From positions 1 through 64,000 of IMG/VR virus record IMGVR_UViG_3300021478_000216: a DNA stretch of 64,000 nt, one strand, 5' to 3'. Below, piece by piece: positions 1-64,000 of the stretch. The position numbers were made by a program, and so were the translations under genes. How positions within the stretch are numbered: position 1 is the stretch's first letter; each line of letters opens with the position of its first letter. Source of the DNA: a virus. The notes below the pieces were generated by a model, which worked only from the letters and a program-made list of their open reading frames with translations, searched no databases and had not been told where the DNA came from.

Positions 1-265
1 TTACTATCACTAGTTTCCAGCTGTTGGCTGGGAGTTCAGGGTTGTACTTAACAGGGACTCGAAACTGGTTTTCGGGACCCCTTGGAACTGAGATGAACGA
101 TTGGTAGTCGTTTAGGTCAGGATCTGTCCATAGCATGTATCGGAGTCTAGGGTGCAGCTCTAGACGTAGACCTGTTGGAAGCCTAGTTTCCCAAAGGTAT
201 GATGGACCATATCGGTCGACTAGATCCTGGTAGATCTTCTTGACTAGATCGGTACCTATTGACAT
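1..265 (-). CDS. hypothetical protein, runs off the window edge
   Basis: Hand translation from ATG at 265 (GGAGG 7-8 nt upstream): MSIGTDLVKKIYQDLVDRYGPSYLWETRLPTG...NSWKLVIV, open to position 1; absent from the ORF track because it has no stop. Confidence 0.65.
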   Translation of the reverse strand, partial: MSIGTDLVKKIYQDLVDRYGPSYLWETRLPTGLRLELHPRLRYMLWTDPDLNDYQSFISVPRGPENQFRVPVKYNPELPANSWKLVIV

Positions 266-269
266 AGTT

Positions 270-347
270 CTAACCTCCAAGGCCCTGTCCGAGCCGGCCG
301 CAGATAGGCTTGTGACCTTCCGACTCGGACAGGACGTTGAGGGTTAG
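270..347 (-). promoter_or_regulatory. long intergenic stem-loop (GUCCUG...CAGGGC family; RNase III-like processing site candidate)
   Basis: Minus strand CTAACCCTCAA-C-GTCCTGTCCGAGTCGG...CCGGCTCGGACAGGGC-C-TTGGAGGTTAG; the 3' arm contains the GGAGG RBS of the downstream gene. Confidence 0.6.
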
Positions 348-520
348 ACCTCGCCGAGGCGCTTGTTGCATTCGTCTCGTAGGTCCCGAACTTCCTGCTC
401 TGACAAGGCGACCTCGATATAAGCGATCATGCCTCCATCATCCTGAATCTTTCGGATGACGAGTATGCCAGCCTTACTTCCATCTAGGGCTGCTCCGCTG
501 AATCTAGCGAAGGTCTTCAT
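344..520 (-). CDS. hypothetical protein (58 aa, MKTFARF...)
   Basis: ATG at 520 overlaps the stop of the upstream gene; the longer track ORF overlaps the glycoside hydrolase. Confidence 0.55.
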   Translation of the reverse strand: MKTFARFSGAALDGSKAGILVIRKIQDDGGMIAYIEVALSEQEVRDLRDECNKRLGEV

Positions 521-1683
521 GTAGCCGCCACTATGAACGCGTTGAGCGCCTGTGTCTTCGGGACACCGTTGCTGTCGAAGAGACCGAATAGGCCTCCGTC
601 GTACGAGTTGTCCCACCAGGAGAAGATGAACAGCGGTCCTGCCCACGACCACGTGCGTGCCTTCTGGAAGGCTTGCGTGATAGATTCAGCCTCGAACGCA
701 GTGCCGTACTGGTCCGTCGGCGCTCCGAACTCGGTGAGCCAGATCTGCTTGTTGCCGTCGCCATGGGACACCATGATCTGGTGCATTTGGGGCAGGTAAG
801 CCCAAGGGTTCCAGGAGTCGTTCGTCTGGCTGGGCAGGTCTGGGAAGCTGTAGGGATGGGTGTTCATCCCGTCGAAGTATCCCTGCGCACCGTCTGCGTA
901 CATGTCCTGGAGATAAGGGATCGGTTCAGGGTTCCCGGGGCCTAGTCCTCCTACTAGGACTACTGCTGTAGGCTCCATAGACTTGATCGTAGTGTATGAG
1001 GCCTTCAGGATGGCAGTGTACTCCGCTGCTGAGATTCCTCTCAGGTTCGGTTCGTTGATTATCTCGTATACGTGGACGCCTAGTGGCCAGAGTGTCTGGA
1101 CATCCGCTGTGGCGTTGGATGATGTGTCGGATGGGTTGCTACCGTTAACGATGGCTTCGACGCTGATTCCAGCTGCGATGAGTTGCTTGACGACCCCTGC
1201 GTGAGAGTTTCCGCCTGCATCCATGCGCCACCACTTGACGCCGTCGGTCTTCATCATCTGAATGATGCTGGCTTGTTGACTTGACGACATGTTGTCTAGA
1301 GTATCCTGGAAGCCTCCTCCAGGACTAATACTTGCTGGGACTCCTGTGATAGAGCCCGAAGTAGACGGAGGTGTAGTAGTTGTCTGAGTTACCGACGACG
1401 GGACAGTAGTGGTTGGTGTAGTCGTCGTCGGAGTTGTAACGATCGGTGTAGTAACGGTAGGCGTCGGAGTAGGCGTTGGAGTCGCGCAGGGCTCTTCGGT
1501 GTGTCGGATATGTGGCGTACTCGAGTGATGGTGTGTACGGGTAGGCGTTGATGATGCGACTACTAGGTGTGTTGCTGTAGGAGACTGTGAACTAGGGTTA
1601 CTGCCTCCTACCAGCACCAGACTTATGCCTGTTGCTGTCAGAGCTCCTATTGCCGTTCCGAATGTTCGGATCGGTGGTCGCAT
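517..1683 (-). CDS. secreted clan-A glycoside hydrolase (GH39/GH5-like) with Pro/Thr linker
   Basis: N-terminal hydrophobic signal, PT/T-rich linker, acid/base motif INEPN, HPY, nucleophile motif WLTEFG, C-terminal FGL. Confidence 0.8.
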   Translation of the reverse strand: MRPPIRTFGTAIGALTATGISLVLVGGSNPSSQSPTATHLVVASSTPTRTHHHSSTPHIRHTEEPCATPTPTPTPTVTTPIVTTPTTTTPTTTVPSSVTQTTTTPPSTSGSITGVPASISPGGGFQDTLDNMSSSQQASIIQMMKTDGVKWWRMDAGGNSHAGVVKQLIAAGISVEAIVNGSNPSDTSSNATADVQTLWPLGVHVYEIINEPNLRGISAAEYTAILKASYTTIKSMEPTAVVLVGGLGPGNPEPIPYLQDMYADGAQGYFDGMNTHPYSFPDLPSQTNDSWNPWAYLPQMHQIMVSHGDGNKQIWLTEFGAPTDQYGTAFEAESITQAFQKARTWSWAGPLFIFSWWDNSYDGGLFGLFDSNGVPKTQALNAFIVAAT

Positions 1684-1994
1684 TGCGACCTCTCTTTCTC
1701 TTGGGATCCGCTCCCCAAGTCTTTGCGAACATGGTGGCTCGGATTACTTCGGCCGCTGCCGGGAGGCTTTCGACCTTCTTCAATCGGTCCGCCCGCGTCC
1801 TTGTACGTTATTCCTCGGAGGAAGTAGCTGACGGATGGTCGAGATATCCTGTACATCTTCGCTATCCATGCCATAGGTATGTCGTATTCAGCTCTGATGA
1901 TGCGGGCTGCCCTGACTTCAGCGTCCGTCATTGCGGCGTTGTTGTTGTTTTCACCGCGCTGGTAGCTAGAGTTATTATACGGCACCGGAATCAT
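1647..1994 (-). CDS. helix-turn-helix DNA-binding protein
   Basis: GENNNNAAMTDAEVRAAR...IAKMYRISRPSVSY resembles the HTH tail found on phage HNH nucleases. Confidence 0.55.
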   Translation of the reverse strand: MIPVPYNNSSYQRGENNNNAAMTDAEVRAARIIRAEYDIPMAWIAKMYRISRPSVSYFLRGITYKDAGGPIEEGRKPPGSGRSNPSHHVRKDLGSGSQEKERSQCDHRSEHSERQ

Positions 1995-2385
1995 CTAGGT
2001 TTTCGGGTTTCGGGGGATTACGCCGCTTTCCTGTGAGTGATTGTTGCGGGAAGAAGCTATAGGGATCGTGTGGGATTCCATAGCGTGCAGTCGAGCCTGA
2101 TTGATCTGCGGCGTCGGTATCCCAGCATTGCACTGTTCTGAAGCCTATTCCATGACGACGATGCCTTGTGTACATCAAGGTCATGATAGTTATGAATGTT
2201 AGGGCTAGATACATCGTAAGGGTCTGAAGTATTCCTATGGTGAGAAAGAACCAGACCGTAATGATACATGCTAGTATGATGATTGGTATAGCTAGGACTA
2301 CTAGTCCCATACCTAGTAGCATATGCTTACTGGGGGACAAATCGTCCCACGGACTGTTTCTGTGTTGAGGAAGTCTGTGTCTCAT
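1975..2385 (-). CDS. membrane protein
   Basis: Two long hydrophobic segments; overlaps neighbours in operon fashion. Confidence 0.6.
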   Translation of the reverse strand: MRHRLPQHRNSPWDDLSPSKHMLLGMGLVVLAIPIIILACIITVWFFLTIGILQTLTMYLALTFITIMTLMYTRHRRHGIGFRTVQCWDTDAADQSGSTARYGIPHDPYSFFPQQSLTGKRRNPPKPENLDDSGAV

Positions 2386-2582
2386 TGGCGTGGATTCTTC
2401 CAGTCTCTAGAAGTAACGAAAGATGCTCTCGTGGATAGCATTGTAAGTGTTCCGAAGACTCCTACCCAGAACCAGTTCTTGACGGATATGTTTTCTAGAA
2501 GGAGGTATGAAGAGACGAACTGTAGGATTATGTAGCGTCCTAGTCTAAGTATCAGTTCCTGAGTTGTTAGGCGCTGAGACAT
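2382..2582 (-). CDS. small membrane protein
   Basis: Two hydrophobic stretches; 4-bp overlap with the next gene. Confidence 0.55.
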   Translation of the reverse strand: MSQRLTTQELILRLGRYIILQFVSSYLLLENISVKNWFWVGVFGTLTMLSTRASFVTSRDWKNPRQ

Positions 2583-2811
2583 ATGATACCTCCTCTATGG
2601 CTTCTCCTGTAGCTGGGCAGATCCAGATGATTGTGAGTCGAAGATCTACGTATCGGAACCCGAAACCTAGCTGGTGCGGGCCGACGTAGGGATGGACTCC
2701 GCAACAGTGCGAGCATCTGATTCCATGAGACTTAGGTAGCGCTCTTTTGTGCTGACTTCCCTTAGCGTTTAGGTAGTCAGCCCACGGGAGACCTGTCTTA
2801 TTCCGGTACAT
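2545..2811 (-). CDS. putative zinc-ribbon protein
   Basis: CSHCC...WICPATG Cys pattern. Confidence 0.5.
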   Translation of the reverse strand: MYRNKTGLPWADYLNAKGSQHKRALPKSHGIRCSHCCGVHPYVGPHQLGFGFRYVDLRLTIIWICPATGEAIEEVSYVSAPNNSGTDT

Positions 2812-3001
2812 ATCCTGAAGGACTATTAGTAGCTAGCTGTGCCTTAGCGGTCTCTGCAGCTGCGACACCGTTTAGGGCCCCGAGGGTCGATTCTGCCGTG
2901 GTCTTAGCCTTAAGGCGCACTGTCCAGACCTCGTTCGAGTCTTCTAGGTATTCGAGGACTTCGACTCGAAAGGTCCTCTTAATTCCGTCACCGTCAGGCA
3001 T
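2798..3001 (-). CDS. hypothetical protein
   Basis: Tightly packed in the minus-strand operon. Confidence 0.55.
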   Translation of the reverse strand: MPDGDGIKRTFRVEVLEYLEDSNEVWTVRLKAKTTAESTLGALNGVAAAETAKAQLATNSPSGYVPE

Positions 3002-3165
3002 TATCGAGTCTCCAGTCCGTATTCTCTTAGTAGGTCGTCTAGTGCGTCTTCGAGGTCGGCGCGAAGGTCGTCTATGAGACCATAGATCTCGGATGGTTTA
3101 GCACGTTCGACTGAGTCCTCGAAGTCTCTGAGGAGCGTGTCGATCTTCGGGATCCTTACTGACAC
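3001..3165 (-). CDS. small acidic helical protein (54 aa)
   Basis: Hand translation from GTG 3165: MSVRIPKIDTLLRDFEDSVERAKPSEIYGLIDDLRADLEDALDDLLREYGLETR; fills the gap between track ORFs. Confidence 0.6.
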   Translation of the reverse strand: MSVRIPKIDTLLRDFEDSVERAKPSEIYGLIDDLRADLEDALDDLLREYGLETR

Positions 3166-3167
3166 CT

Positions 3168-3494
3168 TCAGGGCCTTTCGGTGTTAGTGTTGCCTAGTTC
3201 AGTACCTTCGAAGTTAAGATCTGCGAGGATAGTCGATTTTATACTCATGTAGCCTATTCGCTTAGTCCCGATAGCAGGCATCTGCCACCGTGTCATGTCT
3301 GTTTCAGCCATTTCAGCGTCTTCGTATACGTATTCGAGAAGGCGTAGTATCCTAACTGGCTTGCTTGGGGCTTCTCGTTCGGCCCCCAGCTCCATACCTG
3401 CATCGAATGCGTTATGGAGGTCATCTTCTGTGAGCTCGTGATAGTGCGGACCGTCTTCGCTGTTTCGCCAGTGTTCAAAGTTCTGGTGCACCAT
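3168..3494 (-). CDS. hypothetical protein
   Basis: Likely start MVHQNF at 3494; acidic globular composition. Confidence 0.55.
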   Translation of the reverse strand: MVHQNFEHWRNSEDGPHYHELTEDDLHNAFDAGMELGAEREAPSKPVRILRLLEYVYEDAEMAETDMTRWQMPAIGTKRIGYMSIKSTILADLNFEGTELGNTNTERP

Positions 3495-3732
3495 CTTCGG
3501 GACCTTTCGGTGGTAGCTTGCCTTTAGTTCGTAGTAGTTCGTCAGCTTCCTCGACGTTAATGACTCTACGGCCGCAGTCGCAGTACTTCCAGTCCAGTAC
3601 ACCCTTTTTCATCCATCCGTAGACTTGAGGTGCATATACGTCTCGGACTTTAGCGTACTGAACGGGTGTCATCCATTCAGAGCCTTCGTTATCGAAGGCC
3701 ATCATTTCCTTGATCAGGTCGTCAGTGTTCAC
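3475..3732 (-). CDS. HTH/excisionase-like DNA-binding protein
   Basis: MTPVQYAKVRDVYAPQVYGWMKKG plus CDCG; shares the [ST]PV...PxQVYG-like pattern with 60655..61260. Confidence 0.6.
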   Translation of the reverse strand: MNTDDLIKEMMAFDNEGSEWMTPVQYAKVRDVYAPQVYGWMKKGVLDWKYCDCGRRVINVEEADELLRTKGKLPPKGPEDGAPEL

Positions 3733-4111
3733 GGAGTTGTCGCAGGAATTCGCGTGTCTCTTCGTCCTGGCGGTACATGTATGCTCGAGTTTCGGCTTCT
3801 GGACTGTATAGTGGCCCTGTAACCTTGAGGTCTGTTATAGTGACAGGCCTAGGCGCTTCTAGCGTAACCGTTGAAGGACTGTCAGGCCACTCGTGGTAGT
3901 ACGCTTCGCTAGCAACCCAAGGGTCGGGCTGGTATACAGTGTCTGGTAGGTAGATAGGGGCTGCATACTTAACGTTGTCCCATTCGTCCTTCCATTCACG
4001 GAGTTCTGCGAGACGCATTTGCTCGTTGAACCATTTCCCGAAAAGGAATCCGAGACCTATTAGGATAGCTGATACTATGAGTACTATGCCTGCTATTTGA
4101 AGGTGGCTCAT
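3722..4111 (-). CDS. single-pass membrane protein
   Basis: N-terminal TM helix. Confidence 0.6.
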   Translation of the reverse strand: MSHLQIAGIVLIVSAILIGLGFLFGKWFNEQMRLAELREWKDEWDNVKYAAPIYLPDTVYQPDPWVASEAYYHEWPDSPSTVTLEAPRPVTITDLKVTGPLYSPEAETRAYMYRQDEETREFLRQLREH

Positions 4112-4120
4112 GTCGTTGCC

Positions 4121-4906
4121 TTATGAGATGGCGTAGAACGCTGTAGGTGACCAGCTTCCGCCGTAGGAGTGGAATCCTACTGACGTACCTGGTTGTTGTG
4201 CTCCGAAGGTCTCGCCCGGCTTAACGTACAGCTCGACATGACCAGAGCCAAAGAAGGCTAGGTCGCCAGGCTGTGGATTACTCGTCGGGACTAGGAGTCC
4301 CGATGATGTGCCCTGTCCTAGCATCGAGTAGGTATCCCTAGGCATGTTAGATATTCCGATCTGCAGTGCGGACCAGTAAACTAGTCCTGAACAGTCGAAA
4401 CCTCCTGGAGATGCTCCGCCGTAGACGTACGGGACGCCCTGCTGAGTCTCAGCTTCTGCTAGAAGCCTGCTAGCTAGTGACCCGTTAGTCGGTGGAGGAG
4501 CGTAAGTATATGTGACGGTCGGAGTAGGAGTCGGAGCTGCTGGCGCCGTATACGTCGGAGATCCTGACGGTCTCGGCGTATACCTCGGCGTGCTGCTTTT
4601 ATGCGTAGCCGCAGTATGCGTGATCGTCGGTTGAGCTGGCTGGGCGAATTCATCTGACAGCAGTTTCCGGATCTCTTGCTGAGAGTAGGACGGTACCTGA
4701 GCTGCTGTTGCTTGCGACTTAGGCTTATGGACGATCATGTCTGCTGCTTGTGCAGGAGATGAGCTGCCGAAGCTGACTATTGCCCAAGTAGCTAGGCTTG
4801 TAAAGGTAGTGACGATGACTAGGGCGCCTGTAAGCAGGCGGCGTTGCCGCCGACGACAGTGAGGACACGGTCGCCGGCGGTTCCGCCTGCTGCTATTAGC
4901 AGCCAT
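4121..4906 (-). CDS. secreted NlpC/P60 peptidoglycan endopeptidase
   Basis: GVPYVYGGASPGGFDCSGLV, PGDLAFF, GHVELY; signal peptide and Pro/Thr linker. Confidence 0.9.
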   Translation of the reverse strand: MAANSSRRNRRRPCPHCRRRQRRLLTGALVIVTTFTSLATWAIVSFGSSSPAQAADMIVHKPKSQATAAQVPSYSQQEIRKLLSDEFAQPAQPTITHTAATHKSSTPRYTPRPSGSPTYTAPAAPTPTPTVTYTYAPPPTNGSLASRLLAEAETQQGVPYVYGGASPGGFDCSGLVYWSALQIGISNMPRDTYSMLGQGTSSGLLVPTSNPQPGDLAFFGSGHVELYVKPGETFGAQQPGTSVGFHSYGGSWSPTAFYAIS

Positions 4907-5453
4907 CGTACGGGGTCCACGGGGAGTAGCCCCAGAGCTTGACCGCTGCCCAGAAGATCGAGGTCTGGTAGGAGGCGGAAGCGTTCCCGAAGAGGGCTCG
5001 GCTGCCTCCAGCGGCGACCCAGGTGGAGAAGCTGAACTGGTAGAGACCGTAGTGACCGGTCGAGTTCATGACCTGGGCGTTGCCGCCAGACTCGCGCGCG
5101 ATAATGCATGCCTGCATGGCGTTGCTAGGCGTTATCGGGTGCGTTAGCGCTGTAGTCAGCACAGCTGCGGTGGTCGCTTTGCTGCACTTGAACGTCAGGC
5201 GCTGACCTGAGAGGATCAGGTTCGGGCTACTTCCGATGACTGCCCGGTCCTGGCTGTAGATAGAAGACCAGCTGCTTGAGTTACCGCACATCTTCTGCGC
5301 GATCCCTGACAGTGTGTCTCCTGGTTGAACTGTGTAGTGGTAAGTTACAGCTGATGCTGCGAGTGCAGCGCCGACGGCTGCCAATCGGAGTGTAGTCCTG
5401 CGTTTTGATCGCCTGTGGACGATGCTGTCGAAGATTCGATCGATGAAACTCAT
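4896..5453 (-). CDS. LysM + Rpf-like lytic transglycosylase
   Basis: YTVQPGDTLSGIA...PNLILSGQRL (LysM); CIIARESGGN...GLYQFSFSTW...PW (Rpf/transglycosylase). Confidence 0.88.
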   Translation of the reverse strand: MSFIDRIFDSIVHRRSKRRTTLRLAAVGAALAASAVTYHYTVQPGDTLSGIAQKMCGNSSSWSSIYSQDRAVIGSSPNLILSGQRLTFKCSKATTAAVLTTALTHPITPSNAMQACIIARESGGNAQVMNSTGHYGLYQFSFSTWVAAGGSRALFGNASASYQTSIFWAAVKLWGYSPWTPYDGC

Positions 5454-5538
5454 GGATGTCTCCTAGCCTTTACGGATATGGGACACTCATGACCAGAGGG
5501 CGACCTCCTTGATATTGGAAATAGAATCGGCCATGAGC

Positions 5539-5889
5539 TTAGTGTGCTTGGTTCATGGCTTCGACTCGATTGCTTGAAACCTGTAGTTCTTCGAGCCTCT
5601 GTACGATCCAGGCTCCGACAGGTCCTCGGGTTCTGTAGTAGTGATGTCCTGCGATGTGTACGATGTCGAACTGCTCTGGAATTACCCCGAATAGGTGTCC
5701 TGTGAGGTATAGTCAGGAAGCGCCTACGAGTACCTTGCGGGTCTTGAATCCGCGTCGGAACGCTGCTGTGAGTTGTTCTTCTTCGCCTGCTAGTAGGTCC
5801 CATATGATAATACCTGCTGCACCGTAGATCCATCCGGTAGATCCGCGGCGAAGCAGGTGTGGCTTGAGCGTGACGTCATCGTCAGGCAT
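5539..5889 (-). pseudogene. membrane protein gene interrupted by an in-frame TGA (5713-5715)
   Basis: RBS + ATG 5889: MPDDDVTL...RKVLVGAS*LYLTGHLFGVIPEQFDIVH...NQAH; the frame stays open 57 codons past the TGA. Confidence 0.6.
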
Positions 5890-5908
5890 CGTTGTTCCCT
5901 TCCTGTTT

Positions 5909-6106
5909 TCAATTCAGGTGGTGTGTGAGGAACGACACTGTATGTAGTTGCTTATCGGTTCTAATTTCGATTGATAGTCTTAGGCTACTAGCTTGGTAAC
6001 GTAGCCTTCTAGTCAGTCTCGGAAAGTCCCTAGGATTGACGTTTTGAGCTGTTTTCCACGCTCCGTCGGCTGCGGATTCCTTTAGTATGTCACTGTAGTC
6101 GTCCAT
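5909..6106 (-). CDS. small putative DNA-binding protein (divergent member of the 'YxWxxxTDG' family)
   Basis: DYSDILKESAADGAWK...RDFPRLTRRLRYQA; first gene after the promoter at 6135-6164. Confidence 0.55.
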   Translation of the reverse strand: MDDYSDILKESAADGAWKTAQNVNPRDFPRLTRRLRYQASSLRLSIEIRTDKQLHTVSFLTHHLN

Positions 6107-6134
6107 CCTATCGTTATCCCTAATCTTTAATATA

Positions 6135-6171
6135 ATTTTAACATTAGTACTAGCGAATTTGCTAGAGTCTC
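6135..6171 (-). promoter_or_regulatory. sigma70/SigA-like promoter (TAGCAA-18-TAAAAT)
   Basis: AT-rich island; same architecture as the other five leftward promoters. Confidence 0.5.
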
Positions 6172-6212
6172 TCCAATAGTATTTTATTGTTATTTTTAGA
6201 TATTGTAGATCG

Positions 6213-7478
6213 TTACCACATCTGGTCCCATGCTTCTCGCTTGTAGTGTACTTCGTCGTGACAGCCGTAATCTCTGCAGTTGTGGTATCCTGAGTCGAAG
6301 CGAAGTACTTTGGGAACTAGCCGTTGCTCGAGTGTAGTCCAGTTGATGTTAGGGATCGTAGCTCGAACAGTTACTGGATCTTCTCTAGCTCTGTCCCAGT
6401 CTATGTTGAATCCGCAGTCTCGGACCTTGCTGTCTGTCCTGAATATGTTAGTTTGGATAATGAGTAGATAACTGTGAACCGTATGCTTCCACTGACCCAG
6501 TTCGGCTCCTTGATCCAGCTCACCCGAGATATCCACGTTGGTGAAGAATCCGTCGGTATTCCATCGATACACTGTACCATTGTGGGATACGGCCTGTCGC
6601 ATGGCGTCGACGAGTATCGATCTAGTTGTTCCCCGTATGTAACTTCCCAGATCTGGACGGAACGTCGGTAGCTTGGGAGATAGAAACTTTCCAGGCAAGA
6701 CACTCTGTGTCACCTTCAGGATACGTGATGTTGGTTTGTCTTCTAGAGCCTTACGAGCGTCATCTAGAGTTTGTGCGAAGTCCCCCAGTTGAGGAAACTC
6801 TAGCATCACGGAAGCGTAGGCGCTGACTAGGTCGTACTCGTGTATTGGGCCCGGGATATAGCCGCAGGCTACTGATCCGATTTCCGGTGAGGGGTCTAGA
6901 CCGTGCGAGACGATAGGTATTGTGCTCAGATCTATCTTCATGTCATGAAACAGAAAGTCTGCTATAGACGAGTTTCGGAACCATCTGTTCTGGTATGCAC
7001 GGAGTCCGACTTCGGCAAGCTCCGATCGGGCCTGATTCATGATGGCTGTAGCGTCGTCTGTTCCATAGAGTGCTGCAGTTCTTTCTAGTGACTGAAGAAA
7101 GAATGGTCGTACATCGTATATGCGGTTGGTCTTTCTGGAATCGCCTACCTGATACCAGAGTTCGCCGCCTGTGACCTGCGTACCCTCTTTGTACGTACGC
7201 ATGCATACTTTTCCCCAAGGTGTGGGTACTGGTATGCCTTCACTGAATATGATCTGCAGATTTCTGTCTGAGAATGACGCTGCCAAGTTCTTAGCTACTT
7301 GCCGGAGTTTGCCGTAGCAGACCTGCGTAGTCTCAGTGTCTGTAAAGTACGTGTTGAGTGGTGCGAACTCTAGTTGTCTCTTGGCAACTTCGCGTGCACG
7401 AGCTCGCTTCTTGGTTTCTAGGGTGTTAGTACTGCGGAACTCGATTCCGCTACTGTTCCAGTCAGCTACCTTGTCCAT
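6213..7478 (-). CDS. compact, divergent family-B DNA polymerase (protein-primed PolB-like motifs)
   Basis: ExoI-like FTDTET; motif A YDLVSAYA; motif B KVTQSVLPGKF; motif C WNTDGF; LGQWK; only 421 aa. Confidence 0.75.
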   Translation of the reverse strand: MDKVADWNSSGIEFRSTNTLETKKRARAREVAKRQLEFAPLNTYFTDTETTQVCYGKLRQVAKNLAASFSDRNLQIIFSEGIPVPTPWGKVCMRTYKEGTQVTGGELWYQVGDSRKTNRIYDVRPFFLQSLERTAALYGTDDATAIMNQARSELAEVGLRAYQNRWFRNSSIADFLFHDMKIDLSTIPIVSHGLDPSPEIGSVACGYIPGPIHEYDLVSAYASVMLEFPQLGDFAQTLDDARKALEDKPTSRILKVTQSVLPGKFLSPKLPTFRPDLGSYIRGTTRSILVDAMRQAVSHNGTVYRWNTDGFFTNVDISGELDQGAELGQWKHTVHSYLLIIQTNIFRTDSKVRDCGFNIDWDRAREDPVTVRATIPNINWTTLEQRLVPKVLRFDSGYHNCRDYGCHDEVHYKREAWDQMW

Positions 7479-7915
7479 TACGTGTCGCCGTAATCAACCT
7501 CATTCTGGGTCATTGTTCTACCTATTTTCTGGAACCATAGGTTTCTCCACCTTTGTCGCTGGTTAGAGAAACGTTCGTAGAATGCGTTCCATAGAATTTC
7601 TCGGTTCTGGTCTGAATCATCCAACAGACTTGGATCTTCTCGTGTGAGGCGCATCCATTCGAGCTCGAAGTACGGGTCGTTGAACATGACGTCGCCGTCT
7701 ACTTCGCGAACTCTTTCACGGACGATAGTTCGGAATCGAATCTTCTCGGCTTCACCTAGCGGGCTACTCGGTAGACCTAGGTTGAAGTACCGACGCATTT
7801 CTTCTTCTGACCGGTGTATAACTCTGCCACGTTCGTTTACGCGGCCTCCTCGGAGACCCCTGAACTTGTCCTTGAGTATTTCCCAGTCCGAGTCACTAAC
7901 AGGCAACCAACTCAC
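7478..7915 (-). CDS. hypothetical charged helical protein coupled to the PolB (terminal/primer-protein candidate)
   Basis: 145 aa, Arg/Glu/Trp rich; its stop overlaps the PolB start; ends ...EVDYGDT. Confidence 0.6.
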   Translation of the reverse strand: MSWLPVSDSDWEILKDKFRGLRGGRVNERGRVIHRSEEEMRRYFNLGLPSSPLGEAEKIRFRTIVRERVREVDGDVMFNDPYFELEWMRLTREDPSLLDDSDQNREILWNAFYERFSNQRQRWRNLWFQKIGRTMTQNEVDYGDT

Positions 7916-8124
7916 TACTCCACCTTGGAGAACTGGAACCAGACGACATTACCCCTGATATGTACTCTTACTGGCTGACTTCGTATTCGCGCGTGGTATC
8001 GTAGTAGTGTTCGAAAGTTCTTAGGCGTTGTGTAGAAGTCTTTACCACGGGTAGCTTTCCAGATAGTACCGTCAGTTAGTTCGTTCCAGTCGTACTTGGG
8101 AGGTCGTCCGATTCTCGGAGGCAT
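7915..8124 (-). CDS. small putative DNA-binding protein ('YxWxxxTDG' family)
   Basis: MPPRIGRPPKYDWNELTDGTIWKATRGKDF...VWFQFSK; clear paralog of 9423..9680. Confidence 0.7.
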   Translation of the reverse strand: MPPRIGRPPKYDWNELTDGTIWKATRGKDFYTTPKNFRTLLRYHARIRSQPVRVHIRGNVVWFQFSKVE

Positions 8125-8125
8125 A

Positions 8126-8338
8126 TCATGGCATGAGGCTAAATGGGTCGCTAGACATTGATCTAGCGCAGACGCCATAGAAGACGGTATGAAAACCGAG
8201 AAGGTTGTAGCCATGGTAGTAAATCGGGTGTGAATGAACCCATCCGTTAGGGTCGTCCGTCCAGCCTGCGTCGAGGATCGGTGGTCCACAGATTGGGCAC
8301 CTTCCGACGATATGTCTGATATAAACAGGTGTCTTCAT
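8126..8338 (-). CDS. small Cys/His protein
   Basis: CPIC, HSH, C; fills the gap between the helicase and the next gene. Confidence 0.45.
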   Translation of the reverse strand: MKTPVYIRHIVGRCPICGPPILDAGWTDDPNGWVHSHPIYYHGYNLLGFHTVFYGVCARSMSSDPFSLMP

Positions 8339-9270
8339 ACAGGGATCACCGGAGCCAGAGAGAGCTTGTGTGTACGCGTGTCGAAGTAGACAGGAAACTC
8401 ATCCATGTCGGCTTCTAGTCTTCCGGTAGCACTGAAGTATCGGATTCCCTTTTCGTTTGGTGACCCATCATCTTCCTCTAGGCGCTGGCCTCCGATTCGG
8501 TAAGACCACAGAGCGTCTGCCGCGTCTCCAAACACACTGCCACCACGAGCACGTCGCTGAGCAGTGTGCCCTGTATGGTGTACAAGGAGAACGTCAATGT
8601 CTCCAGCTTCGTGAGAGAGCTGGTTGAATGCTTCGACGAGAGCTCCGCCACCAGAGGAATCATTCGCATTCTCCACCAGATTGAAGACTCGGAGTAGCGG
8701 GCCTAGAGGGTCTACTACTAGGATCTTGACGTTTCGGTTTCTTAGCATTTCTGCGATAAGAGCCCTGGTACCGTCGTTAATGATGTTGAACTTCTTAGCC
8801 TGTCCGCGCAGGTTCAAGACTAGTGCGTTGCTTGGAAGGTCAAACGGGCGTGCATAGTGCTGCTGCGTCCGTTCGTCAACTTCGAGATTTACGTCTAGTA
8901 TGTGTTCGTCTGGAGCTAGTGCGACAACCGGTTGGCCTAGGAAGTCTTCGCCACGACTAAGGCTACGTACGAGATTCAGTTTTAGCGTGCTCTTGCCTGA
9001 CTTATAGCGTGCCGCTAGCAGAACAGTACCACCGTAAGGCCAAAGCTTGTTAATACGGTAGCGAGGTGTTCCGAAGTTGATTGCTATGAAGTCAGGGTAT
9101 ACTTGTGGCTCAGGAAGAGAGAACTCAGCCTCAGCGAGCATCTCTAGGAGCTTATGCCTGCCTTGTTGATCGCCGAGTTGCTGCTCTAGGTACAATTTGG
9201 CTCGCTGTGATATAGCTTTGGCACTAGGCGGCGGTACTGGAAGGTCATCGAGGTCCAATACCTCAGTCAT
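8335..9270 (-). CDS. RepA/AAA_25-type (RecA-like) helicase, no primase domain
   Basis: Walker A AARYKSGKST, Walker B LVVDP, LLVHH, RARGGS. Confidence 0.8.
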   Translation of the reverse strand: MTEVLDLDDLPVPPPSAKAISQRAKLYLEQQLGDQQGRHKLLEMLAEAEFSLPEPQVYPDFIAINFGTPRYRINKLWPYGGTVLLAARYKSGKSTLKLNLVRSLSRGEDFLGQPVVALAPDEHILDVNLEVDERTQQHYARPFDLPSNALVLNLRGQAKKFNIINDGTRALIAEMLRNRNVKILVVDPLGPLLRVFNLVENANDSSGGGALVEAFNQLSHEAGDIDVLLVHHTGHTAQRRARGGSVFGDAADALWSYRIGGQRLEEDDGSPNEKGIRYFSATGRLEADMDEFPVYFDTRTHKLSLAPVIPV

Positions 9271-9433
9271 TCTTTCTCGCTTGCGCGCTAGCAGCTGCTG
9301 ATAGTACTTGGCCTACTAGATACAGTGCTTCTATGCGTGTGAAGCCTGAGTTTACGTAAGACATAAACAGCTCGTGAGTGCTCGCAGCTGACTCCATAAG
9401 AGGAGTTATCGGGTCCTTGGGGTCATTCGGCAT
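9263..9433 (-). CDS. small phage protein (56 aa)
   Basis: Hand translation MPNDPKDPITPLMESAASTHELFMSYVNSGFTRIEALYLVGQVL...; HELF..Y..GFT..EAL pattern common in phages. Confidence 0.65.
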   Translation of the reverse strand: MPNDPKDPITPLMESAASTHELFMSYVNSGFTRIEALYLVGQVLSAAASAQARKND

Positions 9434-9680
9434 TTGGGGTCTCCTCCTTTGCGTCCTTCTTGGAAAACTGGAACTCGATGATTCCCTCTTCAGGGCTTCC
9501 CGTAGCTACACTCATTCCCTCTTGGCGTGCTCGAAGATGTAGTGCTGTCTGGAAGCTTGCAGGGCTACAGGTAAAGTCTTCATCTTGCTTGGCTCTCCAG
9601 ACTGCACCGTCTGTCCATTTGTCCCAAGGGTAGTAACGACGCCTTCTCGGTGCAGAGACGTCTTCGACACGCTCAGCCAT
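9423..9680 (-). CDS. small putative DNA-binding protein ('YxWxxxTDG' family)
   Basis: RRRYYPWDKWTDGAVWRAKQDEDF...IEFQFSK; first gene after the leftward promoter. Confidence 0.72.
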   Translation of the reverse strand: MAERVEDVSAPRRRRYYPWDKWTDGAVWRAKQDEDFTCSPASFQTALHLRARQEGMSVATGSPEEGIIEFQFSKKDAKEETPNAE

Positions 9681-9722
9681 TCGAACTGGGTCCTTTCAGG
9701 AAATTTTGTTTCTATATCTAAA

Positions 9723-9759
9723 ATTATATCACAGATTTTAGGGATAAGCAATAGGCTCC
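9723..9759 (-). promoter_or_regulatory. leftward promoter TTGCTT-17-TATAAT with upstream GGAGCCTA
   Basis: Read directly on the minus strand. Confidence 0.75.
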
Positions 9760-9794
9760 TATAAAGTTTATAGAAACTTTATGGTTAGTTACGC

Positions 9795-9823
9795 TTGTGG
9801 TCTACTCGTTACTATGCTATAAT
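9795..9823 (+). promoter_or_regulatory. rightward (virion operon) promoter TTGTGG-17-TATAAT with extended -10
   Basis: Divergent from the 9723 promoter; GGAGG RBS then ATG 9855. Confidence 0.7.
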
Positions 9824-9854
9824 TAAGAGAAGAGCAGCTTGAGCTGGAGGCAAG

Positions 9855-10139
9855 ATGTCGATCGGTCATGGGCTTGTAACCGTTACGACGGCAGCCGCAC
9901 AGATCATCTGCACTTCTAACCAGCCTGTGCTGATGCAGAATATTGGCGCTAACCCTGTGACTATTGGCGGTCCAGGTGTTACTGTAGGTCACGGCGTGAC
10001 GTTGCCCGCTAACATGACCTCACCGATATCGGTTCCTTGTGTCGGAGGCTCTGGGACTCCTCTAGGCGTGCCTATCTATGGAACCGCATCAGGTGGCTCT
10101 TCTAACGTTGTCTTCTTGACTGCTACTTGGGACGGTTGA
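9855..10139 (+). CDS. putative virion beta-rich protein
   Basis: QNIGANPVTIGGPGVTVG; paralogous to 10874..11338. Confidence 0.6.
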   Translation: MSIGHGLVTVTTAAAQIICTSNQPVLMQNIGANPVTIGGPGVTVGHGVTLPANMTSPISVPCVGGSGTPLGVPIYGTASGGSSNVVFLTATWDG

Positions 10140-10140
10140 T

Positions 10141-10335
10141 ATGTCTAACGCGCATGCACAGCAGTACTACTTCGGAGCAGGGACTGAAACGAGCGCAGGC
10201 TCCGGTGCGATCGATTCGTACGACCTAGTGATGGACGAACCGAGTGCTCTGTCCGATCCTACGGTCGAGACTCAGGCTCCGCAGCCTGGTCTGAATGCTC
10301 CGATCTCTCAGGACAAGCGGAGGGGGTCCTCATGA
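10141..10335 (+). CDS. small acidic protein (MS[DN]xH family)
   Basis: MSNAHAQQYY... Confidence 0.6.
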   Translation: MSNAHAQQYYFGAGTETSAGSGAIDSYDLVMDEPSALSDPTVETQAPQPGLNAPISQDKRRGSS

Positions 10336-10586
10336 GCGATCAGCACGCGCAAGGGTACTACGCAGCTCCTGGTCGCGAGACTAACTATCAGACCCATTCG
10401 GTCGAGAGCTGGTCGCTTGACTCCCAGATGGTTGGTCCGACTAGTGGGGTCTTTGACGGCCCAAGCTCCGGCGTCGGTACTAACGCAGTAAACATGGTAG
10501 GCCTTAGCCGGGCAGACCCCAACTCACTGGTGAACTCGGGCGCAGGTCCGATTCCACCAGGCTACGGCGTGATCCCGACTATCTAG
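10332..10586 (+). CDS. small acidic protein (MS[DN]xH family)
   Basis: MSDQHAQGYY... Confidence 0.6.
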   Translation: MSDQHAQGYYAAPGRETNYQTHSVESWSLDSQMVGPTSGVFDGPSSGVGTNAVNMVGLSRADPNSLVNSGAGPIPPGYGVIPTI

Positions 10587-10595
10587 GAGACAGTA

Positions 10596-10874
10596 ATGTC
10601 CGATGCGCACGGGGCGGCGTATAACCACTCGCCCGAAGTCAACAAGCAGTCAGGCGATCTGCCTTTCTGGCAGGACAACAAGGACGATTGGGGCGGCTAT
10701 GGCGGCCCAGCGGGCCTGCCGATGGAGTCTCACAACGACGGTGACAACGATACCGACGACATCGGTACGTACGGTTCGATCCCACGACCTGTCGAGAACC
10801 AGGCGTTCGGGCAGACCAACGGCTTTCTGACGCCAGGACAACGAGGCTATGACTCCGGCGGAGGCTGGAACTAG
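10596..10874 (+). CDS. small acidic protein (MS[DN]xH family)
   Basis: MSDAHGAAYN...; AGGAG RBS. Confidence 0.6.
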   Translation: MSDAHGAAYNHSPEVNKQSGDLPFWQDNKDDWGGYGGPAGLPMESHNDGDNDTDDIGTYGSIPRPVENQAFGQTNGFLTPGQRGYDSGGGWN

Positions 10875-11338
10875 TGTCAGGGTTTTCCACACCCGGAGTT
10901 CTTTCATCAGCGACGCTGTTGTGTCCTAACGGCGCTGCGGTTGCTCTGATGAACCAGGGACCCAACCCAGTATCTGTAGGCGGAGCTGGTGTAACCGTCG
11001 GTACGTTCGTGTATCAGCTACCTGCAGCTATGCAGGAGCCAATGTACCTGAACGAACCTCCCTTCAATGTACCCGATGCTAACATCTACGGGATCACGAC
11101 GTATCCTGCGGTACCTGGTTCGACTGTTAATGCGACTAACACAGGATCGGGTCCTGTATCGGTGACGATCGCCGGCGGAACTCTGACCTCTGTTAAGGTG
11201 AACGGTGTCCAGGTAGGCACAACTGTAGGGACCTACGTAGTCCCAGCTGGTCAGACCATCTCGATCACGTATACAGTTGCGCCTACGTGGGTATGGCCGG
11301 CTCCGGTTCTAGCTTATACGGCGGCGCAAGGGTCCTAG
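10874..11338 (+). CDS. putative virion beta-rich protein
   Basis: MNQGPNPVSVGGAGVTVG; Thr/Val/Gly rich. Confidence 0.6.
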   Translation: MSGFSTPGVLSSATLLCPNGAAVALMNQGPNPVSVGGAGVTVGTFVYQLPAAMQEPMYLNEPPFNVPDANIYGITTYPAVPGSTVNATNTGSGPVSVTIAGGTLTSVKVNGVQVGTTVGTYVVPAGQTISITYTVAPTWVWPAPVLAYTAAQGS

Positions 11339-13053
11339 TGGAACGAACTGGATACTTCTTCGATAACGATCCGGGATTTGCCTCAGACGGCGAACCGGTA
11401 GATCTTTGGTATCCGGAGTTTCTGCTTAAGCTAATCGATCGTCCTCAGGGTCCGCGGTGGTTTCAGGACTATCTTCGGACCTTGGACAGAGACGTTCTTT
11501 CAGGCAACGACTGTCACGTGCGTGCTCAGCTGTCCAAGAACGACCCGCTACTGTTTGCTCTAACCTACTTGTCTCACCACCTGTACTCGATTGAGACAGG
11601 TGACAAGCTTTCCTTTGCTGAGTTTCATCTCGATCTGCTGGAACATGCTAAGTCCTGGCTACAGAAGTCACGTGTGCCCCGGGAACATCGAGATGCGTAC
11701 GTAGCTCCTCGTGGTGTCGGAAAGAGTACTTGGCTATTCCAGATTCTGCCCGTTTGGGCTGCTGCGCACGGCCATGTTAAGTTTATTGTTGCGTTCTCCG
11801 ACTCAGCTGATCAGGCTAAGAACCATCTTGCTACGATTCGTGGCGAGTTCGACATGAACGACCTTCTTATTCAGGATTTCCCAGACCTGTGTGAGCCTAA
11901 GGTACGTCGTCAGGGTGGCCCTGTCGGTAAGAAGCTGGTCGCGAGTCGGGTTGACATGATCGAGCAGCGCAATGGCTTCGTCATGGTGGCTAAGGGTTCT
12001 GGAACAGCTGCGCGCGGTCTGAAGGTTGGTAAGCAGCGTCCCGACCTGATCGTGCTCGACGATATCGAGCCTGGTGAGGAAAAGTATAGCCCGACGCTAA
12101 TGCGCCAGCGTCTTAGGTGGATGCTTGAAACTGTTTTTCACCTGAACGAGTTCGCGCGCGTCATCATCGTAGGGACTGTAACAGCTCCAGGATCGATCAT
12201 GCACCAGATGGTTGAATCGGAGTTGCATCCTGAAACGGTCGAAGACGCTTGGATCGATGATCAGAACATTCAGGTTCATTACTACGAGCCTATCCTCCTG
12301 AATGACGACGGTACTGAGCGTTCTTGCTGGCCTGGCAAGTGGTCGTTGGAGTACCTCAAGAAGCATGAGCACACACGCGAGTACAAGAAGGAGTTCAAGA
12401 ACCAGCCTGTCTCGATGAATGGGACGTACTGGTCTGAAGAGGACTATGTCTATGTAGACTTGCCCTGTGTTCGTACTGTGCTAGCGATAGACCCCGCAGT
12501 CACTTCGCATGAGAACTCTCACGATACTGCTATCGCGATCGTAGGTCTCTGGCACCCTAAGGCAGGATTGTCGCTTGACGATGTGATTGTTCCGTCTAGT
12601 CTTCAAGGTAACATGCTGCAGCCGAAGGTTGTAGTTAGGTTCGCGACTATCGTGAAACTGCCTCCGAAGCAGCTGCGTGACACTGTTATGTGGTATCTCG
12701 AGCAGTGGCCTGAGATCGGCGAGGTTGTCGTAGAGTCGAACCAAGGTGGAGACACCTGGACTATGGTGTTTCACCACATGCCTGTCAAGATGAAGCTTTC
12801 CTGGAGCGGTCTTAAGAAGTCTGTCCGTCAGGTGCGACTTCTGAATCTATACCAGCGTGGCCGAATAACTCACTCGATGCGACTGTCTAGGCTGGAGCAG
12901 TCGCAGTGTTCTTACGACGGCAGCGAAGACAAGGATATCCTGGATGCTGTTGAGATAGGCGTTAGACACTTCATAACTGCTCCTAAGGTCCTTAGAGGCG
13001 GAACTTACAGCTACGGCCGTAGGACACCTGTGGGGGTGAGCAGCGATGACTGA
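11338..13053 (+). CDS. terL: terminase large subunit
   Basis: Walker A APRGVGKST, Walker B LIVLDD, RNase H-like AIDPA and DILDA; GTG start overlapping the upstream stop. Confidence 0.92.
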   Translation: MERTGYFFDNDPGFASDGEPVDLWYPEFLLKLIDRPQGPRWFQDYLRTLDRDVLSGNDCHVRAQLSKNDPLLFALTYLSHHLYSIETGDKLSFAEFHLDLLEHAKSWLQKSRVPREHRDAYVAPRGVGKSTWLFQILPVWAAAHGHVKFIVAFSDSADQAKNHLATIRGEFDMNDLLIQDFPDLCEPKVRRQGGPVGKKLVASRVDMIEQRNGFVMVAKGSGTAARGLKVGKQRPDLIVLDDIEPGEEKYSPTLMRQRLRWMLETVFHLNEFARVIIVGTVTAPGSIMHQMVESELHPETVEDAWIDDQNIQVHYYEPILLNDDGTERSCWPGKWSLEYLKKHEHTREYKKEFKNQPVSMNGTYWSEEDYVYVDLPCVRTVLAIDPAVTSHENSHDTAIAIVGLWHPKAGLSLDDVIVPSSLQGNMLQPKVVVRFATIVKLPPKQLRDTVMWYLEQWPEIGEVVVESNQGGDTWTMVFHHMPVKMKLSWSGLKKSVRQVRLLNLYQRGRITHSMRLSRLEQSQCSYDGSEDKDILDAVEIGVRHFITAPKVLRGGTYSYGRRTPVGVSSDD

Positions 13054-14572
13054 CATCATGCATGGCCAGATGATGCCAGGCAATACGTTCCTCGGCATGG
13101 CGATTCCTCGTCCGGCCCCTGAGCCTTACAACGACCCCGGCGCTGATCTGCGTAACGGGATTTTGAGTCTTGATGAAGCCCAGCCCGACTTCGTGAAGGC
13201 TATTCAGTACTACAATGGATCTATGCCGGAGTTCTTTGCTTCGCTGCGTCTGCGCATTGCGATGGGTGCAACGGGTGTGGTGTTCAACTTCAACTTCGCT
13301 AAGCTGCCTGTAGATGCTGTTGCTGAACGTCTCGAAGTAGCGTCGATCTTTTCGGACGACAAGGCTGCTGTTGATATTATTCGGCAGGCTTGGAAGGACA
13401 ACCAGCTAGACCTTCACGCACCAGATGTGATGAAGAAGGCTTGTAAGCTCGGTGACGCTTATATGTTCGTCTGGCCGAATGTTGATGGTCAGACGGATTC
13501 TGAAGGCAACCAGCTGTCGGTGGACATCTTTTACCAGTCGCCACGCGTCATGCGGGTGTTCTACGACGACGAGAACGAAAACCGTAAGCGTTATGCGATC
13601 AAGCGGTGGCAGGACCCTAACAGTGGGTTTACGTTTGCTAACCTGTACTACCCGGATCGTGTTGAGAAGTATATGCTTGCTCCTACACCTCAGTCAGGCC
13701 AGAAGCCAAAGTGGGAGAAGCGCCTAGACGAGGGCGACAATGGCCAGTGGCCTGTTGATAACCCATTCGGTGAAGTTCCTGTTTTCCACTTCCGTAATGA
13801 ATACCCCTACGGAGTGCCAGAGCATGTCAACGCTTATGGTCCGCAGGATGCTATCCACAAGCTGGTAGTCAGCCATATGGCCTCGGTCGACTACAACGCG
13901 TTTCCGCAGCGATACGCTATCATGGACCCTGCGTACGACACGTCCGAAGCGGCTATGGGAGACGAAGGCGAGTTCGCGTTCTCGATCGACTCAGGTGCTA
14001 CGCTAGATCAGGGTATGGATCCGAAGTCGCAGTTGACAGCCGACCCCGCCTCGGTCTGGTTCATGAAGGGGATCACGTCCTACGGACAGTTCCCTGTAGG
14101 CGACCCAACAGCATTTCTCAACCCGTTCATGCAGTATGTGCATGCGATGGCAGTTATTTCACAGACTCCGATGCATTTCCTCGATCCAATCGTGTCAAAT
14201 GTGTCGGGAGAGTCCCTTAGGGTGCTAGAAGCGCCTTTCGCGAAGAAGGTGCGCAATCGTCAGATGTCGTTTGGTGCGACCTGGCGAGATATTTTCAGGT
14301 TCGTGTTGAAGATTCGCGGCCAGACGGTTCCTGCGGATGTAACTATCCACTGGGTCCCGGCAGCTACAGTTAACGACCTGAATACCTTGCAGGGACAGGC
14401 AATAAAGGAACAGCTCGGGGTGCCTCCTAGGCAACTCTTGGAGGAGCAGGGAGACACAGCTAAGCAGCTCGACACGTGGGGAGTCACGATCGAGTTTAGG
14501 ACGGGTAATACCGGTCAAGGCTTCTCCACAGAAGCTGATACTGGTGAGCCGGGAACTAGCGAGGAAGTGTGA
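13046..14572 (+). CDS. portal protein (SPP1 gp6-like)
   Basis: Follows TerL; YYNG, NFAKLPVDAVAERL, NPFGEVPVFHFRN, SGESLR. Confidence 0.9.
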   Translation: MTDIMHGQMMPGNTFLGMAIPRPAPEPYNDPGADLRNGILSLDEAQPDFVKAIQYYNGSMPEFFASLRLRIAMGATGVVFNFNFAKLPVDAVAERLEVASIFSDDKAAVDIIRQAWKDNQLDLHAPDVMKKACKLGDAYMFVWPNVDGQTDSEGNQLSVDIFYQSPRVMRVFYDDENENRKRYAIKRWQDPNSGFTFANLYYPDRVEKYMLAPTPQSGQKPKWEKRLDEGDNGQWPVDNPFGEVPVFHFRNEYPYGVPEHVNAYGPQDAIHKLVVSHMASVDYNAFPQRYAIMDPAYDTSEAAMGDEGEFAFSIDSGATLDQGMDPKSQLTADPASVWFMKGITSYGQFPVGDPTAFLNPFMQYVHAMAVISQTPMHFLDPIVSNVSGESLRVLEAPFAKKVRNRQMSFGATWRDIFRFVLKIRGQTVPADVTIHWVPAATVNDLNTLQGQAIKEQLGVPPRQLLEEQGDTAKQLDTWGVTIEFRTGNTGQGFSTEADTGEPGTSEEV

Positions 14573-14593
14573 TGCTTCCAATAGGAGGGCGAG

Positions 14594-15346
14594 ATGCCTG
14601 GTAGGCCGCAGAACAACGACGTTAACGACGATGTCACTGACGACGACGTTACCGACGATACTTCTGGTGACGACACGACTGACGACGTAACCGACAACGC
14701 TACGGACGACAGCGCGGATAATCAGGACCAGCAGGACGATACTCAGGATGACACTCAGCAGGACCAGGGCAGGAAGCCTAGGTCTCGCACGCAGCAGGGT
14801 CAGAACCAGAATCAGTCCAAGCAGGATCCTGACGACCCGATGGCTGGTCTGAGAAAGGCGTTGCAGGCTGCTAGGCAGGATGCGCGTAAGGCTACAGCCG
14901 ATCTTAAGGCGCTTCAGCGCCAACACGCGTCGGCAGAAGAACGTGCGCTACTCGACGCCAAGGAGCAAGGTATCGAAGAAGGCAGAACTGCTACTCGTGA
15001 GCCTCTAGTAAGGGCTCTTGTGGCTGCGAAGCTGGAAGCGGCCGGAGTACAAGGCACTAATACTCCTAGGCTCGTAAGGCTGTTGGATCTCGACAAGATC
15101 GACCTGGACGCTGAGGGCGACATTGTCGGTCTCGACGACCAGGTCGACGAGCTCAAGACTGAGTTCCCCAACCTGTTCGCGCCTGCGGGCAGTAACGGGA
15201 CTCGAGCACCGAACGTGAACGGCGGAGCCGGTAACGGGCGGACGAAGGACAAGCAGGACCGCCAGGAGCCAAAGGGCTTCGCACAGCAGTTGGCGGATAT
15301 GGTCACAGGATCAGCTCCCGTAGGCCAAGGTCTAGTAGGTAGGTAA
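14594..15346 (+). CDS. capsid scaffolding protein
   Basis: Asp-rich disordered N-terminus, coiled coil, LKTEFPNLF; between portal and MCP. Confidence 0.8.
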   Translation: MPGRPQNNDVNDDVTDDDVTDDTSGDDTTDDVTDNATDDSADNQDQQDDTQDDTQQDQGRKPRSRTQQGQNQNQSKQDPDDPMAGLRKALQAARQDARKATADLKALQRQHASAEERALLDAKEQGIEEGRTATREPLVRALVAAKLEAAGVQGTNTPRLVRLLDLDKIDLDAEGDIVGLDDQVDELKTEFPNLFAPAGSNGTRAPNVNGGAGNGRTKDKQDRQEPKGFAQQLADMVTGSAPVGQGLVGR

Positions 15347-15389
15347 GTCGGCCACCGCTGGGTGACGACTTTGATAAAGGAGGTGAAGC

Positions 15390-16427
15390 GTGGCTCAGTC
15401 CACGTTTACCAACTGGATCCCGGTTGAATACGGGGCCCAGGTGATCCAGAGGGTCACCCAGCACAGTGCTGTTGAGTCGTTCGGCCAGCAGATCATGATG
15501 ACGTCCAACTCGCGCTACGTGTCGCGTGACCAGGGTGTTCAGGCTGGCCTTGTGACCAAGGGCAGCACCTACGCGGTCGGCGGCGGTACTCAGGGCTTCG
15601 GTACCAACGACGACGCTGAGGATGCAGTGCTTCTGACCGCCGGTAAGTGGGGCACAGAAGTTGACATCGCCGAGGAAGACATCATGGACTCCCTCGCTGA
15701 CATCATCAACTCCAAGTCCAACGCGATCGGTACTGCTCTCGCCAAGGTCTATGACAATGCGTCTATTGGCGTCAACGCAGCTCCGGGTGCGACGAATGCT
15801 CAGACCACGTCAGTGTACTACGGTCTGACTCATACCAACGCGGCCGACAGCTACACCGCGAACACGAACTACAGCGCGGGAGCGGCTAACTCCCACGGTG
15901 CGGTCACGTACGCGCAGCTCTCCACGTCGCTGGGTCAGGTCGAGCAGGGTGACTACTTTAACGAGGAGGACATGATCTGCATTGCTCACCCGTACTTCCG
16001 GCAGCAGCTGCGAGGTATCGTGGACGGGCAGAGCCGACCGATCTTCCAGGAGTCGTCAGGAGGGTTCCCGGGTGGCGGCCAGGGTCCGACGCCTGACCTG
16101 ATCTTCCGCATTCCGGTGTTCTGGAGTCTGGGTGCGACGGTTACGGCGACCCCGTTGTCGACGTACGCAACGCCGAACTACGCAGGCTCGTCAGGCTCTG
16201 CCGCGGCTGGGACGGCGGGTAACCGTCTTCTCATCTTCTGTAACCGTCTGTACCTGCTTGCGGGTAAGAGGACCACGAACCCGAATAACCCGCAGGCTAC
16301 GCCCGAGTTCCAGATCGTGCCACCTATGTACTCCGGCACGGACACGACCATCCTGCGTGGTCGCATGAGGCGCGCGTTCTCGATGGGTATCGAGTTCGCG
16401 TTCTCCATCTTCGAGGCTGTCAACTAG
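15390..16427 (+). CDS. major capsid protein (HK97 fold)
   Basis: Strong RBS, WIPVEY, LRGIVDGQSRPIF; followed by a hairpin. Confidence 0.85.
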   Translation: MAQSTFTNWIPVEYGAQVIQRVTQHSAVESFGQQIMMTSNSRYVSRDQGVQAGLVTKGSTYAVGGGTQGFGTNDDAEDAVLLTAGKWGTEVDIAEEDIMDSLADIINSKSNAIGTALAKVYDNASIGVNAAPGATNAQTTSVYYGLTHTNAADSYTANTNYSAGAANSHGAVTYAQLSTSLGQVEQGDYFNEEDMICIAHPYFRQQLRGIVDGQSRPIFQESSGGFPGGGQGPTPDLIFRIPVFWSLGATVTATPLSTYATPNYAGSSGSAAAGTAGNRLLIFCNRLYLLAGKRTTNPNNPQATPEFQIVPPMYSGTDTTILRGRMRRAFSMGIEFAFSIFEAVN

Positions 16428-16436
16428 GTCGGTATA

Positions 16437-16465
16437 GGACGGGCGGTATTTCAGGCCGCCCGTCC
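16437..16465 (+). terminator. stem-loop after MCP
   Basis: GGACGGGCGG / CCGCCCGTCC 10-bp inverted repeat, no U tract. Confidence 0.55.
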
Positions 16466-16487
16466 CCGTCTCGAAAGGAGGCCTTCA

Positions 16488-16820
16488 ATGACTGAGAACG
16501 AAGAAGAACTGTCGGCAGGTACAGTCAACAAGGGTGGTTCCTACCCTAAGGGCGACAAGGATGGCCCGAAGAGGGTTACTAGGCCTCGCCCCCCTAAGGA
16601 CCTCGTTGTCGACCAGTACAACCCCGACGGACTTACCCATCAGGGTGGCGGCTGGGCGGTATTCGAGTATCCTTCTCCAGGTGAGATGGAGCCTAGCATC
16701 GAGGCTGTACGTCATCACGTCGAGGACCGAGTTCGTAGGGCTGGCTATGTCATCGATGGTGACGTAGTAGCTTACAACAAGGATGACGAGAGCTTTCGCG
16801 TCGCAGTACGTTACGCATAA
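16488..16820 (+). CDS. hypothetical protein
   Basis: GGAGG RBS, operon position. Confidence 0.65.
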   Translation: MTENEEELSAGTVNKGGSYPKGDKDGPKRVTRPRPPKDLVVDQYNPDGLTHQGGGWAVFEYPSPGEMEPSIEAVRHHVEDRVRRAGYVIDGDVVAYNKDDESFRVAVRYA

Positions 16821-16829
16821 GGAGATATC

Positions 16830-17246
16830 ATGACGATTCTTCTTTCGAACACGTTCGCTAACGCGCTGTTGCAGCATAGCGGAACCTCGCTTGCAGACCA
16901 GTTCGGTGGAGGAACGCTAGTTGTCTATAGCGGGACTCCACCTACAGGTCCGAACGAGGCGCTTTCAGGTAACACTGTTCTAGCTACTTTCACGTTCGCA
17001 GCAGCTACAGCCTGGGCTGCTCCTTCTGTCGGCATCGAAAATCTAGACTTCGTAGCGCAGACAGTGACTGCGACTGCTACAGGTACTGCGACGTTCTTCA
17101 GGATCCTGAACTCTGGTGCTCAAGCGTTGCTCCAGGGTACAGTTAACACCTCCGGTGGAGATTTTAACTTGTCGAGTACCGCTATCACTTCCGGTGACAA
17201 CGTGGCGATTACCGGAACACCAACAATCGCCTGGACGACAACTTAG
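16830..17246 (+). CDS. virion structural protein
   Basis: GTLVVYSGTPP...ATGTATFFRI...QGTV, a beta-rich family often seen after MCP. Confidence 0.65.
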   Translation: MTILLSNTFANALLQHSGTSLADQFGGGTLVVYSGTPPTGPNEALSGNTVLATFTFAAATAWAAPSVGIENLDFVAQTVTATATGTATFFRILNSGAQALLQGTVNTSGGDFNLSSTAITSGDNVAITGTPTIAWTTT

Positions 17247-17258
17247 AAGGGTGTAGTT

Positions 17259-17837
17259 ATGTCCTGGACTACTGGTACTCAGACGGAAGCTCTCGGCGCC
17301 AACAATGCTGTAGGGTCGTCGTTTGCCTCATTCACTGCGGCGCAGTTTATCGGTCCCTCCGCTTCGGGTTCCGGTTACCTTCCCGCGAACTTCTTCCTAC
17401 CTTCGACCGGTGTAGGAAAGTCGCTTCTAGTCAAGGCCTTCGGCGTCGTCGGAACCACCGCGACTCCTAACATCACGTTCGGTATGACCTTCAACACTGC
17501 TCAGGGCACTTACAACGGTTCAGGCATCGTCGCAACCACTGGTGCGGTAGCAGGTCCCACTTCAGGCAGCAACATGCCTTGGGAGTTCGACCTGATTATC
17601 ACCTGTTCCGCAACAGGCGCTGCCGGAACCTTCCTCGCTGATGGAGCGCTGAAGATCTACCCGACGGGTACTACGGTGCAGAACCTGCGTTGCTCTTCTT
17701 CGGCGGCGAACCCGAACACCGCGCTGTCTTTGACTACTGAGTCGGCGTACTACCTGGAGCTGTTTGCGGCCTTCTCGGCTTCGAGCGCCTCGAACAACAT
17801 TCAGTGCTACGACGTGGTAGTTCTTGGCCTGAACTAG
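17259..17837 (+). CDS. virion structural protein
   Basis: Ser/Thr/Ala/Gly-rich beta protein. Confidence 0.6.
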   Translation: MSWTTGTQTEALGANNAVGSSFASFTAAQFIGPSASGSGYLPANFFLPSTGVGKSLLVKAFGVVGTTATPNITFGMTFNTAQGTYNGSGIVATTGAVAGPTSGSNMPWEFDLIITCSATGAAGTFLADGALKIYPTGTTVQNLRCSSSAANPNTALSLTTESAYYLELFAAFSASSASNNIQCYDVVVLGLN

Positions 17838-17887
17838 ACTACCCTGTCCGGAGGAGGACAGTTCTTTCGAGCTGAGGTGATGCCGAC

Positions 17888-19843
17888 GTGGTGGCGACAC
17901 TTGTTCAGTCGGTATCAGTCAGCACTAATACTGCTTCGCCCCTGTCTATTACCCTGGGTGCGAATACTTCTCAGGGTAATACTCTTATTGTCTGCTCGAA
18001 CGGCAATGCAGCAGTTAATGACCCGTCCGTTACGGGTATTACTCTAGGAAGTGCATCAGGTAACTTTGCTCAGAATGTTACTATTGGTACTCCTTCTACT
18101 GACTTTCAGACGGTGTCGATATGGTCTGATCCTAACTGTACTGGTGGACAGACGTCGGTATCGGTTTCGTTTAGTACTTCTGGTGGCAGTATAGCCTTCT
18201 GTGTTACTGTTATGGAATGGGCTGGTCTGCTACTTGCAGTGCCGAATTCGGACAAGACAGCCGGTCAGATAAATAATACTAACGGGACTTCGTGGTCTTC
18301 ATCTGCGACAGCAGGGCTTAGTCAGTCTCCAGAGCTTGCTATCGGAATAGTAGGTGCCTATCTTAGCACAGGCGTCGGAACGATAAACGGTCCGTCGCCG
18401 CCTTGGTCGAACCTGACCCAGAAGAACTCGCCTGGCGGTACGGTAGGACAGCTCGTTGGGTATCAGGCGCTATCGTCTACTGCAGCAGTTACCTATTCAG
18501 GTACTACAGCTAATTCTGTTCAGTATGGCGCTGCTATTGCTACCTTCAAGGTACTAGCTAGCACGGACATACCTGATGTTCAACCTGGTCCTACTTGGAT
18601 CTCTCTGTATAAGCCTGGATGGAAGCGGACCCGTCCTCTTGCTACTCCTAGTAGCGAGGCTGTTGAACAGGTTATAGCATTCTCGGTACCGCTACCTGCA
18701 CTGGTTACTAATATAGTAGGAACCGTTGTTCACGACGGTACGCTAGCTATCGTACTGTCGCCACCTGTAGCAGGGCTTAACGTTGCTTACGAGAGCAACT
18801 TCAGCGTAACGCAGTTCGCACCCGGTCCGACATGGTTGGAGTATTTCAAGCCGGGGCTTCAGAGAGCTCGACCGACGACACCCTGGCAGCAGATTACTGT
18901 TGAATTCGGGACGCTGAGTATTGTTATACCTCCGGTACTGACTACTACTCTAGCAGCTGTTCAGACCAATCCGGCAGACGTTACTGTATTTAATCCAGGG
19001 CCGACCTGGTGGACTCTATTCAAGCCTGGTCTGAAGCAGACCAGACCCTATACTACATTTGATCTCAAGGGTGAATCAGGCCGACCAGTAATTAATCTAC
19101 CAACCTTGTCAACCAGTATATCAGCTGCGCTCATGAACTTCAGCGACGTTCAAGTAGCTAATCCTGGCCCTACATGGCTTGCTTTGTTCAAGCCTGGAAT
19201 CCGGAAGCGTCCTGTTGAGCAGGACGATCGAGTTGCAGCCCTTATGACAGGCTCGGTTGTTATAGTACTGTCTCCAGGGTGCAGAGTCGAACTGGAGCAA
19301 GGTCCTCTTAGCATAGTTATACCGACAGTATCTTCTCAACTCCAAGGGATAGATTACTATGGTAGGCTAAATCCTGTTATTTCGTCGTTGTCCCTGACAA
19401 CTAGTTTGTTTGGGCAGACACAACAGACGGAACATGGCGCGCTCGCTATAGTATTGCCCGTTCTAGCTGCTACGATTGCGTGCGACAACGGGCGTAAGCT
19501 GCTGCCTATTACAGCTAAAATTCCTACTCTGATAGTGTCGCTATCGGGTGTGATTGTTCATAATGGAATATTTACGATTCTGTTTATGAATTGTGGTTCT
19601 GGACTACGCCCGTTGACGCGATACGAGATGTTCGGTTGTGAATCTGTAGTTGATATGGCGATAGTGCTGTCTGAACCTGTACTAGAGATTAGTGCTTATC
19701 TGACTAGGGTGCGAACAGGTAACGAAACTGCTAACTGGTTGCGGGCAAAGCGTGCTCGTTCTACTAGGCGGAGACAGATTCAAGCTGCTCGTACAGCCGC
19801 ACAGGGGCGTCAGAAACTGAGAGAGGACACTGACGATGGTTAA
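17888..19843 (+). CDS. virion fibre/decoration-like protein with 4 PGPTW repeats
   Basis: N-terminal beta domain, then four PGPTWxxxxKPG repeats; basic C-terminus. Confidence 0.65.
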   Translation: MVATLVQSVSVSTNTASPLSITLGANTSQGNTLIVCSNGNAAVNDPSVTGITLGSASGNFAQNVTIGTPSTDFQTVSIWSDPNCTGGQTSVSVSFSTSGGSIAFCVTVMEWAGLLLAVPNSDKTAGQINNTNGTSWSSSATAGLSQSPELAIGIVGAYLSTGVGTINGPSPPWSNLTQKNSPGGTVGQLVGYQALSSTAAVTYSGTTANSVQYGAAIATFKVLASTDIPDVQPGPTWISLYKPGWKRTRPLATPSSEAVEQVIAFSVPLPALVTNIVGTVVHDGTLAIVLSPPVAGLNVAYESNFSVTQFAPGPTWLEYFKPGLQRARPTTPWQQITVEFGTLSIVIPPVLTTTLAAVQTNPADVTVFNPGPTWWTLFKPGLKQTRPYTTFDLKGESGRPVINLPTLSTSISAALMNFSDVQVANPGPTWLALFKPGIRKRPVEQDDRVAALMTGSVVIVLSPGCRVELEQGPLSIVIPTVSSQLQGIDYYGRLNPVISSLSLTTSLFGQTQQTEHGALAIVLPVLAATIACDNGRKLLPITAKIPTLIVSLSGVIVHNGIFTILFMNCGSGLRPLTRYEMFGCESVVDMAIVLSEPVLEISAYLTRVRTGNETANWLRAKRARSTRRRQIQAARTAAQGRQKLREDTDDG

Positions 19844-20354
19844 TGCTTCGAATACCTGGGCGATGCCTGCAGACGTGCTTAACGTTACAGGTCAGGTAGT
19901 AACGCTATCTCAGGTTCAGTATGCGGGATCGATTATCGACCTATTTACCGGACGCCCATATGTGTTTACTTGGACAGAGCCTAGCTCGCAGGAAGTGATC
20001 ACGTATAACTGGTTCGAGAATGTTGGCGCAACCGACTTTTACTACTTGAATATGGCGGTTATCTATCAGACACTCTGGATGCAGCAGCAGCCTGATATCT
20101 TTACACGTCTCGAACTAGATTCTATTCAGACTATGCGTGCACCTATTAAGTTGAATAACGATAACGCGCTCATGATCGGACCTCTAGTTCGTAAGGCGTT
20201 GTCGCGGGTCTCATGGCTTCGTAGTCGGGCGCTTCACGTTAGGTCGCCATTCGAGGACCTGTATGCTGCTAACAGCGTGAACTTCGGTGAGTATATCTTC
20301 CCGTGGTCGCCAATAGGTGGTTACGGAGGGTCCCCTTCGGGACCAGACTACTAG
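19836..20354 (+). CDS. head-to-tail adaptor
   Basis: WAMPADVLNVTG, MAVIYQTLW, PLVRKALSRVSW; typical position and size. Confidence 0.6.
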   Translation: MVNASNTWAMPADVLNVTGQVVTLSQVQYAGSIIDLFTGRPYVFTWTEPSSQEVITYNWFENVGATDFYYLNMAVIYQTLWMQQQPDIFTRLELDSIQTMRAPIKLNNDNALMIGPLVRKALSRVSWLRSRALHVRSPFEDLYAANSVNFGEYIFPWSPIGGYGGSPSGPDY

Positions 20355-20364
20355 GAGGGATACA

Positions 20365-21213
20365 ATGACAGCTCAGCTCGTTACTTTGATAATAGACCGT
20401 ACAGATGGTGCGGAAAATCCCTATACTCAAGGATCGGGCGTATGGATTCCCAGCTCGGAAATTCCAGATCCTGCGGACCACATACTTATAGGACAAGACC
20501 CGATACCTTTCATGTTCAGTGCGGGAGCTTTTCCAAGCGTCCAACTGGTAGCTAACGATACTGCTGGTCCCCAGCAGTCAAGTGGAGCGCCTGGATGGTC
20601 CTGGATAGTCAAGTACGGGAGTAACGTACCTGGTAATCCTCCCTCTGCATCATACTACATACTTTCGACGAACGGACTGACTCAACGTCTCAGTCAGCTA
20701 GTGCCTATTCCGTTAATACAGCCGGGTATAGAGTACGTTTCTGCAGTCAATAGTAAGACTGGTGCTGTAGTCTTGAGTGCAGCTGACGTCGGTGCTTTGG
20801 CTAATCCGTCGCCTGCTGGAGGTGCTCTATCTGGGTCTTATCCTAATCCAGGGTTTGGTTCTGGTGTTATGGGTGGATATCTGGCTCCGAAGGTTAAGAC
20901 ACTAGTAGATGGTGCTAGCGTGCCTGTTGACCTGAGTCAGGCCAATCTGTTCCGTTGGCTCCTGAATAGTCCTGGACATTCACTAGCTAACCCATCTAAT
21001 CTAGTTGACGGACTAGCTTTCGTGGTCAGGATTATTTATGGAGGTCCTTATACACCTTTGTTTGGAACTGCTTATGAGTTCGGGTCGGATGGTCAGCCTA
21101 CCTGGTCAGCTTCAGCTGGTAAGATAGATGAGGTTGGGTTCGCGTACAACGCTGATGCAGGTGCAGGTTCCGGTTCTCTGACGTGCAGGGGCTGGAAACT
21201 CGGTTATACTTAG
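20365..21213 (+). CDS. fibre-like virion protein
   Basis: VSAVNSKTGAVVLSAADVGA and GGALSGSYPNP fibre motifs; start at MTAQL after GGAGG. Confidence 0.65.
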   Translation: MTAQLVTLIIDRTDGAENPYTQGSGVWIPSSEIPDPADHILIGQDPIPFMFSAGAFPSVQLVANDTAGPQQSSGAPGWSWIVKYGSNVPGNPPSASYYILSTNGLTQRLSQLVPIPLIQPGIEYVSAVNSKTGAVVLSAADVGALANPSPAGGALSGSYPNPGFGSGVMGGYLAPKVKTLVDGASVPVDLSQANLFRWLLNSPGHSLANPSNLVDGLAFVVRIIYGGPYTPLFGTAYEFGSDGQPTWSASAGKIDEVGFAYNADAGAGSGSLTCRGWKLGYT

Positions 21214-21253
21214 TATAGGTTCAACTACAGGGGCTGAGAGAGGAGATTAGGTC

Positions 21254-23590
21254 GTGACCTTCACCGCTGCCGGTACCCTCACGGAAGCCGAGAACGCGGT
21301 CGCGGCGACCAGCACGACGTTCTCCCTGACCACCAATACTGTTGGTAACTTCATCCTGGCGCAGTTCGCCTGCAACACGTCCTTCGCATCAGCGGTCACC
21401 AGCACCCGGTGCACCTGGACCCAGTTGGCGCCCGCCACCGGGGCGGCGTCATTCACGTTTAGTTCCCCGTTTAACTCGAATATCTGGATCGGCCGGGTAA
21501 ACAGCGTCGGCAGCGACACTGTATCGGTGACGTTCAACGCCTCGATGGGCGGGGCAAACTGCCGGTTTGACGCTCGCGAGTTCCACTCCAGTACAGGAGT
21601 CGCTGTGCTGGAAACCTACGGCACGGTTAACACGGCGGGAGGAACCAGCAGCTGGGCGACACTGACCCCGGCTGGCTCAGGTCGGCTTTACTGGGGCTGG
21701 TGTGAGGACAGCGGGTCGGCGGTCGCGGGTTCCACGTCCGGGTTCGTCTACGAGCCTGACAGTCATAGCAACGGTGCTGGTTACTGCCTAAGCGTATCTT
21801 CGGCCTATACTCCTGTGTGGGGAGACAGCAGCCAGGTAGCAGGCATCATGGTCCTAGTCAGCGGGACCCTGCCAGGTATAGATCAGCCGTCTATTCAGCC
21901 CGGGCCAACGTGGATCCGGCTCTTTAAGCCTGGACTCGTTAAGCCAGTACCAAGTATGCCTTGGCAGCGAGCTACTGGAGAGTCTGGGACGCTAAGTATT
22001 GTAATACCGTCTCTAACTGTATCGATAACGGCGTCTTATGAGAACAGTAGTAGTATTCCTGCTATTGCACCTGGGCCTACATGGCTAGATCACTATAAGC
22101 CAGGATCGACGCATCCTGTGCCGATCACGGTGTCTAGTAGTACTACAGTTGAATTTGGCACGCTCAATATTGTTCTACCTGCTGTAACATTTAATCCTTC
22201 TGGTACTGATGTTAACCCTATCGACGTTTCTATGATCAATCCAGGCCCGACCTGGCTGGATCTGTTTAAGCCCGGAATCCAGAGACCTAGACCTGTAACA
22301 CCTTGGCAGCAGGTTACGATTGAATTCGGGACGCTAAATATAGTTCTTCCTGTAACTAGCCTAATCCTGACAGGTACTGATGTTAATCCTGTCGATGTTT
22401 CTGGAATTAATCCAGGACCTACTTGGCTGGATTTGTTTAAGCCTGGACTTTCTAGGGCGAGACCCGTAGTACCCTGGCAGCAGATTACGGTTGAATTCGG
22501 TTCTCTTAATATTGTTATACCACCAGTACTGTCGACTAGTATCACGTCGGTTCAGACTAATCCTAATGACGTCTCTATAATTAATCCGGGACCGACCTGG
22601 CTGAACCTGTTTAAGCCTGGACTTCCTAAGCCTAAGCCACTGACTCTTTCTAATGTTGGCGGCCTTATTGTTGAATCCGGTACTCTTAACATTATTCTTC
22701 CTGTATTGAGTCTAGCTCTTGCAGGCACTGACGTTAACCCTATTGATACTCCCGGGATCAATCCAGGACCTACGTGGATCGAACTATTCAAGCCTGGGTT
22801 TTCCAAGCCTAGGCCTGTAACACCTTGGCAGCAGATCACAGTTGAGTCTGGCTCATTTAATATTGTTCTTCCTGCTATTAGCCTTGCACTTACGGGTAGC
22901 GATGTTACACCTATTGACGTTCCTAGTATTAATCCGGGACCAACGTGGCTAACACTCTTTAAGCCAGGCTTTTCGAAGCCTCGGCCTCTTACTCTCTCTA
23001 TTAATGCTCTAGCGATTCCTACAGAGTCTGGTATTCTAAATATCGTCTTGCCTGCAGTGAGTCTAGTACTGTCGGGTAGCGATATTACGCCGATCGATAC
23101 ACCTAGTATTAAGCCAGGGCCTACTTGGCTAAGTCTGTTTAAGCCTGGGTTGTCTAAGTCTAGACCTATTACGCTTACTAGTAGCGGAATTGCAGTCTTT
23201 ACTGAATCAGGTACTCTTAACATAGTTCTGTCAGTACCAGTCTTTACTCCTACAGGTATTGACGTCACGCCGACTGATATGCCTGAAATTAATCCAGGAC
23301 CGACTTGGTTGGCTTTGTTTAAGCCGGGACTAGTCAGACCTCATGTGCTCACAGTCTCTAGTAGAGTTACTGTTGAGTTCGGCACCTTTAATGCAGGCTT
23401 GAGTTCTCCTATAGTAACTCTAGCGGCCATACAGACGAACCCGAACGACGTTCCAGTATTCAATCCTGGACCAACTTGGTGGGCTTTGTTTAAGCCTGGT
23501 ATCTCGAGGCCTCATCCGGAAGGTCTTTCGGTAGCAGTTACTGTGGGATCTAGAGTATCTACCGGTCTACTTATGGCATCGATCATCTAA
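21254..23590 (+). CDS. virion protein with 10 tandem ~60-aa PGPTW repeats
   Basis: Ten PGPTWxxxxKPG...E[FS]GxLNIVLP...DVxPxD units after an N-terminal beta domain. Confidence 0.72.
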   Translation: MTFTAAGTLTEAENAVAATSTTFSLTTNTVGNFILAQFACNTSFASAVTSTRCTWTQLAPATGAASFTFSSPFNSNIWIGRVNSVGSDTVSVTFNASMGGANCRFDAREFHSSTGVAVLETYGTVNTAGGTSSWATLTPAGSGRLYWGWCEDSGSAVAGSTSGFVYEPDSHSNGAGYCLSVSSAYTPVWGDSSQVAGIMVLVSGTLPGIDQPSIQPGPTWIRLFKPGLVKPVPSMPWQRATGESGTLSIVIPSLTVSITASYENSSSIPAIAPGPTWLDHYKPGSTHPVPITVSSSTTVEFGTLNIVLPAVTFNPSGTDVNPIDVSMINPGPTWLDLFKPGIQRPRPVTPWQQVTIEFGTLNIVLPVTSLILTGTDVNPVDVSGINPGPTWLDLFKPGLSRARPVVPWQQITVEFGSLNIVIPPVLSTSITSVQTNPNDVSIINPGPTWLNLFKPGLPKPKPLTLSNVGGLIVESGTLNIILPVLSLALAGTDVNPIDTPGINPGPTWIELFKPGFSKPRPVTPWQQITVESGSFNIVLPAISLALTGSDVTPIDVPSINPGPTWLTLFKPGFSKPRPLTLSINALAIPTESGILNIVLPAVSLVLSGSDITPIDTPSIKPGPTWLSLFKPGLSKSRPITLTSSGIAVFTESGTLNIVLSVPVFTPTGIDVTPTDMPEINPGPTWLALFKPGLVRPHVLTVSSRVTVEFGTFNAGLSSPIVTLAAIQTNPNDVPVFNPGPTWWALFKPGISRPHPEGLSVAVTVGSRVSTGLLMASII
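21890..23500 (+). repeat. degenerate coding tandem repeat (~175-190 bp unit)
   Basis: Recurring AATCCAGGACC..TGG...TTTAAGCCTGG at roughly 180-bp spacing. Confidence 0.8.
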
Positions 23591-23600
23591 GGAGGAGACT

Positions 23601-23975
23601 ATGTATGCAATCGCTAATACGCTAGTAACGATTCTGCGAGGAACGTCAGCAGATAGCTTCGGAGACACGATAGATGCGCCTGTGCCAGTGTATACTGATG
23701 TTATAGCGTTCCTTAGTTATCCGACGATGAGTCCTCTGCGTCCTATCGTTCTAGGTCAGCAGGTCTTTGAGCCTGCTACGCCCGATCCTAGTACTACACG
23801 ATTGGCTGCCTGTACTCTTCCTTCAGGGACCGATATTAGGAATACTGATCAGGTGCTTGATCAGTTTACAGGAGCTATATACCAGGTGTATGCAGTGACT
23901 ACACTTGGTAATGCGGGAGCAACGCCAGATATTCTAGTTACTCTAAAGCGCGTAACTACTACGGAGCCTGCCTAG
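23601..23975 (+). CDS. head-to-tail stopper
   Basis: TILRGTSADSFGD, GTDIRNTDQVLD, VTLKRV. Confidence 0.65.
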   Translation: MYAIANTLVTILRGTSADSFGDTIDAPVPVYTDVIAFLSYPTMSPLRPIVLGQQVFEPATPDPSTTRLAACTLPSGTDIRNTDQVLDQFTGAIYQVYAVTTLGNAGATPDILVTLKRVTTTEPA

Positions 23976-23983
23976 GAGATAGC

Positions 23984-24403
23984 ATGATTCGGAAAGTAGT
24001 GAATTGGGTTATTTATAGAACAGGTCGTCGCGGAGCCTTTCTAGCCTTCCTGATGATCCTCGACGCAGTCTACGGCTATAGTCTCATTATGCTTCCGGGG
24101 ACTACTATTCACCCGAATCTGATCCTGCCTCTACGCGCTTGGGGTTGGCTCTGGATAGCTGCGGCTGTATGCTGTGCTTCAGGTATACTCCTGCGGAAGG
24201 ATAGGATCCCGTATTCGGTAGCTGCATTGCTGAAAACTGCGTGGGGACTTACCTTCGCTTGGCTTTGGTATCAAGGACTGCCAGAGTGGCCTTCTGTAGT
24301 CGTCTGGCTAGCTTTCGCACTTATAGTGCTACTAGTTGCTGGATGGCCAGAGAAGACAGTATTCGCAGATCCCTCTCCACCTAAAGTACCGGAGAAGCTA
24401 TGA
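23984..24403 (+). CDS. four-TM membrane protein (holin-like candidate)
   Basis: Four hydrophobic helices; GRRGAFL...WGWLW...GWPE. Confidence 0.6.
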   Translation: MIRKVVNWVIYRTGRRGAFLAFLMILDAVYGYSLIMLPGTTIHPNLILPLRAWGWLWIAAAVCCASGILLRKDRIPYSVAALLKTAWGLTFAWLWYQGLPEWPSVVVWLAFALIVLLVAGWPEKTVFADPSPPKVPEKL

Positions 24404-24741
24404 CTAGTGATCACATCATCGAGATTCTACTTGGACTGCTTACGCTAGTCGTAGGGCTCGTTACTTTTATGGCTGCGACGCGTACTGATCGTGAGCAGTC
24501 TCGTGCTGAGAGAGTAGCGGTTGATGCAGCTGCGTACAAGCGTGCACAGGACATTTATGAAGGCGCCCTGAAGACACTACGCGAAGAATTGGATACCACA
24601 CGGAACGATCTACATGAGGCTCGTGTCGAGATGGTAGGACTACGTCAAGAGCTGACTGATACTCGTACTGAACTGTCTAAGGCTCGTAGGGACATTAGTA
24701 GTCTACGCGCGGAACTACATCGATACGAAGACAATCATTAA
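24400..24741 (+). CDS. membrane-anchored coiled-coil protein
   Basis: N-terminal TM, then heptad repeats. Confidence 0.65.
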   Translation: MTSDHIIEILLGLLTLVVGLVTFMAATRTDREQSRAERVAVDAAAYKRAQDIYEGALKTLREELDTTRNDLHEARVEMVGLRQELTDTRTELSKARRDISSLRAELHRYEDNH

Positions 24742-24750
24742 GGAGGAATT

Positions 24751-24852
24751 ATGTGGGAAGACCTTAAGGCTATCGCAATCGCCGCAGCGGGAATCGGTGT
24801 AGGTATCCTTCTCGGAGGATTCCTGGTTCACCTGACAGGGCTCCACCTGTGA
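24751..24852 (+). CDS. 33-aa single-TM peptide
   Basis: AGGAGG RBS; MWEDLKAIAIAAAGIGVGILLGGFLVHLTGLHL. Confidence 0.6.
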   Translation: MWEDLKAIAIAAAGIGVGILLGGFLVHLTGLHL

Positions 24853-25298
24853 CTACGCCACAGGAGGTACCTGCCCATGTACAGACAGTCGCCCATAACT
24901 ATACCGTCCACTATCCGGCCCACGAGCCTCGAGCAAACGATCCCCACCACGCAGACTTCGAGGAGTGGAAACAGAGACGAAGAGCTGCAGGTACGTACGA
25001 CTGCGACTTCGCTAAGAAGTATCGTCCTGACTTCTCTGAGTGCGATCTCACTAAGCCTCTGGAAGCGCATCACGCTGTTATCGAGTTTGCGCTCCAGAAC
25101 GGTGTAGATATCAAGCTCCTGGAGCAATTCTATCCAGGTGTTTCACAAGAAGGAATCGGCGCATGGATCGATTCCGACCAGAACCTGACGTTGCTGTGCG
25201 TATGGCACCATCGCGGACATGGTGGAGTTCATCTCGTCAGCGCGTCAGACTGGGCAGCTTACGAGTTCGTGAAGGGCATGATCTCATTATGTATGTAG
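24849..25298 (+). CDS. HNH-like His/Cys protein
   Basis: C..C, LEAHH, NLTLLCVWHHRGHGGVH. Confidence 0.55.
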   Translation: MTTPQEVPAHVQTVAHNYTVHYPAHEPRANDPHHADFEEWKQRRRAAGTYDCDFAKKYRPDFSECDLTKPLEAHHAVIEFALQNGVDIKLLEQFYPGVSQEGIGAWIDSDQNLTLLCVWHHRGHGGVHLVSASDWAAYEFVKGMISLCM

Positions 25299-26137
25299 GC
25301 GCGACACCGACCAAGTTCGGTCAGTACAGCATCGATGAGAAGCACCTGCTTCCGAGAGCACTGTTTCACTCTGCAGAGCCTCTTAAGGAAGTTACCTGGG
25401 ATATCCCGATCCCGGTCCTCGACCAGGAAGACCTGCTCGCGCAGTCGATCGATACGTCAGCTCTGGTTCCCGAAGCGCCTTCAGTCGACGCGCTCGGATC
25501 GTGCACTGCGAATGCTTCTACGGAGCACATTGCTCAGCTCGCCGTCGCAGCAGGCAAGGACCTCGAGTCCTTGGAGGTCGGCTACGGTGGCAGGATCTGG
25601 CGTATGTCACCGAATTCGGCACCTGCTAACGAACAGTGGGCGATCGTGTTCTACCATCTCACAACGGACCAGACCAACGACCCTTCGCAGGAGTGGCCTC
25701 CTACGGACTGTGGATCTACAGGGACGTACTGCTGCGAATTCGCAGTAGCGAACGGTCTTGCCAAGGACTACAACGTTCCTCACAATGTTCAGGGAGCGCT
25801 GCTCGCGCTTCAGACGGGTACTGTCATTCAGGGCGCTCCATGGTTCAACTCCTGGATGCAGCCTGACTCAGATGGCTTCGTCGACGGCGACGGTTCGGTG
25901 GACGCTCTTCAGGCGGCTATCCAGTCAGGTGTGGCTGGTGGTCACGAGACCTGCGAGCGAGGTATCGTCCAACTAGCACAGGTCAAGGCTACTGGTGCAA
26001 TCGACCTACAGAAGACGATCATCAAGGTTCGGAACTCCTGGAGCCAGAACTTCGGTCTAGACGGCGACTACCTGATCCACGCATCTACTCTGGACCTGCT
26101 CGGGAACTACGTCGATTACAAGCAGATGGTGGTCTAA
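25289..26137 (+). CDS. papain-like (C1) cysteine peptidase
   Basis: LDQ...GSCTANA (Cys), GGHE (His), RNSW (Asn); start at MYVGATP. Confidence 0.8.
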   Translation: MYVGATPTKFGQYSIDEKHLLPRALFHSAEPLKEVTWDIPIPVLDQEDLLAQSIDTSALVPEAPSVDALGSCTANASTEHIAQLAVAAGKDLESLEVGYGGRIWRMSPNSAPANEQWAIVFYHLTTDQTNDPSQEWPPTDCGSTGTYCCEFAVANGLAKDYNVPHNVQGALLALQTGTVIQGAPWFNSWMQPDSDGFVDGDGSVDALQAAIQSGVAGGHETCERGIVQLAQVKATGAIDLQKTIIKVRNSWSQNFGLDGDYLIHASTLDLLGNYVDYKQMVV

Positions 26138-26249
26138 GTGGGTAAGAGCAAGATCGTCATCCTCGTGGACTGGTTCTTCGACTGGTTTATTCTACCCTGG
26201 TACGAAGGTCTGGAAGGAGCAACTCTTCACCATCGGACTAAGGAATGCG

Positions 26250-26576
26250 ATGCAACTAAGTCCAGCTCGTAGAGTCCCTACGCTGGATGATTTGGAGCGG
26301 GCCGGTGACTATACTGGCCCGCACCCGATCATAAGCGGGGGCCATGAAGATCAGGTTGTCTGGTTTCTGCTGCCTACACATAAGGGAGTAGATATGTTCG
26401 ACCGTCCTGATGAACATTCTGGTCTGCACGGTGTCTATCAACCTCCTTGGACGTTTAGAGAGTGTCCTGATGGCTCTCTCGAGATTCGTGCATCGATAGG
26501 CTGCGGTAGTTCGCCTTTCTACTGGCATGGTTATCTCGATGAAGGAAACGTATGGAGGGAAGTGTTATTTTATTAG
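26250..26576 (+). CDS. hypothetical protein (DUF6527-like C-terminus)
   Basis: WTF...DGSLEIRASI...WHGYLDEG. Confidence 0.5.
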   Translation: MQLSPARRVPTLDDLERAGDYTGPHPIISGGHEDQVVWFLLPTHKGVDMFDRPDEHSGLHGVYQPPWTFRECPDGSLEIRASIGCGSSPFYWHGYLDEGNVWREVLFY

Positions 26577-26713
26577 TATCTCTCAGTATTTTGGGGACTT
26601 ACCCTAGCTTTCCTAGTGTGTTGTGTGTTATTATTAAAATAGAACGACGAAGTCTGCAGGGCGGTAGACGCCTAGGAACTTTGTCGTGCCACTGACGTAG
26701 AGGGACGTGGCGA

Positions 26714-27175
26714 GTGCGCGTTTATATCGATCCCGATGCGATCGGGCATATAGAGGCTGATGTCGAAGAATTTCTCGATGTAACTCTTGGGCCCTTGATC
26801 ACAGCAGACGCGATCCGATATGCACCTAAGCGTACGGGGGCACTCGCAGCGGGAATTGAGTACTACGTAGATACCACGACGCTGATTGTCTACTCGACAG
26901 CTGACTACACGTTGGATGTAGAATTCGGTCACCGCGTGTTCCACCGGTTTAGTCATCGTACGGGCCCCGAAATAGTTCCTGAAGAGCCGTTCTTGAGACC
27001 TGCGTTGTACAAGTATAGGTCGCCAGAGAATCCTGAAGGTACTCCTCCGTTGGTAGCTCCTGGTATCCAGCGCACTGGTCGTCCGACTACTCTCGAGCAG
27101 TGGATTCAGCGTCGCGCTTCACAGCAACGGATTAAGAGGGGTGGCTTATGGCTCTCCACCCCAATAGCGAACTAG
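26714..27175 (+). CDS. HK97 gp10-like neck/tail completion protein
   Basis: APKRTGALAAGI, YTLDVEFG, PFLRPAL. Confidence 0.75.
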   Translation: MRVYIDPDAIGHIEADVEEFLDVTLGPLITADAIRYAPKRTGALAAGIEYYVDTTTLIVYSTADYTLDVEFGHRVFHRFSHRTGPEIVPEEPFLRPALYKYRSPENPEGTPPLVAPGIQRTGRPTTLEQWIQRRASQQRIKRGGLWLSTPIAN

Positions 27176-27645
27176 TTGCTATGGCCTGGATAGGTAGTAT
27201 TCCAAGTCAGTTTGGCGTCTTCAATCCTGGTATGGTAGCTACTCAGCCTCCTGCTGAGCAGAACTGGCCTCTGAACCTAGACGGGGTCTCTAACTTTATT
27301 ACGGTAAACACTGTAGGAGGAACTCCTATGGCGGGTATGCCGATTGCACAGCCGCTAGTAGAGGTTAAGGCTTACGCAACTAAGCCTGGATCGAATAAGC
27401 CTCCTTGGTTCGCAGCTAATAATCTGTTGCAGCAGATCTGGCTTGCGTCAATGAGTAAGCTCCCAGGTGTTTTCGGACGTGTATTGACAATTGAGTTCGG
27501 GGGGAAAGTTTACGCACCTGCTTGTGTTATACATGCAGAGGTTCATACGGAAGCGAGGAGGATATATAGCGACGCGCGTAACTGGGCAGCATACTCGATG
27601 GACATGGCATTTTCTTGGCGTGAAGTAGGACTTGTTATTCAGTAA
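27148..27645 (+). CDS. tail terminator protein
   Basis: SELVAMAWI, GGTP, SNKPPW; position before the major tail gene. Confidence 0.65.
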   Translation: MALHPNSELVAMAWIGSIPSQFGVFNPGMVATQPPAEQNWPLNLDGVSNFITVNTVGGTPMAGMPIAQPLVEVKAYATKPGSNKPPWFAANNLLQQIWLASMSKLPGVFGRVLTIEFGGKVYAPACVIHAEVHTEARRIYSDARNWAAYSMDMAFSWREVGLVIQ

Positions 27646-27677
27646 GATATGGCGGACTGTATTCGGGAGGAGGAACC

Positions 27678-27929
27678 ATGGCTAGGAAGATGAAGATCAC
27701 TATCAAGCATCCTGGAGCTTTCACTAAGAAGTCGAAGGCTGCTGGGATGAGCAACCAGGCTTACGCTCGTAGGGTTCTTTCAGCTAAGAAGGGAACGTAT
27801 CCCGTATCTACAGTCCGTCAGGCAAACTTCGCCAAGAACTTTGGTGGAGCGTCACATCGTCGAGCCGGAACGGCTAAGGCGAAAGCAGTCGGTCGTAAGG
27901 CCGCAGCGACCCGTAGGAGGCGGGGATAG
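27678..27929 (+). CDS. very basic small protein
   Basis: KHPGAFTKKSKAAGMS...RQANFAKN; Lys/Arg/Ala rich; strong RBS. Confidence 0.7.
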   Translation: MARKMKITIKHPGAFTKKSKAAGMSNQAYARRVLSAKKGTYPVSTVRQANFAKNFGGASHRRAGTAKAKAVGRKAAATRRRRG

Positions 27930-28313
27930 ATGGCAGTTCTCGCGCTCGGGCCCGGCGTTTCGCCTGGGTTCCAGCAGCTAGTAGGAAACGGCGTGCTCGA
28001 CACGACCGCGATGACGTACGCGACGCTTGGTGCTAACACCGGTATCACGTTTCCCAATATTCCAGGGCTCACGCTTGTGTTCTGTAAGACAGTTACAGGT
28101 GACCCTGCAGCTACGATCACACCAGGCGCTCAGATCCTGGGTGTGAGCATTCCTGCTATCGCGCTTGTCGAGGCGGTTGCAGCCCATGTGTACCTGCTCG
28201 GCCCATTCTATACGGTGGACGCGAACGCAGGCACCAACTTGGTCCAGATCAACTTCGGTACTCCGGCGAACGTGTCAGGTGTCGTTGTTGTTCAGTCCGG
28301 CGGCGTTTACTAG
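27930..28313 (+). CDS. virion structural protein
   Basis: Beta-rich; adjacent to the major tail protein. Confidence 0.55.
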   Translation: MAVLALGPGVSPGFQQLVGNGVLDTTAMTYATLGANTGITFPNIPGLTLVFCKTVTGDPAATITPGAQILGVSIPAIALVEAVAAHVYLLGPFYTVDANAGTNLVQINFGTPANVSGVVVVQSGGVY

Positions 28314-28328
28314 GAGGTGTGAGACAGC

Positions 28329-28961
28329 ATGACAGGATACGTAGGCGTCACTCCAGGTAACGTCGTTCAGGGGCCTGCGACGATCTACTGGGGAGTCTTC
28401 GGTGCAGTGACCGAGCCTCCCGTGACCAACGCGTCGATCAAGACAGACCCGGTCTCGGCAGGTGGCGCGGGATACACTGACTTCGGCGGCACGATGGGCG
28501 GCGTCCAGTGGGAGGCGGCGTACACGTATGGCCAGATCAAGGCTGACCAGGCCGTCGACCCGATCGGAGCTCGACTTACGGGTCGCGCGATCACGGTAAC
28601 AGTGTCACTTCTCGAAGCGACGCTGGCTAACCTTCAGGAGGCGATGAACCAGTCAGCTACACTGTCTGTCGGCTCCGGTATCAACACTCTCGACCCGGGC
28701 GGCGCGATCGCAGCTCCTGGAACGAACACGCCGAACATCACGCAGCCAACGTACAGCGCGCTACTCATCGACGGTTGGGCACCGAACCTAGGCAGCGGTG
28801 CTGTCGCGAGGCGACGGTTCATCGTACGCAAGGTCCTCAACGATGTCAAGGCGACGGCGAAGTACGACCTGGCTACGCAGTCGGTGTGGGCCTGTACGTT
28901 CACAGCGTACTACGTGAGCGCTGTGACCTCACCATTCGTCATCTACGACCAGACCACCTAG
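28329..28961 (+). CDS. major tail protein
   Basis: NVVQGPATIY, DFGGTMGGV, LLEATLANL, RRFIVRKV. Confidence 0.8.
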   Translation: MTGYVGVTPGNVVQGPATIYWGVFGAVTEPPVTNASIKTDPVSAGGAGYTDFGGTMGGVQWEAAYTYGQIKADQAVDPIGARLTGRAITVTVSLLEATLANLQEAMNQSATLSVGSGINTLDPGGAIAAPGTNTPNITQPTYSALLIDGWAPNLGSGAVARRRFIVRKVLNDVKATAKYDLATQSVWACTFTAYYVSAVTSPFVIYDQTT

Positions 28962-28973
28962 GAGGGGACTGCA

Positions 28974-29378
28974 ATGGCGGACACCACGCAGTCGGACTCG
29001 CCGGAAGTCGACAGCACTCCCGGCGAGTTCGAAGTTCTGAAGCTTTCTACCAAGACCAAGAAGAAGGACGTCGAGTACGTCGACCTCTTCGAGATCGACG
29101 ATGTCATGTACCAGGTGCCCAAGAAGCCTTCGCCGACTGTAGGTCTCAGGTTTCTGTACATCATGAAGCACGAAGGTGCTGAAGAGGCAGCCTACTACAT
29201 GTTGACTACTATGCTCGGCGAAGAGGGCTATGACGCTCTCATGAACTACGAAGATCTGGAACAAGAGCAGTACGACTTCGTTCTAACAGCCGCTATCAGG
29301 ATCGCGACGGGCAAGACCGAGAACCCAAAAGTCTCGGTGAAGAGCCAGCGGCCTGGATCAAGAGGGCGGCGCAGATAA
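28974..29378 (+). CDS. tail assembly chaperone (G)
   Basis: Between the major tail and tape measure genes; slippery site near the 3' end. Confidence 0.8.
   Translation: MADTTQSDSPEVDSTPGEFEVLKLSTKTKKKDVEYVDLFEIDDVMYQVPKKPSPTVGLRFLYIMKHEGAEEAAYYMLTTMLGEEGYDALMNYEDLEQEQYDFVLTAAIRIATGKTENPKVSVKSQRPGSRGRRR
29324..29330 (+). promoter_or_regulatory. -1 programmed ribosomal frameshift site C CCA AAA
   Basis: XXXYYYZ heptamer; the -1 frame (NPKSLGEEPAAWIKRAAQIIW...) is open into the 29405..29779 ORF. Confidence 0.75.
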
Positions 29379-29779
29379 TATGGATCATAGATTGTCTCGA
29401 CAGTGTGTGCAGCGACATGAGCGTATTGCACCGTGTCAGAGACATCTGCGAGCTAGATGGTCCGACGTTCTTTACTCTCGCATACAGGCTTCCTGCGTAC
29501 GAAGGTGCCACAAGGGTAGCTCTGACGGATCTATTCGAGGGTATGGAAGAGGAAGAAGCTGCGGCGGCTTTGGAGGCGGAAGCAAGTAAGTATCCGCCTA
29601 GATATGTAGATGTAGACCTAGACGAGATGCGTGTAAAGGAGGGTAGAGTAGTGGGAACGCCTAAGGCTGTTCGTGAAGATCGAGCAGCTACGCTTCAAGA
29701 ACTTCGGGCTTCTGGTCCCGCTGCTCCTGCTCTAGGTCAGTTGGCTCCCATTTTCGAGATGCCGGTGGTGACGGACTAG
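29330..29779 (+). CDS. tail assembly chaperone frameshift extension (GT)
   Basis: SDMSVLHRV...GPTFFTLAYRLPAYEGA, reached by the -1 frameshift. Confidence 0.72.
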   Translation, partial: SLGEEPAAWIKRAAQIIWIIDCLDSVCSDMSVLHRVRDICELDGPTFFTLAYRLPAYEGATRVALTDLFEGMEEEEAAAALEAEASKYPPRYVDVDLDEMRVKEGRVVGTPKAVREDRAATLQELRASGPAAPALGQLAPIFEMPVVTD

Positions 29780-32700
29780 ATGGCTGGATTCAGGGTTGCG
29801 CAAGGTTACGTCGAAGTCGATGTTGACTATGCTCAGCTTGATTCAGCTGTCGCAGGCATTAAGGCTCGACTCGCAGCAGTTAAGGACGCTTCGATCACGC
29901 TGGGTATAAACCAGAGGCAGGTCGACGCCGCGATCACCGAAATCATGGCTAAGATCAAGGCGCTTCAGGCTCAGGCTTTGTCTCTAGGCGGAATCAATCA
30001 GGCTGCGTTCGATGCTTCTATCGCCGAGATCAGAGCTAAGCTTGAAGGCTTGCAGTCTCTGACGAACATTGATTTGAAGGTTTCTGGGGTTGCTGAAGCT
30101 GTCGCAGGTCTGGAAGCTCTTAGAGCTGCTGCGAACGAAACGATTCCGCTGGTTGAGCGAGGCAACGGTCTGTTCGGTGTATGGAACAGTACGATTCAGC
30201 TTTTCGGCGGATACCTGACTAGGATTGGTGTGCCTGCGCTGTTTGCCACTGCAGGCACTATCCACATCGTGATCGATGCTATCGCCGAAACTCTGGCTAT
30301 TCTTATTCCCGCTGGCATCGCTCTGGCAGCTTTTGGAATTGCGGCTAGTAGTACCTTCAATGACATCGTGCACTCCGAGCAAGCGATGTTTACGATTACA
30401 ACTGCTCTTAATCAGCAGTTCCCAGGCCTGACGTCTGGTCTGCAGCACTTTACAGACTCTGTAAAGCCTAATGTCTATATCCTGTTCGGCGAAGCGCTAG
30501 ACACTATTAACAAGCACACATCTATGTTCCAGCAACTAGCTACTGGCGCGGGACAGGTTCTAGACGGATTGGGTGCTAGGGCTGAAGCAGCTCTTGGCGG
30601 TAACGGTCTTGACGGATTTATTGCCAAGGGTGTTGGCGACCTAAGGCTCCTCGGTGATATCATAGCGAACGTTTTCGGAATCCTCGGAAACTTCCTACAT
30701 GCTCTGCCTGGTGTTGCAGAAGTTCTGTTTATGGCGATCAGGAACATTACAGGCGCTCTAGAACTTATGACCAGTAGCGGAATCGTCCAAGGGATCTTGG
30801 ATGTCGCTATGGGATTCCACGGGATGTTGCTCTGGGCAGGTCTAGCTGTCACTGGATTGGTAGCGCTTCAAGGCCCGTTGGTAAACTTGGGCATCTGGTT
30901 CTTCGGTCTAGTTGCTGCTATTAGAACGTATATTGCAAGCGTTATAGCAGCTGAAGGAGTAACGGCTACCTTCGAGGCTATCTTGGCTCCTCTGGCTGCG
31001 ATTAACCCGTTCGTATGGGTTGCTATAGCTGTCGGAGCTCTAATAGCTCTTGCCGTTTGGTTGAGTAATACTACGAACGCGTGGCAGGCTCAGTACAACG
31101 CTATTATCCAGAACGTGAACGCTGCTACGACGTTTACACAGGCACAGTTGATCCTGGCTCAAGGACTTCAGCAGACTAATGCAGAACTGCAGAAGACACC
31201 GCAGTACATCCAGGTTATGACGCACGCTGGTCATGATAACTACGTTATGACTACGGAACTGAACCCTGCTTATCAGGCCTTGCAGCAGAACGTATCGGGA
31301 CTCAGCTCTGCTCAGGCGACGCTTGGTACGCGCATGCAGCAGTTGGTGCAGATCACGGGTAGCCAGTCTACTGCTCTTAACGACCTAAACGCTCTAGGTG
31401 TCAAGGCTGGTCAGATCGCGACAGAGTCTGCGCAGGCATTTAATAGTCAGAAGCTGCAGATTCAAGCCTTGACTGATGCTACTACTCAGCTAGCAGGGTT
31501 CCAGAGTGGTCCTGCAGCTGCTGCTCAGAACGCTCTGACAAACCAGTACATGCAGGAGACGCTTCCGGCGATCCAGAAGATCACGCAGGCCGAAGGCAAC
31601 CTGATGAACGTGATCACGGGCAGCCAGCTAGCGTTCGACACATTCGGTCAGGGTATCGCTACTCTGGCGACGAACTTTAATCAGGTAACGGGGACGTCGC
31701 TTACAACGACGCACACACTGACAGGCCTTAGGAGTACAGCGTCGCTCGCGGGTGCAGCACTGGATGGAACTAGCCAGGCTAGCGACGCCTTGAATGCAGC
31801 GTTCTACACATCGATCCAGAACGCCCAGAAGCTAAATGGCGCGCTGATGGAGCAGAGCATCTCGCAGAAGGACCTAGCTAAGGTTGTTGCTACTAGCGCT
31901 GGCCAGATGCTCGGTTACGCCGGTAATAATGATGCAGCCCGTCAGTCCCTTGTAGCCCTGATCAATAACGCCTTGGGCCCTGGGACTGTATCGCTTCAGA
32001 ATCTTGACCAGTGGGTCGGAACCAATCAAGTTTCGATGTCCCAGTATCGAGGGATCATCGATAAGACTACTGCTTCTGCTAGTCAGCTAACAGGCGTGCT
32101 TGGCTCTACACTACAGCAGATGCAGGCTATAGCGTTGTTCCAGGCTGAAGGCGGCCAGCAGGCTTGGAATATCTTTACGTCAGACATCATTAGTGGTAAG
32201 ACTCATTCCGATGCGTTTAAGCAATCCGTGACCGACGTTGCGACTCAATTGCTTATCCAGTCGAACAATAGCCTGCCAGCTGCACAGCGCGCCTTCGAGC
32301 AGTATGCGGGCCAGTTGGGAATAACCAAGCAGGACGCCGACGCTCTGTGGCAGCAGTCGCTACCGAGCCTGCAGCACTTCATCGATAGCATGCATGGTAA
32401 GAAGCTCGATATCACGGCTAGTACGGCTCAGGCCATGTCGCAGGCGATAGCTCTACAGCAGTACCTTGATGCCATGCATGGAGTGAACCTTGCGATCACG
32501 GTTACACAGCAAGTGGCGCTGGCTCAGGGCGGCATGAACCCTATGAAGCACGCTGCAGGTGGTAAGATCACTGGAGGGACCACGTCGACGGCTGACGATG
32601 TCCTGGCTCTTGTGTCTAAGGACGAAACGATTGTGAGCGCAGCTCACTCGCAGGTTTTGGCTCCTGTGTTTAAACAGCTAGGTGTCCCTGGATATGCTAG

Positions 32701-33457
32701 CGGTGGTGTTCCTCATCACAAGTCGACCTTTGTGCCTGTAAGTGAAATAAACGTACTTCTCGCAGCTGGTCTAGGCAGTAGCAACGCGAATGTATTGAAG
32801 GCAGCTCATAAGGTCCAGTCAGATAAGGGAAACCTGGCCACGGAACGAGCCGACGCGCGGTCGCTGTACGGTCTCCTTTACGGTAAGACTTACAACTACG
32901 CTTCAGTGCCTCATATCAGCGGATCTACTACGACTCATCACACGACTAGTCATCACACGACTACGCATCACATATCAGCAGCTCACATGCAGCACTTGCT
33001 GGGCATGGGTCTGGGTAGTCATGTAGCTGCAGCGCACAACGCAGCTGTAGGTCTAGAACATGCTTCAGCTGGCGGCAAGCAAGCAGCAGCGGCTAACCTT
33101 GAAGCTGTGCTACACCAGCTCCACATGGAGCACAGGGCTCACCAGGCCTACATAAAGGCTCATAGCGGGAAGCATCATAGCTCAGGTGGCTATCTACCTG
33201 CAGGAGCCTGGGGTTATGCTGGTGAGTCTGGTATGGAATCGATTACGTCACTACCAGACGGTGGAACACAGATTACGCCTATGCCAGGTGGAGTCGATCT
33301 AGGCACTAAGCTAGACACGTTGATTAGCCTAACTCAGAGGCTGATAGACACGACAGCAGCTGTTCCAGCAGGAGTCGGGAACAAGGTCGGTAGTGCCTTG
33401 ATGTCAGGCGGAGCTAGAGCATCAACTAACATGCGTTATGGACGGGGCGGAGCGTAA
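29780..33457 (+). CDS. tape measure protein
   Basis: 1225 aa Ala/Gln/Leu helical, central TM region, GFRVAQGYVEV start, HAAGG/YASGG motifs. Confidence 0.9.
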   Translation: MAGFRVAQGYVEVDVDYAQLDSAVAGIKARLAAVKDASITLGINQRQVDAAITEIMAKIKALQAQALSLGGINQAAFDASIAEIRAKLEGLQSLTNIDLKVSGVAEAVAGLEALRAAANETIPLVERGNGLFGVWNSTIQLFGGYLTRIGVPALFATAGTIHIVIDAIAETLAILIPAGIALAAFGIAASSTFNDIVHSEQAMFTITTALNQQFPGLTSGLQHFTDSVKPNVYILFGEALDTINKHTSMFQQLATGAGQVLDGLGARAEAALGGNGLDGFIAKGVGDLRLLGDIIANVFGILGNFLHALPGVAEVLFMAIRNITGALELMTSSGIVQGILDVAMGFHGMLLWAGLAVTGLVALQGPLVNLGIWFFGLVAAIRTYIASVIAAEGVTATFEAILAPLAAINPFVWVAIAVGALIALAVWLSNTTNAWQAQYNAIIQNVNAATTFTQAQLILAQGLQQTNAELQKTPQYIQVMTHAGHDNYVMTTELNPAYQALQQNVSGLSSAQATLGTRMQQLVQITGSQSTALNDLNALGVKAGQIATESAQAFNSQKLQIQALTDATTQLAGFQSGPAAAAQNALTNQYMQETLPAIQKITQAEGNLMNVITGSQLAFDTFGQGIATLATNFNQVTGTSLTTTHTLTGLRSTASLAGAALDGTSQASDALNAAFYTSIQNAQKLNGALMEQSISQKDLAKVVATSAGQMLGYAGNNDAARQSLVALINNALGPGTVSLQNLDQWVGTNQVSMSQYRGIIDKTTASASQLTGVLGSTLQQMQAIALFQAEGGQQAWNIFTSDIISGKTHSDAFKQSVTDVATQLLIQSNNSLPAAQRAFEQYAGQLGITKQDADALWQQSLPSLQHFIDSMHGKKLDITASTAQAMSQAIALQQYLDAMHGVNLAITVTQQVALAQGGMNPMKHAAGGKITGGTTSTADDVLALVSKDETIVSAAHSQVLAPVFKQLGVPGYASGGVPHHKSTFVPVSEINVLLAAGLGSSNANVLKAAHKVQSDKGNLATERADARSLYGLLYGKTYNYASVPHISGSTTTHHTTSHHTTTHHISAAHMQHLLGMGLGSHVAAAHNAAVGLEHASAGGKQAAAANLEAVLHQLHMEHRAHQAYIKAHSGKHHSSGGYLPAGAWGYAGESGMESITSLPDGGTQITPMPGGVDLGTKLDTLISLTQRLIDTTAAVPAGVGNKVGSALMSGGARASTNMRYGRGGA

Positions 33458-36400
33458 ATGGTACACTCCCTGATTATTTCGAACCAGATCGAGCTGATCG
33501 GCGAAGTTCCATCTACGAATCCTCGCTGTCTCGGAGCTATCTTCAGGTTGTCGTCCGATACTAGTTCGCAGCGCTTGGACTTGGGCGCTCCTCAGCCAAC
33601 AACGGACTTCGTGGCGTCGCTGCTTCTAGACGGTGAACGTCCGTTCGGTCGTAGGTCTAGTAACCGAACGATCAAGCTGCCTATATCGATCAACGCTCCT
33701 AGCACGACGGTTCTTGCAGGTGCGATGGAGGTCTTGCAATCAGCCGTTGACCAGGACATGTGGATCCTGCAGTGGACACGAGATCCAGGCCAGGGTAACC
33801 CACAGCTGCCTCTGTTTCTTGACTGCTTCCGTGCGAACCCCTCAGTGCCTGTATACAACCTGACTGACATTACTCAGTGCTATGCTGAGATTCTGCTAAC
33901 GATCCCCGCTCTGCCCTACGGTCGTTCTAATATCCGTAGACAGCTGTCGTTCCAGTCTCCTGTTCCTGCATCGCCGCCTCCTCCTCCAGCTCCTGTAGTT
34001 CTGGATAACTACTCAACGATTTCTAGTTCTCAGTTCCAGCAGTCGTCTCAATGTGTCGTAGGTCCTCACTCAGGCTTCTGGGACCCTGACTTTTTCGGAG
34101 ATCAGGGAGGTCAGGTTTCGCAGCTGTCGTACAGTTCAGTCTTTACAACTACGCAGAACCTGACTTCTATGGTTTCCCTGCAGTTCTACCTGGGTCTAGG
34201 TACTCGATACTATCACAACCTGGAACACCACGGCGTTACTGAAGGCGTCGAGATCACGATTAACTTCACTGACGTTCTAGGTAATGTTCTGTCGTTGTCT
34301 CGTAACAACTTGAGAATACCTGTATCACCGGTCGTATCAGCACCCTGCTTTAGCCTAGTAACTGTCCCGATTCCACAGAACTCTCAGGTATTCCAGTACA
34401 ATGCTGTGGTAAGTTACAGCATGACGATTACTAACAGGCGCGACTTCGGCAATCCGCGGTTCTCTAACGTCTCGGCTTACATTGATGCGCTGACTGCATA
34501 TCCTTCAACTCAAACAGTCCAGCCTGTTACTAGGGGCTTCGTACACCAGCTCTACGAGCTGATAGGTACCGCTCGAGCCCCTATGGCTCTATCGTTTCAG
34601 CAGCTACCGTCGGCTGGTACGCCTACTACGATTACTGCTATAGGTATCGGAAACTATACGGTTCCTGCGTTGACGGCTTATGTTAAGTCTGAAGTCTGGG
34701 CCGCTGGCGGTCCTGGTAGTTCTCGGACTAGCTCTGGCTTCGGTGGCGGAGGCGGTTCTGGCGGCTACTCTCGTGAGAACGTGTTCCCTTGTTCTTCAGG
34801 AGACGTAATTCCTTACAGCGTTGGTGCTGGCGGAACTCCTGGTACTAACGGAGCTGCGACTTACTTCGGACCCGGGCCAGCTAGCCCTCTAGTCGTAACA
34901 GCTAACCCTGGTCAGGCTGCGCCCGCTAACTCGATCACCGGCGGCCTGGGTGGTGCCGCGTCAAGTAACTCAATCAGTTTCTCAGGGGCAGCTGGTCGAA
35001 CAGCTTCGGGCAGTGTAGGCGGAGGTGGCGCTTCTTCTGCAGGGCCGACTAGCGCGGGTCAGTCACCTATGGGTACATCAGCTGTCATTCTGACAGGTAG
35101 CGGTAACTGGACAGCCCCGCTAGGTGTATCACAGGTCTATGTCGAGTGCTGGGCGCCTGGAGGTTCGGGTGCATGTGGTGGTCCTAGCACTAACGGTAGC
35201 GGCGGCGGTGCCGGCGAATACGTGGCTGCTAATGTAAACGTAGTCGGTGGCAACTCGTACGTTTACGCTTGTGGTACCGGCGGTACACTAGTCAACGGCA
35301 GCTCGATTAACGGGCATGCAGGATCTGGCCCCACTACGTTTACAGGAGCGAACGGTACCGTAACTGCTAACCCTGGAGCAGCTGGTCTTGGTGTAGCATA
35401 TCCTGAGCCTGGAGGCGCTGGTGGTTCGGGCGGTAGCTTTACCGGAGGTCCGTATATAGAGTTCCCCGGTGGTAACGGTGGCGCTTCTAATCCATATCCA
35501 GGTTCTGGTGGTTCTAGCGGTTCGGCTGCAGGTGCTGGTAATAATGGTGTTAGCACTGGAACTTCTTCGACTCCTGCTCCTGCAGGCGGTGGTGCGGGAG
35601 GTGCGAGCTCTGGACCGACGAATAACATTGGACAGCCTGGTTCGGCTCCAGGTGGCGGTGGTGGTGGTACTTACAATGCAGGCAACAACTCTGGTGCAGG
35701 AGCTAACGGACAAATCCGTATTACTTATCCTGGAGGCGCACCTACTAATAACGGCGCAGCTGCAGTCAGCGGAGGCGGTGCGGGAGGCAACGGTGGAGGC
35801 TCGGCTAATACTCCAGGTAGCAACGGTAGTAACCCTGGAGGCGGCGGTGGTGGCGCTGACTCTAGCGGAACTGCTGAGACTGGTGGTAACGGTGGTAACG
35901 GCCAGCTAACTGTTACACCTTATAGTAGTGCGGCTTTCAAGACGCTGCTTGTTCATAGGCCTCCTCTAGGGTGCAATCCGAACTTCCAGCCTCTGGTAAG
36001 TATCGGTAACGGTAGCGACGTGCCTAATGGTGGTACGCAGTATACGATGCCTCAGCCTGTAGCAGGCGTGCCTGCAGACTTCGGCGGCACGTATACGATA
36101 TATGCAATCAACAAGACCTGGAACGGCTCAGGTACTAGGACTGTTACAGTTACCGTGACGCAGAAGGAATCTGCATCAGGGGCTTCTCACAGCGTCTCTA
36201 CTATACCGGTAACATTCACGCCTTCTCAGGTTACAAACGGGTTCCTAGTAGCTGGTGTCCTGACGCTTCCTAACTGGAAATTGGCACCTGACAATGTCGG
36301 AGCCGTGTATACAGTATCTATTAACGACACGAACACGTCAGACCGATTCTACGACCTGATCTTCGTAGACACCCAAGGTCAGACGATTCTGATCAATGAG

Positions 36401-36655
36401 CCTACTACAGGCTACATCAACTACTACATTGACATCCCTGATCCTAACGTCAACCTCGGTAACATCATGGGTAGTCAGAGTGGTCGTCCGAATGCTATTA
36501 GTGTACAGGATCAGACAACTGTCTCAGGTGTCTGTCTATTCCTTGAACCAACAGACTGCATAAACCAGCTATTTGTGTACAGCGTCGATGCAGCAGCTGG
36601 GATCGCTGTCTCTGCTGAGTATTATCCTCACTGGTGGTTTGACAGGTCTCAATAG
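33458..36655 (+). CDS. minor tail protein (distal-tail-like) with glycine-rich insertion
   Basis: Follows TMP; NRTIKLPI; long GGGGG-rich central domain. Confidence 0.75.
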   Translation: MVHSLIISNQIELIGEVPSTNPRCLGAIFRLSSDTSSQRLDLGAPQPTTDFVASLLLDGERPFGRRSSNRTIKLPISINAPSTTVLAGAMEVLQSAVDQDMWILQWTRDPGQGNPQLPLFLDCFRANPSVPVYNLTDITQCYAEILLTIPALPYGRSNIRRQLSFQSPVPASPPPPPAPVVLDNYSTISSSQFQQSSQCVVGPHSGFWDPDFFGDQGGQVSQLSYSSVFTTTQNLTSMVSLQFYLGLGTRYYHNLEHHGVTEGVEITINFTDVLGNVLSLSRNNLRIPVSPVVSAPCFSLVTVPIPQNSQVFQYNAVVSYSMTITNRRDFGNPRFSNVSAYIDALTAYPSTQTVQPVTRGFVHQLYELIGTARAPMALSFQQLPSAGTPTTITAIGIGNYTVPALTAYVKSEVWAAGGPGSSRTSSGFGGGGGSGGYSRENVFPCSSGDVIPYSVGAGGTPGTNGAATYFGPGPASPLVVTANPGQAAPANSITGGLGGAASSNSISFSGAAGRTASGSVGGGGASSAGPTSAGQSPMGTSAVILTGSGNWTAPLGVSQVYVECWAPGGSGACGGPSTNGSGGGAGEYVAANVNVVGGNSYVYACGTGGTLVNGSSINGHAGSGPTTFTGANGTVTANPGAAGLGVAYPEPGGAGGSGGSFTGGPYIEFPGGNGGASNPYPGSGGSSGSAAGAGNNGVSTGTSSTPAPAGGGAGGASSGPTNNIGQPGSAPGGGGGGTYNAGNNSGAGANGQIRITYPGGAPTNNGAAAVSGGGAGGNGGGSANTPGSNGSNPGGGGGGADSSGTAETGGNGGNGQLTVTPYSSAAFKTLLVHRPPLGCNPNFQPLVSIGNGSDVPNGGTQYTMPQPVAGVPADFGGTYTIYAINKTWNGSGTRTVTVTVTQKESASGASHSVSTIPVTFTPSQVTNGFLVAGVLTLPNWKLAPDNVGAVYTVSINDTNTSDRFYDLIFVDTQGQTILINEPTTGYINYYIDIPDPNVNLGNIMGSQSGRPNAISVQDQTTVSGVCLFLEPTDCINQLFVYSVDAAAGIAVSAEYYPHWWFDRSQ

Positions 36656-36660
36656 GAGGT

Positions 36661-37836
36661 TTGGTGACTGGACAGTTTACTGCTACGTACCCAGCATATC
36701 CTGGGACTAGTCAAGTTGCAACAGCTGTGCCGGGTACTTCAAACTGGCGATACATGGGGTCTATAGGTCAGATGACGGCGCTGACCTACAGCTTCAGCTG
36801 TCCTGGAGGTTGCTTCGATAGCGCCTGGACTCTACGAGTACCTATTGCCTATCGTGACCAGTCGTTCAACCCAGGAGATCTAGTTAGAATCACACGAGGA
36901 GGTCACCAAGTATGGAAGGGCAAGCTCGACGAAGCCCAGCCTTCTTCCAGTGGATGGAACTTCACTGCTACAGGTGACGGAGCTAGAGGTTCTGACTTCG
37001 TAGCTTACTATACGGATCCTTGGCCTGTAAGTCAGCCTGACGAGTCCGTAAACAATGCGATCACGCGCGGCTTGCCTTGGGTGAATCCTGGAATAGGTAC
37101 TCCTACTGGCATATGGCTGGGCCAAGGAGTCGATCCAGGTGCACAGTTTATATCAGACCTACTCAACCTAGTTTGCACTCGCGGAGGCCTAACCTGGTAT
37201 GTTAACAGTCAGCCTGGAGGAAGAATAGGCAGTACCTTGTCGGTGTTTCCTCTACCTACGACTGTTAACCGTCTGATAGTGTCTTCACAGCCTGTGCCTC
37301 GGACACTAGGCGGCTATGTTAATACGCTGTTTATAAGGTACGAAACTGCAGCTGATAGTTCTGGAACTGATCAAGGTTCTGTTACGCCTGCTGCTTTCGC
37401 TACTACTTCAGTACAGAATACTGCTTCAGCAAGTGTCCACGGGGTCATAGAGGACTACATTGACCTGTCGAACGCTGGAATCATGACTCAAGCAGCGGCA
37501 CAGGCTGTAGGTAACAGTGTACTATCGATTTATCAGGCAGCTACGTTTGCAGGTCCTTTTGAGATAAATTACGGGCAGCTGTTGACTACTGGTGGCCAGC
37601 CTATCGATCCAGGAACCGACCAAGCAGGGACAGTTGCTCAACTGATAGTTACAGACTTCGGCTACGGTGGCGAAGTTACTCCTCAGTTCCCAGTGATATT
37701 CCCTGTAGGCAAATATCTATGGGACGACTTCGCTCAAGTAGCTACAGTCACACCGTTCCAGAACCTAGACCAGTCGATTTCAGGTCTTTTGTCGATGGAG
37801 AGTACCGTACTAACGCCTATTACGACTTCGAGTTAA
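36661..37836 (+). CDS. minor tail / baseplate hub protein
   Basis: LTYSFSCPGG, VWKGKLDE; position. Confidence 0.7.
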   Translation: MVTGQFTATYPAYPGTSQVATAVPGTSNWRYMGSIGQMTALTYSFSCPGGCFDSAWTLRVPIAYRDQSFNPGDLVRITRGGHQVWKGKLDEAQPSSSGWNFTATGDGARGSDFVAYYTDPWPVSQPDESVNNAITRGLPWVNPGIGTPTGIWLGQGVDPGAQFISDLLNLVCTRGGLTWYVNSQPGGRIGSTLSVFPLPTTVNRLIVSSQPVPRTLGGYVNTLFIRYETAADSSGTDQGSVTPAAFATTSVQNTASASVHGVIEDYIDLSNAGIMTQAAAQAVGNSVLSIYQAATFAGPFEINYGQLLTTGGQPIDPGTDQAGTVAQLIVTDFGYGGEVTPQFPVIFPVGKYLWDDFAQVATVTPFQNLDQSISGLLSMESTVLTPITTSS

Positions 37837-37844
37837 GGAGCACC

Positions 37845-38297
37845 ATGAAGCAGATCATCACGCAGGCGATAGCACTTATTCCGGTGCTCTGGCTACACGG
37901 AGTCGAGAGTCTGATTGCTCTAGCAGTGTTCTTGCTGATATCGTTGCATGCTAGTTCTTCGAACGTTGCAGCCAAAGCTCGTAGCACTGAAACTCGTGTA
38001 GCTAATCTCGAAGGTATCGTTTTTCCGAACACAGGCGGAACCGTCAACGGAGACGTAAACTCGACTGGGACCGTCTCGGGAAATACTCTCCAGGGTAATC
38101 TCAACGCAGGCTACGTGCAAGGTACGGTCAGCAACGCTAACGTAGCTAACAACCTGAACGGTCTGAACATTCCTCAGAGTCGAGGCGGAGGTATGACTAA
38201 CGCACCGGCTTCGTACTCTCAGTCCTGGGGTGCTTCTGTCGTAACGGAGGTTACTCAGATCAACAATGCACTCGGTAATGCTGGTATCTTCGTGTAA
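37845..38297 (+). CDS. tail tip/fibre-associated protein
   Basis: AGGAG RBS at MKQII; coiled coil ETRVANLE, then beta-helix-like repeats. Confidence 0.55.
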   Translation: MKQIITQAIALIPVLWLHGVESLIALAVFLLISLHASSSNVAAKARSTETRVANLEGIVFPNTGGTVNGDVNSTGTVSGNTLQGNLNAGYVQGTVSNANVANNLNGLNIPQSRGGGMTNAPASYSQSWGASVVTEVTQINNALGNAGIFV

Positions 38298-38309
38298 GGG
38301 AGCAGTATC

Positions 38310-38618
38310 ATGGTAATGTTCGATGAGCTCAACGCGGTGGCTACTGTTAATCAGATCCAGCAGCACCTCGCAGCTCTAATGAGAGCTTTCGAAGCCTGTG
38401 AGGACGACTATGAGTGGTCGTCGGCGTATTCTCAGACCGACTTCGAAGCACCTCCCCTGTCGATGTCAGGTAACGCTTCTCAGCAAGTCTTGAACGCGCT
38501 AGCTGACGTTCACGACCTGTACGAGACTGCTAAGGGGACTCCGGGATTTCCACTTCCGGCTCTGCCGTACAACTTCACTGCATCTATGCGTGCAGTGATA
38601 GGGTCAAGAAATCCTTAG
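38310..38618 (+). CDS. hypothetical protein
   Basis: RBS, operon position. Confidence 0.6.
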   Translation: MVMFDELNAVATVNQIQQHLAALMRAFEACEDDYEWSSAYSQTDFEAPPLSMSGNASQQVLNALADVHDLYETAKGTPGFPLPALPYNFTASMRAVIGSRNP

Positions 38619-38632
38619 ATAAGAAGGTACGG

Positions 38633-39136
38633 ATGGCGGACAGAAATAGGCCACACTTCGGACACACGAAGACGGGTCACGCAGTTCACCTACACGCAAT
38701 CGATCATCTGCCTACACATAACGCGTATGCACGGTTTAACCGTAGGGTCGCGATCGCGATAACCACCCGGGTCGGTTCAATGACCTGTGCCTGGATCTTC
38801 TGTCTGCTAGCCCTACTAAGCCTGCCAGCTGTGTTGACACTAGTGTTCAGCCTGCACTTCTTTCCGCAGTGGCTAGTTTCGGCCGGCCTAATCGCGCTAG
38901 TAGCATGGATCGCTCAGACGTTTATTCAGCTCGTGCTCCTAAGCGTGATCATGGTAGGACAGAATATCCAGCAGACTGCTTCCGATGCTCGGTCAGCGAA
39001 GCAGTTCGAGGATACGGAGCACATAGTAGACCAGCTCGACCTGAATACTGAAGGCGGGCTCTCAGTAGTCCTCACAGCGGTCATAGAGCTGAACGAGCGC
39101 ATGGGTCGCTTCGAGGCTGGACAAAGGAAGGAGTAG
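38633..39136 (+). CDS. DUF1003-like membrane protein
   Basis: VGSMTCAW...WIAQTFIQLVLLSVIMVGQN. Confidence 0.65.
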   Translation: MADRNRPHFGHTKTGHAVHLHAIDHLPTHNAYARFNRRVAIAITTRVGSMTCAWIFCLLALLSLPAVLTLVFSLHFFPQWLVSAGLIALVAWIAQTFIQLVLLSVIMVGQNIQQTASDARSAKQFEDTEHIVDQLDLNTEGGLSVVLTAVIELNERMGRFEAGQRKE

Positions 39137-39139
39137 GTC

Positions 39140-39313
39140 ATGTTCAACAACATCGGTCAGTACAGTAAGTTCATCGTAGCCGTCCTAGGTGCGATCTCCA
39201 CAGGGGTCACGACCTTCGGTCACAACTCGCCTATGACGTCGACAGTCGTAGCTGCGATCGCAGCTGTCGTTGTCTGGCTCGTGCCTAACCAGCCCAAGCC
39301 TCCGACGTCTTAA
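39140..39313 (+). CDS. holin (57 aa)
   Basis: Hand translation MFNNIGQYSKFIVAVLGAI...AAIAAVVVWLVPN; two TMs directly upstream of the endolysin. Confidence 0.7.
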   Translation: MFNNIGQYSKFIVAVLGAISTGVTTFGHNSPMTSTVVAAIAAVVVWLVPNQPKPPTS

Positions 39314-39331
39314 TCAGGAAGGCGGACAAAC

Positions 39332-40390
39332 ATGGGTGTTATACCAGCGTTCGATGCAACATCCGCAAACTACGGAGCACTGCCTCCAGGGCAACGGTGC
39401 GCCTACGTTACAGGAACTCCAGACATCCTGTGGACTACTGCAGAGCTAGTTGCTAACCCTGGGGTCGTCCTAATCGCTCAGGCAGTCGGGCTCGCAATCG
39501 ACGAGAGTCCGTTTCCTGACATCCTGGACGTAGAAGGCGGAGCAGCCACCTATGCAGACTGTGGGCCTTGGGCCATCGCGATGCAGGCAGCTTTCTCAAC
39601 TGACAAGAGGCCAGGACAGCGTAGACCTGCTATCTACTGTTCGGCTAGTAATGTCTCGAACATCGTCAACGCTCTTGTAGCTGCAGGAGTTACGAGTCAT
39701 GTCGGGCTGTGGATCGCGAACTGGAACCTAAGCGACGCACAGGCGGTCGTAGAGGTTCTTACGGCGTCTGGTCCGTTCCCAATTATCGCTATCCAGTTCA
39801 GTGCACTAGGGGGCGGAGGCTCCTATGACCTGGATGTCTTCTCAACGTCATGGCTAGCGGACCAGTCAGGCGTCGCAGGAGACCTAGTGTCGCAAGGCTC
39901 TTCGGGCCCTGCAGTCGTCGCTCTTCAGACAGCTCTCAACACCTGGATCTCGCCGAAGATAGCCATCGATGGCTTGTTCGGCCGAGAAACCTTGAAGGCG
40001 ACTGAAGAGTTCCAAACGGATAAGCATCTCACGGTCGACGGTATAGCAGGTCCTGCAACCTGGAAGGCTCTTGAGCCTTCGGCGCCCGACCCCACTCCTG
40101 TTCCGACGCCATCGTCTGCTCCAGGAGGTCTGAAGCAGACTGTTAGGTCGGCGGCTTCTGAAGCTATCTTCTCATGGCAGGCTGTTGCAGGAGTAGCTCT
40201 GACAGAAGGTTACCACTTGCAGGTTGAGTGGGAGAAGTCAGGCTTCGGGTGGGTCCTGTCGTTCGACGTCACAGTTAAGGCGCTAACGCAATTGGTAGCG
40301 CTAGCGCCGCGAACGACTTACAGATGGAGAGTGGCGGCAAATACTACAGACCACATCTGGTCTAGCTGGGTCCAGTTCGTTACGACCTAG
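39332..40390 (+). CDS. endolysin (GH25-like muramidase + PG-binding + FN3-like)
   Basis: LDVEGG, RPAIYCS, LWIANW, YDLDVF; GSSGPAVVALQ...DGLFG...DGIAGPATW; YRWRV. Confidence 0.85.
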   Translation: MGVIPAFDATSANYGALPPGQRCAYVTGTPDILWTTAELVANPGVVLIAQAVGLAIDESPFPDILDVEGGAATYADCGPWAIAMQAAFSTDKRPGQRRPAIYCSASNVSNIVNALVAAGVTSHVGLWIANWNLSDAQAVVEVLTASGPFPIIAIQFSALGGGGSYDLDVFSTSWLADQSGVAGDLVSQGSSGPAVVALQTALNTWISPKIAIDGLFGRETLKATEEFQTDKHLTVDGIAGPATWKALEPSAPDPTPVPTPSSAPGGLKQTVRSAASEAIFSWQAVAGVALTEGYHLQVEWEKSGFGWVLSFDVTVKALTQLVALAPRTTYRWRVAANTTDHIWSSWVQFVTT

Positions 40391-40398
40391 CCCTAGGC

Positions 40399-40445
40399 GC
40401 CTGGCCCTCTCTCGCCGTCCGCCCGAGGGAGGGTCAGGCTTTGTT
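40399..40445. terminator. terminator between convergent operons
   Basis: GCCTGGCCCTCTCTCG / CGAGGGAGGGTCAGGC stem, then TTTGTT. Confidence 0.75.
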
Positions 40446-40459
40446 CGCTAGGGAGATTG

Positions 40460-40603
40460 CTAGAGCAGGTCCCAGAACGTAGTGCTCATCGCCCTGGCGT
40501 CCAGGTATGCGGGAGTGCGTAGCCAGAACGGGACCGGGCTGCCCAGTCGCATGTCCGGACCGCTGTCGTACGAGCCGTTGCCTGAGACGTGGCTCCGATT
40601 CAC
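40460..40603 (-). CDS. 47-aa peptide, tandem paralog 2
   Basis: MNRSHVSGNGSYDSGPDMRLGSPVPFWLRTPAYLDARAMSTTFWDLL; GTGA overlap with paralog 1. Confidence 0.7.
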   Translation of the reverse strand: MNRSHVSGNGSYDSGPDMRLGSPVPFWLRTPAYLDARAMSTTFWDLL

Positions 40604-40746
40604 AGTAGGTTCCAGAACGTAGTGCTGGTCATCCTAGCGTCGATGTACGCAGGAGTCCGCATGTAGAATGGGATCGGGCTGCCCATCCGCATATCCGGAC
40701 CACCGTCGCACGCGCCGTTTCCGTTGGCGTAGCTGCGGTTTTCCAT
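40600..40746 (-). CDS. 48-aa peptide, tandem paralog 1
   Basis: MENRSYANGNGACDGGPDMRMGSPIPFYMRTPAYIDARMTSTTFWNLL; GAGAGGA RBS. Confidence 0.7.
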   Translation of the reverse strand: MENRSYANGNGACDGGPDMRMGSPIPFYMRTPAYIDARMTSTTFWNLL

Positions 40747-40881
40747 GACTGTTCCTCTCATTGATCTGTTCATCTATACCAGTGTGACTTGGATGTCTCC
40801 TACGATATGCAAGGTTCTCGCGGACGTCTCTATCGGTGTACTTGTAATCGTAAGCTGGCATTCAGCACCTCCGTTCTTTTA

Positions 40882-40919
40882 ATTATATATCAATATGATA
40901 GTCGAAAGCAAGAGGCTAC
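40882..40919 (-). promoter_or_regulatory. leftward promoter TTGCTT-18-TATAAT with upstream GTAGCCTC
   Basis: Read directly; GGAGG + ATG at 40861. Confidence 0.75.
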
Positions 40920-41081
40920 AGTGAGGTTTCTATTCGGCTTTTATGATACGCTCCGCAGCTGTAAACCAGACCTCTACTAGACGCCATCTCCAGTTCCAAG
41001 TAGAGGAATTTTCAGGAGACGAGATAGCGCAGACCATATGACTGCAGATCATGTCGAAGCAAGAGTCTAGAGCTTGACCTT

Positions 41082-41434
41082 TCATGTCACACCTAGCAGG
41101 ACGATGAGAACTATAGTGAACATACAAGTGAGAGCTATACCGGTAATGAAGCCTCGTGTCCAGTACTTCTCTTGTTCAGGAGTCATGGGCTTCATGTTAC
41201 CAGAAGTCCATGAAGTGCGATATCCAGTTAAGGAACCATATAACGGCTACTATTCCTAGGATGATCACGACGATAAGAATTACTAGAAGCCAGATCGGAA
41301 TAGATACCATACTACCGGTCCTTATACCAGTCTCGGAGCCACTTGAACAAGTGGCTATACTTGATAAGTACGCACATGAGTAGAAACGAGTTAAGATATA
41401 GGATGGCTAGTATTACGGTCGGTATAGTGCTCAT
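41082..41434 (-). CDS. three tandem single-TM micropeptides (41312..41434, 41197..41310, 41082..41195)
   Basis: MSTIPTVILAILYLNSFLLMCVLIK...; MVSIPIWLLVILIVVIILGIVAVIWF...; MKPMTPEQEKYWTRGFITGIALTCMFTIVLIVLLGVT; 1-nt gaps or overlaps. Confidence 0.6.
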
Positions 41435-43986
41435 GCTGTATACTCCTGAAACATAGGAGGCTTCCAAAGTTCGACTGCGCACGGATAGGGACGATCTCCT
41501 CTGAGCCAGTCTTCGAGATGGTTCATATCGCCCCAGTTGCGACCCACTTCTACGTCGACTGTGAATGGTACGTAGTCGCCACAGATCCTGTATGCGGACT
41601 CAGCCATGCGCTGGCGCATTAGGTTGCCTACATATTCGACGTTGTCCTGATGTGTCTCAAAGTACAGAGCGTCGTGGATAGTATTACGACACCAAGCGGT
41701 CCCCTTAAGTTCCTTTCTCAGATTAATGAAGGCCTGAACGCAAATGTCAGATCCTGTAGACTGTGGAAGGAAAGCCATAGCTTCATTCTGGACGTCCTTG
41801 AGATTCTCGTCCGTAACGAGATTAAATCGACGGCGTCGACCGAATGGAGTAATCAGGTCTTCCCCGTGCGTGGCAGCCCACTTGATCTTCTCCCGAAAGG
41901 CTACAATTCGGGGAATGACCACGAAGAAGTCACGATACATAGCTTGCGCGTCACGAAGCGGAATGTCAAGCTCGTCCGAGATGGACTTAGCTTCACGACC
42001 ATAAGCTAGGCCGTACACGAAGGCTTTAACGATGATACGCTTGTCCTTGGCTGAAGCTGACGCCAGTCTGTATGATCGTTCAGGTCTAACGATAGGGAGT
42101 AGCTCGTCGAATAGGTCTCGGGAAGGATCACGGAAGATCTCTGCGAAGTAAGGCTCTTGTGCTAGCCAGGTTAGAACTCGTAGTTCAAGCTGTCCATAGT
42201 CGGCACCAACGAGTACATGGTCATCCTTGGCAACCCTATACTGGCGTCGTAGCTTGTCTCCTCGGGGAATGACCTGTAGACTAGGCTTCTTCTGACTGAG
42301 GCGTCCTGTACTTGTACTGTGTAGCATGACGGTAGGATATACCCGACCGCGCCAGACATACTTACGAAGACCTGATACATAGGTTCCATCTAGTTTGGCT
42401 ACCTTGCGGTACTTAAGCATCGTCTCCAGAAACGTGACTATATCGTCTCTCTTATCACGGCGCGTCTTAGCGGCTTCGTACATCAGAGACAAAGCTTCGG
42501 CATTCGTGGTTTCTACTAGCTCGCCCTTGGTGTTCTTCATCTTAGGTATCGTAACACCTAGTTCATGAAGAACTGCCTTGACCTGCATAGGGGAACGCGG
42601 ATTGAACTCTTCTGCTATCCTGAACATAGTGCGTTCATAGCTAGCAGCCTCGATTGCGTATTCTCTCTGAAGCTGCCGATTGTAATTCAGGTCTACAGCG
42701 AACCCGTTAAGTTCTAGATAGACGAAACCGGTCGCAGCTGCGCAGAGGAAGTCATGTAGGTCTCGGAGTCCCCACCATTCACCATCAGCTCGTGGCCTGA
42801 TCGGGTCAAGACGGAGCGCGTCTTCTCTGTCGATATCGGCATCGAAGAACTCATCCAGTTCCCAAGTGCAAACCACGTCGTAACCGTTGTACTCGTAGAG
42901 GATAGGTCGGGGGATATTGCCGAAGCGCTTGTTCCTTCCTTTGCCGGTGTATTGATCGAGATCTTCGTCATAACGAGGAGCACCTAGTTTCTCGACGGCG
43001 TTGTACTTCAGTCCGTGGATACCCGAGCGTTCATCCAGCACGTAGGATTTGAGCATGGTGTCTTGTCGGATGACAAGGTCCGTGAATCCCTTAGGATACA
43101 GGCCACTAACGTCGAATTTCCCGTTCTGAAATATGAGTTCAATACTGCGCAGCCAATCGGCCATCGATTTGAGGACTGCTTCGGATCTACAGGCCCGTTC
43201 TCCAAATACAATGCCTATGCCTTTCTGTACGCATATACCTATACAGAGCAATGCGAACCTGCTGGGATGGTCGAACGACCTTTCCTTGTCTAGATCCGTC
43301 TCAATGTCAACTACTGCCTTATTGTACTTCCGGCGCAAAACAGCTATCGCACGGAGCGCTCCCTTTTCAGTATCAATGATAACGACCTTAGGCTTTCTCC
43401 AGGGAGGAGCACTGACTACGAGCTTCTGGAAGTCGTTACACATTGAAGGAAAGGAAGCCGACGATCGCAAGCACGCTGCTGGGTGAAATGTAGGAATGAT
43501 CTTTACGTCAGGCAGATCACTAGTCTCGCGGAACGGTCCTACACGCAGCTGAGTAATGCCGATCTTAGTTCTCAGGAGCGACTGAGCCGCAGTGTTTCCT
43601 AGAGCCATGATCTGTTCGACACCGTGTTGCTTGAGTTCGGTTAGCAGTCTTTGTCGACAAGCAGTTACTGCTCCTGGAGGAGGCGTAAAGCTCGGGTTGT
43701 CTTTGGACGTACAGAGACAAGCGTTGGTAATGAACATCTCGTCTCGTCGCAGACGGTAGGCTTGCAGAACCTTGTCTAGGAGTTTGCCACTTGGTCCAAT
43801 GAATGGTCTGCCTAGCCTGATCTCTGCTCGTCCAGGATTCTGACCGACCAAAGCGATCCTAGCTCTGTCGGGGCCAGAGCTAGGAACGAATCCGTATTCA
43901 GAGGTGTTAAGCGGACAAGTCTCGCAGGCTGCTAGAGGGTGACGACGCGCTTTGGGCTGAACTAGTTCGCTGGATTGTTCCACCAC
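41431..43986 (-). CDS. family-A DNA polymerase with N-terminal family-4 uracil-DNA-glycosylase-like domain
   Basis: CETCPL, VGQNPG...PFIGPSG, TFHPAA (UDG4); DIET exonuclease; TGRLS, ADYGQLELR, KAFVYGLAYG, TIHDA. Confidence 0.92.
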   Translation of the reverse strand: MVEQSSELVQPKARRHPLAACETCPLNTSEYGFVPSSGPDRARIALVGQNPGRAEIRLGRPFIGPSGKLLDKVLQAYRLRRDEMFITNACLCTSKDNPSFTPPPGAVTACRQRLLTELKQHGVEQIMALGNTAAQSLLRTKIGITQLRVGPFRETSDLPDVKIIPTFHPAACLRSSASFPSMCNDFQKLVVSAPPWRKPKVVIIDTEKGALRAIAVLRRKYNKAVVDIETDLDKERSFDHPSRFALLCIGICVQKGIGIVFGERACRSEAVLKSMADWLRSIELIFQNGKFDVSGLYPKGFTDLVIRQDTMLKSYVLDERSGIHGLKYNAVEKLGAPRYDEDLDQYTGKGRNKRFGNIPRPILYEYNGYDVVCTWELDEFFDADIDREDALRLDPIRPRADGEWWGLRDLHDFLCAAATGFVYLELNGFAVDLNYNRQLQREYAIEAASYERTMFRIAEEFNPRSPMQVKAVLHELGVTIPKMKNTKGELVETTNAEALSLMYEAAKTRRDKRDDIVTFLETMLKYRKVAKLDGTYVSGLRKYVWRGRVYPTVMLHSTSTGRLSQKKPSLQVIPRGDKLRRQYRVAKDDHVLVGADYGQLELRVLTWLAQEPYFAEIFRDPSRDLFDELLPIVRPERSYRLASASAKDKRIIVKAFVYGLAYGREAKSISDELDIPLRDAQAMYRDFFVVIPRIVAFREKIKWAATHGEDLITPFGRRRRFNLVTDENLKDVQNEAMAFLPQSTGSDICVQAFINLRKELKGTAWCRNTIHDALYFETHQDNVEYVGNLMRQRMAESAYRICGDYVPFTVDVEVGRNWGDMNHLEDWLRGDRPYPCAVELWKPPMFQEYTA

Positions 43987-44114
43987 GTTACGTCCCCGTT
44001 CTGGTGCGGAGTGTCATTGCCGTGTTCGTTGCGCAAGCAGTAAATGTCTGTATCACGCAACCGGACGTTGCAATGTTCACTCCACGTTAGTAGGTCCGTG
44101 AGGCTTTGGTCCAT
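43962..44114 (-). CDS. 50-aa C-C-H-H zinc-finger-like protein
   Basis: Hand translation MDQSLTDLLTWSEHCNVRLRDTDIYCLRNEHGNDTPHQNGDVTWW... Confidence 0.5.
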   Translation of the reverse strand: MDQSLTDLLTWSEHCNVRLRDTDIYCLRNEHGNDTPHQNGDVTWWNNPAN

Positions 44115-44709
44115 TGTTGTCTTCCTGAAAGGTCATAACGTGTAGCGGATATCTTTCCTTCTCGAGCTGACGAAGACGTTCGAGGCAGATCGTATAGACC
44201 TTACGTAGGTCGTCGTATTCGGTGCTTCCTGGCTTAACTCCGGCTCGTAGAAGGTAGGCGACCATCTCTCCGCGCCAGTAATCAAGCTTGAAGGCCTTAA
44301 TGACGTCCCAGGGTTCTAGTCCAGACTCCGAACGGTAGTACTCAGGGTGGTGCTCGTCAGGCTTCTCGAAGAGAGGCTTAACGGCTTCGTTGTAGTCGAA
44401 AGGCTTGCCGGGGTGGTATCCAGGAGTACTAGGTTCAGAGCCTAGGTTGACAGCTTCGGAGAGTCTTTCGCTGTAGTCTCTGAGTGAAGCTCCGTAGTCA
44501 GTTTCTCCTCGCAGGACTTGTATAAGCTCACAGTGCATAGGATCGTCAGTTAGACGAACTGCGAAAGGTCTCGTACTAGCCAGCGGGTTATTACTGTGGT
44601 AGTACTGTATGACGTAGCAGCCTGGAGGCGTTTCCCAGTCCTGGTCTGTAGGGATATTGACGATACGTTCTGTCACTGGTTCCACCTCTGAATTGGAGTT
44701 AGACCCCAC
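44077..44709 (-). CDS. DUF3310-like protein
   Basis: HHPEYY...LEPWDVI...YWRG...YLLRAGVK...DLRK. Confidence 0.7.
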   Translation of the reverse strand: MGSNSNSEVEPVTERIVNIPTDQDWETPPGCYVIQYYHSNNPLASTRPFAVRLTDDPMHCELIQVLRGETDYGASLRDYSERLSEAVNLGSEPSTPGYHPGKPFDYNEAVKPLFEKPDEHHPEYYRSESGLEPWDVIKAFKLDYWRGEMVAYLLRAGVKPGSTEYDDLRKVYTICLERLRQLEKERYPLHVMTFQEDNNGPKPHGPTNVE

Positions 44710-45509
44710 TGATCGAGGGTCTTGATGTTGCGTTCTATAAGGAATGGTTGATCGAAATCCTCAGCCGTAAGGTCGAAGTAGTTGTCAGGCCTGGGAACTT
44801 CGACTCTACCAACTTCTTCTATGTTTATCCCCCTGTGCGCATACGAGAAAGGTGCGATAGTGTCCATGCTCCGAACTAGACCAGAGACCGAAGCACAGTG
44901 CTGAAGCTCTGTTGGCCATTGGTCACTGAAGCCTAGCAGGTGAATATCGTAACGAGTACCGTAGCGCTTCTTGATCTCCAAAGCCAGTTCGAATCTAGCT
45001 GTGGGGTTGCCTGATCTGTAACAGGTAGTTCGGCTGATAGAGATCGTCTTGATATGGTGACTTGTGTCGCTGTGGTTCAGTTCGGACACGAATTCTAGAG
45101 ACTCTTGAAGACTCTGTCCGTGAGCTACAGCTGCGATGCGAGGAACCTTGCCACCGAAAGGCATAGGTCCTCGTAGAGTTTCTAGGAACTGCTGCGTAAG
45201 CACCAGCGTTGCAGAAGGATCTCCTAGGACGTCTGGAGCTACTAGCTCGGTTGCACCGTAACGTGCGGCTACTCGTATTAGGTCGTAGTCATTTAGACGT
45301 TCTCCTTCCCAGGCACCGTTGTCTAGTAGCCACTCGACGTGATGACTCTTCCACGCCTGGTTGTAGAAGTCTAGGTAATGCGCGTTCGGAGGTTCTCCAC
45401 CGTTAGGATGAATAAGTTCGCCTGCCAGAGCCATCTGGATACGACGATCTTCGCAGTACTGCTGTGCGAGAGCGCCTGGAGGGATAATTGCTACTTCTAC
45501 CGGAATCAT
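44673..45509 (-). CDS. dpdA: DpdA-like DNA transglycosylase (TGT fold)
   Basis: LLDNGAWE, APDVLGD, HGQ, IHLLG, RSMDT; next to folE and queD. Confidence 0.72.
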   Translation of the reverse strand: MIPVEVAIIPPGALAQQYCEDRRIQMALAGELIHPNGGEPPNAHYLDFYNQAWKSHHVEWLLDNGAWEGERLNDYDLIRVAARYGATELVAPDVLGDPSATLVLTQQFLETLRGPMPFGGKVPRIAAVAHGQSLQESLEFVSELNHSDTSHHIKTISISRTTCYRSGNPTARFELALEIKKRYGTRYDIHLLGFSDQWPTELQHCASVSGLVRSMDTIAPFSYAHRGINIEEVGRVEVPRPDNYFDLTAEDFDQPFLIERNIKTLDQWGLTPIQRWNQ

Positions 45510-45712
45510 AATACGGTTTTAACCTCTTCCCAGTCTTCCTTGTATGGAGCGCTATCTTCGTCCACGTCTGCCATCCAGCCAAGAGAGTTACGGATTGTGA
45601 AGCTCTCACCTGGGAGAAAGTCATGAACGAGAACCTTGCCTGAAGGCCAGTTTCGTCGACGCATCATGAAGCCTGCTTTGGCCTTTGCGAAGGCTTCTGG
45701 AGTGTTCATCAT
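45506..45712 (-). CDS. DUF2829/Tad2-like small protein
   Basis: EAFAKAKAGFMMRRRNW...W...EDWE matches my recollection of the DUF2829 pattern. Confidence 0.5.
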   Translation of the reverse strand: MMNTPEAFAKAKAGFMMRRRNWPSGKVLVHDFLPGESFTIRNSLGWMADVDEDSAPYKEDWEEVKTVL

Positions 45713-46323
45713 AGTCCCAACAGCGTAAAGAATTCCTCTTTGACATGGCGCTTGTTATCGACGAAGACGCCTCTGACAGCGCTGGTGACCGTTTCGGTCT
45801 CATGTGCTAGTGCGCCTCGTAGCGACATGCAGCTGTGGAACGCTTTCATGACGACGATAACACCTTGGGGGTTCAGGATGTCATTGAACGTATCAGCTAG
45901 GTCTGTAGTCAGCTCTTCCTGGACCGCAGGAGTCTTAGCTGCTGTCTGAACCTGGCGTGCTATCTTGGATAGACCTGCGATTAGTCCGTCAGGAACGTAG
46001 CCGACGTGGCAAGTACCTGTGAAGGGTGCGAGATGGTGCGAACATAGACTTACGAATCGTATGTTCTTGACTACTACTAGTTCGTGTGCATCAGTCTTGA
46101 AGGTTGTGAACTTCCAACGCTCGCTAGCGTCCGTCAGTTCTCGTAGCATCTTGACGAATCGTAGCGGCGTGTCCTTGACATCGTCGCCTTCCCAGTCGAA
46201 GTCTGGTATGACCTTTTCGAGCAGGAGTTTCATCAAAATTTCAGGTGATGTAGAAGACAGGTCTAGTACTTCTCTGCCTGATACTGAGTCGTAGTACGGT
46301 TGCCCGTCAGGTTCGAAAAGCAT
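45709..46323 (-). CDS. folE: GTP cyclohydrolase I
   Basis: DTPLRF, FVSLCSHHLAPF, GLSKIAR, VQEELT, HSCMSLRG. Confidence 0.93.
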   Translation of the reverse strand: MLFEPDGQPYYDSVSGREVLDLSSTSPEILMKLLLEKVIPDFDWEGDDVKDTPLRFVKMLRELTDASERWKFTTFKTDAHELVVVKNIRFVSLCSHHLAPFTGTCHVGYVPDGLIAGLSKIARQVQTAAKTPAVQEELTTDLADTFNDILNPQGVIVVMKAFHSCMSLRGALAHETETVTSAVRGVFVDNKRHVKEEFFTLLGL

Positions 46324-46796
46324 CAGAATCCTGTGAAACTCAGCGAAGTCAGTGCGTTGCGTGCACGTTGCTTATCGGGATTAGACATGGGTTCGGCTGC
46401 TAGAGACTCTAGTACATCTAGAACGGTATCGAGCGGCGGTAGTGAATGAGGCGAATACCAGGCGGTTGTCTTCGGAGTCTCACTGACTCGTACAGCTGTA
46501 ACCTCTGGATACAAGGCTACTGCCCGTTCATAGAACAGCTTCGCCATATTTTCAGCTGTAGGCTGTGCGATCGTGTCGTTGATCTGTCTGTGGTCGAACG
46601 TGTTGTCGAGCCAGGTCTTAAAGCGTCCTAGCTCACCGTAGTCACGTACGAAGCCTACATCGTCGAGTGCAGGACTTTCTAGATACAGTTCGACCTCGTA
46701 ATTGTGTCCATGCAAGCGTCCGCAAGGGTGACCTTCTACAAGATCATTGAGATAGTGCGCTGCTGAGAACTGAAATGTCTTACTGATGCGCCACAT
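46323..46796 (-). CDS. queD: 6-carboxytetrahydropterin synthase
   Basis: FSAAHYL, CGRLHGHNY, FDHR, PTAENMA, VSETP; start MWRISK; short extra C-terminal helix. Confidence 0.93.
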   Translation of the reverse strand: MWRISKTFQFSAAHYLNDLVEGHPCGRLHGHNYEVELYLESPALDDVGFVRDYGELGRFKTWLDNTFDHRQINDTIAQPTAENMAKLFYERAVALYPEVTAVRVSETPKTTAWYSPHSLPPLDTVLDVLESLAAEPMSNPDKQRARNALTSLSFTGF

Positions 46797-46797
46797 G

Positions 46798-47178
46798 CTA
46801 GTATCCGATCGGAGGAGGCGTGGGTGTACGGCCGGTAGGAGAACCTTCGATACCGAGTTGCTTCGGACCGATAGCCTTGCGCTTAAGGTCGTCAGGCTTC
46901 CAAGTCTCGAATAGATGCTTGATACAGGTAGCGTAGTCGGGTCCGTCGATAAGGACACAGGTGCGCATATGTGTCGTCAGTGTCAGATCCGTATGCGTGA
47001 TACCTGCATGAATCGGGAAGATTCCGTCGAACACTTGGTGGAACCCCGCTTCGTATCGGAGTTCCGCATAACTGAGCTCCTTGCTAGCAATGATACGAAC
47101 TTTCCCGTCAGGAAGCTGCATACCACAGATAGACCATTCGGGATTCGGGAACTGCGAGCTAAAGTCGTAATTAGGCAC
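46798..47178 (-). CDS. hypothetical protein
   Basis: AGGAG RBS + GTG. Confidence 0.6.
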   Translation of the reverse strand: MPNYDFSSQFPNPEWSICGMQLPDGKVRIIASKELSYAELRYEAGFHQVFDGIFPIHAGITHTDLTLTTHMRTCVLIDGPDYATCIKHLFETWKPDDLKRKAIGPKQLGIEGSPTGRTPTPPPIGY

Positions 47179-47194
47179 TGTGTCTCCTAGGTGC

Positions 47195-47315
47195 TGAAGA
47201 TGTAGGCGGTAGGTCGGTCCAGTCGCATTCTCACGGGTACCATCTTCTGGTCTTGTACTACCCCGCTAAACCGTGTGCTGCCTACTCTTACCTCGCGACG
47301 TGGCCTACATCTTCA
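47195..47315 (-). ncRNA. candidate structured RNA closed by a 13-bp perfect helix
   Basis: TGAAGATGTAGGC / GCCTACATCTTCA encloses ~95 nt with internal complementarity; fills the intergenic gap. Confidence 0.5.
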
Positions 47316-47323
47316 TGGTCTAG

Positions 47324-47842
47324 CTAGAACGGACTATCGGTTTCGCTCTTCGGAGACCCGAGCTGGTCTTCGGAGAACATCCCGTAGCCGCGGATCTCGA
47401 TGTGTCGCTCTGGCATGTCAGGGAACTTCTCGACCTGCCGCTTGTTCTTACCGCGCCGGATAAAGAGCTCCTGACCTTCGTAGTACTCCGGCTCGGTCGG
47501 GACTTCGAGGTTGCCGTCCGAGTCGAGGTTGTCCTCGTAGGCGTTCTTGTTGCCCTTCTGAGAAGGCAGCGCCTTGAGAATGCCGACGATGGTGTACATC
47601 GCGCCTTCCCAGAGGCACGCGTTGGTGAAGTCGTGCCTGTTGGCGTACTCCTGCCAGCGTCCCGGAGTATCCTGGATAACGAAGTCGAAGTTGAGCATTG
47701 GCTTGCCAGAGTTGTTTTCCGACTCTGACTCGAGCAGCTCCACGCCGTGGATCACGGCGTGGTACTTGCCGATCGGCATCGGATCGAAGCTGCGGTCACC
47801 TGACGAAGCTTCCTGGTCGCTGAGTGAAACCCTGATTCCCAT
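47324..47842 (-). CDS. ssDNA-binding protein (DUF669-like)
   Basis: FDPMPIGKYHAVI, GKPML, acidic tail ending SPF; next to Sak4 and the exonuclease. Confidence 0.75.
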   Translation of the reverse strand: MGIRVSLSDQEASSGDRSFDPMPIGKYHAVIHGVELLESESENNSGKPMLNFDFVIQDTPGRWQEYANRHDFTNACLWEGAMYTIVGILKALPSQKGNKNAYEDNLDSDGNLEVPTEPEYYEGQELFIRRGKNKRQVEKFPDMPERHIEIRGYGMFSEDQLGSPKSETDSPF

Positions 47843-47878
47843 AGTTCCGTTTTCTCTTTCTGTACTAGTTACTTTGCC

Positions 47879-48715
47879 CTATCGGGCGGGTTCCTCTGCA
47901 GGCATACTGATGATCTGCCTGTAAAGGTCTTCGAGTTTAGGCTCCTGAATAACCCTCTCGAAGAGTCCGGTTCTTGACTTGGCCTGATAACCTTCAGTGA
48001 GGCCTGTCAAGAGAACGCGACGTTCTGCTTCGACGATCTTGGTTCGGCCTTCAGCGACCGTTGTGCGCTCCACAGCAAGGTAGAACACGTTGCTGAACAT
48101 ACCGCAGGCCTGATTCTTGAGCTTGCCGGGCAGGTCTGGGACGATCCAGTTGATACTGCGGTTGTCCTTCGCCTCAGCTTCGTGACAGGTTACGATGAAG
48201 TTGACAGGCAGATCGCGGAAGTGCCTGAATAGGGTTCGCATCTGGCTAATCGATTCGCCCCATTCACGCATGCTCGGGACGTCGAAGTTAACCTCGCCGC
48301 CTCCAGGCCGACCCGAGATGAGGAGAGCTGACATGATATCGTTCATAGACAGCTTCTGTGCTTCGGTGCCAGTGTCGATCACGAGAGTCTTGAACGGGAT
48401 AGGCGTGCCGGAACCAGACAGCTTAGCTGCTGCCTTGTAGATCTGGTCGAACTGTGAGAACTTCCTGATGAAGGCCACCTGTGCGTCTGGAGCTTCCTTA
48501 CGCAGGGTGTCCGCCTCTGCTTGGTCAGGTGTCATGAAGAGTACAGGTGTCATGCCTGGGATCTTCTGAGCCTGAGCTACCAGAGTTGTCTTACCGACCC
48601 CCGGCTTGCCGTAGATGAGAGCCTTCATGTACTGTGGCTTGTCTCGGATAGGCGCTATAGGAACGCCTCCGAAGTCTGTCATAGTAGGGACTAGTGCGGT
48701 ACTAACGTCGCTCAT
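47879..48715 (-). CDS. AAA_24 / Sak4-like recombination ATPase
   Basis: IYGKPGVGKTT, TLVIDT, VTCHE, AKSR. Confidence 0.85.
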   Translation of the reverse strand: MSDVSTALVPTMTDFGGVPIAPIRDKPQYMKALIYGKPGVGKTTLVAQAQKIPGMTPVLFMTPDQAEADTLRKEAPDAQVAFIRKFSQFDQIYKAAAKLSGSGTPIPFKTLVIDTGTEAQKLSMNDIMSALLISGRPGGGEVNFDVPSMREWGESISQMRTLFRHFRDLPVNFIVTCHEAEAKDNRSINWIVPDLPGKLKNQACGMFSNVFYLAVERTTVAEGRTKIVEAERRVLLTGLTEGYQAKSRTGLFERVIQEPKLEDLYRQIISMPAEEPAR

Positions 48716-49884
48716 GACTGCCGCCGTCTCTGTATATAGTACGGTTCTGACTTGACGAAGTCTGCTTCAAGATCTCCTGTCGGGTCTAGACCGCCAGAAG
48801 CTGTAAGACAGGGTAGCTGGAATGAACATGACTGACAGTTCGGTTGACTAGCGTTCTTGTATATAGCTGGTTCGCCAATCACCTCCTTAGCTTGTAGCAG
48901 TATACTACGGCCTGCTTCTTCTAGTTGTTCGGCTGTCTTGATCATAACGAAACGCCTAGAAAACTCAGGGCCGTGATTCTTGAGCCATTCTAGGTAGTCG
49001 TTGTACAGACCATGGCGATACGCTCTGTTGTCTTTACGTTCGAAGACTTGACGAGCTGTATGGTAGTCCGTGAGCTGTTGCTTGTTGACACTGTACCAAC
49101 GTCCTTGACCTGGAGTCTGCAATCTCCTGGGAGGCTTCGGGTAAGCCTTTCGGAACTGATTAAGGATAATCCCAGTAGCTGGGTATCCGTTCTGACGCAC
49201 ACACCATAGGTACGAAGGAAGCTGGTCTTCTAGTTCTGGAAGTACTGAGTCTTCTTTGTACAAGTTGGCGGCTGATTTACTGTCTTCTACAAAGATGAAT
49301 CCTTCACGGTCTTCGAAGACTACATCGATACGACAGCTAAATACAACTGGAATGCCTGTGAACTGTCCTAGGATGTCATATGAATCCGGGAACTCGTTGT
49401 GCTTTCGATACCGTGCGATACAGTCCTTGCAGGCACAGTGAAGCTGGTTGCCCTGATCGTCAACAACTGGACACTCGAATTCACGCTCTACGAATAGCGG
49501 CTTATAAGCCGAACGATCAAGACTCCGACACAGTTTGACGAGCATGCTGCGTAGAATACTGAGACGCTCGCCGTAATCGAGAGCTTCTTCTTCGTCCAGC
49601 TGATACTTTGCCGAACGAAGAAGGTAGTCATTTCGTTGGTGATTAGCTTCGGCTATAAGTGCATCCTGAGCAAACTTGTGCAAGTCTCCCAACGGTGTAC
49701 GCCAAGTCTCAGGGTTGTACAGGACTTCCAGAGCCTTGTGCCAGACAGTACCATCTTCGAGAGGAGCTGGTCGCTTAATCGGTTCCCAGTTGTCTCGATA
49801 GCGCCAGTCCCACATGCGTCTGCATGTACGGTAACCACGAAGCTGAGACGAATGGATCTCATGAGTGAGAGTCACTAGGGCCAC
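48712..49884 (-). CDS. PD-(D/E)XK Cas4/RecB-like exonuclease
   Basis: SQLRGYRTCRR, GTVWHKALE, RIDVV...EDSKS, QLPSY, CQSCSFQLPC. Confidence 0.85.
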   Translation of the reverse strand: MALVTLTHEIHSSQLRGYRTCRRMWDWRYRDNWEPIKRPAPLEDGTVWHKALEVLYNPETWRTPLGDLHKFAQDALIAEANHQRNDYLLRSAKYQLDEEEALDYGERLSILRSMLVKLCRSLDRSAYKPLFVEREFECPVVDDQGNQLHCACKDCIARYRKHNEFPDSYDILGQFTGIPVVFSCRIDVVFEDREGFIFVEDSKSAANLYKEDSVLPELEDQLPSYLWCVRQNGYPATGIILNQFRKAYPKPPRRLQTPGQGRWYSVNKQQLTDYHTARQVFERKDNRAYRHGLYNDYLEWLKNHGPEFSRRFVMIKTAEQLEEAGRSILLQAKEVIGEPAIYKNASQPNCQSCSFQLPCLTASGGLDPTGDLEADFVKSEPYYIQRRRQS

Positions 49885-50362
49885 CTTGCGTAGTATCTGA
49901 GCCAGATCCCCAAGCTTCGTATTGGGCTACTCCCGGTGATGGAGGCTTCCAAGTCTCGACAGGTCTGCCTTCAACATAGCAGTCACCAGGATGCGGGCCA
50001 GTGCTGTAGATACATCCAGGCTTGTGATACTGAAGACTTGGAGGAGGACTTCCGGGGCTTGCAGAGGCTGCGATCCTCTTAAGATCAGTCAGAGAGCATA
50101 TCTGGACAGGACGTCCAACCTTGTAACCAATAGCCTTCGCCAGCTGGGCAGCCTCTTCTATCTGCTGTTGATCGTACAGAGGCGCTACGTAACCTGTTTC
50201 TCCGAAACCATGAATCGGTAGCCCGAACTTAGGCATAGTCCCTGGGTATTCAGTGTCTCCCAGGTTCTGAGGCATGCCATGCTCTGCACAGTTGATGATA
50301 GACGTCGTCGGCGGGAAACAGTCTATCGCACAAGAGCAGGACTTCGGTAGTTCTGGTGTCAT
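49859..50362 (-). CDS. hypothetical Cys/His protein
   Basis: CSC..C..H and HxxxC...HxGxC clusters. Confidence 0.5.
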   Translation of the reverse strand: MTPELPKSCSCAIDCFPPTTSIINCAEHGMPQNLGDTEYPGTMPKFGLPIHGFGETGYVAPLYDQQQIEEAAQLAKAIGYKVGRPVQICSLTDLKRIAASASPGSPPPSLQYHKPGCIYSTGPHPGDCYVEGRPVETWKPPSPGVAQYEAWGSGSDTTQGGPSDSHS

Positions 50363-50376
50363 CGGAGTTGTCGCCG

Positions 50377-51084
50377 TTACTTAGCCGCGACCGCTGTCTT
50401 CCAGAACTCGGTGTCCATGTACACCGTGGGGTCCTCCACCTTTGCTTCGTGAAAGGCTTCGAGGCGTTCGACGCAAGTGCCGCATCGTCCGCAGTGGGAA
50501 GTTCCGCCCTTGTAGCATGACCACGTGAGATCAATAGGAACGCGGAGTTCGCCTGCCCTCCTGGCGATGTCAGCCTTAGTCCTGAAGATGTAAGGAGTCC
50601 TGATTTCGAATCCTGGGTGAATAAATCCTTCGTTACCGATCTTGATAGCTGCCTCTAGGTTCCTGATAAACTCAGGCCTACAGTCAGGATAGATCGCGTG
50701 GTCACCTGCATGAACCGCCGTGGCGACAAACTGAGCCTTGATGGAGATAGCCACTCCCGCCGCCATAGCTATCATGACCATGTTACGGTTCGGGACAACC
50801 GTTGCCTTCATGCTCTCGGCATCGTAGCTGCCTTCCGGGACCTCTGCGTTAGGGTCTACCAGGGAGCTTGCGCTGGATACAATCGAACGTCCATAAGACG
50901 GAATGTCTATGATCAGGTGGTGAAGACGAAGGGCTGAAGTGATAGCCCTTGCCTGGATAAGTTCCCTGATGTGACGCTGACCGTAGTTGAAGGACACTAC
51001 GTCTACGTCTGTTCCGCTGTTTACAAGATCGTACAGCATAGTGGTGCTGTCAAGTCCGCCGGATACGATTGCTATGCCACCCAT
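50377..51084 (-). CDS. queC: 7-cyano-7-deazaguanine synthase
   Basis: SGGLDS, YGQRH, VVPNRN, YPDCRPEF, TWSCY..CGRCGTC. Confidence 0.96.
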   Translation of the reverse strand: MGGIAIVSGGLDSTTMLYDLVNSGTDVDVVSFNYGQRHIRELIQARAITSALRLHHLIIDIPSYGRSIVSSASSLVDPNAEVPEGSYDAESMKATVVPNRNMVMIAMAAGVAISIKAQFVATAVHAGDHAIYPDCRPEFIRNLEAAIKIGNEGFIHPGFEIRTPYIFRTKADIARRAGELRVPIDLTWSCYKGGTSHCGRCGTCVERLEAFHEAKVEDPTVYMDTEFWKTAVAAK

Positions 51085-51122
51085 AAGGTTTGCTCCTGGA
51101 TTCTCGCTTTTCGTATAATATA

Positions 51123-51160
51123 ATTATACTACAAGAATCTAGGGAACAACAATGGAGCCT
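51123..51160 (-). promoter_or_regulatory. leftward promoter TTGTTG-18-TATAAT upstream of queC
   Basis: AT-rich island; the AGGCTCC motif is present in inverted orientation. Confidence 0.65.
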
Positions 51161-51317
51161 TAAAGGAAATTATTCTGAAATTTCCCTTAATACACTAGTC
51201 AACTAATGACCGCAAGCGTTGGACGCACAGTCGGTTACAATAGCGTGTACTATAGCAAAGATAGCTAGTCCTGTCAGGACTAGTGCACATATCAAACAGA
51301 CAAGAAGTTCCCAGTCT

Positions 51318-51632
51318 CTATTCTTCATGCCTAACAGGCCCTCCTGTCCGAGTCCCGTTACGAGACAGAGTCACTTCCTTAGGTACAGACTTCATGGTAA
51401 GCCAACGGAGCGGTTCTTCGATATTGTCCAGAGCTGGAAAGGTAACTGTTACCGTGTCACCTGTTAGGTTCGTGTCTTCGTTAAGCCAGTCTTCGTCCAT
51501 ACCGTCCCAGTACTCACGTATATACCGGTAGAACTCTTCCGCCTCAGCTAGGGCTCCTTCGTAGTCATCTTCGGCTATCATTTCCTGGATAGAGTCGAAC
51601 TCTACAACTAGCGTCCAACGGCTCATTTCCAT
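51318..51632 (-). CDS. acidic hypothetical protein
   Basis: AGGAG RBS; Glu/Asp rich. Confidence 0.6.
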   Translation of the reverse strand: MEMSRWTLVVEFDSIQEMIAEDDYEGALAEAEEFYRYIREYWDGMDEDWLNEDTNLTGDTVTVTFPALDNIEEPLRWLTMKSVPKEVTLSRNGTRTGGPVRHEE

Positions 51633-51647
51633 GATACTCTCCTTATC

Positions 51648-51675
51648 AGGCCCGCCGGCGTGTTCCGGCGGGCCT
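51648..51675 (-). terminator. GC-rich hairpin
   Basis: AGGCCCGCCGG / CCGGCGGGCCT. Confidence 0.5.
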
Positions 51676-51684
51676 CGTTGCTGA

Positions 51685-51915
51685 TTAAGATAAACGTCGA
51701 CCTGATGGGACTTGCTGACCGATGCCTTCGAGACCTTCTCGCAGCTCCTGAATACTGAAGCTAGGCAGCTTGATCTCGCCTTCGGGTTGAAGATTGTGCC
51801 TAGTAGCTGGTTTAGTCTCTGGAGCAGACTTTGACTTGATGGTCAAGGTCTGGCTCGTGTAGTCGTAGATGACGATGATTGTGTCGAACTCCATTGTCTT
51901 AACGGACATCGTCAT
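51685..51915 (-). CDS. hypothetical protein
   Basis: GGAGG RBS. Confidence 0.55.
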   Translation of the reverse strand: MTMSVKTMEFDTIIVIYDYTSQTLTIKSKSAPETKPATRHNLQPEGEIKLPSFSIQELREGLEGIGQQVPSGRRLS

Positions 51916-52145
51916 GCTGCACCTCCGAGTGATACCTTCGCCAGTGCTGCCGGTAAGCCTTGCATGTTCGGAATCTCGTGCCGGTTGCCCATCCAGCGTG
52001 GACGATGCCGCAGGCTAGAAACGAAATTGAGCCCCAGTCGCTTTTTCTCCTCTCACCCCAAGGGCAGTAGAAGAACGTGCCACCTCGGATCGGAGCTGGA
52101 GGCTCTGGAGAAGACGGAACTAGCCTGTTATGATGAACAGCCATG

Positions 52146-52463
52146 TTAAGGCTGACCGTTCTGGGTAGCCTGCTTACCTTCTTGCGTCTGACAGAAGGCA
52201 TCCCATTCAGGGATGCGCGTGATCGCGCCTGCGGCTTCGCGCGTCGTCGTGGCGAAGCCTACACCGTTGATACAGATCTCGACGATGTTCGGATGGCCGT
52301 CGACGTTGAGGTAGAGCCCAACGTAGTTCGGATATGACGGTGATACGTTCTGCAGGTCATCGGCGACAGGGTTTCCGCTGGCGCAGCCGGCGATGATTGC
52401 TGCCGCTGCGATGCCAGTACTGGCGACGCCAGCCCAGGTCAGGTCGCGCTTGTTAAGTTTCAT
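52146..52463 (-). CDS. lipoprotein
   Basis: Signal peptide with lipobox IAGC. Confidence 0.7.
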   Translation of the reverse strand: MKLNKRDLTWAGVASTGIAAAAIIAGCASGNPVADDLQNVSPSYPNYVGLYLNVDGHPNIVEICINGVGFATTTREAAGAITRIPEWDAFCQTQEGKQATQNGQP

Positions 52464-52483
52464 GTTCCATTTCTCCTGATTAG

Positions 52484-53281
52484 TTACTTAAGTACAGGCT
52501 TTCTGAGCACGATTGCCATCTTGTCTTCGGCGATGACTTGCCACCCGAGCTCTTTCGGATCGATAGCGTAGTTGCCGAGAATGATGTATGCGCCTGGGTG
52601 CATGCGATTGAGAACTGTTTTTTCCAAGTGTCTCGCCAGCTCGAGATGGACGAACGGACGGTTGAGCCATATCACGTCGGCGAGAATGTAGGGGACCTTG
52701 ACTTCACGAGCGTCTGCTACGAACGCACCGCCCTTGCAGCCCTTAGACTGCAATAGCTCGTTCGCGTCTCTCACGTATTCGGGGTTATAATCGATACCTC
52801 CTGCATCGAGGCCGAATACCTTCTCGGCTATGACTAGCTTAGTGCCTGGACCGCATCCGACTTCGAGAAATTTGAGCCTTCGAGGTGCGAGAACGTCGTT
52901 GCACTTATCGATCGGATCGATATCCGTAACAACAGCGTCGAGCAGCTTGCCGAACGTGCTAATCGGGTAGGGCTTGAACATCCACGATGAACCGTCGATA
53001 GTGTTGTCGGTCGTGACGGCTTCCATTGCCAGCATCTCGTTGATCAGATTACGATGTTCGGCACTCTTGCACCAGCTGAGATCGAAGCCTGCAGCGTCTA
53101 CGATACCTTCAGAACTGCCTATGTCTGCTTGGAGTCCTGGACCTAGCTCCTCGAATAGAACTTCGAACAGAGCGTTCGGGATAAACGCCCAGCAGCCGTC
53201 GATCGAGATCTTGGTGAAGTCCGCTTCTTCTTCGGTGCCCGGTTCCGTCTCGACTAGAACTGACCTAGTTCGATAGAGCAT
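52484..53281 (-). CDS. class I SAM-dependent methyltransferase
   Basis: FLEVGCGPG, GIDYN, VADA, ADVIWLNRPF, MHPGA. Confidence 0.8.
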   Translation of the reverse strand: MLYRTRSVLVETEPGTEEEADFTKISIDGCWAFIPNALFEVLFEELGPGLQADIGSSEGIVDAAGFDLSWCKSAEHRNLINEMLAMEAVTTDNTIDGSSWMFKPYPISTFGKLLDAVVTDIDPIDKCNDVLAPRRLKFLEVGCGPGTKLVIAEKVFGLDAGGIDYNPEYVRDANELLQSKGCKGGAFVADAREVKVPYILADVIWLNRPFVHLELARHLEKTVLNRMHPGAYIILGNYAIDPKELGWQVIAEDKMAIVLRKPVLK

Positions 53282-53283
53282 TG

Positions 53284-53724
53284 TTACTCCTGTTCTATGA
53301 TGCGGCAGATACTGTATCCCTGCCGTCGGAAGATCTCGTTTTGTACTGCTCTGTAGAGAGGACGTTCTTCCATCCAGATAAGCGCATGTTTGTCAGTTAC
53401 CTGATTGATCTCTGACTCCATAGCATCCTGTGCCATCTCGCCACCGAGTCCTGCTGCGAAGTGAAACATAGACTGAAGTACAGCTGACTGGTACCTAAAG
53501 GCATGCTTTAGCAGAAAAGCTTTCAGGTTAACGAGATGGTCGTCTTCTATGTCGACGATGCGAAGGATTTCTCGATCACCTGACTGCCAGACTTCACCCT
53601 GCTCGAGTAGCTCGTCTACATGGTAGTGTCGTTCTGGCATCTCCGTAGGCTCTCTAGTCATTGCTTCGACAAAGTTTTTCATGATCTGATCGAAGACCTG
53701 ACTCGGTGTACCTTCGTAGATCAT
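53284..53724 (-). CDS. hypothetical protein
   Basis: Operon packing; W...IVDIEDDHLVN pattern. Confidence 0.6.
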   Translation of the reverse strand: MIYEGTPSQVFDQIMKNFVEAMTREPTEMPERHYHVDELLEQGEVWQSGDREILRIVDIEDDHLVNLKAFLLKHAFRYQSAVLQSMFHFAAGLGGEMAQDAMESEINQVTDKHALIWMEERPLYRAVQNEIFRRQGYSICRIIEQE

Positions 53725-53954
53725 GGATCTAGATATCGAGCTGCGAACCGCTCAATAGTCATACCGCCCTGCCGAGTATCGTCAGTTACGATAACCGTTA
53801 GATCCCGGTACTCTTTCGGGTCGTCGGTCTCGGGTGCGTCCTTGCCCCAGAATGCCGAAGCTAGAGCCTTCATGAAAGCTGCTGCCGTAGGACTTGACTC
53901 GCTGACAGGGACGTAATGAACGCCGTCGATGATGACTTTGTCAGGTTTGCTCAT
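53721..53954 (-). CDS. hypothetical protein
   Basis: VIIDGVHYVP N-terminus common in phage proteins. Confidence 0.6.
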   Translation of the reverse strand: MSKPDKVIIDGVHYVPVSESSPTAAAFMKALASAFWGKDAPETDDPKEYRDLTVIVTDDTRQGGMTIERFAARYLDP

Positions 53955-54137
53955 TAGTATCCTGGTTCCTTACGACGTTCAGCTTTCTCCATAGGCACGT
54001 TCTCTTCTTCAGTAAACGCTGCGGTAGCATGCTCGATAGCCTTCATTAGACGTTCGCCTGCTGCGCGGAGTTCTTCAGCGTACTCTTCGTGGGCCTGACG
54101 TAGTGCTCTTCTGTATTCGGGTAGATTCACTGCTACA

Positions 54138-54326
54138 TCACTTCCTATGTTCCATCAGGACGCTTTGTACTCCGATCATCGGGACTAGAAGAATATCTTC
54201 GTCTATATCGAGCCTCCACTGGACTGCTTCCGTTATTAGGTGGTCTGCTTCGATCACGTTGATATGTCCGTCATTGTACTTAATCGTTACCTTGAGTCGT
54301 TTCATAGGACTTATATTGGTACTCAT
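54138..54326 (-). CDS. hypothetical protein
   Basis: Start likely MSTNISP, overlapping the upstream stop. Confidence 0.5.
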   Translation of the reverse strand: MSTNISPMKRLKVTIKYNDGHINVIEADHLITEAVQWRLDIDEDILLVPMIGVQSVLMEHRK

Positions 54327-54871
54327 TCCCCTTGAAACCATCCCTTCTGGACACCGAGATTCATCATCATGGCTGGTGTAACGAAGTGCTCGCTGCCGAC
54401 TGTGCCAGGGAACATTGCCGCTTGTGCTACAGCGTCGCAGTGCTCGACCAGAGCGCTACAGTCCCACCACTTGTCGCTGTTAAATAGAGATGTGAGATCC
54501 TTGGTTAGAGAAGCCTTGAAGAGAGCTAGCATCAGAGCAGGATAGACCGCGAGGTCGTATCCTCCGCCGACTAGGTTCATGGCTGTCTTAGCTGCAACGG
54601 TACGTTGAGCTACTGTCAGCGGCTGTCCTGTAGCCCAGATGACGTTTTCTCGAGGAGCTGCGTCGTATTTAACCTTCGGCCAGCGAGCTTCAACAGTCAT
54701 GCCACCGCCTACGTACATTACAGCGTGACCTGCCCAGCTCTGTGTAGCCATACGGATGACGCTAGCGAAAGGTCCGCTGCCGTGAGCTACGCCCCAGGTT
54801 CCCGCCAGTGGAGGGTAAGGAACGTTGCTGAACTGGAAGCCTTCTGGCGGTCCCTGGTAGTTACGAGTCAT
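54323..54871 (-). CDS. permuted NlpC/P60 (YiiX/YaeF-like) peptidase/amidase
   Basis: His before Cys: WAGHAVMY...YD...DCSALV...VTP. Confidence 0.75.
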   Translation of the reverse strand: MTRNYQGPPEGFQFSNVPYPPLAGTWGVAHGSGPFASVIRMATQSWAGHAVMYVGGGMTVEARWPKVKYDAAPRENVIWATGQPLTVAQRTVAAKTAMNLVGGGYDLAVYPALMLALFKASLTKDLTSLFNSDKWWDCSALVEHCDAVAQAAMFPGTVGSEHFVTPAMMMNLGVQKGWFQGE

Positions 54872-55052
54872 TACTAGGGGGTATCCTTTCCTGATTGATC
54901 ATGTTCTTGTCGGTGCGGTGCTGACAAGTGCAGTTCGTGTCTATGCATGACTGATGCAGTGAGATAGCTTCTGACTCCGGATCAGGATGCTCTTCACTCG
55001 GATCCAGCTTGAAGACTTCGCCGGCTCGTCTGCAGGGGTGACAGATCATCAT
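54861..55052 (-). CDS. small Cys/His protein
   Basis: ICHPC...HQSC...CTCQH. Confidence 0.6.
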   Translation of the reverse strand: MMICHPCRRAGEVFKLDPSEEHPDPESEAISLHQSCIDTNCTCQHRTDKNMINQERIPPSNDS

Positions 55053-55057
55053 TACTC

Positions 55058-55162
55058 CTAGTGATGTAGTTCCTGAGCAATGTACGATAGCCAGAGGATG
55101 ATAATGAGTAGTTCGCCGATTATGACTCCGAGTAGTAGCATGAGTGCTCCGAACTTACTCAT
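55058..55162 (-). CDS. 34-aa TM peptide
   Basis: MSKFGALMLLLGVIIGELLIIILWLSYIAQELHH. Confidence 0.5.
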   Translation of the reverse strand: MSKFGALMLLLGVIIGELLIIILWLSYIAQELHH

Positions 55163-55467
55163 GCGAACAGCCTGAGTCGTATATTATCGCCCAAGTCGAT
55201 ATCGTGCATTGAATCCGTGCGTGCGGTAGAGTCGTTCATAAGTCTGTCAGCTACTTCATGAGCTGCCTGAATCTTAAAACCTGCACGGACTAGACGTGAC
55301 ATTAGATTAGCCTTCTCGAAGGTTCGGGTCGGCCACTCTATAGGCGTTCCGGACCCTGCATCCTTGTGCCTTTCGAATGGTTTTAGCCATCCCATTCGAT
55401 ACCAGTAGTCCATTTGGCGATTCGTAATTCGTGCACGACTGCACAGTTCCTTAGATGTATAGGACAT
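55159..55467 (-). CDS. MerR-like HTH protein
   Basis: ELCSRARITNRQMDYWYRMGWLKP...GSG...LVRAGF; start MSYTS. Confidence 0.78.
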   Translation of the reverse strand: MSYTSKELCSRARITNRQMDYWYRMGWLKPFERHKDAGSGTPIEWPTRTFEKANLMSRLVRAGFKIQAAHEVADRLMNDSTARTDSMHDIDLGDNIRLRLFA

Positions 55468-56255
55468 CAGTGTGCTCTCTGGTCGCCCCAGGCTAGGATA
55501 TGTAGACGTGACGAGACATTGTAGCCTGCTCGAATTCCACGATCTGCTACGAACGTCATCTTGTCCTGTAGAGCCTGCGGAGTCGTGCCTTCCGGCATTA
55601 CCCATATACGCCACGGAGGGATCTTGCACAGAGCTGCGATCTGGCTGATCTCGGAGAAGTCTCCAGGGTTCTTGACCACGAACTTGAAGAACGCCTTGTT
55701 CGAGCCAGCAAAGAAATTCAGGACGTCTAGGTTTCGCCTCACCCTGAGGCTGTTGCCACTAGTAGCCAGCTTAGGCGAGACGGCATATCCACCCACAGCT
55801 TCGTGTAGAAACGGGCTAGGTCTACGAATACCTGCCGTTTCTATATTCGTCTCGATACCTGCCTCTAGTAGAGTATTGACTAGTAGTCCTACAGGGTCTC
55901 CGAGAGACTCTTCAACTGTCGTCTCAGGTCTCTGCATAGACACAGGAACCTGAGCTAGTGGTTCACCACCTGATAGGACTACGAGGCTAGCCCCTGTAGC
56001 ACAGAAGATAGCCTGACTAGCGACGTCGCCTACGCTCATTTCGTGGACTTCTTCGGTGTAGTCGTATACCTTGCGGCTCTGGTGGTGCGCAGCGATAGGG
56101 TCTGAGAAGGCCCATGTATAGGGTGTATCGCACCATGTACAGCGCAGCGGGCAGATTGCTAGTCGAACGAAAGCACAGCGTCGGCCCGTCGCAGGGCCTT
56201 CACCCTGGATCGTGGGCCCGAACACTTCATTTACCAGTAGCGTCTTGCTTGGCAT
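55467..56255 (-). CDS. queE: 7-carboxy-7-deazaguanine synthase (radical SAM)
   Basis: TIQGEG, CPLRCTWCDT, SGGEP, IETAG, VSPKL, KFVV, RLH. Confidence 0.95.
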   Translation of the reverse strand: MPSKTLLVNEVFGPTIQGEGPATGRRCAFVRLAICPLRCTWCDTPYTWAFSDPIAAHHQSRKVYDYTEEVHEMSVGDVASQAIFCATGASLVVLSGGEPLAQVPVSMQRPETTVEESLGDPVGLLVNTLLEAGIETNIETAGIRRPSPFLHEAVGGYAVSPKLATSGNSLRVRRNLDVLNFFAGSNKAFFKFVVKNPGDFSEISQIAALCKIPPWRIWVMPEGTTPQALQDKMTFVADRGIRAGYNVSSRLHILAWGDQRAH

Positions 56256-56523
56256 TCAGGATCTCCCTGACTTGTTCTTCAGGTAGTTGGAATATCTTGG
56301 CTAGTTCTGACACGGTCCAGAAGTTCGAGTTAGACCTGTGCAAGGTAACTATCTCCTCGCACCATTCAGGATTGATGATCGGTTCGGCACTTCCGCATCC
56401 TGCGATAAAGGCTTGCCGCACCATATCGTATAGTTGCCCAACGGTAGAAGTTACTACAGACTGCTTATCAGGTTTGCCGAACACTTCGAGCCAGTATTCT
56501 TGGAACTTGTCTTCAGGCGACAT
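56227..56523 (-). CDS. HTH-containing hypothetical protein
   Basis: WTVSELAKIFQLPEEQVREIL. Confidence 0.55.
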   Translation of the reverse strand: MSPEDKFQEYWLEVFGKPDKQSVVTSTVGQLYDMVRQAFIAGCGSAEPIINPEWCEEIVTLHRSNSNFWTVSELAKIFQLPEEQVREILNAKQDATGK

Positions 56524-56710
56524 CTTCGCCTCCGATGTCCCAGCCTGCGCGGACTATTTCGGACTCTGGAATAGGCTCGATCTTCTGCCGCTTCTTTAGG
56601 TCTACCAGAGATTCCATTCTAGGTGTCTTGCTAAGGCCCCTACGTCTGAGACGATCGATGTATTTCGAAATGCCACGGTCCGGATGCTTGCAGTTGTATT
56701 TACGACTCAC
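56513..56710 (-). CDS. small basic protein
   Basis: First gene after the promoter at 56747. Confidence 0.5.
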   Translation of the reverse strand: MSRKYNCKHPDRGISKYIDRLRRRGLSKTPRMESLVDLKKRQKIEPIPESEIVRAGWDIGGEDVA

Positions 56711-56746
56711 GACCGCTCCCGAACATTATTATTCTTTCCTTACTTA

Positions 56747-56784
56747 ATTATATCACGAGATCTAACAGAAATGCCAGAGGCTCC
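56747..56784 (-). promoter_or_regulatory. leftward promoter TGGCAT-18-TATAAT with upstream GGAGCCTC
   Basis: Read directly. Confidence 0.7.
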
Positions 56785-56807
56785 AGCAAGATCTTTTTGA
56801 GATACCG

Positions 56808-57227
56808 TTACTTGCCTTCATGACCTCCCTGGTATCTCTTGAGAGCTTCCGTGAAAGGATTAGGAGTCGCTATGCCGCCGTTGGAAGGAGCCTGTCGCTG
56901 CGTCGTCTTCTGACGCATTACGTCACAGGCTGTCGTGACGTGCGACCGAATAGCCTTATCGGACGGGTAGAAGTCTCCCGCAGGACCTTCAGCAGTTACC
57001 TGACCGATGATCTGAATCTGAACGTCTGCAGGTCCGCCATCCAGAAGCGCCGCGCCTCCAGGCAGAGAGGCTCTAGCGACGATAACTATGGCGTAGGCTG
57101 CAGTGAGCTTCCCGTTGACATCCCAGTTGCCGAAGACGACATCGAACCCTAGGACGTTGAGGCCTGTGCTACTTAGAGGAAGGGCTTCCTCGACGACGGT
57201 GTAGATACGGTCCTGTAGGTCTTCCAT
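56808..57227 (-). CDS. hypothetical protein
   Basis: Operon packing after the helicase. Confidence 0.6.
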   Translation of the reverse strand: MEDLQDRIYTVVEEALPLSSTGLNVLGFDVVFGNWDVNGKLTAAYAIVIVARASLPGGAALLDGGPADVQIQIIGQVTAEGPAGDFYPSDKAIRSHVTTACDVMRQKTTQRQAPSNGGIATPNPFTEALKRYQGGHEGK

Positions 57228-57229
57228 CG

Positions 57230-58720
57230 TTATCTGTCATCTCCTAGAATCTGGCGAAGATCTCGCCACTTACGGATATTTGTTGCTCTAACCTTTGCGT
57301 CTACAGTTTTCGGAGCATAAAAGTCGACGATTTGAACCGAGCTCTTCTGACCTTCACGGTGTAGACGATCTTCGGCTTGCTTGTTCCTGAAAGGTCCCCA
57401 GGCTCTATCAAAGAACACCATTGTGCTAGACGCTCGCTGTAGGCCATCGACACCTTCTCCTCCGGCCTTGATCGTGCCAAGAAAGAAGTCTAGCTTGCCT
57501 GCACTAAAGTTGTCTATGATTTGCTGACGAACTTTATCAGGAGTTCCGCCTGTGTAGACACCTACGCGAGCTCCGGCTGCGTCAAGCCTTGCTGCAGTCA
57601 GGTCTATCATGCCTCTGCTCTGACTGAATACAACAACTGGACTACTAACGTCAGAAGCCCAGTCTATGAAAGCATCTAGTTTGGCTGAAGGTTCTCGTAG
57701 TGCAACCTTCTTGATCGGCTTGCTGAAGCGATCAACCTTGCCAGTATCGCTGAACATTAGGGACGCTAGGGCAGCTTGCTGCAGACGTACGAGCTGTGCA
57801 AAGACGAACATACGGTTGATCCGTAGCTCTTCGTCTTCGTGCTCACCGATCCAAGCTATGAACTCACGCTTCAGCTGGTCGTATACCTTCTGCTGTCCGG
57901 CATACAAAGTAACGTGAACAGGACTGAAGACCTTCTCAGGTAGGTCGAGAACGTCTTCTTTCAGCCGACGCATATAGAACGGAGCGATAAGCGCATGAAA
58001 CTCAGCGAGACGGTCTTGACGCATGCCTGTGACACGCTTATGTATCTGGTGAATTTCGTTGCCATCATCATCGATCCCAAGGAATCGGCCTTCAAACTCT
58101 TCAGTCTCGCACCAGTCCTTGACGAACAGCTTGGTAGGATCCTTTGTCGAGACGTTCGGAAACAGATCAGGACGAGCCCAGTGTAGAGGGCTCCAGAAGT
58201 CCTGAGGGCGATCGTCTGCCATGGACCCAGATAGTCCTGTTCTGTACTGCGTTCTAAGACGCTTGAACGCTTTAGTCTGCAAAGCTTTCGGACTCTTGAT
58301 ACGATGGATTTCATCGGCAATGATGTGAAACCAGACGATGCGTTGAAGAGGTGCCATATCCTTGATACGCAGAGCCTCGTAGTGGACTATATAATACTTA
58401 GCACGACCTAGTTGTACAGCTCGTAGGAATCTGTCTCGGTGCTTACGATCTATGACTACGATATCAGAAGCTGGTACGTTTAGGAGCTCTGCTATCTTCC
58501 TGCGCCACATTTCATGTATGCTCCACGGAGCTATAATGAGCGTTCTCATTTTTGATCCTACATGCGCGCTGCGTAGCCGTTGTTCTATCGCGATAGCTTC
58601 ATGCGTCTTGCCGCAGCCCATCTCATCTGCTATCAACCGTGCAGAAATATCAGGGCTACCTAGTTTGTCAACCAGCTCTTGCTGAAACGGAAACAGCTGC
58701 ACTAAGACGTCATCTCCCAT
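57230..58720 (-). CDS. SNF2-family (SF2) helicase
   Basis: ADEMGCGKT, DEIHR, LSGS, MRRLKEDV, GGEGVD, QAEDRLHREGQ; start MGDDV. Confidence 0.9.
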   Translation of the reverse strand: MGDDVLVQLFPFQQELVDKLGSPDISARLIADEMGCGKTHEAIAIEQRLRSAHVGSKMRTLIIAPWSIHEMWRRKIAELLNVPASDIVVIDRKHRDRFLRAVQLGRAKYYIVHYEALRIKDMAPLQRIVWFHIIADEIHRIKSPKALQTKAFKRLRTQYRTGLSGSMADDRPQDFWSPLHWARPDLFPNVSTKDPTKLFVKDWCETEEFEGRFLGIDDDGNEIHQIHKRVTGMRQDRLAEFHALIAPFYMRRLKEDVLDLPEKVFSPVHVTLYAGQQKVYDQLKREFIAWIGEHEDEELRINRMFVFAQLVRLQQAALASLMFSDTGKVDRFSKPIKKVALREPSAKLDAFIDWASDVSSPVVVFSQSRGMIDLTAARLDAAGARVGVYTGGTPDKVRQQIIDNFSAGKLDFFLGTIKAGGEGVDGLQRASSTMVFFDRAWGPFRNKQAEDRLHREGQKSSVQIVDFYAPKTVDAKVRATNIRKWRDLRQILGDDR

Positions 58721-58838
58721 GGCTCTCCCCTTCCTTCGCCGGAGTGCTTTAGCATGTAACCGAGGAAGATAACGAATACTAGGAGGACTAGAACACAGGC
58801 TCCGCAGATGGCTATAAAGAGCCAGAAGTACCAGGGCA

Positions 58839-59207
58839 TCAAGCGCCTCCCAAGGTTTCGACTTTGACAAGCTGTCGGCGTCGTTGCGCTTCTACCGTGG
58901 TCTCGACACCTAGGAACCCATAGGCGTCCTTTTCTTCCTTGGTCAGTAGGTTGGCCCAATCAAACAAGGCCTCTTCGCAGACATGACGCCACAACGAGGG
59001 GTTCGCGCTGCAGTGTGCACACACTATAGACTCGTTGAGGTGCATGAAGACTTTAAGGTTCTCTACGTGTACCTCTTCGAGTGGAACTGTAATTGTTACA
59101 GGTCCGGTGCTAGTGAAGGGAGCCTTTGAGGTTTGGTGACTATACCGGAACCCTCTAGGAGAGAGCGGCGATATCTCGAAGAAAGGCTCTGGAAAGCACT
59201 CACCCAT
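58839..59207 (-). CDS. hypothetical protein with CxxC...HxC
   Basis: CAHC...RHVC. Confidence 0.5.
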   Translation of the reverse strand: MGECFPEPFFEISPLSPRGFRYSHQTSKAPFTSTGPVTITVPLEEVHVENLKVFMHLNESIVCAHCSANPSLWRHVCEEALFDWANLLTKEEKDAYGFLGVETTVEAQRRRQLVKVETLGGA

Positions 59208-59359
59208 TAGACGTCGTCATCCATTTCAGGATGATCGCACAGAGCTTCGACCAGATCGTGTAGCCAGTTATGCATTGCTAACACCTCCCGATTATTTCGT
59301 ATTTAGTATTTGGATTACTGGCCTATAGTTGAAAAGAACCTGGCTGTTTACTGAATTGC

Positions 59360-59740
59360 TTATACGGCTTCTTCTAGGAGTTCTTCCAGGCGCGCTTCGA
59401 GTATTTCAACGCGAGACTCCAAATCCGTGATACGTTCCTGTTGCGCCATCCATCGCTGACCACCCTGAGCAAAGGCTGCACGCGTCGGAGGCTTAATGAC
59501 TAGCCACTCGCTGGGGATCCCGCGGCCTCCACGGATCTTCTGCTGTATGCAACCCATGGTTCGAAGTCTGCGCATAACCGGAGTGTAAATGCTGATCGAA
59601 TAACCGCACTGCTCAAGAAGGTAGGTCGTGTAGCCACGATAGATAGCAACTCCGTCAACTCGACTCTGAGCGGCTTCGTTCATGGCGTCGTAGACCTTGC
59701 AGCACTGCTCGTACAGACGAGCGTCAACAGCTGTAGGCAT
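59360..59740 (-). CDS. winged-helix-like protein with C-terminal coiled coil
   Basis: YTPVMRRLRTMGCIQQKIRGG; ITDLESRVEILEARL; GAGGAG RBS. Confidence 0.65.
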   Translation of the reverse strand: MPTAVDARLYEQCCKVYDAMNEAAQSRVDGVAIYRGYTTYLLEQCGYSISIYTPVMRRLRTMGCIQQKIRGGRGIPSEWLVIKPPTRAAFAQGGQRWMAQQERITDLESRVEILEARLEELLEEAV

Positions 59741-59759
59741 TACCGCTCCTCTCTTACGT

Positions 59760-60652
59760 CACACTGCTCAGGTATTCTGTGAGGTACATTAAGCCTGCAC
59801 ATCCAGCAACCTTCGGTTGGCCTGGGAGCACCTCCCTCTGCACCGCCACGCATGAACAGGATCAGCAGAGCAGGACCGGCTTGCCTTTTCGCGATCGACC
59901 ATCCATAGGAGGTGCTCCCAGGGTTATGACCGGGCTGCCAGCTGTCCACATTACGCATCTGGCAGCCCGGTGATTGAGTCGCCGGCTCGATACTAGCGCA
60001 CGTGAAGGCGTGCTCTCGACTTCGGACCTTACTCAAGGGTCCTCGAGGTTGAGTATTCCTGCCGGCTACGATTGTAGATCCCGGGAGGGCTGAGCCGCTC
60101 TTGGTCTCGTCAGGGGGAAGACGGACGCACGCCGCCGGGCCGGCGCAATGCCTAGGTTGGACCTGACCTTCGTATCCTCTTGTGTGTGCCCCATTTACGG
60201 ATAGTCGACCTAGGAAGGCTCTGCAGCAGAGTCGTACTGCAGAGCCTCGAGCCGAAACCTGGATTCGAACCAGTGCGTTGCGATCCGAGCGCAAACTCGG
60301 TGCTGACGTCCGACTACGTCGTCTCGGCACGACGAAGGGGACACCAGAGGTGTGGTTCAGCATAGAACGGATGTTCAAATTCATCCCACCGCTCAGCCTG
60401 CGCTTCACCTGCGTTGTCCCCTCCGTCTTTCGTCCGACTTTCGGTTCCTTTAGTCTCAAGGCATCTTGGGTTGTCCCTTGAGCCTTGGAACCTAGTAGCT
60501 GGACGCTTGGGTCCTGCTCGGGCGTGTGGTCGTCATCTGGGAGCTCCCAGACGGATCGTTGCCACTTCCCCGAGCAGGACGTTTAGTCCTGTTCGGTCGT
60601 GTCGAGCTCGCAGGTTGATCAATCCTACCCGCCGCATCCTACCGAACAGGAC
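59760..60652 (-). ncRNA. ~900-nt array of helix-closed structured RNA modules
   Basis: Abutting inverted repeats at 60586-60652, 60511-60580, 60431-60505, 60331-60427, 60251-60328, 60217-60246, 60151-60214, 60061-60144, 59929-59971 and 59821-59922; G-U wobbles favour the minus strand. Confidence 0.72.
60251..60328 (-). ncRNA. non-canonical tRNA-like element
   Basis: GCCGAGAC/GTTTCGGC acceptor, GACGT/ACGTC D-like arm, CCGAG-TTTGCG-CTCGG arm, CTGG-TTCGAAT-CCAG T arm; no CCA; 6-nt anticodon-position loop. Confidence 0.6.
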
Positions 60653-60654
60653 GT

Positions 60655-61260
60655 CTATTCGGCCTCGTCGAAATCTTCGTCTGCCGCAAGGTCCTCGACC
60701 GCAGCAGCGTCCTCGAGATCCGGGTCCTCAGCGGCGTCAGCAGCTTCGCCTTCCGGCTTCGCCTTAGGCTGACCAGGCTGGCGCTTCGGGCGATCCTTCC
60801 ACCACTTGAGGGCGTCTTCCTCGACGAGACCGGGCCGCGTGAGCGTCTCGTTGGTGACGGAGTGTGTCTGGATCTCGTCGAACATGTTGCCGGCCTTGTC
60901 GAAGTGCTTGACAGGCATGCCGTTGGATGCCGACTTGCGTACCAGTCCGTAGACCTGCACAGGGCTCATGCTCTCGCCTGCCAGCCCGAGCTCCACCAGC
61001 TTGTGCCGGAAGGCTACAGGGGAGATGTAGCCTTCGGGGAGATCAGGCTTGCGCCTCTCCGGCTTGTCCTTCGCCTTCTTTGACTTGGTCGCCGCGGCCA
61101 GCTGCTCCTCGAGCTCGACGATTCGAGCCTTCAGCTCATCGACGGTCGGCTCGGCCTCGGTAGCTTCGTCTGTTACGAAGTCGGTCTCGGTCATCTCGGT
61201 TGTCCCTTCTTGCTCGTCCGCCGACACAGGCTGTTGAGCGGCTCTACGCCTGCTTGCCAT
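60655..61260 (-). CDS. putative nucleic-acid-binding protein with acidic termini
   Basis: Coiled coil, K/R patch, ISPVAF...SPVQVYGLVRK HTH-like core; strongly GC3-biased codons; first gene after a strong promoter. Confidence 0.7.
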   Translation of the reverse strand: MASRRRAAQQPVSADEQEGTTEMTETDFVTDEATEAEPTVDELKARIVELEEQLAAATKSKKAKDKPERRKPDLPEGYISPVAFRHKLVELGLAGESMSPVQVYGLVRKSASNGMPVKHFDKAGNMFDEIQTHSVTNETLTRPGLVEEDALKWWKDRPKRQPGQPKAKPEGEAADAAEDPDLEDAAAVEDLAADEDFDEAE

Positions 61261-61310
61261 GATCAGCTCCTGTTGTCCCTAGTCAGCTCCACATTTCTGC
61301 GTATACTAAT

Positions 61311-61348
61311 ATTATAGCTGTAGCCTCAAGGCGCTTGCAAGAGGCTAC
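61311..61348 (-). promoter_or_regulatory. leftward promoter TTGCAA-18-TATAAT bracketed by a GTAGCCTC/GAGGCTAC inverted repeat
   Basis: Read directly; 8-bp inverted repeat at 61320-61327 and 61341-61348. Confidence 0.8.
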
Positions 61349-61390
61349 TGAGGGGAAAAATTCTTGAATTTTCGCGGACTGTGTTTGTGA

Positions 61391-61801
61391 CTAGAGTACA
61401 GCGATAATTACGGCCATAATTATAACCAAGACTATTATCACATTGATAGACTCTTGAGCAGTCAGCTGCTGTGGTGGTCGCTTCTTGACTGGAGCCTGCT
61501 TAGGCTCCTTGACGGCTACTGTAGTGATAGGCTCTGCGTACAGGTCAGTCATTCGGTCCTTGGCGTAAGCGTGTCCTGTCCTGATAAACTCACTGCGCCA
61601 CCAGTCATAGGTCTGTACTATGTTGACCTTATGCAAGTCCTCGTAGATCGCGTCCGTCGTGGTCCACACAGGACAGTTACTGCATACCTTCAGAGAACCG
61701 TTTTCAGGCCGAACTATACGACAGGTGTAGTTCGAACTTGGGCCGTGTCGATAGTTCTGGCAAGTGCCTCGGAACTTATCCTGATCTACTTCGATAGTCA
61801 T
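61391..61801 (-). CDS. Cys-containing protein with C-terminal TM anchor
   Basis: C..H..C..CxxC; hydrophobic tail. Confidence 0.6.
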   Translation of the reverse strand: MTIEVDQDKFRGTCQNYRHGPSSNYTCRIVRPENGSLKVCSNCPVWTTTDAIYEDLHKVNIVQTYDWWRSEFIRTGHAYAKDRMTDLYAEPITTVAVKEPKQAPVKKRPPQQLTAQESINVIIVLVIIMAVIIAVL

Positions 61802-62121
61802 GACTCATCATCGGTCTCTTCCCGCTCGAACTTGAGCAGGACGTAGGTATTGCCTGGCTGAAGGTGTCGAGATTCGTTGTTCACTTTGACCTCCAGCGGG
61901 TTCTTTGCACTATTTGGAACGGCTATAGTAGAAGCTGTCACATGGAGTCCTCGGACACGTGCAGTACGTCGCGCTAGGAGTACGAAGCTTTCAGCCATGC
62001 ACCGGAAGTCCTTCTTCTCAACTAGGAGACGCTCCGTACCATCAGTCCACTCGTTCCAAGGGTAGGCTGGTGGACGACCTAGACGGACAGTGCGGTCTTC
62101 GTTCGGGTAGTAGTTAGTCAT
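61798..62121 (-). CDS. small putative DNA-binding protein ('YxWxxxTDG' family)
   Basis: GRPPAYPWNEWTDG...KDF..ESF...ARRTARVRG. Confidence 0.7.
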   Translation of the reverse strand: MTNYYPNEDRTVRLGRPPAYPWNEWTDGTERLLVEKKDFRCMAESFVLLARRTARVRGLHVTASTIAVPNSAKNPLEVKVNNESRHLQPGNTYVLLKFEREETDDES

Positions 62122-62138
62122 TAGTTGTTCCTTCCTTT

Positions 62139-62282
62139 GTAGATACCCTCAAGGCCCTGTTCAGCACCCAGAACTGAACAGGACTTTCAAGGCAACTACC
62201 GTAGTTACCTCAAGGCCCTGCCCGAGCCGCCTCGTAAGGCGTTCCCGCGCCGTACGGCTCGGACAGGACGTTCAGGCGACTA
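62139..62282 (-). promoter_or_regulatory. two tandem GUCCUG...CAGGGC stem-loops (RNase III-like candidates)
   Basis: 62202-62282 and 62139-62199; both read AA[CA]GTCCTGT...CAGGGCCTTGAGG with outer stems. Confidence 0.62.
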
Positions 62283-63374
62283 GTGTCCGCTAATGAAGTA
62301 GACGTAGCCCCAGTGTGCACCCGGCCACGGTGTGATCGAGCCTGGTCCGGTCACCGGCTGGTAGAACACGGTGTAACCGTGACCCGCCAGCAGGCCTCCG
62401 TAGACCGCTTCGTTCAGTCCGAGCTGACCGTGAACCCAGCCCTGGTGACCATTGATCGCGCCAGGCCCGACGATCGTGAAGTGATCCCACGACGGCGATC
62501 CTGACTGGACGAAGAACACGTTCTCGCGGGAACTGTTGATGCCCGCAACCGCATGCCCGTGAGACAGCCTCGGAGTGTCGTTACCGACGATCGCGCCGTC
62601 GACTTCGACCTTGAAGGTGTCGACAGCGACAGCACCCATCGTGTCCGTCGCAGTGACGGACAGTCCGCTGTACTCATCGGGTCGAGCGTTGGTAGCCACC
62701 AGGTGGCTGCCGTTCAGGGCCACACCGTTCGGTGCATTGGCCAAGGTAAAGCCTGCACCGGTTGGAGTGCTGACGAAGTCGATCGCGTCGGTTACGTTGT
62801 TGTTCGTGCCGATAAGAGTTACGTCGTCAGTTACAGCGGTCACATCGATCGCGGTGAGATGGCCAGCCACGATGACAGGCACTGCGGTCAGCATCTCGAA
62901 CGCCTTGGCTACGCCGTCTGTTGCGCTCACCGTGAGACTGATGTTCTGGTTGTTGGCAGGAGTGATCACAGGAGCAGTTGGCGTGACTGTCAGCAGACCG
63001 CTCGTCTGATCGATACTGATCAGAGTACTGGGCGGAATGTTGGTCTCACTGTCAATGTGCCAGGTCAGCGAGCCGTGAGACCCGAGCCCTGCGAACTGTA
63101 CACACATCACCGACGGTACCGTGAATACGCTAAACGAGCTACCGAGAAACGTAGCGGTCACAGGTGGTGTGGTCGGGCAGGTTACTGGCCCCTGCTCCCA
63201 GGCGTCCGCTGAGATTCCCGTGATCGCGTCCACGCTCTGGTGACTGGCTGTGATCTGCGTATCACCGTAGATCGGCGCAGCAGTCGCACGGTTAGCACCG
63301 AAGATGCCAGCGACGATAGCGGCGACGATCGCAATGATCGCACCTACTATCAGCTTCCTCTTCTTCCCAATCAT
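62280..63374 (-). CDS. secreted/membrane-anchored protein with Ig-like (He_PIG-like) domains
   Basis: Signal peptide with AxA site; ISIDQTSGLL, LTVSATDG, LSVTATD. Confidence 0.7.
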   Translation of the reverse strand: MIGKKRKLIVGAIIAIVAAIVAGIFGANRATAAPIYGDTQITASHQSVDAITGISADAWEQGPVTCPTTPPVTATFLGSSFSVFTVPSVMCVQFAGLGSHGSLTWHIDSETNIPPSTLISIDQTSGLLTVTPTAPVITPANNQNISLTVSATDGVAKAFEMLTAVPVIVAGHLTAIDVTAVTDDVTLIGTNNNVTDAIDFVSTPTGAGFTLANAPNGVALNGSHLVATNARPDEYSGLSVTATDTMGAVAVDTFKVEVDGAIVGNDTPRLSHGHAVAGINSSRENVFFVQSGSPSWDHFTIVGPGAINGHQGWVHGQLGLNEAVYGGLLAGHGYTVFYQPVTGPGSITPWPGAHWGYVYFISGH

Positions 63375-63415
63375 GGATCGGGTTCCTTTCAGTTGTTACT
63401 GCAGGCGCAGGTTGC

Positions 63416-63462
63416 GCCCCAAACCGGGACGTCTGTCTCCAGACGCCCCGGAGTCTTGAGGA
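63416..63462 (-). promoter_or_regulatory. stem-loop with GNRA (GAGA) tetraloop
   Basis: CCGGGGCGTCTG-GAGA-CAGACGTCCCGG upstream of the Ig-like gene. Confidence 0.45.
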
Positions 63463-64000
63463 CTACTGAAGGTTAGAGACCTTGTAGCGTCCATGTGTCG
63501 GTCTGAGACTTGCGAAGTTCCTGGAGTTCCCAGTTACTCTGGGCGGGGTCTGGGCCCTGCGAGTTACTCGCGCCTCTGTTCATGACATCACTGTCCAGAT
63601 ACTCGTCTTAGTATCCCACAGCTCCCGCATCTCCCAGCCGCTCAGCCATATAGGTTTGTCCGGCCCTGTGGGGGTGCTATCGCCGTTACTGATACTCGCG
63701 CCCTTCATATATTTCCTTCTGTTGTCTATACCGAGTTTCTCGGCACTAGCCAGTCGGGTAGCGCTGGCATGGTCTGGGTGTCCGCGAATCCATGTTCGTG
63801 AGACACCCTCACAGGCCACGGTGCCTGTGAGCCTAGCTGCATCCCTTCGTACACTTCTAGCGGTGGGATGATCTGTTGCTCCGGTTACTAGTTGGAATTC
63901 TAATATAGTTCACTTTTGACTATTAGGATACCTTAGAGGCCTCACCTCCTTCCGTTCTGGATTTGGTGATCTTTAGTTATACACATCGAGTGAGTTTCGC

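Follow-up and report, generated by a model that had tools for sequence, protein, structure and literature searches.

In the current view, family-B DNA polymerases (PolBs) of the protein-primed type replicate small (<50 kb) linear elements on their own, and the two inserts TPR1 and TPR2 are their defining features. The enzyme described here, hereafter called mini-PolB, is a PolB of 421 residues found at positions 6213-7478 on the minus strand of the window, a stretch of 64,000 nucleotides from the viral record IMGVR_UViG_3300021478_000216. Its nearest full-length relatives, both by sequence and by predicted structure, are the polymerases of actinobacterial tectiviruses (Toil, WheeHeim). The tectivirus polymerases compared are Toil gp07 (Rhodococcus), those of WheeHeim and Forthebois (Streptomyces), MuffinTheCat gp7 (Microbacterium), and metagenomic relatives of 600-720 aa. 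They share with mini-PolB a single-Asp motif C (xTDG/A), a Gly at the KTRG position, the Asp that is invariant in the IYDV segment, and an H-C-C-H knuckle at the C-terminal end, and in the tectiviruses as in the present module a small gene overlaps the start of the polymerase gene. Unlike mini-PolB, however, they are 600-680 aa long, have intact ExoI-III motifs and a canonical motif B (KLxxNSxYGK), and carry both a TPR1-like insert of about 80-90 aa and, behind motif B, an insert that is longer than in mini-PolB. They are also the sole polymerases of 15-18-kb genomes that have inverted terminal repeats (ITRs) and no helicase.

The best solved match is the phi29 DNA polymerase (PDB 2pyj, 2ex3), which corresponds to mini-PolB in exonuclease fold, palm, fingers and thumb. 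It differs in having an active exonuclease, a TPR1 that binds the terminal protein (TP), and a TPR2 that confers processivity and strand displacement. As judged from published motifs, mini-PolB also resembles piPolB, the one PolB for which de novo priming has been demonstrated (PMC5695915). Both have one Asp followed by Gly in motif C, SxTTDG in piPolB vs xx[TVI]DG in the mini family. In piPolB a KTRG motif (KH-X8-KTRG) replaces KxY; the parent branch of mini-PolB has KTRG, while the mini family has [K/R]xxG. piPolB, which resides in integrated pipolins, has kept TPR1, TPR2 and an active exonuclease, while mini-PolB has not.

Loss of the exonuclease, association with a helicase and a single-Asp motif C are found together in the pPolB of mavirus and in the pPolB-S1H ('Tlr1-like helicase') proteins of polinton-like viruses (PMC11161782). 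These are the only polymerases of small eukaryotic elements and keep TPR1, TPR2 and an N-terminal TP-vOTU, whereas here a dead exonuclease fold is kept, the TPRs are lost, the helicase is a separate AAA_25 protein, and a family-A polymerase (PolA) is present. The herpesvirus protein UL8, part of the UL5-UL52-UL8 helicase-primase, is likewise PolB-derived and works with a helicase at the priming step. UL8 has lost its catalytic residues and is accompanied by the separate AEP primase UL52, while those of mini-PolB are invariant and no primase was found among the families searched (see below). The phage enzymes divPolA1 and divPolA2 are reduced, probably active, proofreading-dead second polymerases beside a regular replicase (PMC11348598), but they belong to family A, have other partners, and occur in other phage groups. 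In Actinobacteria, the Tap/Tpg system of Streptomyces consists of an initiating polymerase and a small protein that make a short (13-nt) protein-linked primer, which another polymerase extends (PMC5449611). Its sites of action are the telomeres of chromosomes and plasmids, whose overhangs are palindromic, and its likeness to the present module lies in the priming scheme rather than in any demonstrated homology. The original prediction regarded Tap as PolB-like; this is not borne out by the same paper, in which Tap figures as a special DNA primase working on Tpg and family B is not mentioned.

Fold and motifs of mini-PolB

The ORF at 6213-7478 encodes a real family-B polymerase. Mini-PolB is composed of an N-domain with a degenerate exonuclease fold, a palm containing D216, K255 and D309, a thumb, and a C-terminal zinc-knuckle-like motif formed by H399, C401, C406 and H411. 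Its AF2 model (pLDDT 83.8) gave 115 Foldseek matches in the PDB at E<=1e-3; the top ranks are all family-B polymerases. Using VIA-align, residues 34-393 of the model were aligned with residues 5-575 of the phi29 DNA polymerase chain (Z 15.4, rmsd 4.1, 332 residues aligned, 13% identity). Searches against Pfam, including DNA_pol_B and DNA_pol_B_2, and against NCBIfam gave no match, and the sole curated profile matching mini-PolB is PHROG 11768 'DNA polymerase' (1e-7, residues 273-360). The long relatives, unlike mini-PolB, match PF03175.

Alignment to relatives and to solved PolBs shows that motif A (YDLVSAYA) is kept, with D216. Motif B reads KVTQSVLPGKF, in which K255 and G263 are kept while the Asn, Ser and Tyr are lost. 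Motif C is NTDG with D309, and only the second Asp of DTD remains; in the profile alignment TDG pairs with the Thr, the second Asp and the Ser of DTDS. D216, K255, G263 and D309 are invariant in 15-17 mini sequences that are only 20-45% identical. A motif C of the form xx[T/V/I]DG, the piPolB type in which the first Asp is replaced, is found in every mini and long relative, and a one-Asp motif C is compatible with activity, since piPolB, the mavirus enzyme and others are active (PMC5695915, PMC7544198, PMC11161782). The KTRG position is RDCG in this protein, the Arg not being kept, while the literal KTRG is found in the long relatives Toil gp07, L008, P0024, P0026, and P0028. Together with the missing Arg, loss of the nucleotide-binding Asn and Tyr of motif B makes both the catalytic competence and the substrate of mini-PolB uncertain.

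The exonuclease fold is retained, with ExoI DxE and ExoII YD replaced and the ExoIII segment deleted; the corresponding motifs of the long relatives are DGEG, YD, and YxxxE/D. D216 and K255 are 39 residues apart, where the long relatives add 80-90 aa (TPR1). From K255 to D309 there are 54 residues, and the insert at the TPR2 position is about 10-30 aa shorter than in the long relatives. Mini-PolB is without TPR1 and without most of TPR2. The lost parts serve fidelity, TP binding, processivity and strand displacement (PMC4889955, PMC5695915), and their loss predicts an enzyme that makes short products and depends on a helicase. The original prediction had named the catalytic Asp residues of motifs A and C, the loss of Asn and Tyr from motif B, the eroded exonuclease and the lack of room for TPR inserts; all of these were recovered, with the Ser as a further loss in motif B. 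It had also named a decaying pseudogene as the opposite outcome. The dN/dS of mini-PolB is 0.019-0.083, equal to or below that of the terminase, and the gene is not decaying but under strong purifying selection.

The module and its genomes

The start of mini-PolB overlaps the stop of the gene for p145 (7478-7915, minus strand) in the sequence TAATG, and the start of p145 overlaps the end of the next gene upstream in TAGTG. The predicted coupling between the polymerase and a 145-aa ORF ending in DYGDT was thus found as described. p145 is an all-helical, conserved protein with the blocks GLRGGRxxERG, TIVRERVR, DPYFELEW and LWxAYY; its C-terminal tail, beyond these blocks, is acidic/aromatic. It matched no known fold, and no similarity to terminal proteins was seen by sequence or fold. 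In two of three lineages the tail ends with Asp and a hydroxyl residue (DYGDT, HDWDS); the terminal Thr is not universal, and it is not conserved in the L011/L016/P0070 clade. Ser51, located in a loop, is conserved. The gene occupies the position of a terminal-protein gene, directly upstream of and overlapping the polymerase, as do Toil gp08 and MuffinTheCat gp8. p145 adjoins PolB in 12 of 12 loci, and the neighbourhood survey that had been proposed confirmed this linkage across lineages down to 32% identity.

The third member of the module is a RepA/DnaB-like AAA_25 helicase of 311 aa (8335-9270, minus strand), matching PF13481 with 6.7e-21 here, 1.5e-26 in L011, and 3.7e-16 in L022. It has the Walker A motif KSGKS and, as predicted, is without a primase domain; only about 65 residues precede the ATPase core, and these match no primase family. 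Proteins known to be related to the helicase domain are as a rule either fusions with a primase or paired with one. In PHROG the module helicase matches 'DNA primase' and 'polymerase/primase', and the cultured homolog closest to it, from McProf, is encoded in one operon with a primase/polymerase. The helicase is always found in the module, even when the gene order is changed (L011, L016) or the PolB is of full length (L022).

Between the helicase and p145 lies the gene for p69 (7915-8124, minus strand), a small basic protein (pI 11) whose N-terminus resembles an AT-hook (RIGRPPKY) and whose core reads WxxDG...FQF. The 124-aa ORF originally listed here (to 8289) is over-called, and the protein is really of about 69 aa. 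On the helicase side of the p69/p145/PolB block there is a gap of 210 nt, from the end of p69 at 8124 to the helicase at 8335; co-transcription of mini-PolB with the helicase seems plausible. p69 is a paralog of the 85-aa p85 (9423-9680, minus strand), the first gene of the leftward block, whose conservation extends to all loci, those of the distant clade included. A 56-aa protein (9263-9433, minus strand) whose gene overlaps the helicase start is conserved in the close clade, and a 65-aa protein encoded downstream of PolB (5909-6106, minus strand) is conserved in all mini-PolB lineages.

Only about 20 mini-PolB representatives were found among 1.84 billion proteins, and the carriers are a group of uncultured soil phages of about 80 kb. 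A module of AAA_25 helicase, p145, and PolB is present in three lineages. In L022 the same module contains a PolB of 638 aa that has kept the TPR1-like insert. Because of this, the mini form is regarded as a reduction inside an old three-gene module, and the ancestral polymerase was probably a full-length, proofreading enzyme of about 640 aa that had a TPR1-like insert. Mini-PolB itself appears to descend from the tectivirus-type (protein-primed/piPolB-like) branch of family B. This lineage persists in tailed phages of about 80 kb, half-size, proofreading-dead and TPR-less, beside a complete PolA. The full-length L022 enzyme allows the course of the reduction to be followed and provides a matched counterpart of mini-PolB for experiments.

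PolA and the terminase were both found as originally noted. PolA (41431-43986, minus strand) has a 3'-5' exonuclease and an N-terminal UDG-superfamily domain and is the presumed main replicase; it is present in this genome and in four of four large relatives. The large terminase subunit (11287-13053, plus strand) is 43% identical to a Streptomyces phage TerL and has the motifs AIDPA, VESNQGGD and DILDAVE; its nuclease-type motifs imply concatemer cutting. The lack of a primase noted for the window extends to the whole 79-kb contig, in which no Prim-Pol, Toprim_2/3/4, DnaG zinc ribbon or AEP small subunit was found, and none of the five large genomes (estimated completeness 83-95%) contains Prim-Pol, Toprim_2 or Toprim_4. 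A divergent primase could be hidden among the many ORFs that match no family, or the phage could use that of its host. Some 35 kb separate the PolA replication cluster from the module, which adjoins lysis genes. Genes for recombination proteins (AAA_24, a PD-(D/E)XK nuclease and an SSB-like protein) are also found in the genome. The ends of the five incomplete contigs show no ITRs in DNA or protein comparison. G000 and G001 have no simple circular join, and one small gene is apparently inverted at the opposite end.

A possible role in priming

The explanation that fits best, and which we hold tentatively as quite possible, is that mini-PolB acts as a polymerase of low processivity which, together with the helicase, initiates or primes synthesis on behalf of PolA. 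We infer its activity, its ability to start chains (de novo or in some other way) and a handover of these chains to PolA. In the PolA-bearing lineage of about 80 kb, the PolB lost proofreading, TPR1 and most of TPR2, while it kept the two metal-binding Asp, the motif-B Lys and the C-terminal zinc-knuckle-like motif. The result would be an active, stripped-down DNA polymerase that no longer copies the genome. It would instead make short stretches of DNA at the helicase, to be extended by PolA, and so fill the place of the missing primase. p145 would be an accessory or coupling subunit, and p69 and p85 might be DNA-binding helpers. The fold, the invariant catalytic residues, the low dN/dS, the pattern of domain loss and the linkage are all consistent with priming, as are the co-occurrence with PolA, the failure to find a primase, the primase links of the helicase relatives and the piPolB motifs of the parent branch. 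Against it stand the loss of the KTRG Arg and of the motif-B Asn and Tyr, the possible hidden or host primase, the incompleteness of the genomes, and the location of the module near lysis genes rather than the PolA cluster. The tectiviruses with xTDG and KTRG have ITRs and are assumed to be protein-primed (PMC11768872), and these motifs do therefore not separate de novo from protein priming.

The original prediction had also suggested protein-linked DNA. In such a two-stage scheme p145 would be the terminal protein, and mini-PolB would add the first nucleotide(s) at the genome ends before PolA takes over. The gene position of p145, the tectivirus-type ancestry of mini-PolB, the co-inheritance of p145 with a full-length PolB bearing a TPR1-like insert, a p145 tail that ends on Asp plus a hydroxyl residue in two of the three lineages, together with the conserved Ser51, the actinobacterial two-stage precedent (PMC5449611) and the behaviour of the G000/G001 ends point in this direction. 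We nevertheless consider it unlikely, as mini-PolB has lost TPR1, the TP-binding subdomain, the terminal Thr of p145 is not conserved in one clade, p145 resembles no terminal protein in sequence or fold, the terminase implies concatemer cutting, no ITRs were seen in the five incomplete contigs, and known protein-primed genomes are all <50 kb (PMC4889955). Somewhat more doubtful still is the specific version in which p145 is a new kind of terminal protein and the TPR-less mini-PolB a dedicated initiator of a short protein-linked primer for PolA. If true, this would be a viral counterpart of Tap/Tpg and the first protein-primed system above 50 kb.

That the helicase, p145 and mini-PolB perform specialised but ordinary primer extension alongside PolA, for instance in recombination-dependent or gap-filling synthesis, lesion bypass or on the lagging strand, with primers from the host or from recombination, is likewise improbable in our view. 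Kept catalytic residues with lost proofreading are also seen in Pol alpha and Pol zeta (PMC7544198), reduced second polymerases are known from phages in divPolA1/divPolA2 (PMC11348598), and the AAA_24, nuclease and SSB-like proteins could supply 3' ends. However, PolA would serve gap filling with its own proofreading exonuclease, and such a role leaves unexplained the loss of the dNTP-selecting residues of motif B, the strict coupling to p145 and the absence of recognisable primases in five genomes. That the PolB fold is non-catalytic and only lends structure to the helicase complex as one of its subunits, in the manner of UL8 or of the C-terminal half of Pol epsilon, seems highly improbable. 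Inactive PolB-derived helicase partners do exist (PMC7544198), UL8-type proteins are among the weaker fold matches and many substrate-contact residues are lost, but the two metal-ligand Asp and the motif-B Lys are invariant over very deep divergence, which is not expected of a dead enzyme. Least likely, and hardly credible at present, is the anti-defence decoy of the original prediction, in which template-independent or protein-linked DNA would act as decoy or signal. The relaxed nucleotide-binding motif and the general precedent of the template-independent, protein-primed Abi reverse transcriptases (PMC11077055) can be cited for it. The module, however, forms part of the syntenic core, helicase included, in all members of an old lineage; it is no variable accessory island, its origin lies in a replicase module, and nothing defence-related was found adjoining it. 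The outcomes that the original prediction had named against itself went in its favour: no primase was seen among the families searched in five genomes, and the gene shows neither decay nor loss of its link to p145. While the predicted anatomy stood and a primase substitute is still the reading of best fit, the decoy found no support.

If mini-PolB does start DNA chains, whether de novo or on a protein, it would add to DnaG/Toprim and AEP a third way in which primases evolved, and it would offer enzyme engineering a minimal PolB core of natural origin, about 420 aa long. As a separate observation, the actinobacterial tectivirus polymerases carry the piPolB signatures KTRG and xTDG, and this bears on the relation of protein priming to primer-independent synthesis.

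A reduced family-B polymerase

The 421-aa mini-PolB (6213-7478, minus strand) has no match in Pfam or NCBIfam, and NCBIfam matches no other protein of its module either. A single PHROG model, 'DNA polymerase', matches residues 273-360 at 1e-7. A tblastn search of 50,697 phage records gave no match, and direct phmmer against PDB gave chance matches only. HMMER, run exhaustively over 1.84 billion representatives, returned only 30 relatives. About 20 of these are 385-490 aa long, and the remainder are 600-720 aa and match Pfam DNA_pol_B_2.

AlphaFold2, given 15 family members, produced a confident model of mini-PolB (pLDDT 83.8, pTM 0.79), and the structural matches of this model are family-B polymerases only. 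The top match is phi29 DNAP (Z 15.4, rmsd 4.1, 332 residues aligned), where residues 34-393 of the model align to residues 5-575 of the chain, taking in every domain from the exonuclease fold to the thumb. When predicted viral structures are searched, the model matches best with the polymerases of Toil and WheeHeim, both actinobacterial tectiviruses.

The invariant residues of the mini-PolB alignments are D122, G206, D216 in motif A (YDLVSAY), K255 and G263 in motif B, D309-G310 in motif C, G328/W330, and G356, and the C-terminus displays an H..C..C...H pattern. In a profile search against PDB the TDG of the family aligns with T-D-S of DTDS, which identifies the conserved Asp as the metal ligand. 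In protein-primed PolBs (pPolBs) the exonuclease provides fidelity, TPR1 binds the terminal protein, and TPR2 confers processivity and strand displacement (PMC4889955, PMC5695915). Several features of the long relatives are missing from the mini proteins: ExoI DxE, ExoII YD, and the ExoIII-bearing segment, as well as an insert of 80-90 aa after motif A, the position of TPR1. The insert after motif B, the position of TPR2, is partly missing. The motif B Asn, Ser, and Tyr of the long relatives are also absent. The model and the alignments to relatives bear out the original prediction on every point of structure, namely retained catalytic Asp residues, a rewritten motif B, an eroded exonuclease, and seemingly no room for TPR insertions.

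Mini-PolB is not a pseudogene. Its dN/dS against orthologs in related contigs is 0.019 (at dS 0.44), 0.046, and 0.083, the terminase large subunit giving 0.06-0.12 for comparison. In a tree that includes the long forms, all of the mini family falls to one side of a branch with full support (SH-aLRT 100). It divides into at least five deep subclades, the branches of which are close to 1 change per site long, and the catalytic residues are constant throughout. The low dN/dS and the unvarying catalytic residues speak against decay, the objection that had been foreseen for this gene. Two groups of subclades (proteins P0010/16/20/25 and P0013/14) were not found in IMG/VR, and a scan of genome contigs returned solely a 688-aa long PolB from a Saccharimonadales MAG contig.

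The helicase, p145, and polymerase module

Mini-PolB belongs to a tight minus-strand gene run that extends from 9680 down to 5909. The first gene encodes p85 (9423-9680) and is followed by a 56-aa ORF, the 311-aa AAA_25 helicase (8335-9270; Pfam 6.7e-21), the small basic protein p69 (7915-8124), the 145-aa p145 (7478-7915), mini-PolB and, as the last gene, a conserved ORF encoding the 65-aa p65 (5909-6106). The length of p69 is judged by its orthologs, which give 69 aa; a 124-aa ORF call (7915-8289) is too long. The p69 stop codon overlaps the p145 start as TAGTG, and the p145 stop overlaps the polymerase start as TAATG. Promoter, terminator, and repeat scans around the module gave nothing above chance.

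The order p85, helicase, p69, p145, mini-PolB, p65 is constant in six IMG/VR and five metagenome contigs, the PolBs of which are 43-98% identical. In a second clade, found on contigs L011 and L016 (PolB 32-35% identical), the small paralogs and a 140-aa p145 homolog are still placed ahead of PolB and abut it, while the AAA_25 ATPase (244-251 aa; Pfam 1.5e-26) has been relocated to directly downstream of PolB. The closest full-length relative, the 638-aa P0015, retains ExoI-III together with a TPR1-like insert and the HCCH knuckle, and is encoded by L022, a 10.7-kb viral contig. There, successive overlapping genes (658-3985) encode an AAA_25 helicase (344 aa; 29% identical, E 2e-22), a 125-aa p145 homolog (profile E 7e-18), and the 638-aa PolB. 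Homologs of the terminase, portal, and capsid genes of the window phage are found downstream, and L022 represents a tailed phage that encodes a tectivirus-type polymerase together with a helicase. Since a full-length PolB is found inside the same trio in L022, the helicase/p145/PolB unit predates the reduction, and the mini enzyme arose within this pre-existing unit. The proposed linkage between the polymerase and the 145-aa gene was thus recovered, in that a p145 homolog abuts PolB in both mini clades and in L022. The nearest cultured homologs of the helicase are found in Mycobacterium prophages, e.g., McProf, where the homolog shares one early operon with an annotated primase/polymerase.

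Homologs of p145 form 39 clusters of 138-153 aa, except for three shorter entries (103-106 aa), and none of the clusters carries a trustworthy name. The name 'Ku' given to one JGI homolog is treated as spurious; Pfam gives the p145 of the window no Ku match. Four blocks are conserved, GLRGGRxxERG, TIVRERVR, DPYFELEW, and LWxAYY, and after them comes an acidic, aromatic tail, which ends in DYGDT in the window, WEDT or YEET in others, and HDWDS in L022. In the second clade it is longer (TDTDLEEAAE), and the terminal Thr is therefore not universal. The AlphaFold2 model of p145 is all-helical and confident (pLDDT 86.7). Fold searches with this model gave nothing better than E 4 in Foldseek and a best Z of 3.1 over 48,161 chains in VIA, and a search of the ESM Atlas gave nothing. 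HMM and hhalign comparisons found no similarity between p145 and candidate terminal proteins, small products of genes upstream of tectiviral polymerases (Toil gp08, MuffinTheCat gp8, and a 145-aa ORF of contig L008). Fusions of p145 were not found among longer proteins, which is weak evidence. The proteins p69 and p85 are paralogs, and every mini-PolB phage has both. They share the core Y-x-W...DG..W.A...DF....F...L..RA....V......F(Q/R)F, and the basic N-terminus of p69 is of the GRP type, with an AT-hook-like RIGRPPK. This family has 57 clusters, none of them named.

Replication genes and genome ends

The whole contig (G000), of which the window is the first 64 kb, is an IMG/VR virus contig of 78,994 bp, classed as linear and about 85% complete. 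It encodes a family-A polymerase, PolA (41431-43986, minus strand), in which an N-terminal UDG-superfamily domain (PF03167, 1e-26) is followed by 3'-5' exonuclease and polymerase domains. An SSB-like protein, an AAA_24 ATPase, a PD-(D/E)XK nuclease, and an SNF2 helicase are also encoded. Beyond the window lies the gene for a 442-aa P-loop protein (G000 65450-66778, minus strand; L009:2450-3778) with Walker A APTKEAGKT, Walker B FDETD, and a C-terminal DUF3631. This is the third ATPase/helicase-like protein of the genome, besides AAA_25 and SNF2, and it has no primase domain. Models for Prim-Pol, Toprim_2, Toprim_3, Toprim_4, the DnaG zinc ribbon, and the AEP small subunit give no credible match anywhere in the 79-kb contig. 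PolA is present in all four related contigs (77.7-86.8 kb, 83-95% complete), and Prim-Pol, Toprim_2, and Toprim_4 are absent from all four. The lack of a primase, first noted for the window, thus extends to five incomplete contigs in which domain models detect no recognisable primase. All genomes of the mini-PolB group are metagenomic and incomplete, with no cultured member. A Toprim_4 match at 13439-13573 (minus strand) was rejected; it is weak, under the cut-off, and antisense inside an ORF (13046-14572, plus strand) just downstream of the terminase gene.

Genes for 7-deazaguanine precursors (45709-46958, 50377-51084, and 55467-56255, minus strand) encode GTP cyclohydrolase I, a QueD-like PTPS, QueC, and a radical-SAM protein, a set that, judged by its content, implies putatively modified DNA. 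Lysis-type genes (4121-5453, minus strand) encode a LysM and Rpf-like transglycosylase protein and, by motif, an NlpC/P60-type protein; they are found on the same strand as the polymerase module, within 1-2 kb downstream. Streptomyces phage counterparts share 43% identity with the terminase large subunit, and nuclease-type motifs can be read from the sequence of the C-terminal half of this subunit. The lysis genes and the terminase affinities point to a probable actinobacterial host.

Terminal repeats or ITRs were not found in the five incomplete contigs. The contig of a close relative, G001, overlaps with G000 in inverted orientation, and the two do not form a simple circle. G001 extends 1.8 kb beyond the left end of G000 and ends, at its PolB-proximal end, inside a partial copy (77644-77742, minus strand) of a small gene found near the right end of G000 (78170-78496, minus strand). 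The two are 83% identical at the nucleotide level, 3' hairpin included, and the orientation of the copy is opposite to that predicted by a circular map. The metagenome contig L021 also terminates at this gene (17917-18104), and an exact-pattern scan for a shared end element returned G001 only. One soil sequencing run contains 41% of the sequence words of the left end, which does not count as evidence. As the gene has paralogs, forming a three-copy family in G000, and no inverted copy is found in other relatives, this is only a hint of inverted ends; the copy in G001 could mark the border of an inverted terminal repeat or be just one more paralog. The right end of G000 (78750-78994) is T-rich low-complexity sequence and is probably an assembly artefact rather than the genome terminus.

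Candidate role and relation to known polymerases

What mini-PolB keeps is a core of palm, fingers, and thumb in which the metal ligands are intact, and it is encoded beside a helicase. PolA, the presumed main polymerase, cannot start chains, and the genome has no recognisable primase. The simplest reading, a tentative one, makes mini-PolB a helicase-coupled initiating polymerase in a division of labour. The helicase would open the DNA, mini-PolB together with p145 would lay down a short stretch of DNA, and PolA would then extend it. Enzymes with a single-Asp motif C are known to be active, among them the primer-independent piPolB and the mavirus enzyme (PMC5695915, PMC11161782), and in derivatives of pPolB the loss of the exonuclease accompanies the gain of a helicase (PMC11161782).

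Such a start may be made de novo, as by piPolB, or on the hydroxyl of a protein, two modes between which the sequence does not discriminate. The gene position of p145 and the ancestry of mini-PolB would fit a protein-primed, Tap/Tpg-like version, but TPR1 is deleted, the terminase is of the nuclease type, the C-terminal Thr of p145 is unconserved, and ITRs are absent from the five contigs; this version is considered doubtful. It is likewise unlikely that mini-PolB is a helper elongating polymerase. Mini-PolB differs from UL8-like dead PolBs in retaining its catalytic residues, and that it serves as a dead scaffold is very improbable. A non-replicative role is given hardly any probability.

Mini-PolB differs from the known types of PolB in several respects. 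It lacks the TPR1, TPR2, and active exonuclease motifs that define pPolBs, and, compared by published motifs, it is without the KTRG, TPRs, exonuclease, and pipolin context of piPolB. No description of the family was found in the literature, including PolB surveys (PMC7544198, PMC4889955) and full-text searches, nor in studies of polymerase swapping in phages (PMC11348598) and of preplasmiviricot pPolBs (PMC11161782). Mini-PolB is best regarded as a new and reduced form within the tectivirus/piPolB-like branch of family B, and the three-component module of helicase, p145, and PolB that embeds it is likewise regarded as new.

The polymerases most similar to the long relatives are those of tectiviruses of Streptomyces, Rhodococcus, and Microbacterium, with 28-32% identity over >85% of the length. 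These tectiviruses carry perfect ITRs and are presumed to be protein-primed (PMC11768872). In the long forms, motif C has already lost its first Asp (E/A-TDG/A), and many of them also end in an H-C-C-H knuckle (H-x3-C-x2-C...H). At the KxY position of other PolBs, a literal KTRG is found in gp07 of Rhodococcus phage Toil (L023:2015-3805), in the long PolB of L008 (3239-5209), and in the proteins P0024, P0026, and P0028; in the mini family this position is reduced to [K/R]xxG. SxTTDG and KTRG are published signatures of piPolB (PMC5695915). The piPolB signatures, a single-Asp motif C and KTRG, are accordingly seen in ITR-bearing, presumed protein-primed tectivirus polymerases and their metagenomic relatives.

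Follow-up and report, generated by a model that had tools for sequence, protein, structure and literature searches.

What kind of element does a phage keep in 914 nt between two protein genes? The gap considered here (59741-60654, minus strand) lies inside an early operon of a soil phage, in a stretch of 64,000 nt that is called the window below. The preliminary description of this DNA read it as an array of helix-closed RNA units devoid of any credible coding sequence. The first part of this reading agrees well with our results, the second does not, and the coexistence of the two features is the subject of the following sections.

The locus and its neighbours

The array, the promoter and both flanking genes are all on the minus strand of the window. 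As had been described, the array begins 1 nt past the stop codon of the gene encoding a 201-aa protein and runs to the ATG of a gene encoding a 126-aa protein; the gene of an SNF2 helicase is also found downstream. The same two genes flank the array in five phage lineages, where its length ranges from 457 to 1029 nt (the relatives are designated L001, L008, L011, L012 and L014 where they must be told apart). The elements that surround the array are the following.

61311-61340, minus strand: sigma-70-like promoter TTGCAA-18-TATAAT with an A/T-rich block upstream, from a consensus scan
60655-61260, minus strand: 201-aa protein, first gene of the operon, 17 homologues
59360-59740, minus strand: conserved 126-aa protein downstream of the array, possible winged helix and C-terminal coiled coil

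The near-consensus promoter that had been announced is indeed present: its hexamers (61340-61311) match the consensus at 10 of 12 positions, and the position of the -35 and -10 hexamers and of the upstream GAAAATTCAAGAATTTTT block is kept in five lineages. In one relative, an RNA-library contig has an end at 61284, some 20 nt past the expected start, which is a weak hint of transcription from this site. Contigs from RNA libraries also span the 201-aa gene and the array; this is weak evidence, since they give neither ends nor strand and may result from DNA carry-over. One soil metatranscriptome contains a 182-nt contig at 60159-60340. Neither stretches that lack cover in the sequencing runs nor the small word shares of runs X2-X8 enter the evidence.

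The 201-aa protein consists of a disordered N-terminus, a coiled helix, an Xis/MerR-like winged-helix core (residues ~76-160) and a conserved acidic tail (EDFxEAE). The AlphaFold2 model has a pLDDT of about 90 over residues 70-160, and the top structural matches of the core are the DNA-binding domains of excisionase, BldC and MerR, which are weak matches (Z 3.7-5.1) with one consistent theme. Foldseek returned nothing at E <= 0.001 with this model, and the 17 homologues contain no Pfam domain. The HTH-like character attributed to this protein stands as a likeness to Xis/MerR-type winged helices, but a weak one, with Z scores of only 4-5. The dN/dS of the gene is 0.18-0.34.

The 126-aa protein is conserved, with 65-92% identity over the five lineages and a dN/dS of about 0.1. 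It has no match in Pfam, PHROG or the PDB sequences, and the sole lead comes from a language model, which links it to HTH_36/DnaD_N/RepL at scores below 0.9. The PDB sequence searches gave nothing meaningful for either flanking protein, and a profile search of genome contigs with the profile of the 126-aa protein found no prophage copy. Searches with the locus itself brought no further examples: nothing in 50,697 phage records matched 59300-61400 by blastn, DNA-pattern scans of IMG/VR with motifs of two of the modules defined below (M4 and M11) returned only the same three contigs, and a full-text literature search yielded no account of an array of this kind.

Fold, modules and covariation

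Folding of the 914-nt gap gives -414.6 kcal/mol, whereas dinucleotide shuffles give -346.7 ± 9.4 (z -7.2); the flanking genes are near z 0 in a 200-nt scan of the neighbourhood. Local folding resolves the gap into 12 closed units of 34-108 nt, which bears out the description of a stretch tiled by helix-closed units; the three closing helices that had been quoted (CCTGGGAGCACCTCC/GGAGGTGCTCCCAGG, ACCGGGCTGCCAG/CTGGCAGCCCGGT and GACGGAGGGGACA/TGTCCCCTTCGTC) are all present in the sequence. The linkers range from 0 to 15 nt, mostly 0-9. The units are listed here in the order of transcription.

60586-60652, minus strand: M1, hairpin with a 12-bp GUCCUG...CAGGAC stem and a variable interior
60511-60580, minus strand: M2, hairpin with a 12-bp GUCCUG...CAGGAC stem and a variable interior
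60431-60505, minus strand: M3, 75-nt branched module closed by CGUCC/GGACG; in the window, L001 and L011
60331-60427, minus strand: M4, 97 nt, 13-bp stem GACGGAGGGGACA/TGTCCCCTTCGTC; in the window, L001, L011 and L014
60249-60330, minus strand: M5, tRNA-like, with an 8-bp acceptor-like stem and the T-arm CUGG-UUCGAAU-CCAG
60215-60248, minus strand: M6, 34-nt hairpin, 4 of 11 pairs compensatory among three sequences
60152-60214, minus strand: M7, closed by CCUAGGU/ACCUAGG
60067-60151, minus strand: M8, with a conserved CCCGG...CCGGGAyC helix
59981-60066, minus strand: M9, three-way junction closed by GCCGGC, with the H-type pseudoknot ACUCAA:UUGAGU
59929-59971, minus strand: M10, 43-nt hairpin with the 13-bp stem ACCGGGCTGCCAG/CTGGCAGCCCGGT; homologue in L008
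59821-59922, minus strand: M11, 102 nt, the most conserved module, with a 16-bp closing helix and inner helices
59741-59819, minus strand: M12, weaker 3' structures; contains the SD (GAGAGGAG) of the 126-aa gene

Covariation across homologous loci, a check that the preliminary description had named, is found. The 221 local pairs are 96.4% paired. Both partners have changed in 25 of them, a number that none of 500 shuffles attains (9.0 ± 2.4) and that falls to 4 or fewer when the partners are slid; these statistics rest on few events, since the comparison covers five DNA lineages, three of which are close. Pairing governs the rate of change: it is 12-17% in paired and 28-38% in unpaired columns, while the codon position matters little. 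The sense strand folds lower than the antisense strand in 5 of 5 lineages (for example, -324.2 vs -294.3 and -233.0 vs -194.0). Both strands of the window array fold well, and RNAalifold applied to a three-sequence alignment gives a sense value (-266.0) that is no better than the antisense one (-268.6).

The helix CCTGGGAGCACCTCC/GGAGGTGCTCCCAGG of M11 (59821-59835/59908-59922, 15 nt) is 100% complementary, and the covariance model of this module scores 122, 118.5, 114.8, 90.4 and 37.4 bits across all five lineages. The 36 pairs of M11 are 98.3% paired and 12 are compensatory, where shuffles give 4.4 ± 1.5 and none of 500 reaches 12, in an alignment that is model-based and thus fitted to its own model. 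In M9, the 29 pairs are 96.5% paired in four lineages and 3 of them are compensatory (0 in slid controls); the pseudoknot includes one compensatory pair, from A-U to G-C in L014. The core of M8 is recognisable in all five lineages. M10 has U-G wobbles in L001 and L011 (CUGUCAG/CUGGCGG), which pair on this strand only. Further upstream, the helices of M3 include 5 pairs changed on both sides, and the M6 stem occurs as UGCAG/CUGCA, CGUCG/CGACG and CGCAU/AUGCG. In M4, 24 of the 32 pairs never vary and 3 are compensatory.

The array has a two-part layout, with a variable 5' part that carries the GUCCUG hairpins and a conserved 3' core that comprises the tRNA-like module, the pseudoknotted junction and the 102-nt module. 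Modules M8-M11 are conserved in the five lineages, with exceptions: M9 is missing in L008, and M7, M10 and M12 are missing or replaced in L014. Modules are thus present, absent or swapped from lineage to lineage, and the module shuffling that could be expected of such an array is seen. Contacts between modules are less clear. RNAalifold proposes a long-range pairing of M3 with M12, CGUCCAGC:GCUGGAUG, which is invariant and carries no covariation information, and no covarying contact between modules was found. M11 contains the palindromic tracts CGAUCG and UCGCGA. Regarding repeats, TRF finds only an 11-nt x 2 repeat in the array, and the direct-repeat families amount to two 19-20-nt pairs of 75-84% identity. 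The GC content of the array is 0.59-0.66.

The two units with a GUCCUG handle are those described before (M1 and M2), with interiors of 43-46 nt. The array contains two hairpins of this type in the window, four in L001 (including one CCCUG variant), three in L011 and at least one each in L014 and L012. Their flanks, CCUGAAC ... CUUGAGGG, are conserved, and the distal stems covary. The inner helix of M2 is CUGGGAGCUCCCAG in the window and CUAGGAGCUCCUAG in L001, a compensatory difference. The hairpins lie directly after stop codons and have long stems, with mismatches in the extended flanks and no U-tract. Hairpins with the GUCCUG stem are also intercistronic elsewhere, after other genes, both in the window and in relatives. 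The GUCCUG units are therefore not a special cargo of the array, since copies of the same hairpin are set between other genes.

The unit that had been called a tRNA-like cloverleaf is M5. Its T-arm has a UUCRANY loop closed by G-C and stacks on the acceptor-like stem. The module further contains a D-like hairpin (GACGU/ACGUC), an insert of 10 nt and what may be an anticodon-like arm (UUGCG-CUCGGAU-CGCAA). Compensatory changes with respect to L001 are seen in the stems of the acceptor, the D-like hairpin and the anticodon-like arm. The T-arm and the acceptor-like stem are thus confirmed, but the tRNA models reject the unit: its best Rfam match, tRNA-Sec, reaches 21.1 bits (E 0.46), under the gathering score of 47, and ARAGORN finds 0 tRNA genes in the window and in four relatives. 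At the place of M5, L011, L014 and L008 have a different T-arm module. The loops read UUCGAAU in the window and L001, UUCGAGA in L011 and L014, UUCGAGG in L008 and UUCAAGU in the first module of L011. The arrays carry six T-arms in sense orientation and none in the opposite one, every lineage has one, and the whole 79-kb genome contains only two.

These data support the idea that the stretch is a real, conserved and modular structured RNA on the gene strand.

The open frame through the array

The statement that the gap has no credible coding sequence has to be abandoned in its simple form. One sense frame is free of stop codons over 280 codons (the three sense frames contain 3, 15 and 11 stops), which 0 of 2000 dinucleotide shuffles reach. 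The frame is open in all five lineages, over 151-280 stop-free codons (P < 0.0005, 0.0025, 0.0005, 0.011, 0.025). The part that can be read as a gene is the following.

59740-60408, minus strand: 222-codon open frame through M4-M12, whose stop overlaps the next ATG (UAAUG)

The frame opens in M4, whose invariant 5' strand, GGGGACAACGCAGGUGAAGCG, contains an SD-like GGGGA and a GUG (60408); GGGGA-N8-GUG is invariant wherever M4 exists. Gene callers predict this open reading frame in six lineages, and the start that they choose in P0018, P0019, P0020 and P0023 is the GUG of M4 (60408).

The amino-acid sequence, on the contrary, is hardly conserved. Substitutions are spread nearly evenly over the three codon positions of the frame (48/51/64, 47/56/73 and 46/42/50), as opposed to 7/3/31 and 17/10/40 in the flanking genes. 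The dN/dS of the frame is 0.55-0.77, versus 0.08-0.34 in the flanking genes, and the synonymous share of changed codons is 0.23-0.28, versus 0.44-0.75. GC1/2/3 is flat (0.60/0.60/0.58), and the codon log-odds of 0.013 is under the 5th percentile of phage genes. Moreover, the reading frame of M11 differs between lineages even where its nucleotides are the same. The 222-codon product, which has a pI of 11.25 and contains 13% Arg, has no hit in Pfam or PHROG; its AlphaFold2 model, based on a shallow alignment of 7 sequences, shows no secondary structure (mean pLDDT 41.6, pTM 0.10).

Some features do look like those of a gene. In two of three pairwise comparisons the in-frame synonymous share is 0.27-0.28, versus 0.15-0.19 in the other sense frames; the third shows no such excess (0.23 vs 0.21-0.23). 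Third positions vary about 1.3 times more. The weak synonymous excess and the third-position variation leave room for a real, weakly constrained basic protein. The preliminary description had specified that translation of the open reading frame and its conservation as a protein would speak against an RNA array: the frame and its SD-like/GUG start are indeed kept, but the amino-acid sequence is not.

Known RNAs, competing explanations and significance

Rfam 15 contains no match for the array: in a cmscan of 59300-61400 and of the relatives' loci, the GOLLD, ROOL, YrlA and tRNA models all fail, so that by these models the array is not GOLLD, ROOL, a Y RNA, tmRNA or tRNA. This answers the comparison with known families that had been suggested for the array. 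A search of the entire 79-kb record with the GOLLD model (RF02032) gave nothing at E <= 10, and the model also fails at the loci of the window and its relatives. The ROOL model (RF03087) also has none at E <= 10; the control genomes of one search with this model were blank too, which makes that search weak by itself, and the cmscan covers the locus directly. YrlA (RF02553) gives no hit at E <= 10, and no TROVE/Ro60 gene (PF05731) is found at E <= 1 in the 79-kb record, which is 85% complete. The only match of RF01998 (group-II-D1D4-1) is an irrelevant one at 40200-40317 (E 1.5).

Several known systems nevertheless share features with the array. GOLLD combines a conserved 3' region with a variable 5' region and is associated with a tRNA-type element (10.1101/2024.12.08.627333). 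The array, which is also phage-borne, has these three features, a resemblance of layout only, and like GOLLD and ROOL it is 0.5-1 kb long, densely helical and pseudoknotted. Unlike these RNAs, which are stand-alone or part of a tRNA island, it is set inside an mRNA between two protein genes, its modules are individually closed by stems and differ among relatives, and an open frame is threaded through it. Species 1 and 2 of phage T4 (RNA C and D) are stable small RNAs that are co-transcribed with phage tRNA clusters. They resemble the array in being non-decoding structured RNAs, with tRNA-shaped units on one precursor and presumed processing by host tRNA enzymes; the array differs from them by its 10-16-bp closing stems and its open frame, and no true tRNA is detected in this phage. 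Bacterial Y RNAs such as YrlA, sometimes found in tandem, carry a tRNA-like domain on a long stem and are bound by Ro60 (Rsr). A long closing stem that bears a T-arm-containing tRNA-like domain is also seen here, for instance in the first module of L011 (13-bp stem and GUCGG-UUCAAGU-CCGAC), but no bulged Ro-binding helix is recognised in the array. Last, the early operon of phage T7 contains intercistronic RNase III hairpins. The GUCCUG hairpins likewise follow stop codons inside operons and have long stems; their motif is unrelated, and those of the array are in tandem with large variable interiors.

Other candidates were rejected. A ToxI-like type III antitoxin or a CRISPR repeat array would consist of head-to-tail copies of one unit, which the locus does not contain. 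A group I or II intron, a riboswitch, a retron ncRNA and tmRNA were dismissed for lack of any Rfam hit and of an RT or exon context. A decayed tRNA array was dropped because the helices are actively maintained and only 1-2 units per lineage are tRNA-like.

The explanation that we favour, and to which we give about an even chance of being correct, is that the gap is a transcribed, modular structured RNA of the early operon, in which the RNA fold rather than a protein is mainly selected, while the frame is kept translatable. The GUCCUG hairpins would be intercistronic signals for processing, stabilisation or termination. The core consists of the SD-masking stem of M4, the T-arm unit M5, the pseudoknotted junction M9 and M11, and the array modules would act as RNAs. 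The T-arm/acceptor-like unit may be a handle for RNase P/Z or for tRNA-binding proteins of the host. The frame runs from the SD-like GGGGA and GUG buried in the M4 stem to the start of the 126-aa gene, with a peptide that drifts almost neutrally; when M4 opens, ribosomes could cross the segment. A stop in the frame would be disfavoured, as it would break the coupling of translation to the replication-type genes downstream. The 126-aa gene has a strong SD of its own, so that translational coupling is not obviously required.

A polycistronic precursor, which the preliminary description put first, is another candidate: cleavage at the long stems and at the tRNA-like unit would release about twelve stable small RNAs, which would work in trans as mimics or decoys directed, for instance, at defence proteins that target tRNA or bind RNA. 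We consider this rather unlikely. The closed units, the short linkers and the independent gain, loss and exchange of modules between lineages fit such a precursor well. So do the T-arm-bearing unit of every lineage and the perfect 11-16-bp stems: RNase P/Z recognise T-arm-type structures, and perfect stems of this length have the size of RNase III substrates. The metatranscriptome contig, from M5 to M7, is a weak hint only. However, efficient cutting would remove any reason to keep 222 codons open past every cleavage site, and no defence-related gene is linked to the array. That the core (M4-M11, about 0.6 kb) is instead one large ornate RNA like GOLLD or ROOL, perhaps multimeric and possibly with a tRNA-like cargo or partners, is unlikely. 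The GOLLD-like layout (10.1101/2024.12.08.627333), the pseudoknot and multi-way junctions, the palindromic tracts of M11 and the invariant pairing proposed between M3 and M12 are in its favour; it is contradicted by the lack of a match to the GOLLD and ROOL models at E <= 10, the lack of a covarying contact between modules, the inconstancy of the unit in L008 and L014, and the position of the segment within an mRNA, with an open frame running through it, which stand-alone GOLLD and ROOL genes do not show.

A protein gene whose fast-evolving, basic and disordered 222-aa product would be, for instance, an Arg-rich nucleic-acid binder, with the RNA structure secondary, seems very unlikely to us. 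Such a gene would explain the frame that is open in all lineages, the conserved SD-like motif and GUG, the UAAUG overlap, the predictions of the gene callers, the slight synonymous excess, the high pI and the Arg content. It agrees poorly with the near-even substitutions over codon positions, the high dN/dS, the flat GC1/2/3 and low codon log-odds, the M11 nucleotides read in different frames, the replacement of the tRNA-like stretch by a non-homologous one, and a product that has no predicted fold and no Pfam or PHROG hit; it also leaves unexplained the 25 compensatory pairs and the 2.3-fold slower change in paired columns. An element that acts as DNA or as a primer, such as a replication origin or a ColE1 RNA II-like primer transcript for the adjacent replication-type genes, is extremely unlikely. 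The array is just upstream of the candidate DnaD_N/RepL-like winged helix (a lead only) and of the SNF2 helicase, it has many inverted repeats, and both strands of the window fold well, but there are no iterons and no AT-rich unwinding tract, the direct repeats are trivial, the GC content is high, the G-U wobbles and T-arms are strand-specific, and the sense strand folds lower in all five lineages.

Returning to the structured RNA with a translatable frame, a more ambitious version of it, which we regard as rather unlikely, is that the array represents a new class of phage RNA: ornate, modular, tRNA-mimicking, 0.5-1 kb long, set in an early operon and kept translatable, with an M4-gated passage of ribosomes that switches between two states. 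If this is true, one state would be an mRNA bridge to the replication genes, and the other would be a set of effector RNAs in their folded form, which could serve, for instance, as decoys for tRNA-directed host defences or tRNA-processing enzymes. Very few classes of large structured phage RNA have been described, and those that have, such as GOLLD and ROOL, belong to the most poorly understood RNAs; the present candidate offers clear covariation, a defined promoter, fixed gene neighbours and a tRNA-like handle that varies among lineages. For annotation, the array is also a warning, as gene callers annotate a hypothetical protein in its place in six or more metagenomic lineages. The pairing of a selected fold with a selected and apparently meaningless open frame is rare, and it makes testable the question of whether translation through a structured RNA regulates the RNA, the downstream genes, or both.

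Layout of the locus and folding of the array

The window comes from an IMG/VR virus record of 78,994 bp. All the genes surrounding the array are on the minus strand, and the locus reads, from 5' to 3':

61340-61311, minus: sigma-70-like site, TTGCAA-18-TATAAT
61260-60655, minus: gene for a 201-aa protein, downstream of the promoter-like site
60654-59741, minus: gap of 914 nt, the array
59740-59360, minus: gene for a 126-aa protein
following, minus: gene for a 122-aa protein, then a SNF2-type helicase gene

Five lineages have kept the positions of the promoter-like site and of an A/T-rich block that lies upstream of the site. The 201-aa protein has 17 homologues, every one an unannotated metagenome protein. 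The confident core of its model (residues 70-160, pLDDT about 90) has as closest structural matches the winged helices of excisionase, BldC and MerR type, with Z scores (3.7-5.1) that are low but share one theme. The protein and its homologues P0002-P0016 have, after a low-complexity linker, a conserved acidic C-terminal tail, (E/D)(D/G)F-x-EAE (window 60655-60700), which resembles the protein-docking tails of SSB type. These predicted structural neighbours, together with the acidic tail, suggest a protein that binds DNA rather than RNA. Conservation is strong in the 126-aa protein, for which the sole lead is a language-model match to HTH_36/DnaD_N/RepL, a candidate fold.

The folding energy of the gap is -414.6 kcal/mol, against -346.7 +/- 9.4 in dinucleotide shuffles (z -7.2), and a 200-nt scan gives z of -3 to -6.4 in the windows of the array but near 0 in the flanking genes. 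When folding is limited to a span of 135 nt, the gap forms 12 closed units of 34-108 nt (modules M1-M12, 5' to 3'), with linkers of mostly 0-9 nt. The structured array claimed in the preliminary description is thus borne out, and every helix quoted there is found in the sequence. Tandem repeats were sought in the array and none was found.

Other spots of the window are structured, the median z of 200-nt windows across the first 29 kb being -0.58:

1501-1800, minus: strongly structured 200-nt windows, z -4.7 to -4.8
4801-5000, minus: strongly structured 200-nt window with an inverted repeat (4833-4891), z -7.25
47195-47315, minus: lone module closed by a perfect helix of 13 bp around a 95-nt interior (the 171 nt around it fold at -48.8 kcal/mol), designed like the array modules but with no obvious sequence similarity to them

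The folding energy is lower for the sense strand (that of the flanking genes) than for the antisense strand in 5/5 lineages, most clearly in the related phage loci L014 (-324.2 vs -294.3) and L008 (-233.0 vs -194.0). The wobbles of M10, such as CUGUCAG/CUGGCGG, allow pairing on the sense strand only. T-arms, defined by a G-C-closed stem of 4 bp or more and a UUCRANN loop, number six on the sense strand and zero on the antisense strand of the five arrays, and only two in the whole 79-kb genome, both strands combined. The three-sequence alifold energy does not discriminate the strands (-266.0 vs -268.6). The sole further T-arm-like hairpin of the genome is at 39650-39664, minus (GAUG-UUCGAGA-CAUU).

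Known RNA families, related arrays and conserved pairing

We found no catalogued RNA family that matches the array. Rfam 15 has no match in the whole window at gathering score, and at E <= 10 the sole match in 59300-61400 is tRNA-Sec on M5 (60249-60330), at 21.1 bits, short of the gathering score of 47. On the relatives' loci, Rfam gave no relevant match. Among the families evoked in the preliminary description were GOLLD, ROOL and Y RNA: the GOLLD, ROOL and YrlA models, searched directly at E <= 10, do not match either, and a Ro60/TROVE gene, sought in the record, was not found.

ARAGORN found zero tRNAs in the window and in its relatives. M5 has an acceptor-like stem of 8 bp, next to it a D-like hairpin (GACGU/ACGUC in the window, GACAC/GUGUC in L001), and a T-stem of 4 bp with the loop UUCGAAU. 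Two mutually exclusive helices are possible in its middle: the MFE hairpin CCGAG/CUCGG is invariant, while the alternative arm UUGCG-CUCGGAU-CGCAA, less stable by about 6 kcal/mol, offers a loop of 7 nt in which positions resemble U33 and A37, and shows two compensatory changes in L001 (ACGCG/CGUGU). Since a 10-nt insert separates the D-like hairpin from the alternative arm, M5 is non-canonical; we treat it as a tRNA mimic rather than a tRNA.

The related loci with DNA came from IMG/VR and JGI metagenomes, and in every one the gap is flanked by homologues of the 201-aa and 126-aa proteins.

Gaps and open frames in related phages (P of the frame length against shuffles)
L001 (matching copies L002, L006, L007, L009, L010): gap 1029 nt; frame 252 codons; P 0.0025
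L011: gap 933 nt; frame 258 codons; P 0.0005
L014: gap 707 nt; frame 182 codons; P 0.011
L008: gap 457 nt; frame 151 codons, whole array; P 0.025

All five lineages have the M8 core and M11, and four have M10 (L014 carries another hairpin in this region). M4 and M9, absent from L008, are likewise present in four, and M3, M7 and M12 in the three close lineages alone. The window and L001 share one type of tRNA-like unit; L011, L014 and L008 have a second, non-homologous type. At the 5' end, one to four GUCC...GGAC hairpins have unrelated interiors.

In the local consensus structure of a three-lineage alignment (221 pairs, 96.4% paired), 25 pairs changed on both sides, compared to 9.0 +/- 2.4 in column shuffles (0/500 reach this number); moving the partners by 1-3 columns leaves at most 4 such changes. 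The covariance model of M11, the 102-nt module, matches L014 (90 bits) and L008 (37 bits), and 12/36 pairs of its five-row alignment are compensatory, compared to 4.4 +/- 1.5 (0/500), although this alignment was fitted to its own covariance model, which biases it toward structure. In M9, 29 pairs are kept across four lineages, and one pair of its pseudoknot ACUCAA:UUGAGU is G-C in L014 and A-U in the others. Variation is 12-17% in paired columns, compared to 28-38% in unpaired ones.

GUCCUG hairpins and possible traces of expression

The preliminary description had assigned a GUCCUG handle to two array units. M1 and M2 indeed carry it, but their stem base is common to three hairpins outside the array, each in an intercistronic gap within a minus-strand operon:

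282-335, minus: GUCCUG-type hairpin, a short way before the start of the following gene
62154-62184 and 62215-62269, minus: GUCCUG-type hairpins, directly after the stop of a 364-aa gene

Family members are found at equivalent places in relatives (2979-3033 and 3064-3094 in L006; 1354-1404 and 1867-1940 in L014; 1329-1416 and 1787-1854 in L008), so that the handle is a phage-wide intercistronic hairpin signal, which the array repeats in tandem after the 201-aa gene, with a copy number that varies. Conservation covers the flanks and the base of the stem (CCUGAAC-GUCCUG ... CAGGGC-CUUGAGGG, including an unchanging U-G wobble); the distal stems differ in sequence yet stay complementary. No U-tract was found in the family, and a terminator scan of 58800-62200 returned no terminator. 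These hairpins are candidate signals for processing, stabilisation or (factor-dependent) termination, or a candidate binding site for a phage factor.

The window stretch or close relatives are present in soil and wetland runs. A wetland metatranscriptome library contains two contigs from a relative less than 90% identical, matching 59594-60157 (depth 14.7) and 60242-61284 (depth 32.3); the latter includes sequence of the 201-aa gene and part of the array, with one end some 20 nt downstream of where transcription is predicted to start. A soil metatranscriptome library holds one 182-nt contig, 100% identical to 60159-60340 (M5, M6 and most of M7), which may represent a stable product of processing or an artefact of assembly. 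These contigs are a weak hint of transcription of the array, for they show neither strand, ends nor level, and DNA carry-over is possible.

The open frame through the array

The array had been described as free of any credible CDS. This is the point that most needs correcting, for it does not hold as stated: one sense frame is stop-free from array position 73 to 912 (280 codons, reached by 0/2000 dinucleotide shuffles; the sense frames have 3, 15 and 11 stops), the corresponding frame is open in every relative, and gene callers predict it in six lineages (P0018-P0023). In lineages that have M4, the start codon of the frame is a GUG (60408 in the window), 8 nt after GGGGA and within an invariant 21-mer of M4, GGGGA and GUG being both base-paired in the M4 stem. 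In the three close lineages, the frame ends in a stop that shares nucleotides with the ATG that starts the 126-aa gene (UAAUG).

The coding signals are weak. Substitutions per codon position are 48/51/64, 47/56/73 and 46/42/50 in the frame, compared to 17/10/40 and 7/3/31 in its neighbours, and dN/dS is 0.55-0.77, compared to 0.08-0.34. The synonymous share of changed codons is just 0.23-0.28; the other sense frames reach 0.15-0.23 and neighbouring genes 0.44-0.75. GC1/2/3 is 0.60/0.60/0.58 and that of phage genes 0.59/0.47/0.57; the codon log-odds (0.013) is under the 5th percentile (0.075) of those genes. The window, L001 and L011 read the conserved nucleotides of M11 as UCG AUC, and L014 and P0021-P0023 read these nucleotides as CGA UCG; the reading frames differ, so the "protein" encoded by M11 is non-homologous between lineages whereas the RNA is homologous. 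AlphaFold2 gives the frame product a pLDDT of 41.6, a pTM of 0.10 and zero secondary structure.

Judging from these sequence comparisons, selection hardly acts on the peptide. Stop-free frames in all lineages, combined with such weak coding signals, indicate that selection keeps the frame open but barely acts on what it encodes. In the simplest reading, ribosomes would traverse the array, at least sometimes, and premature stops would harm the operon. The array RNA may be processed into small RNAs, work as a single large RNA, or exert its effect mainly in cis on the operon. The description that suits the array best is a modular structured RNA segment within an early operon, with a tRNA mimic, crossed by a selected, near-meaningless open frame.
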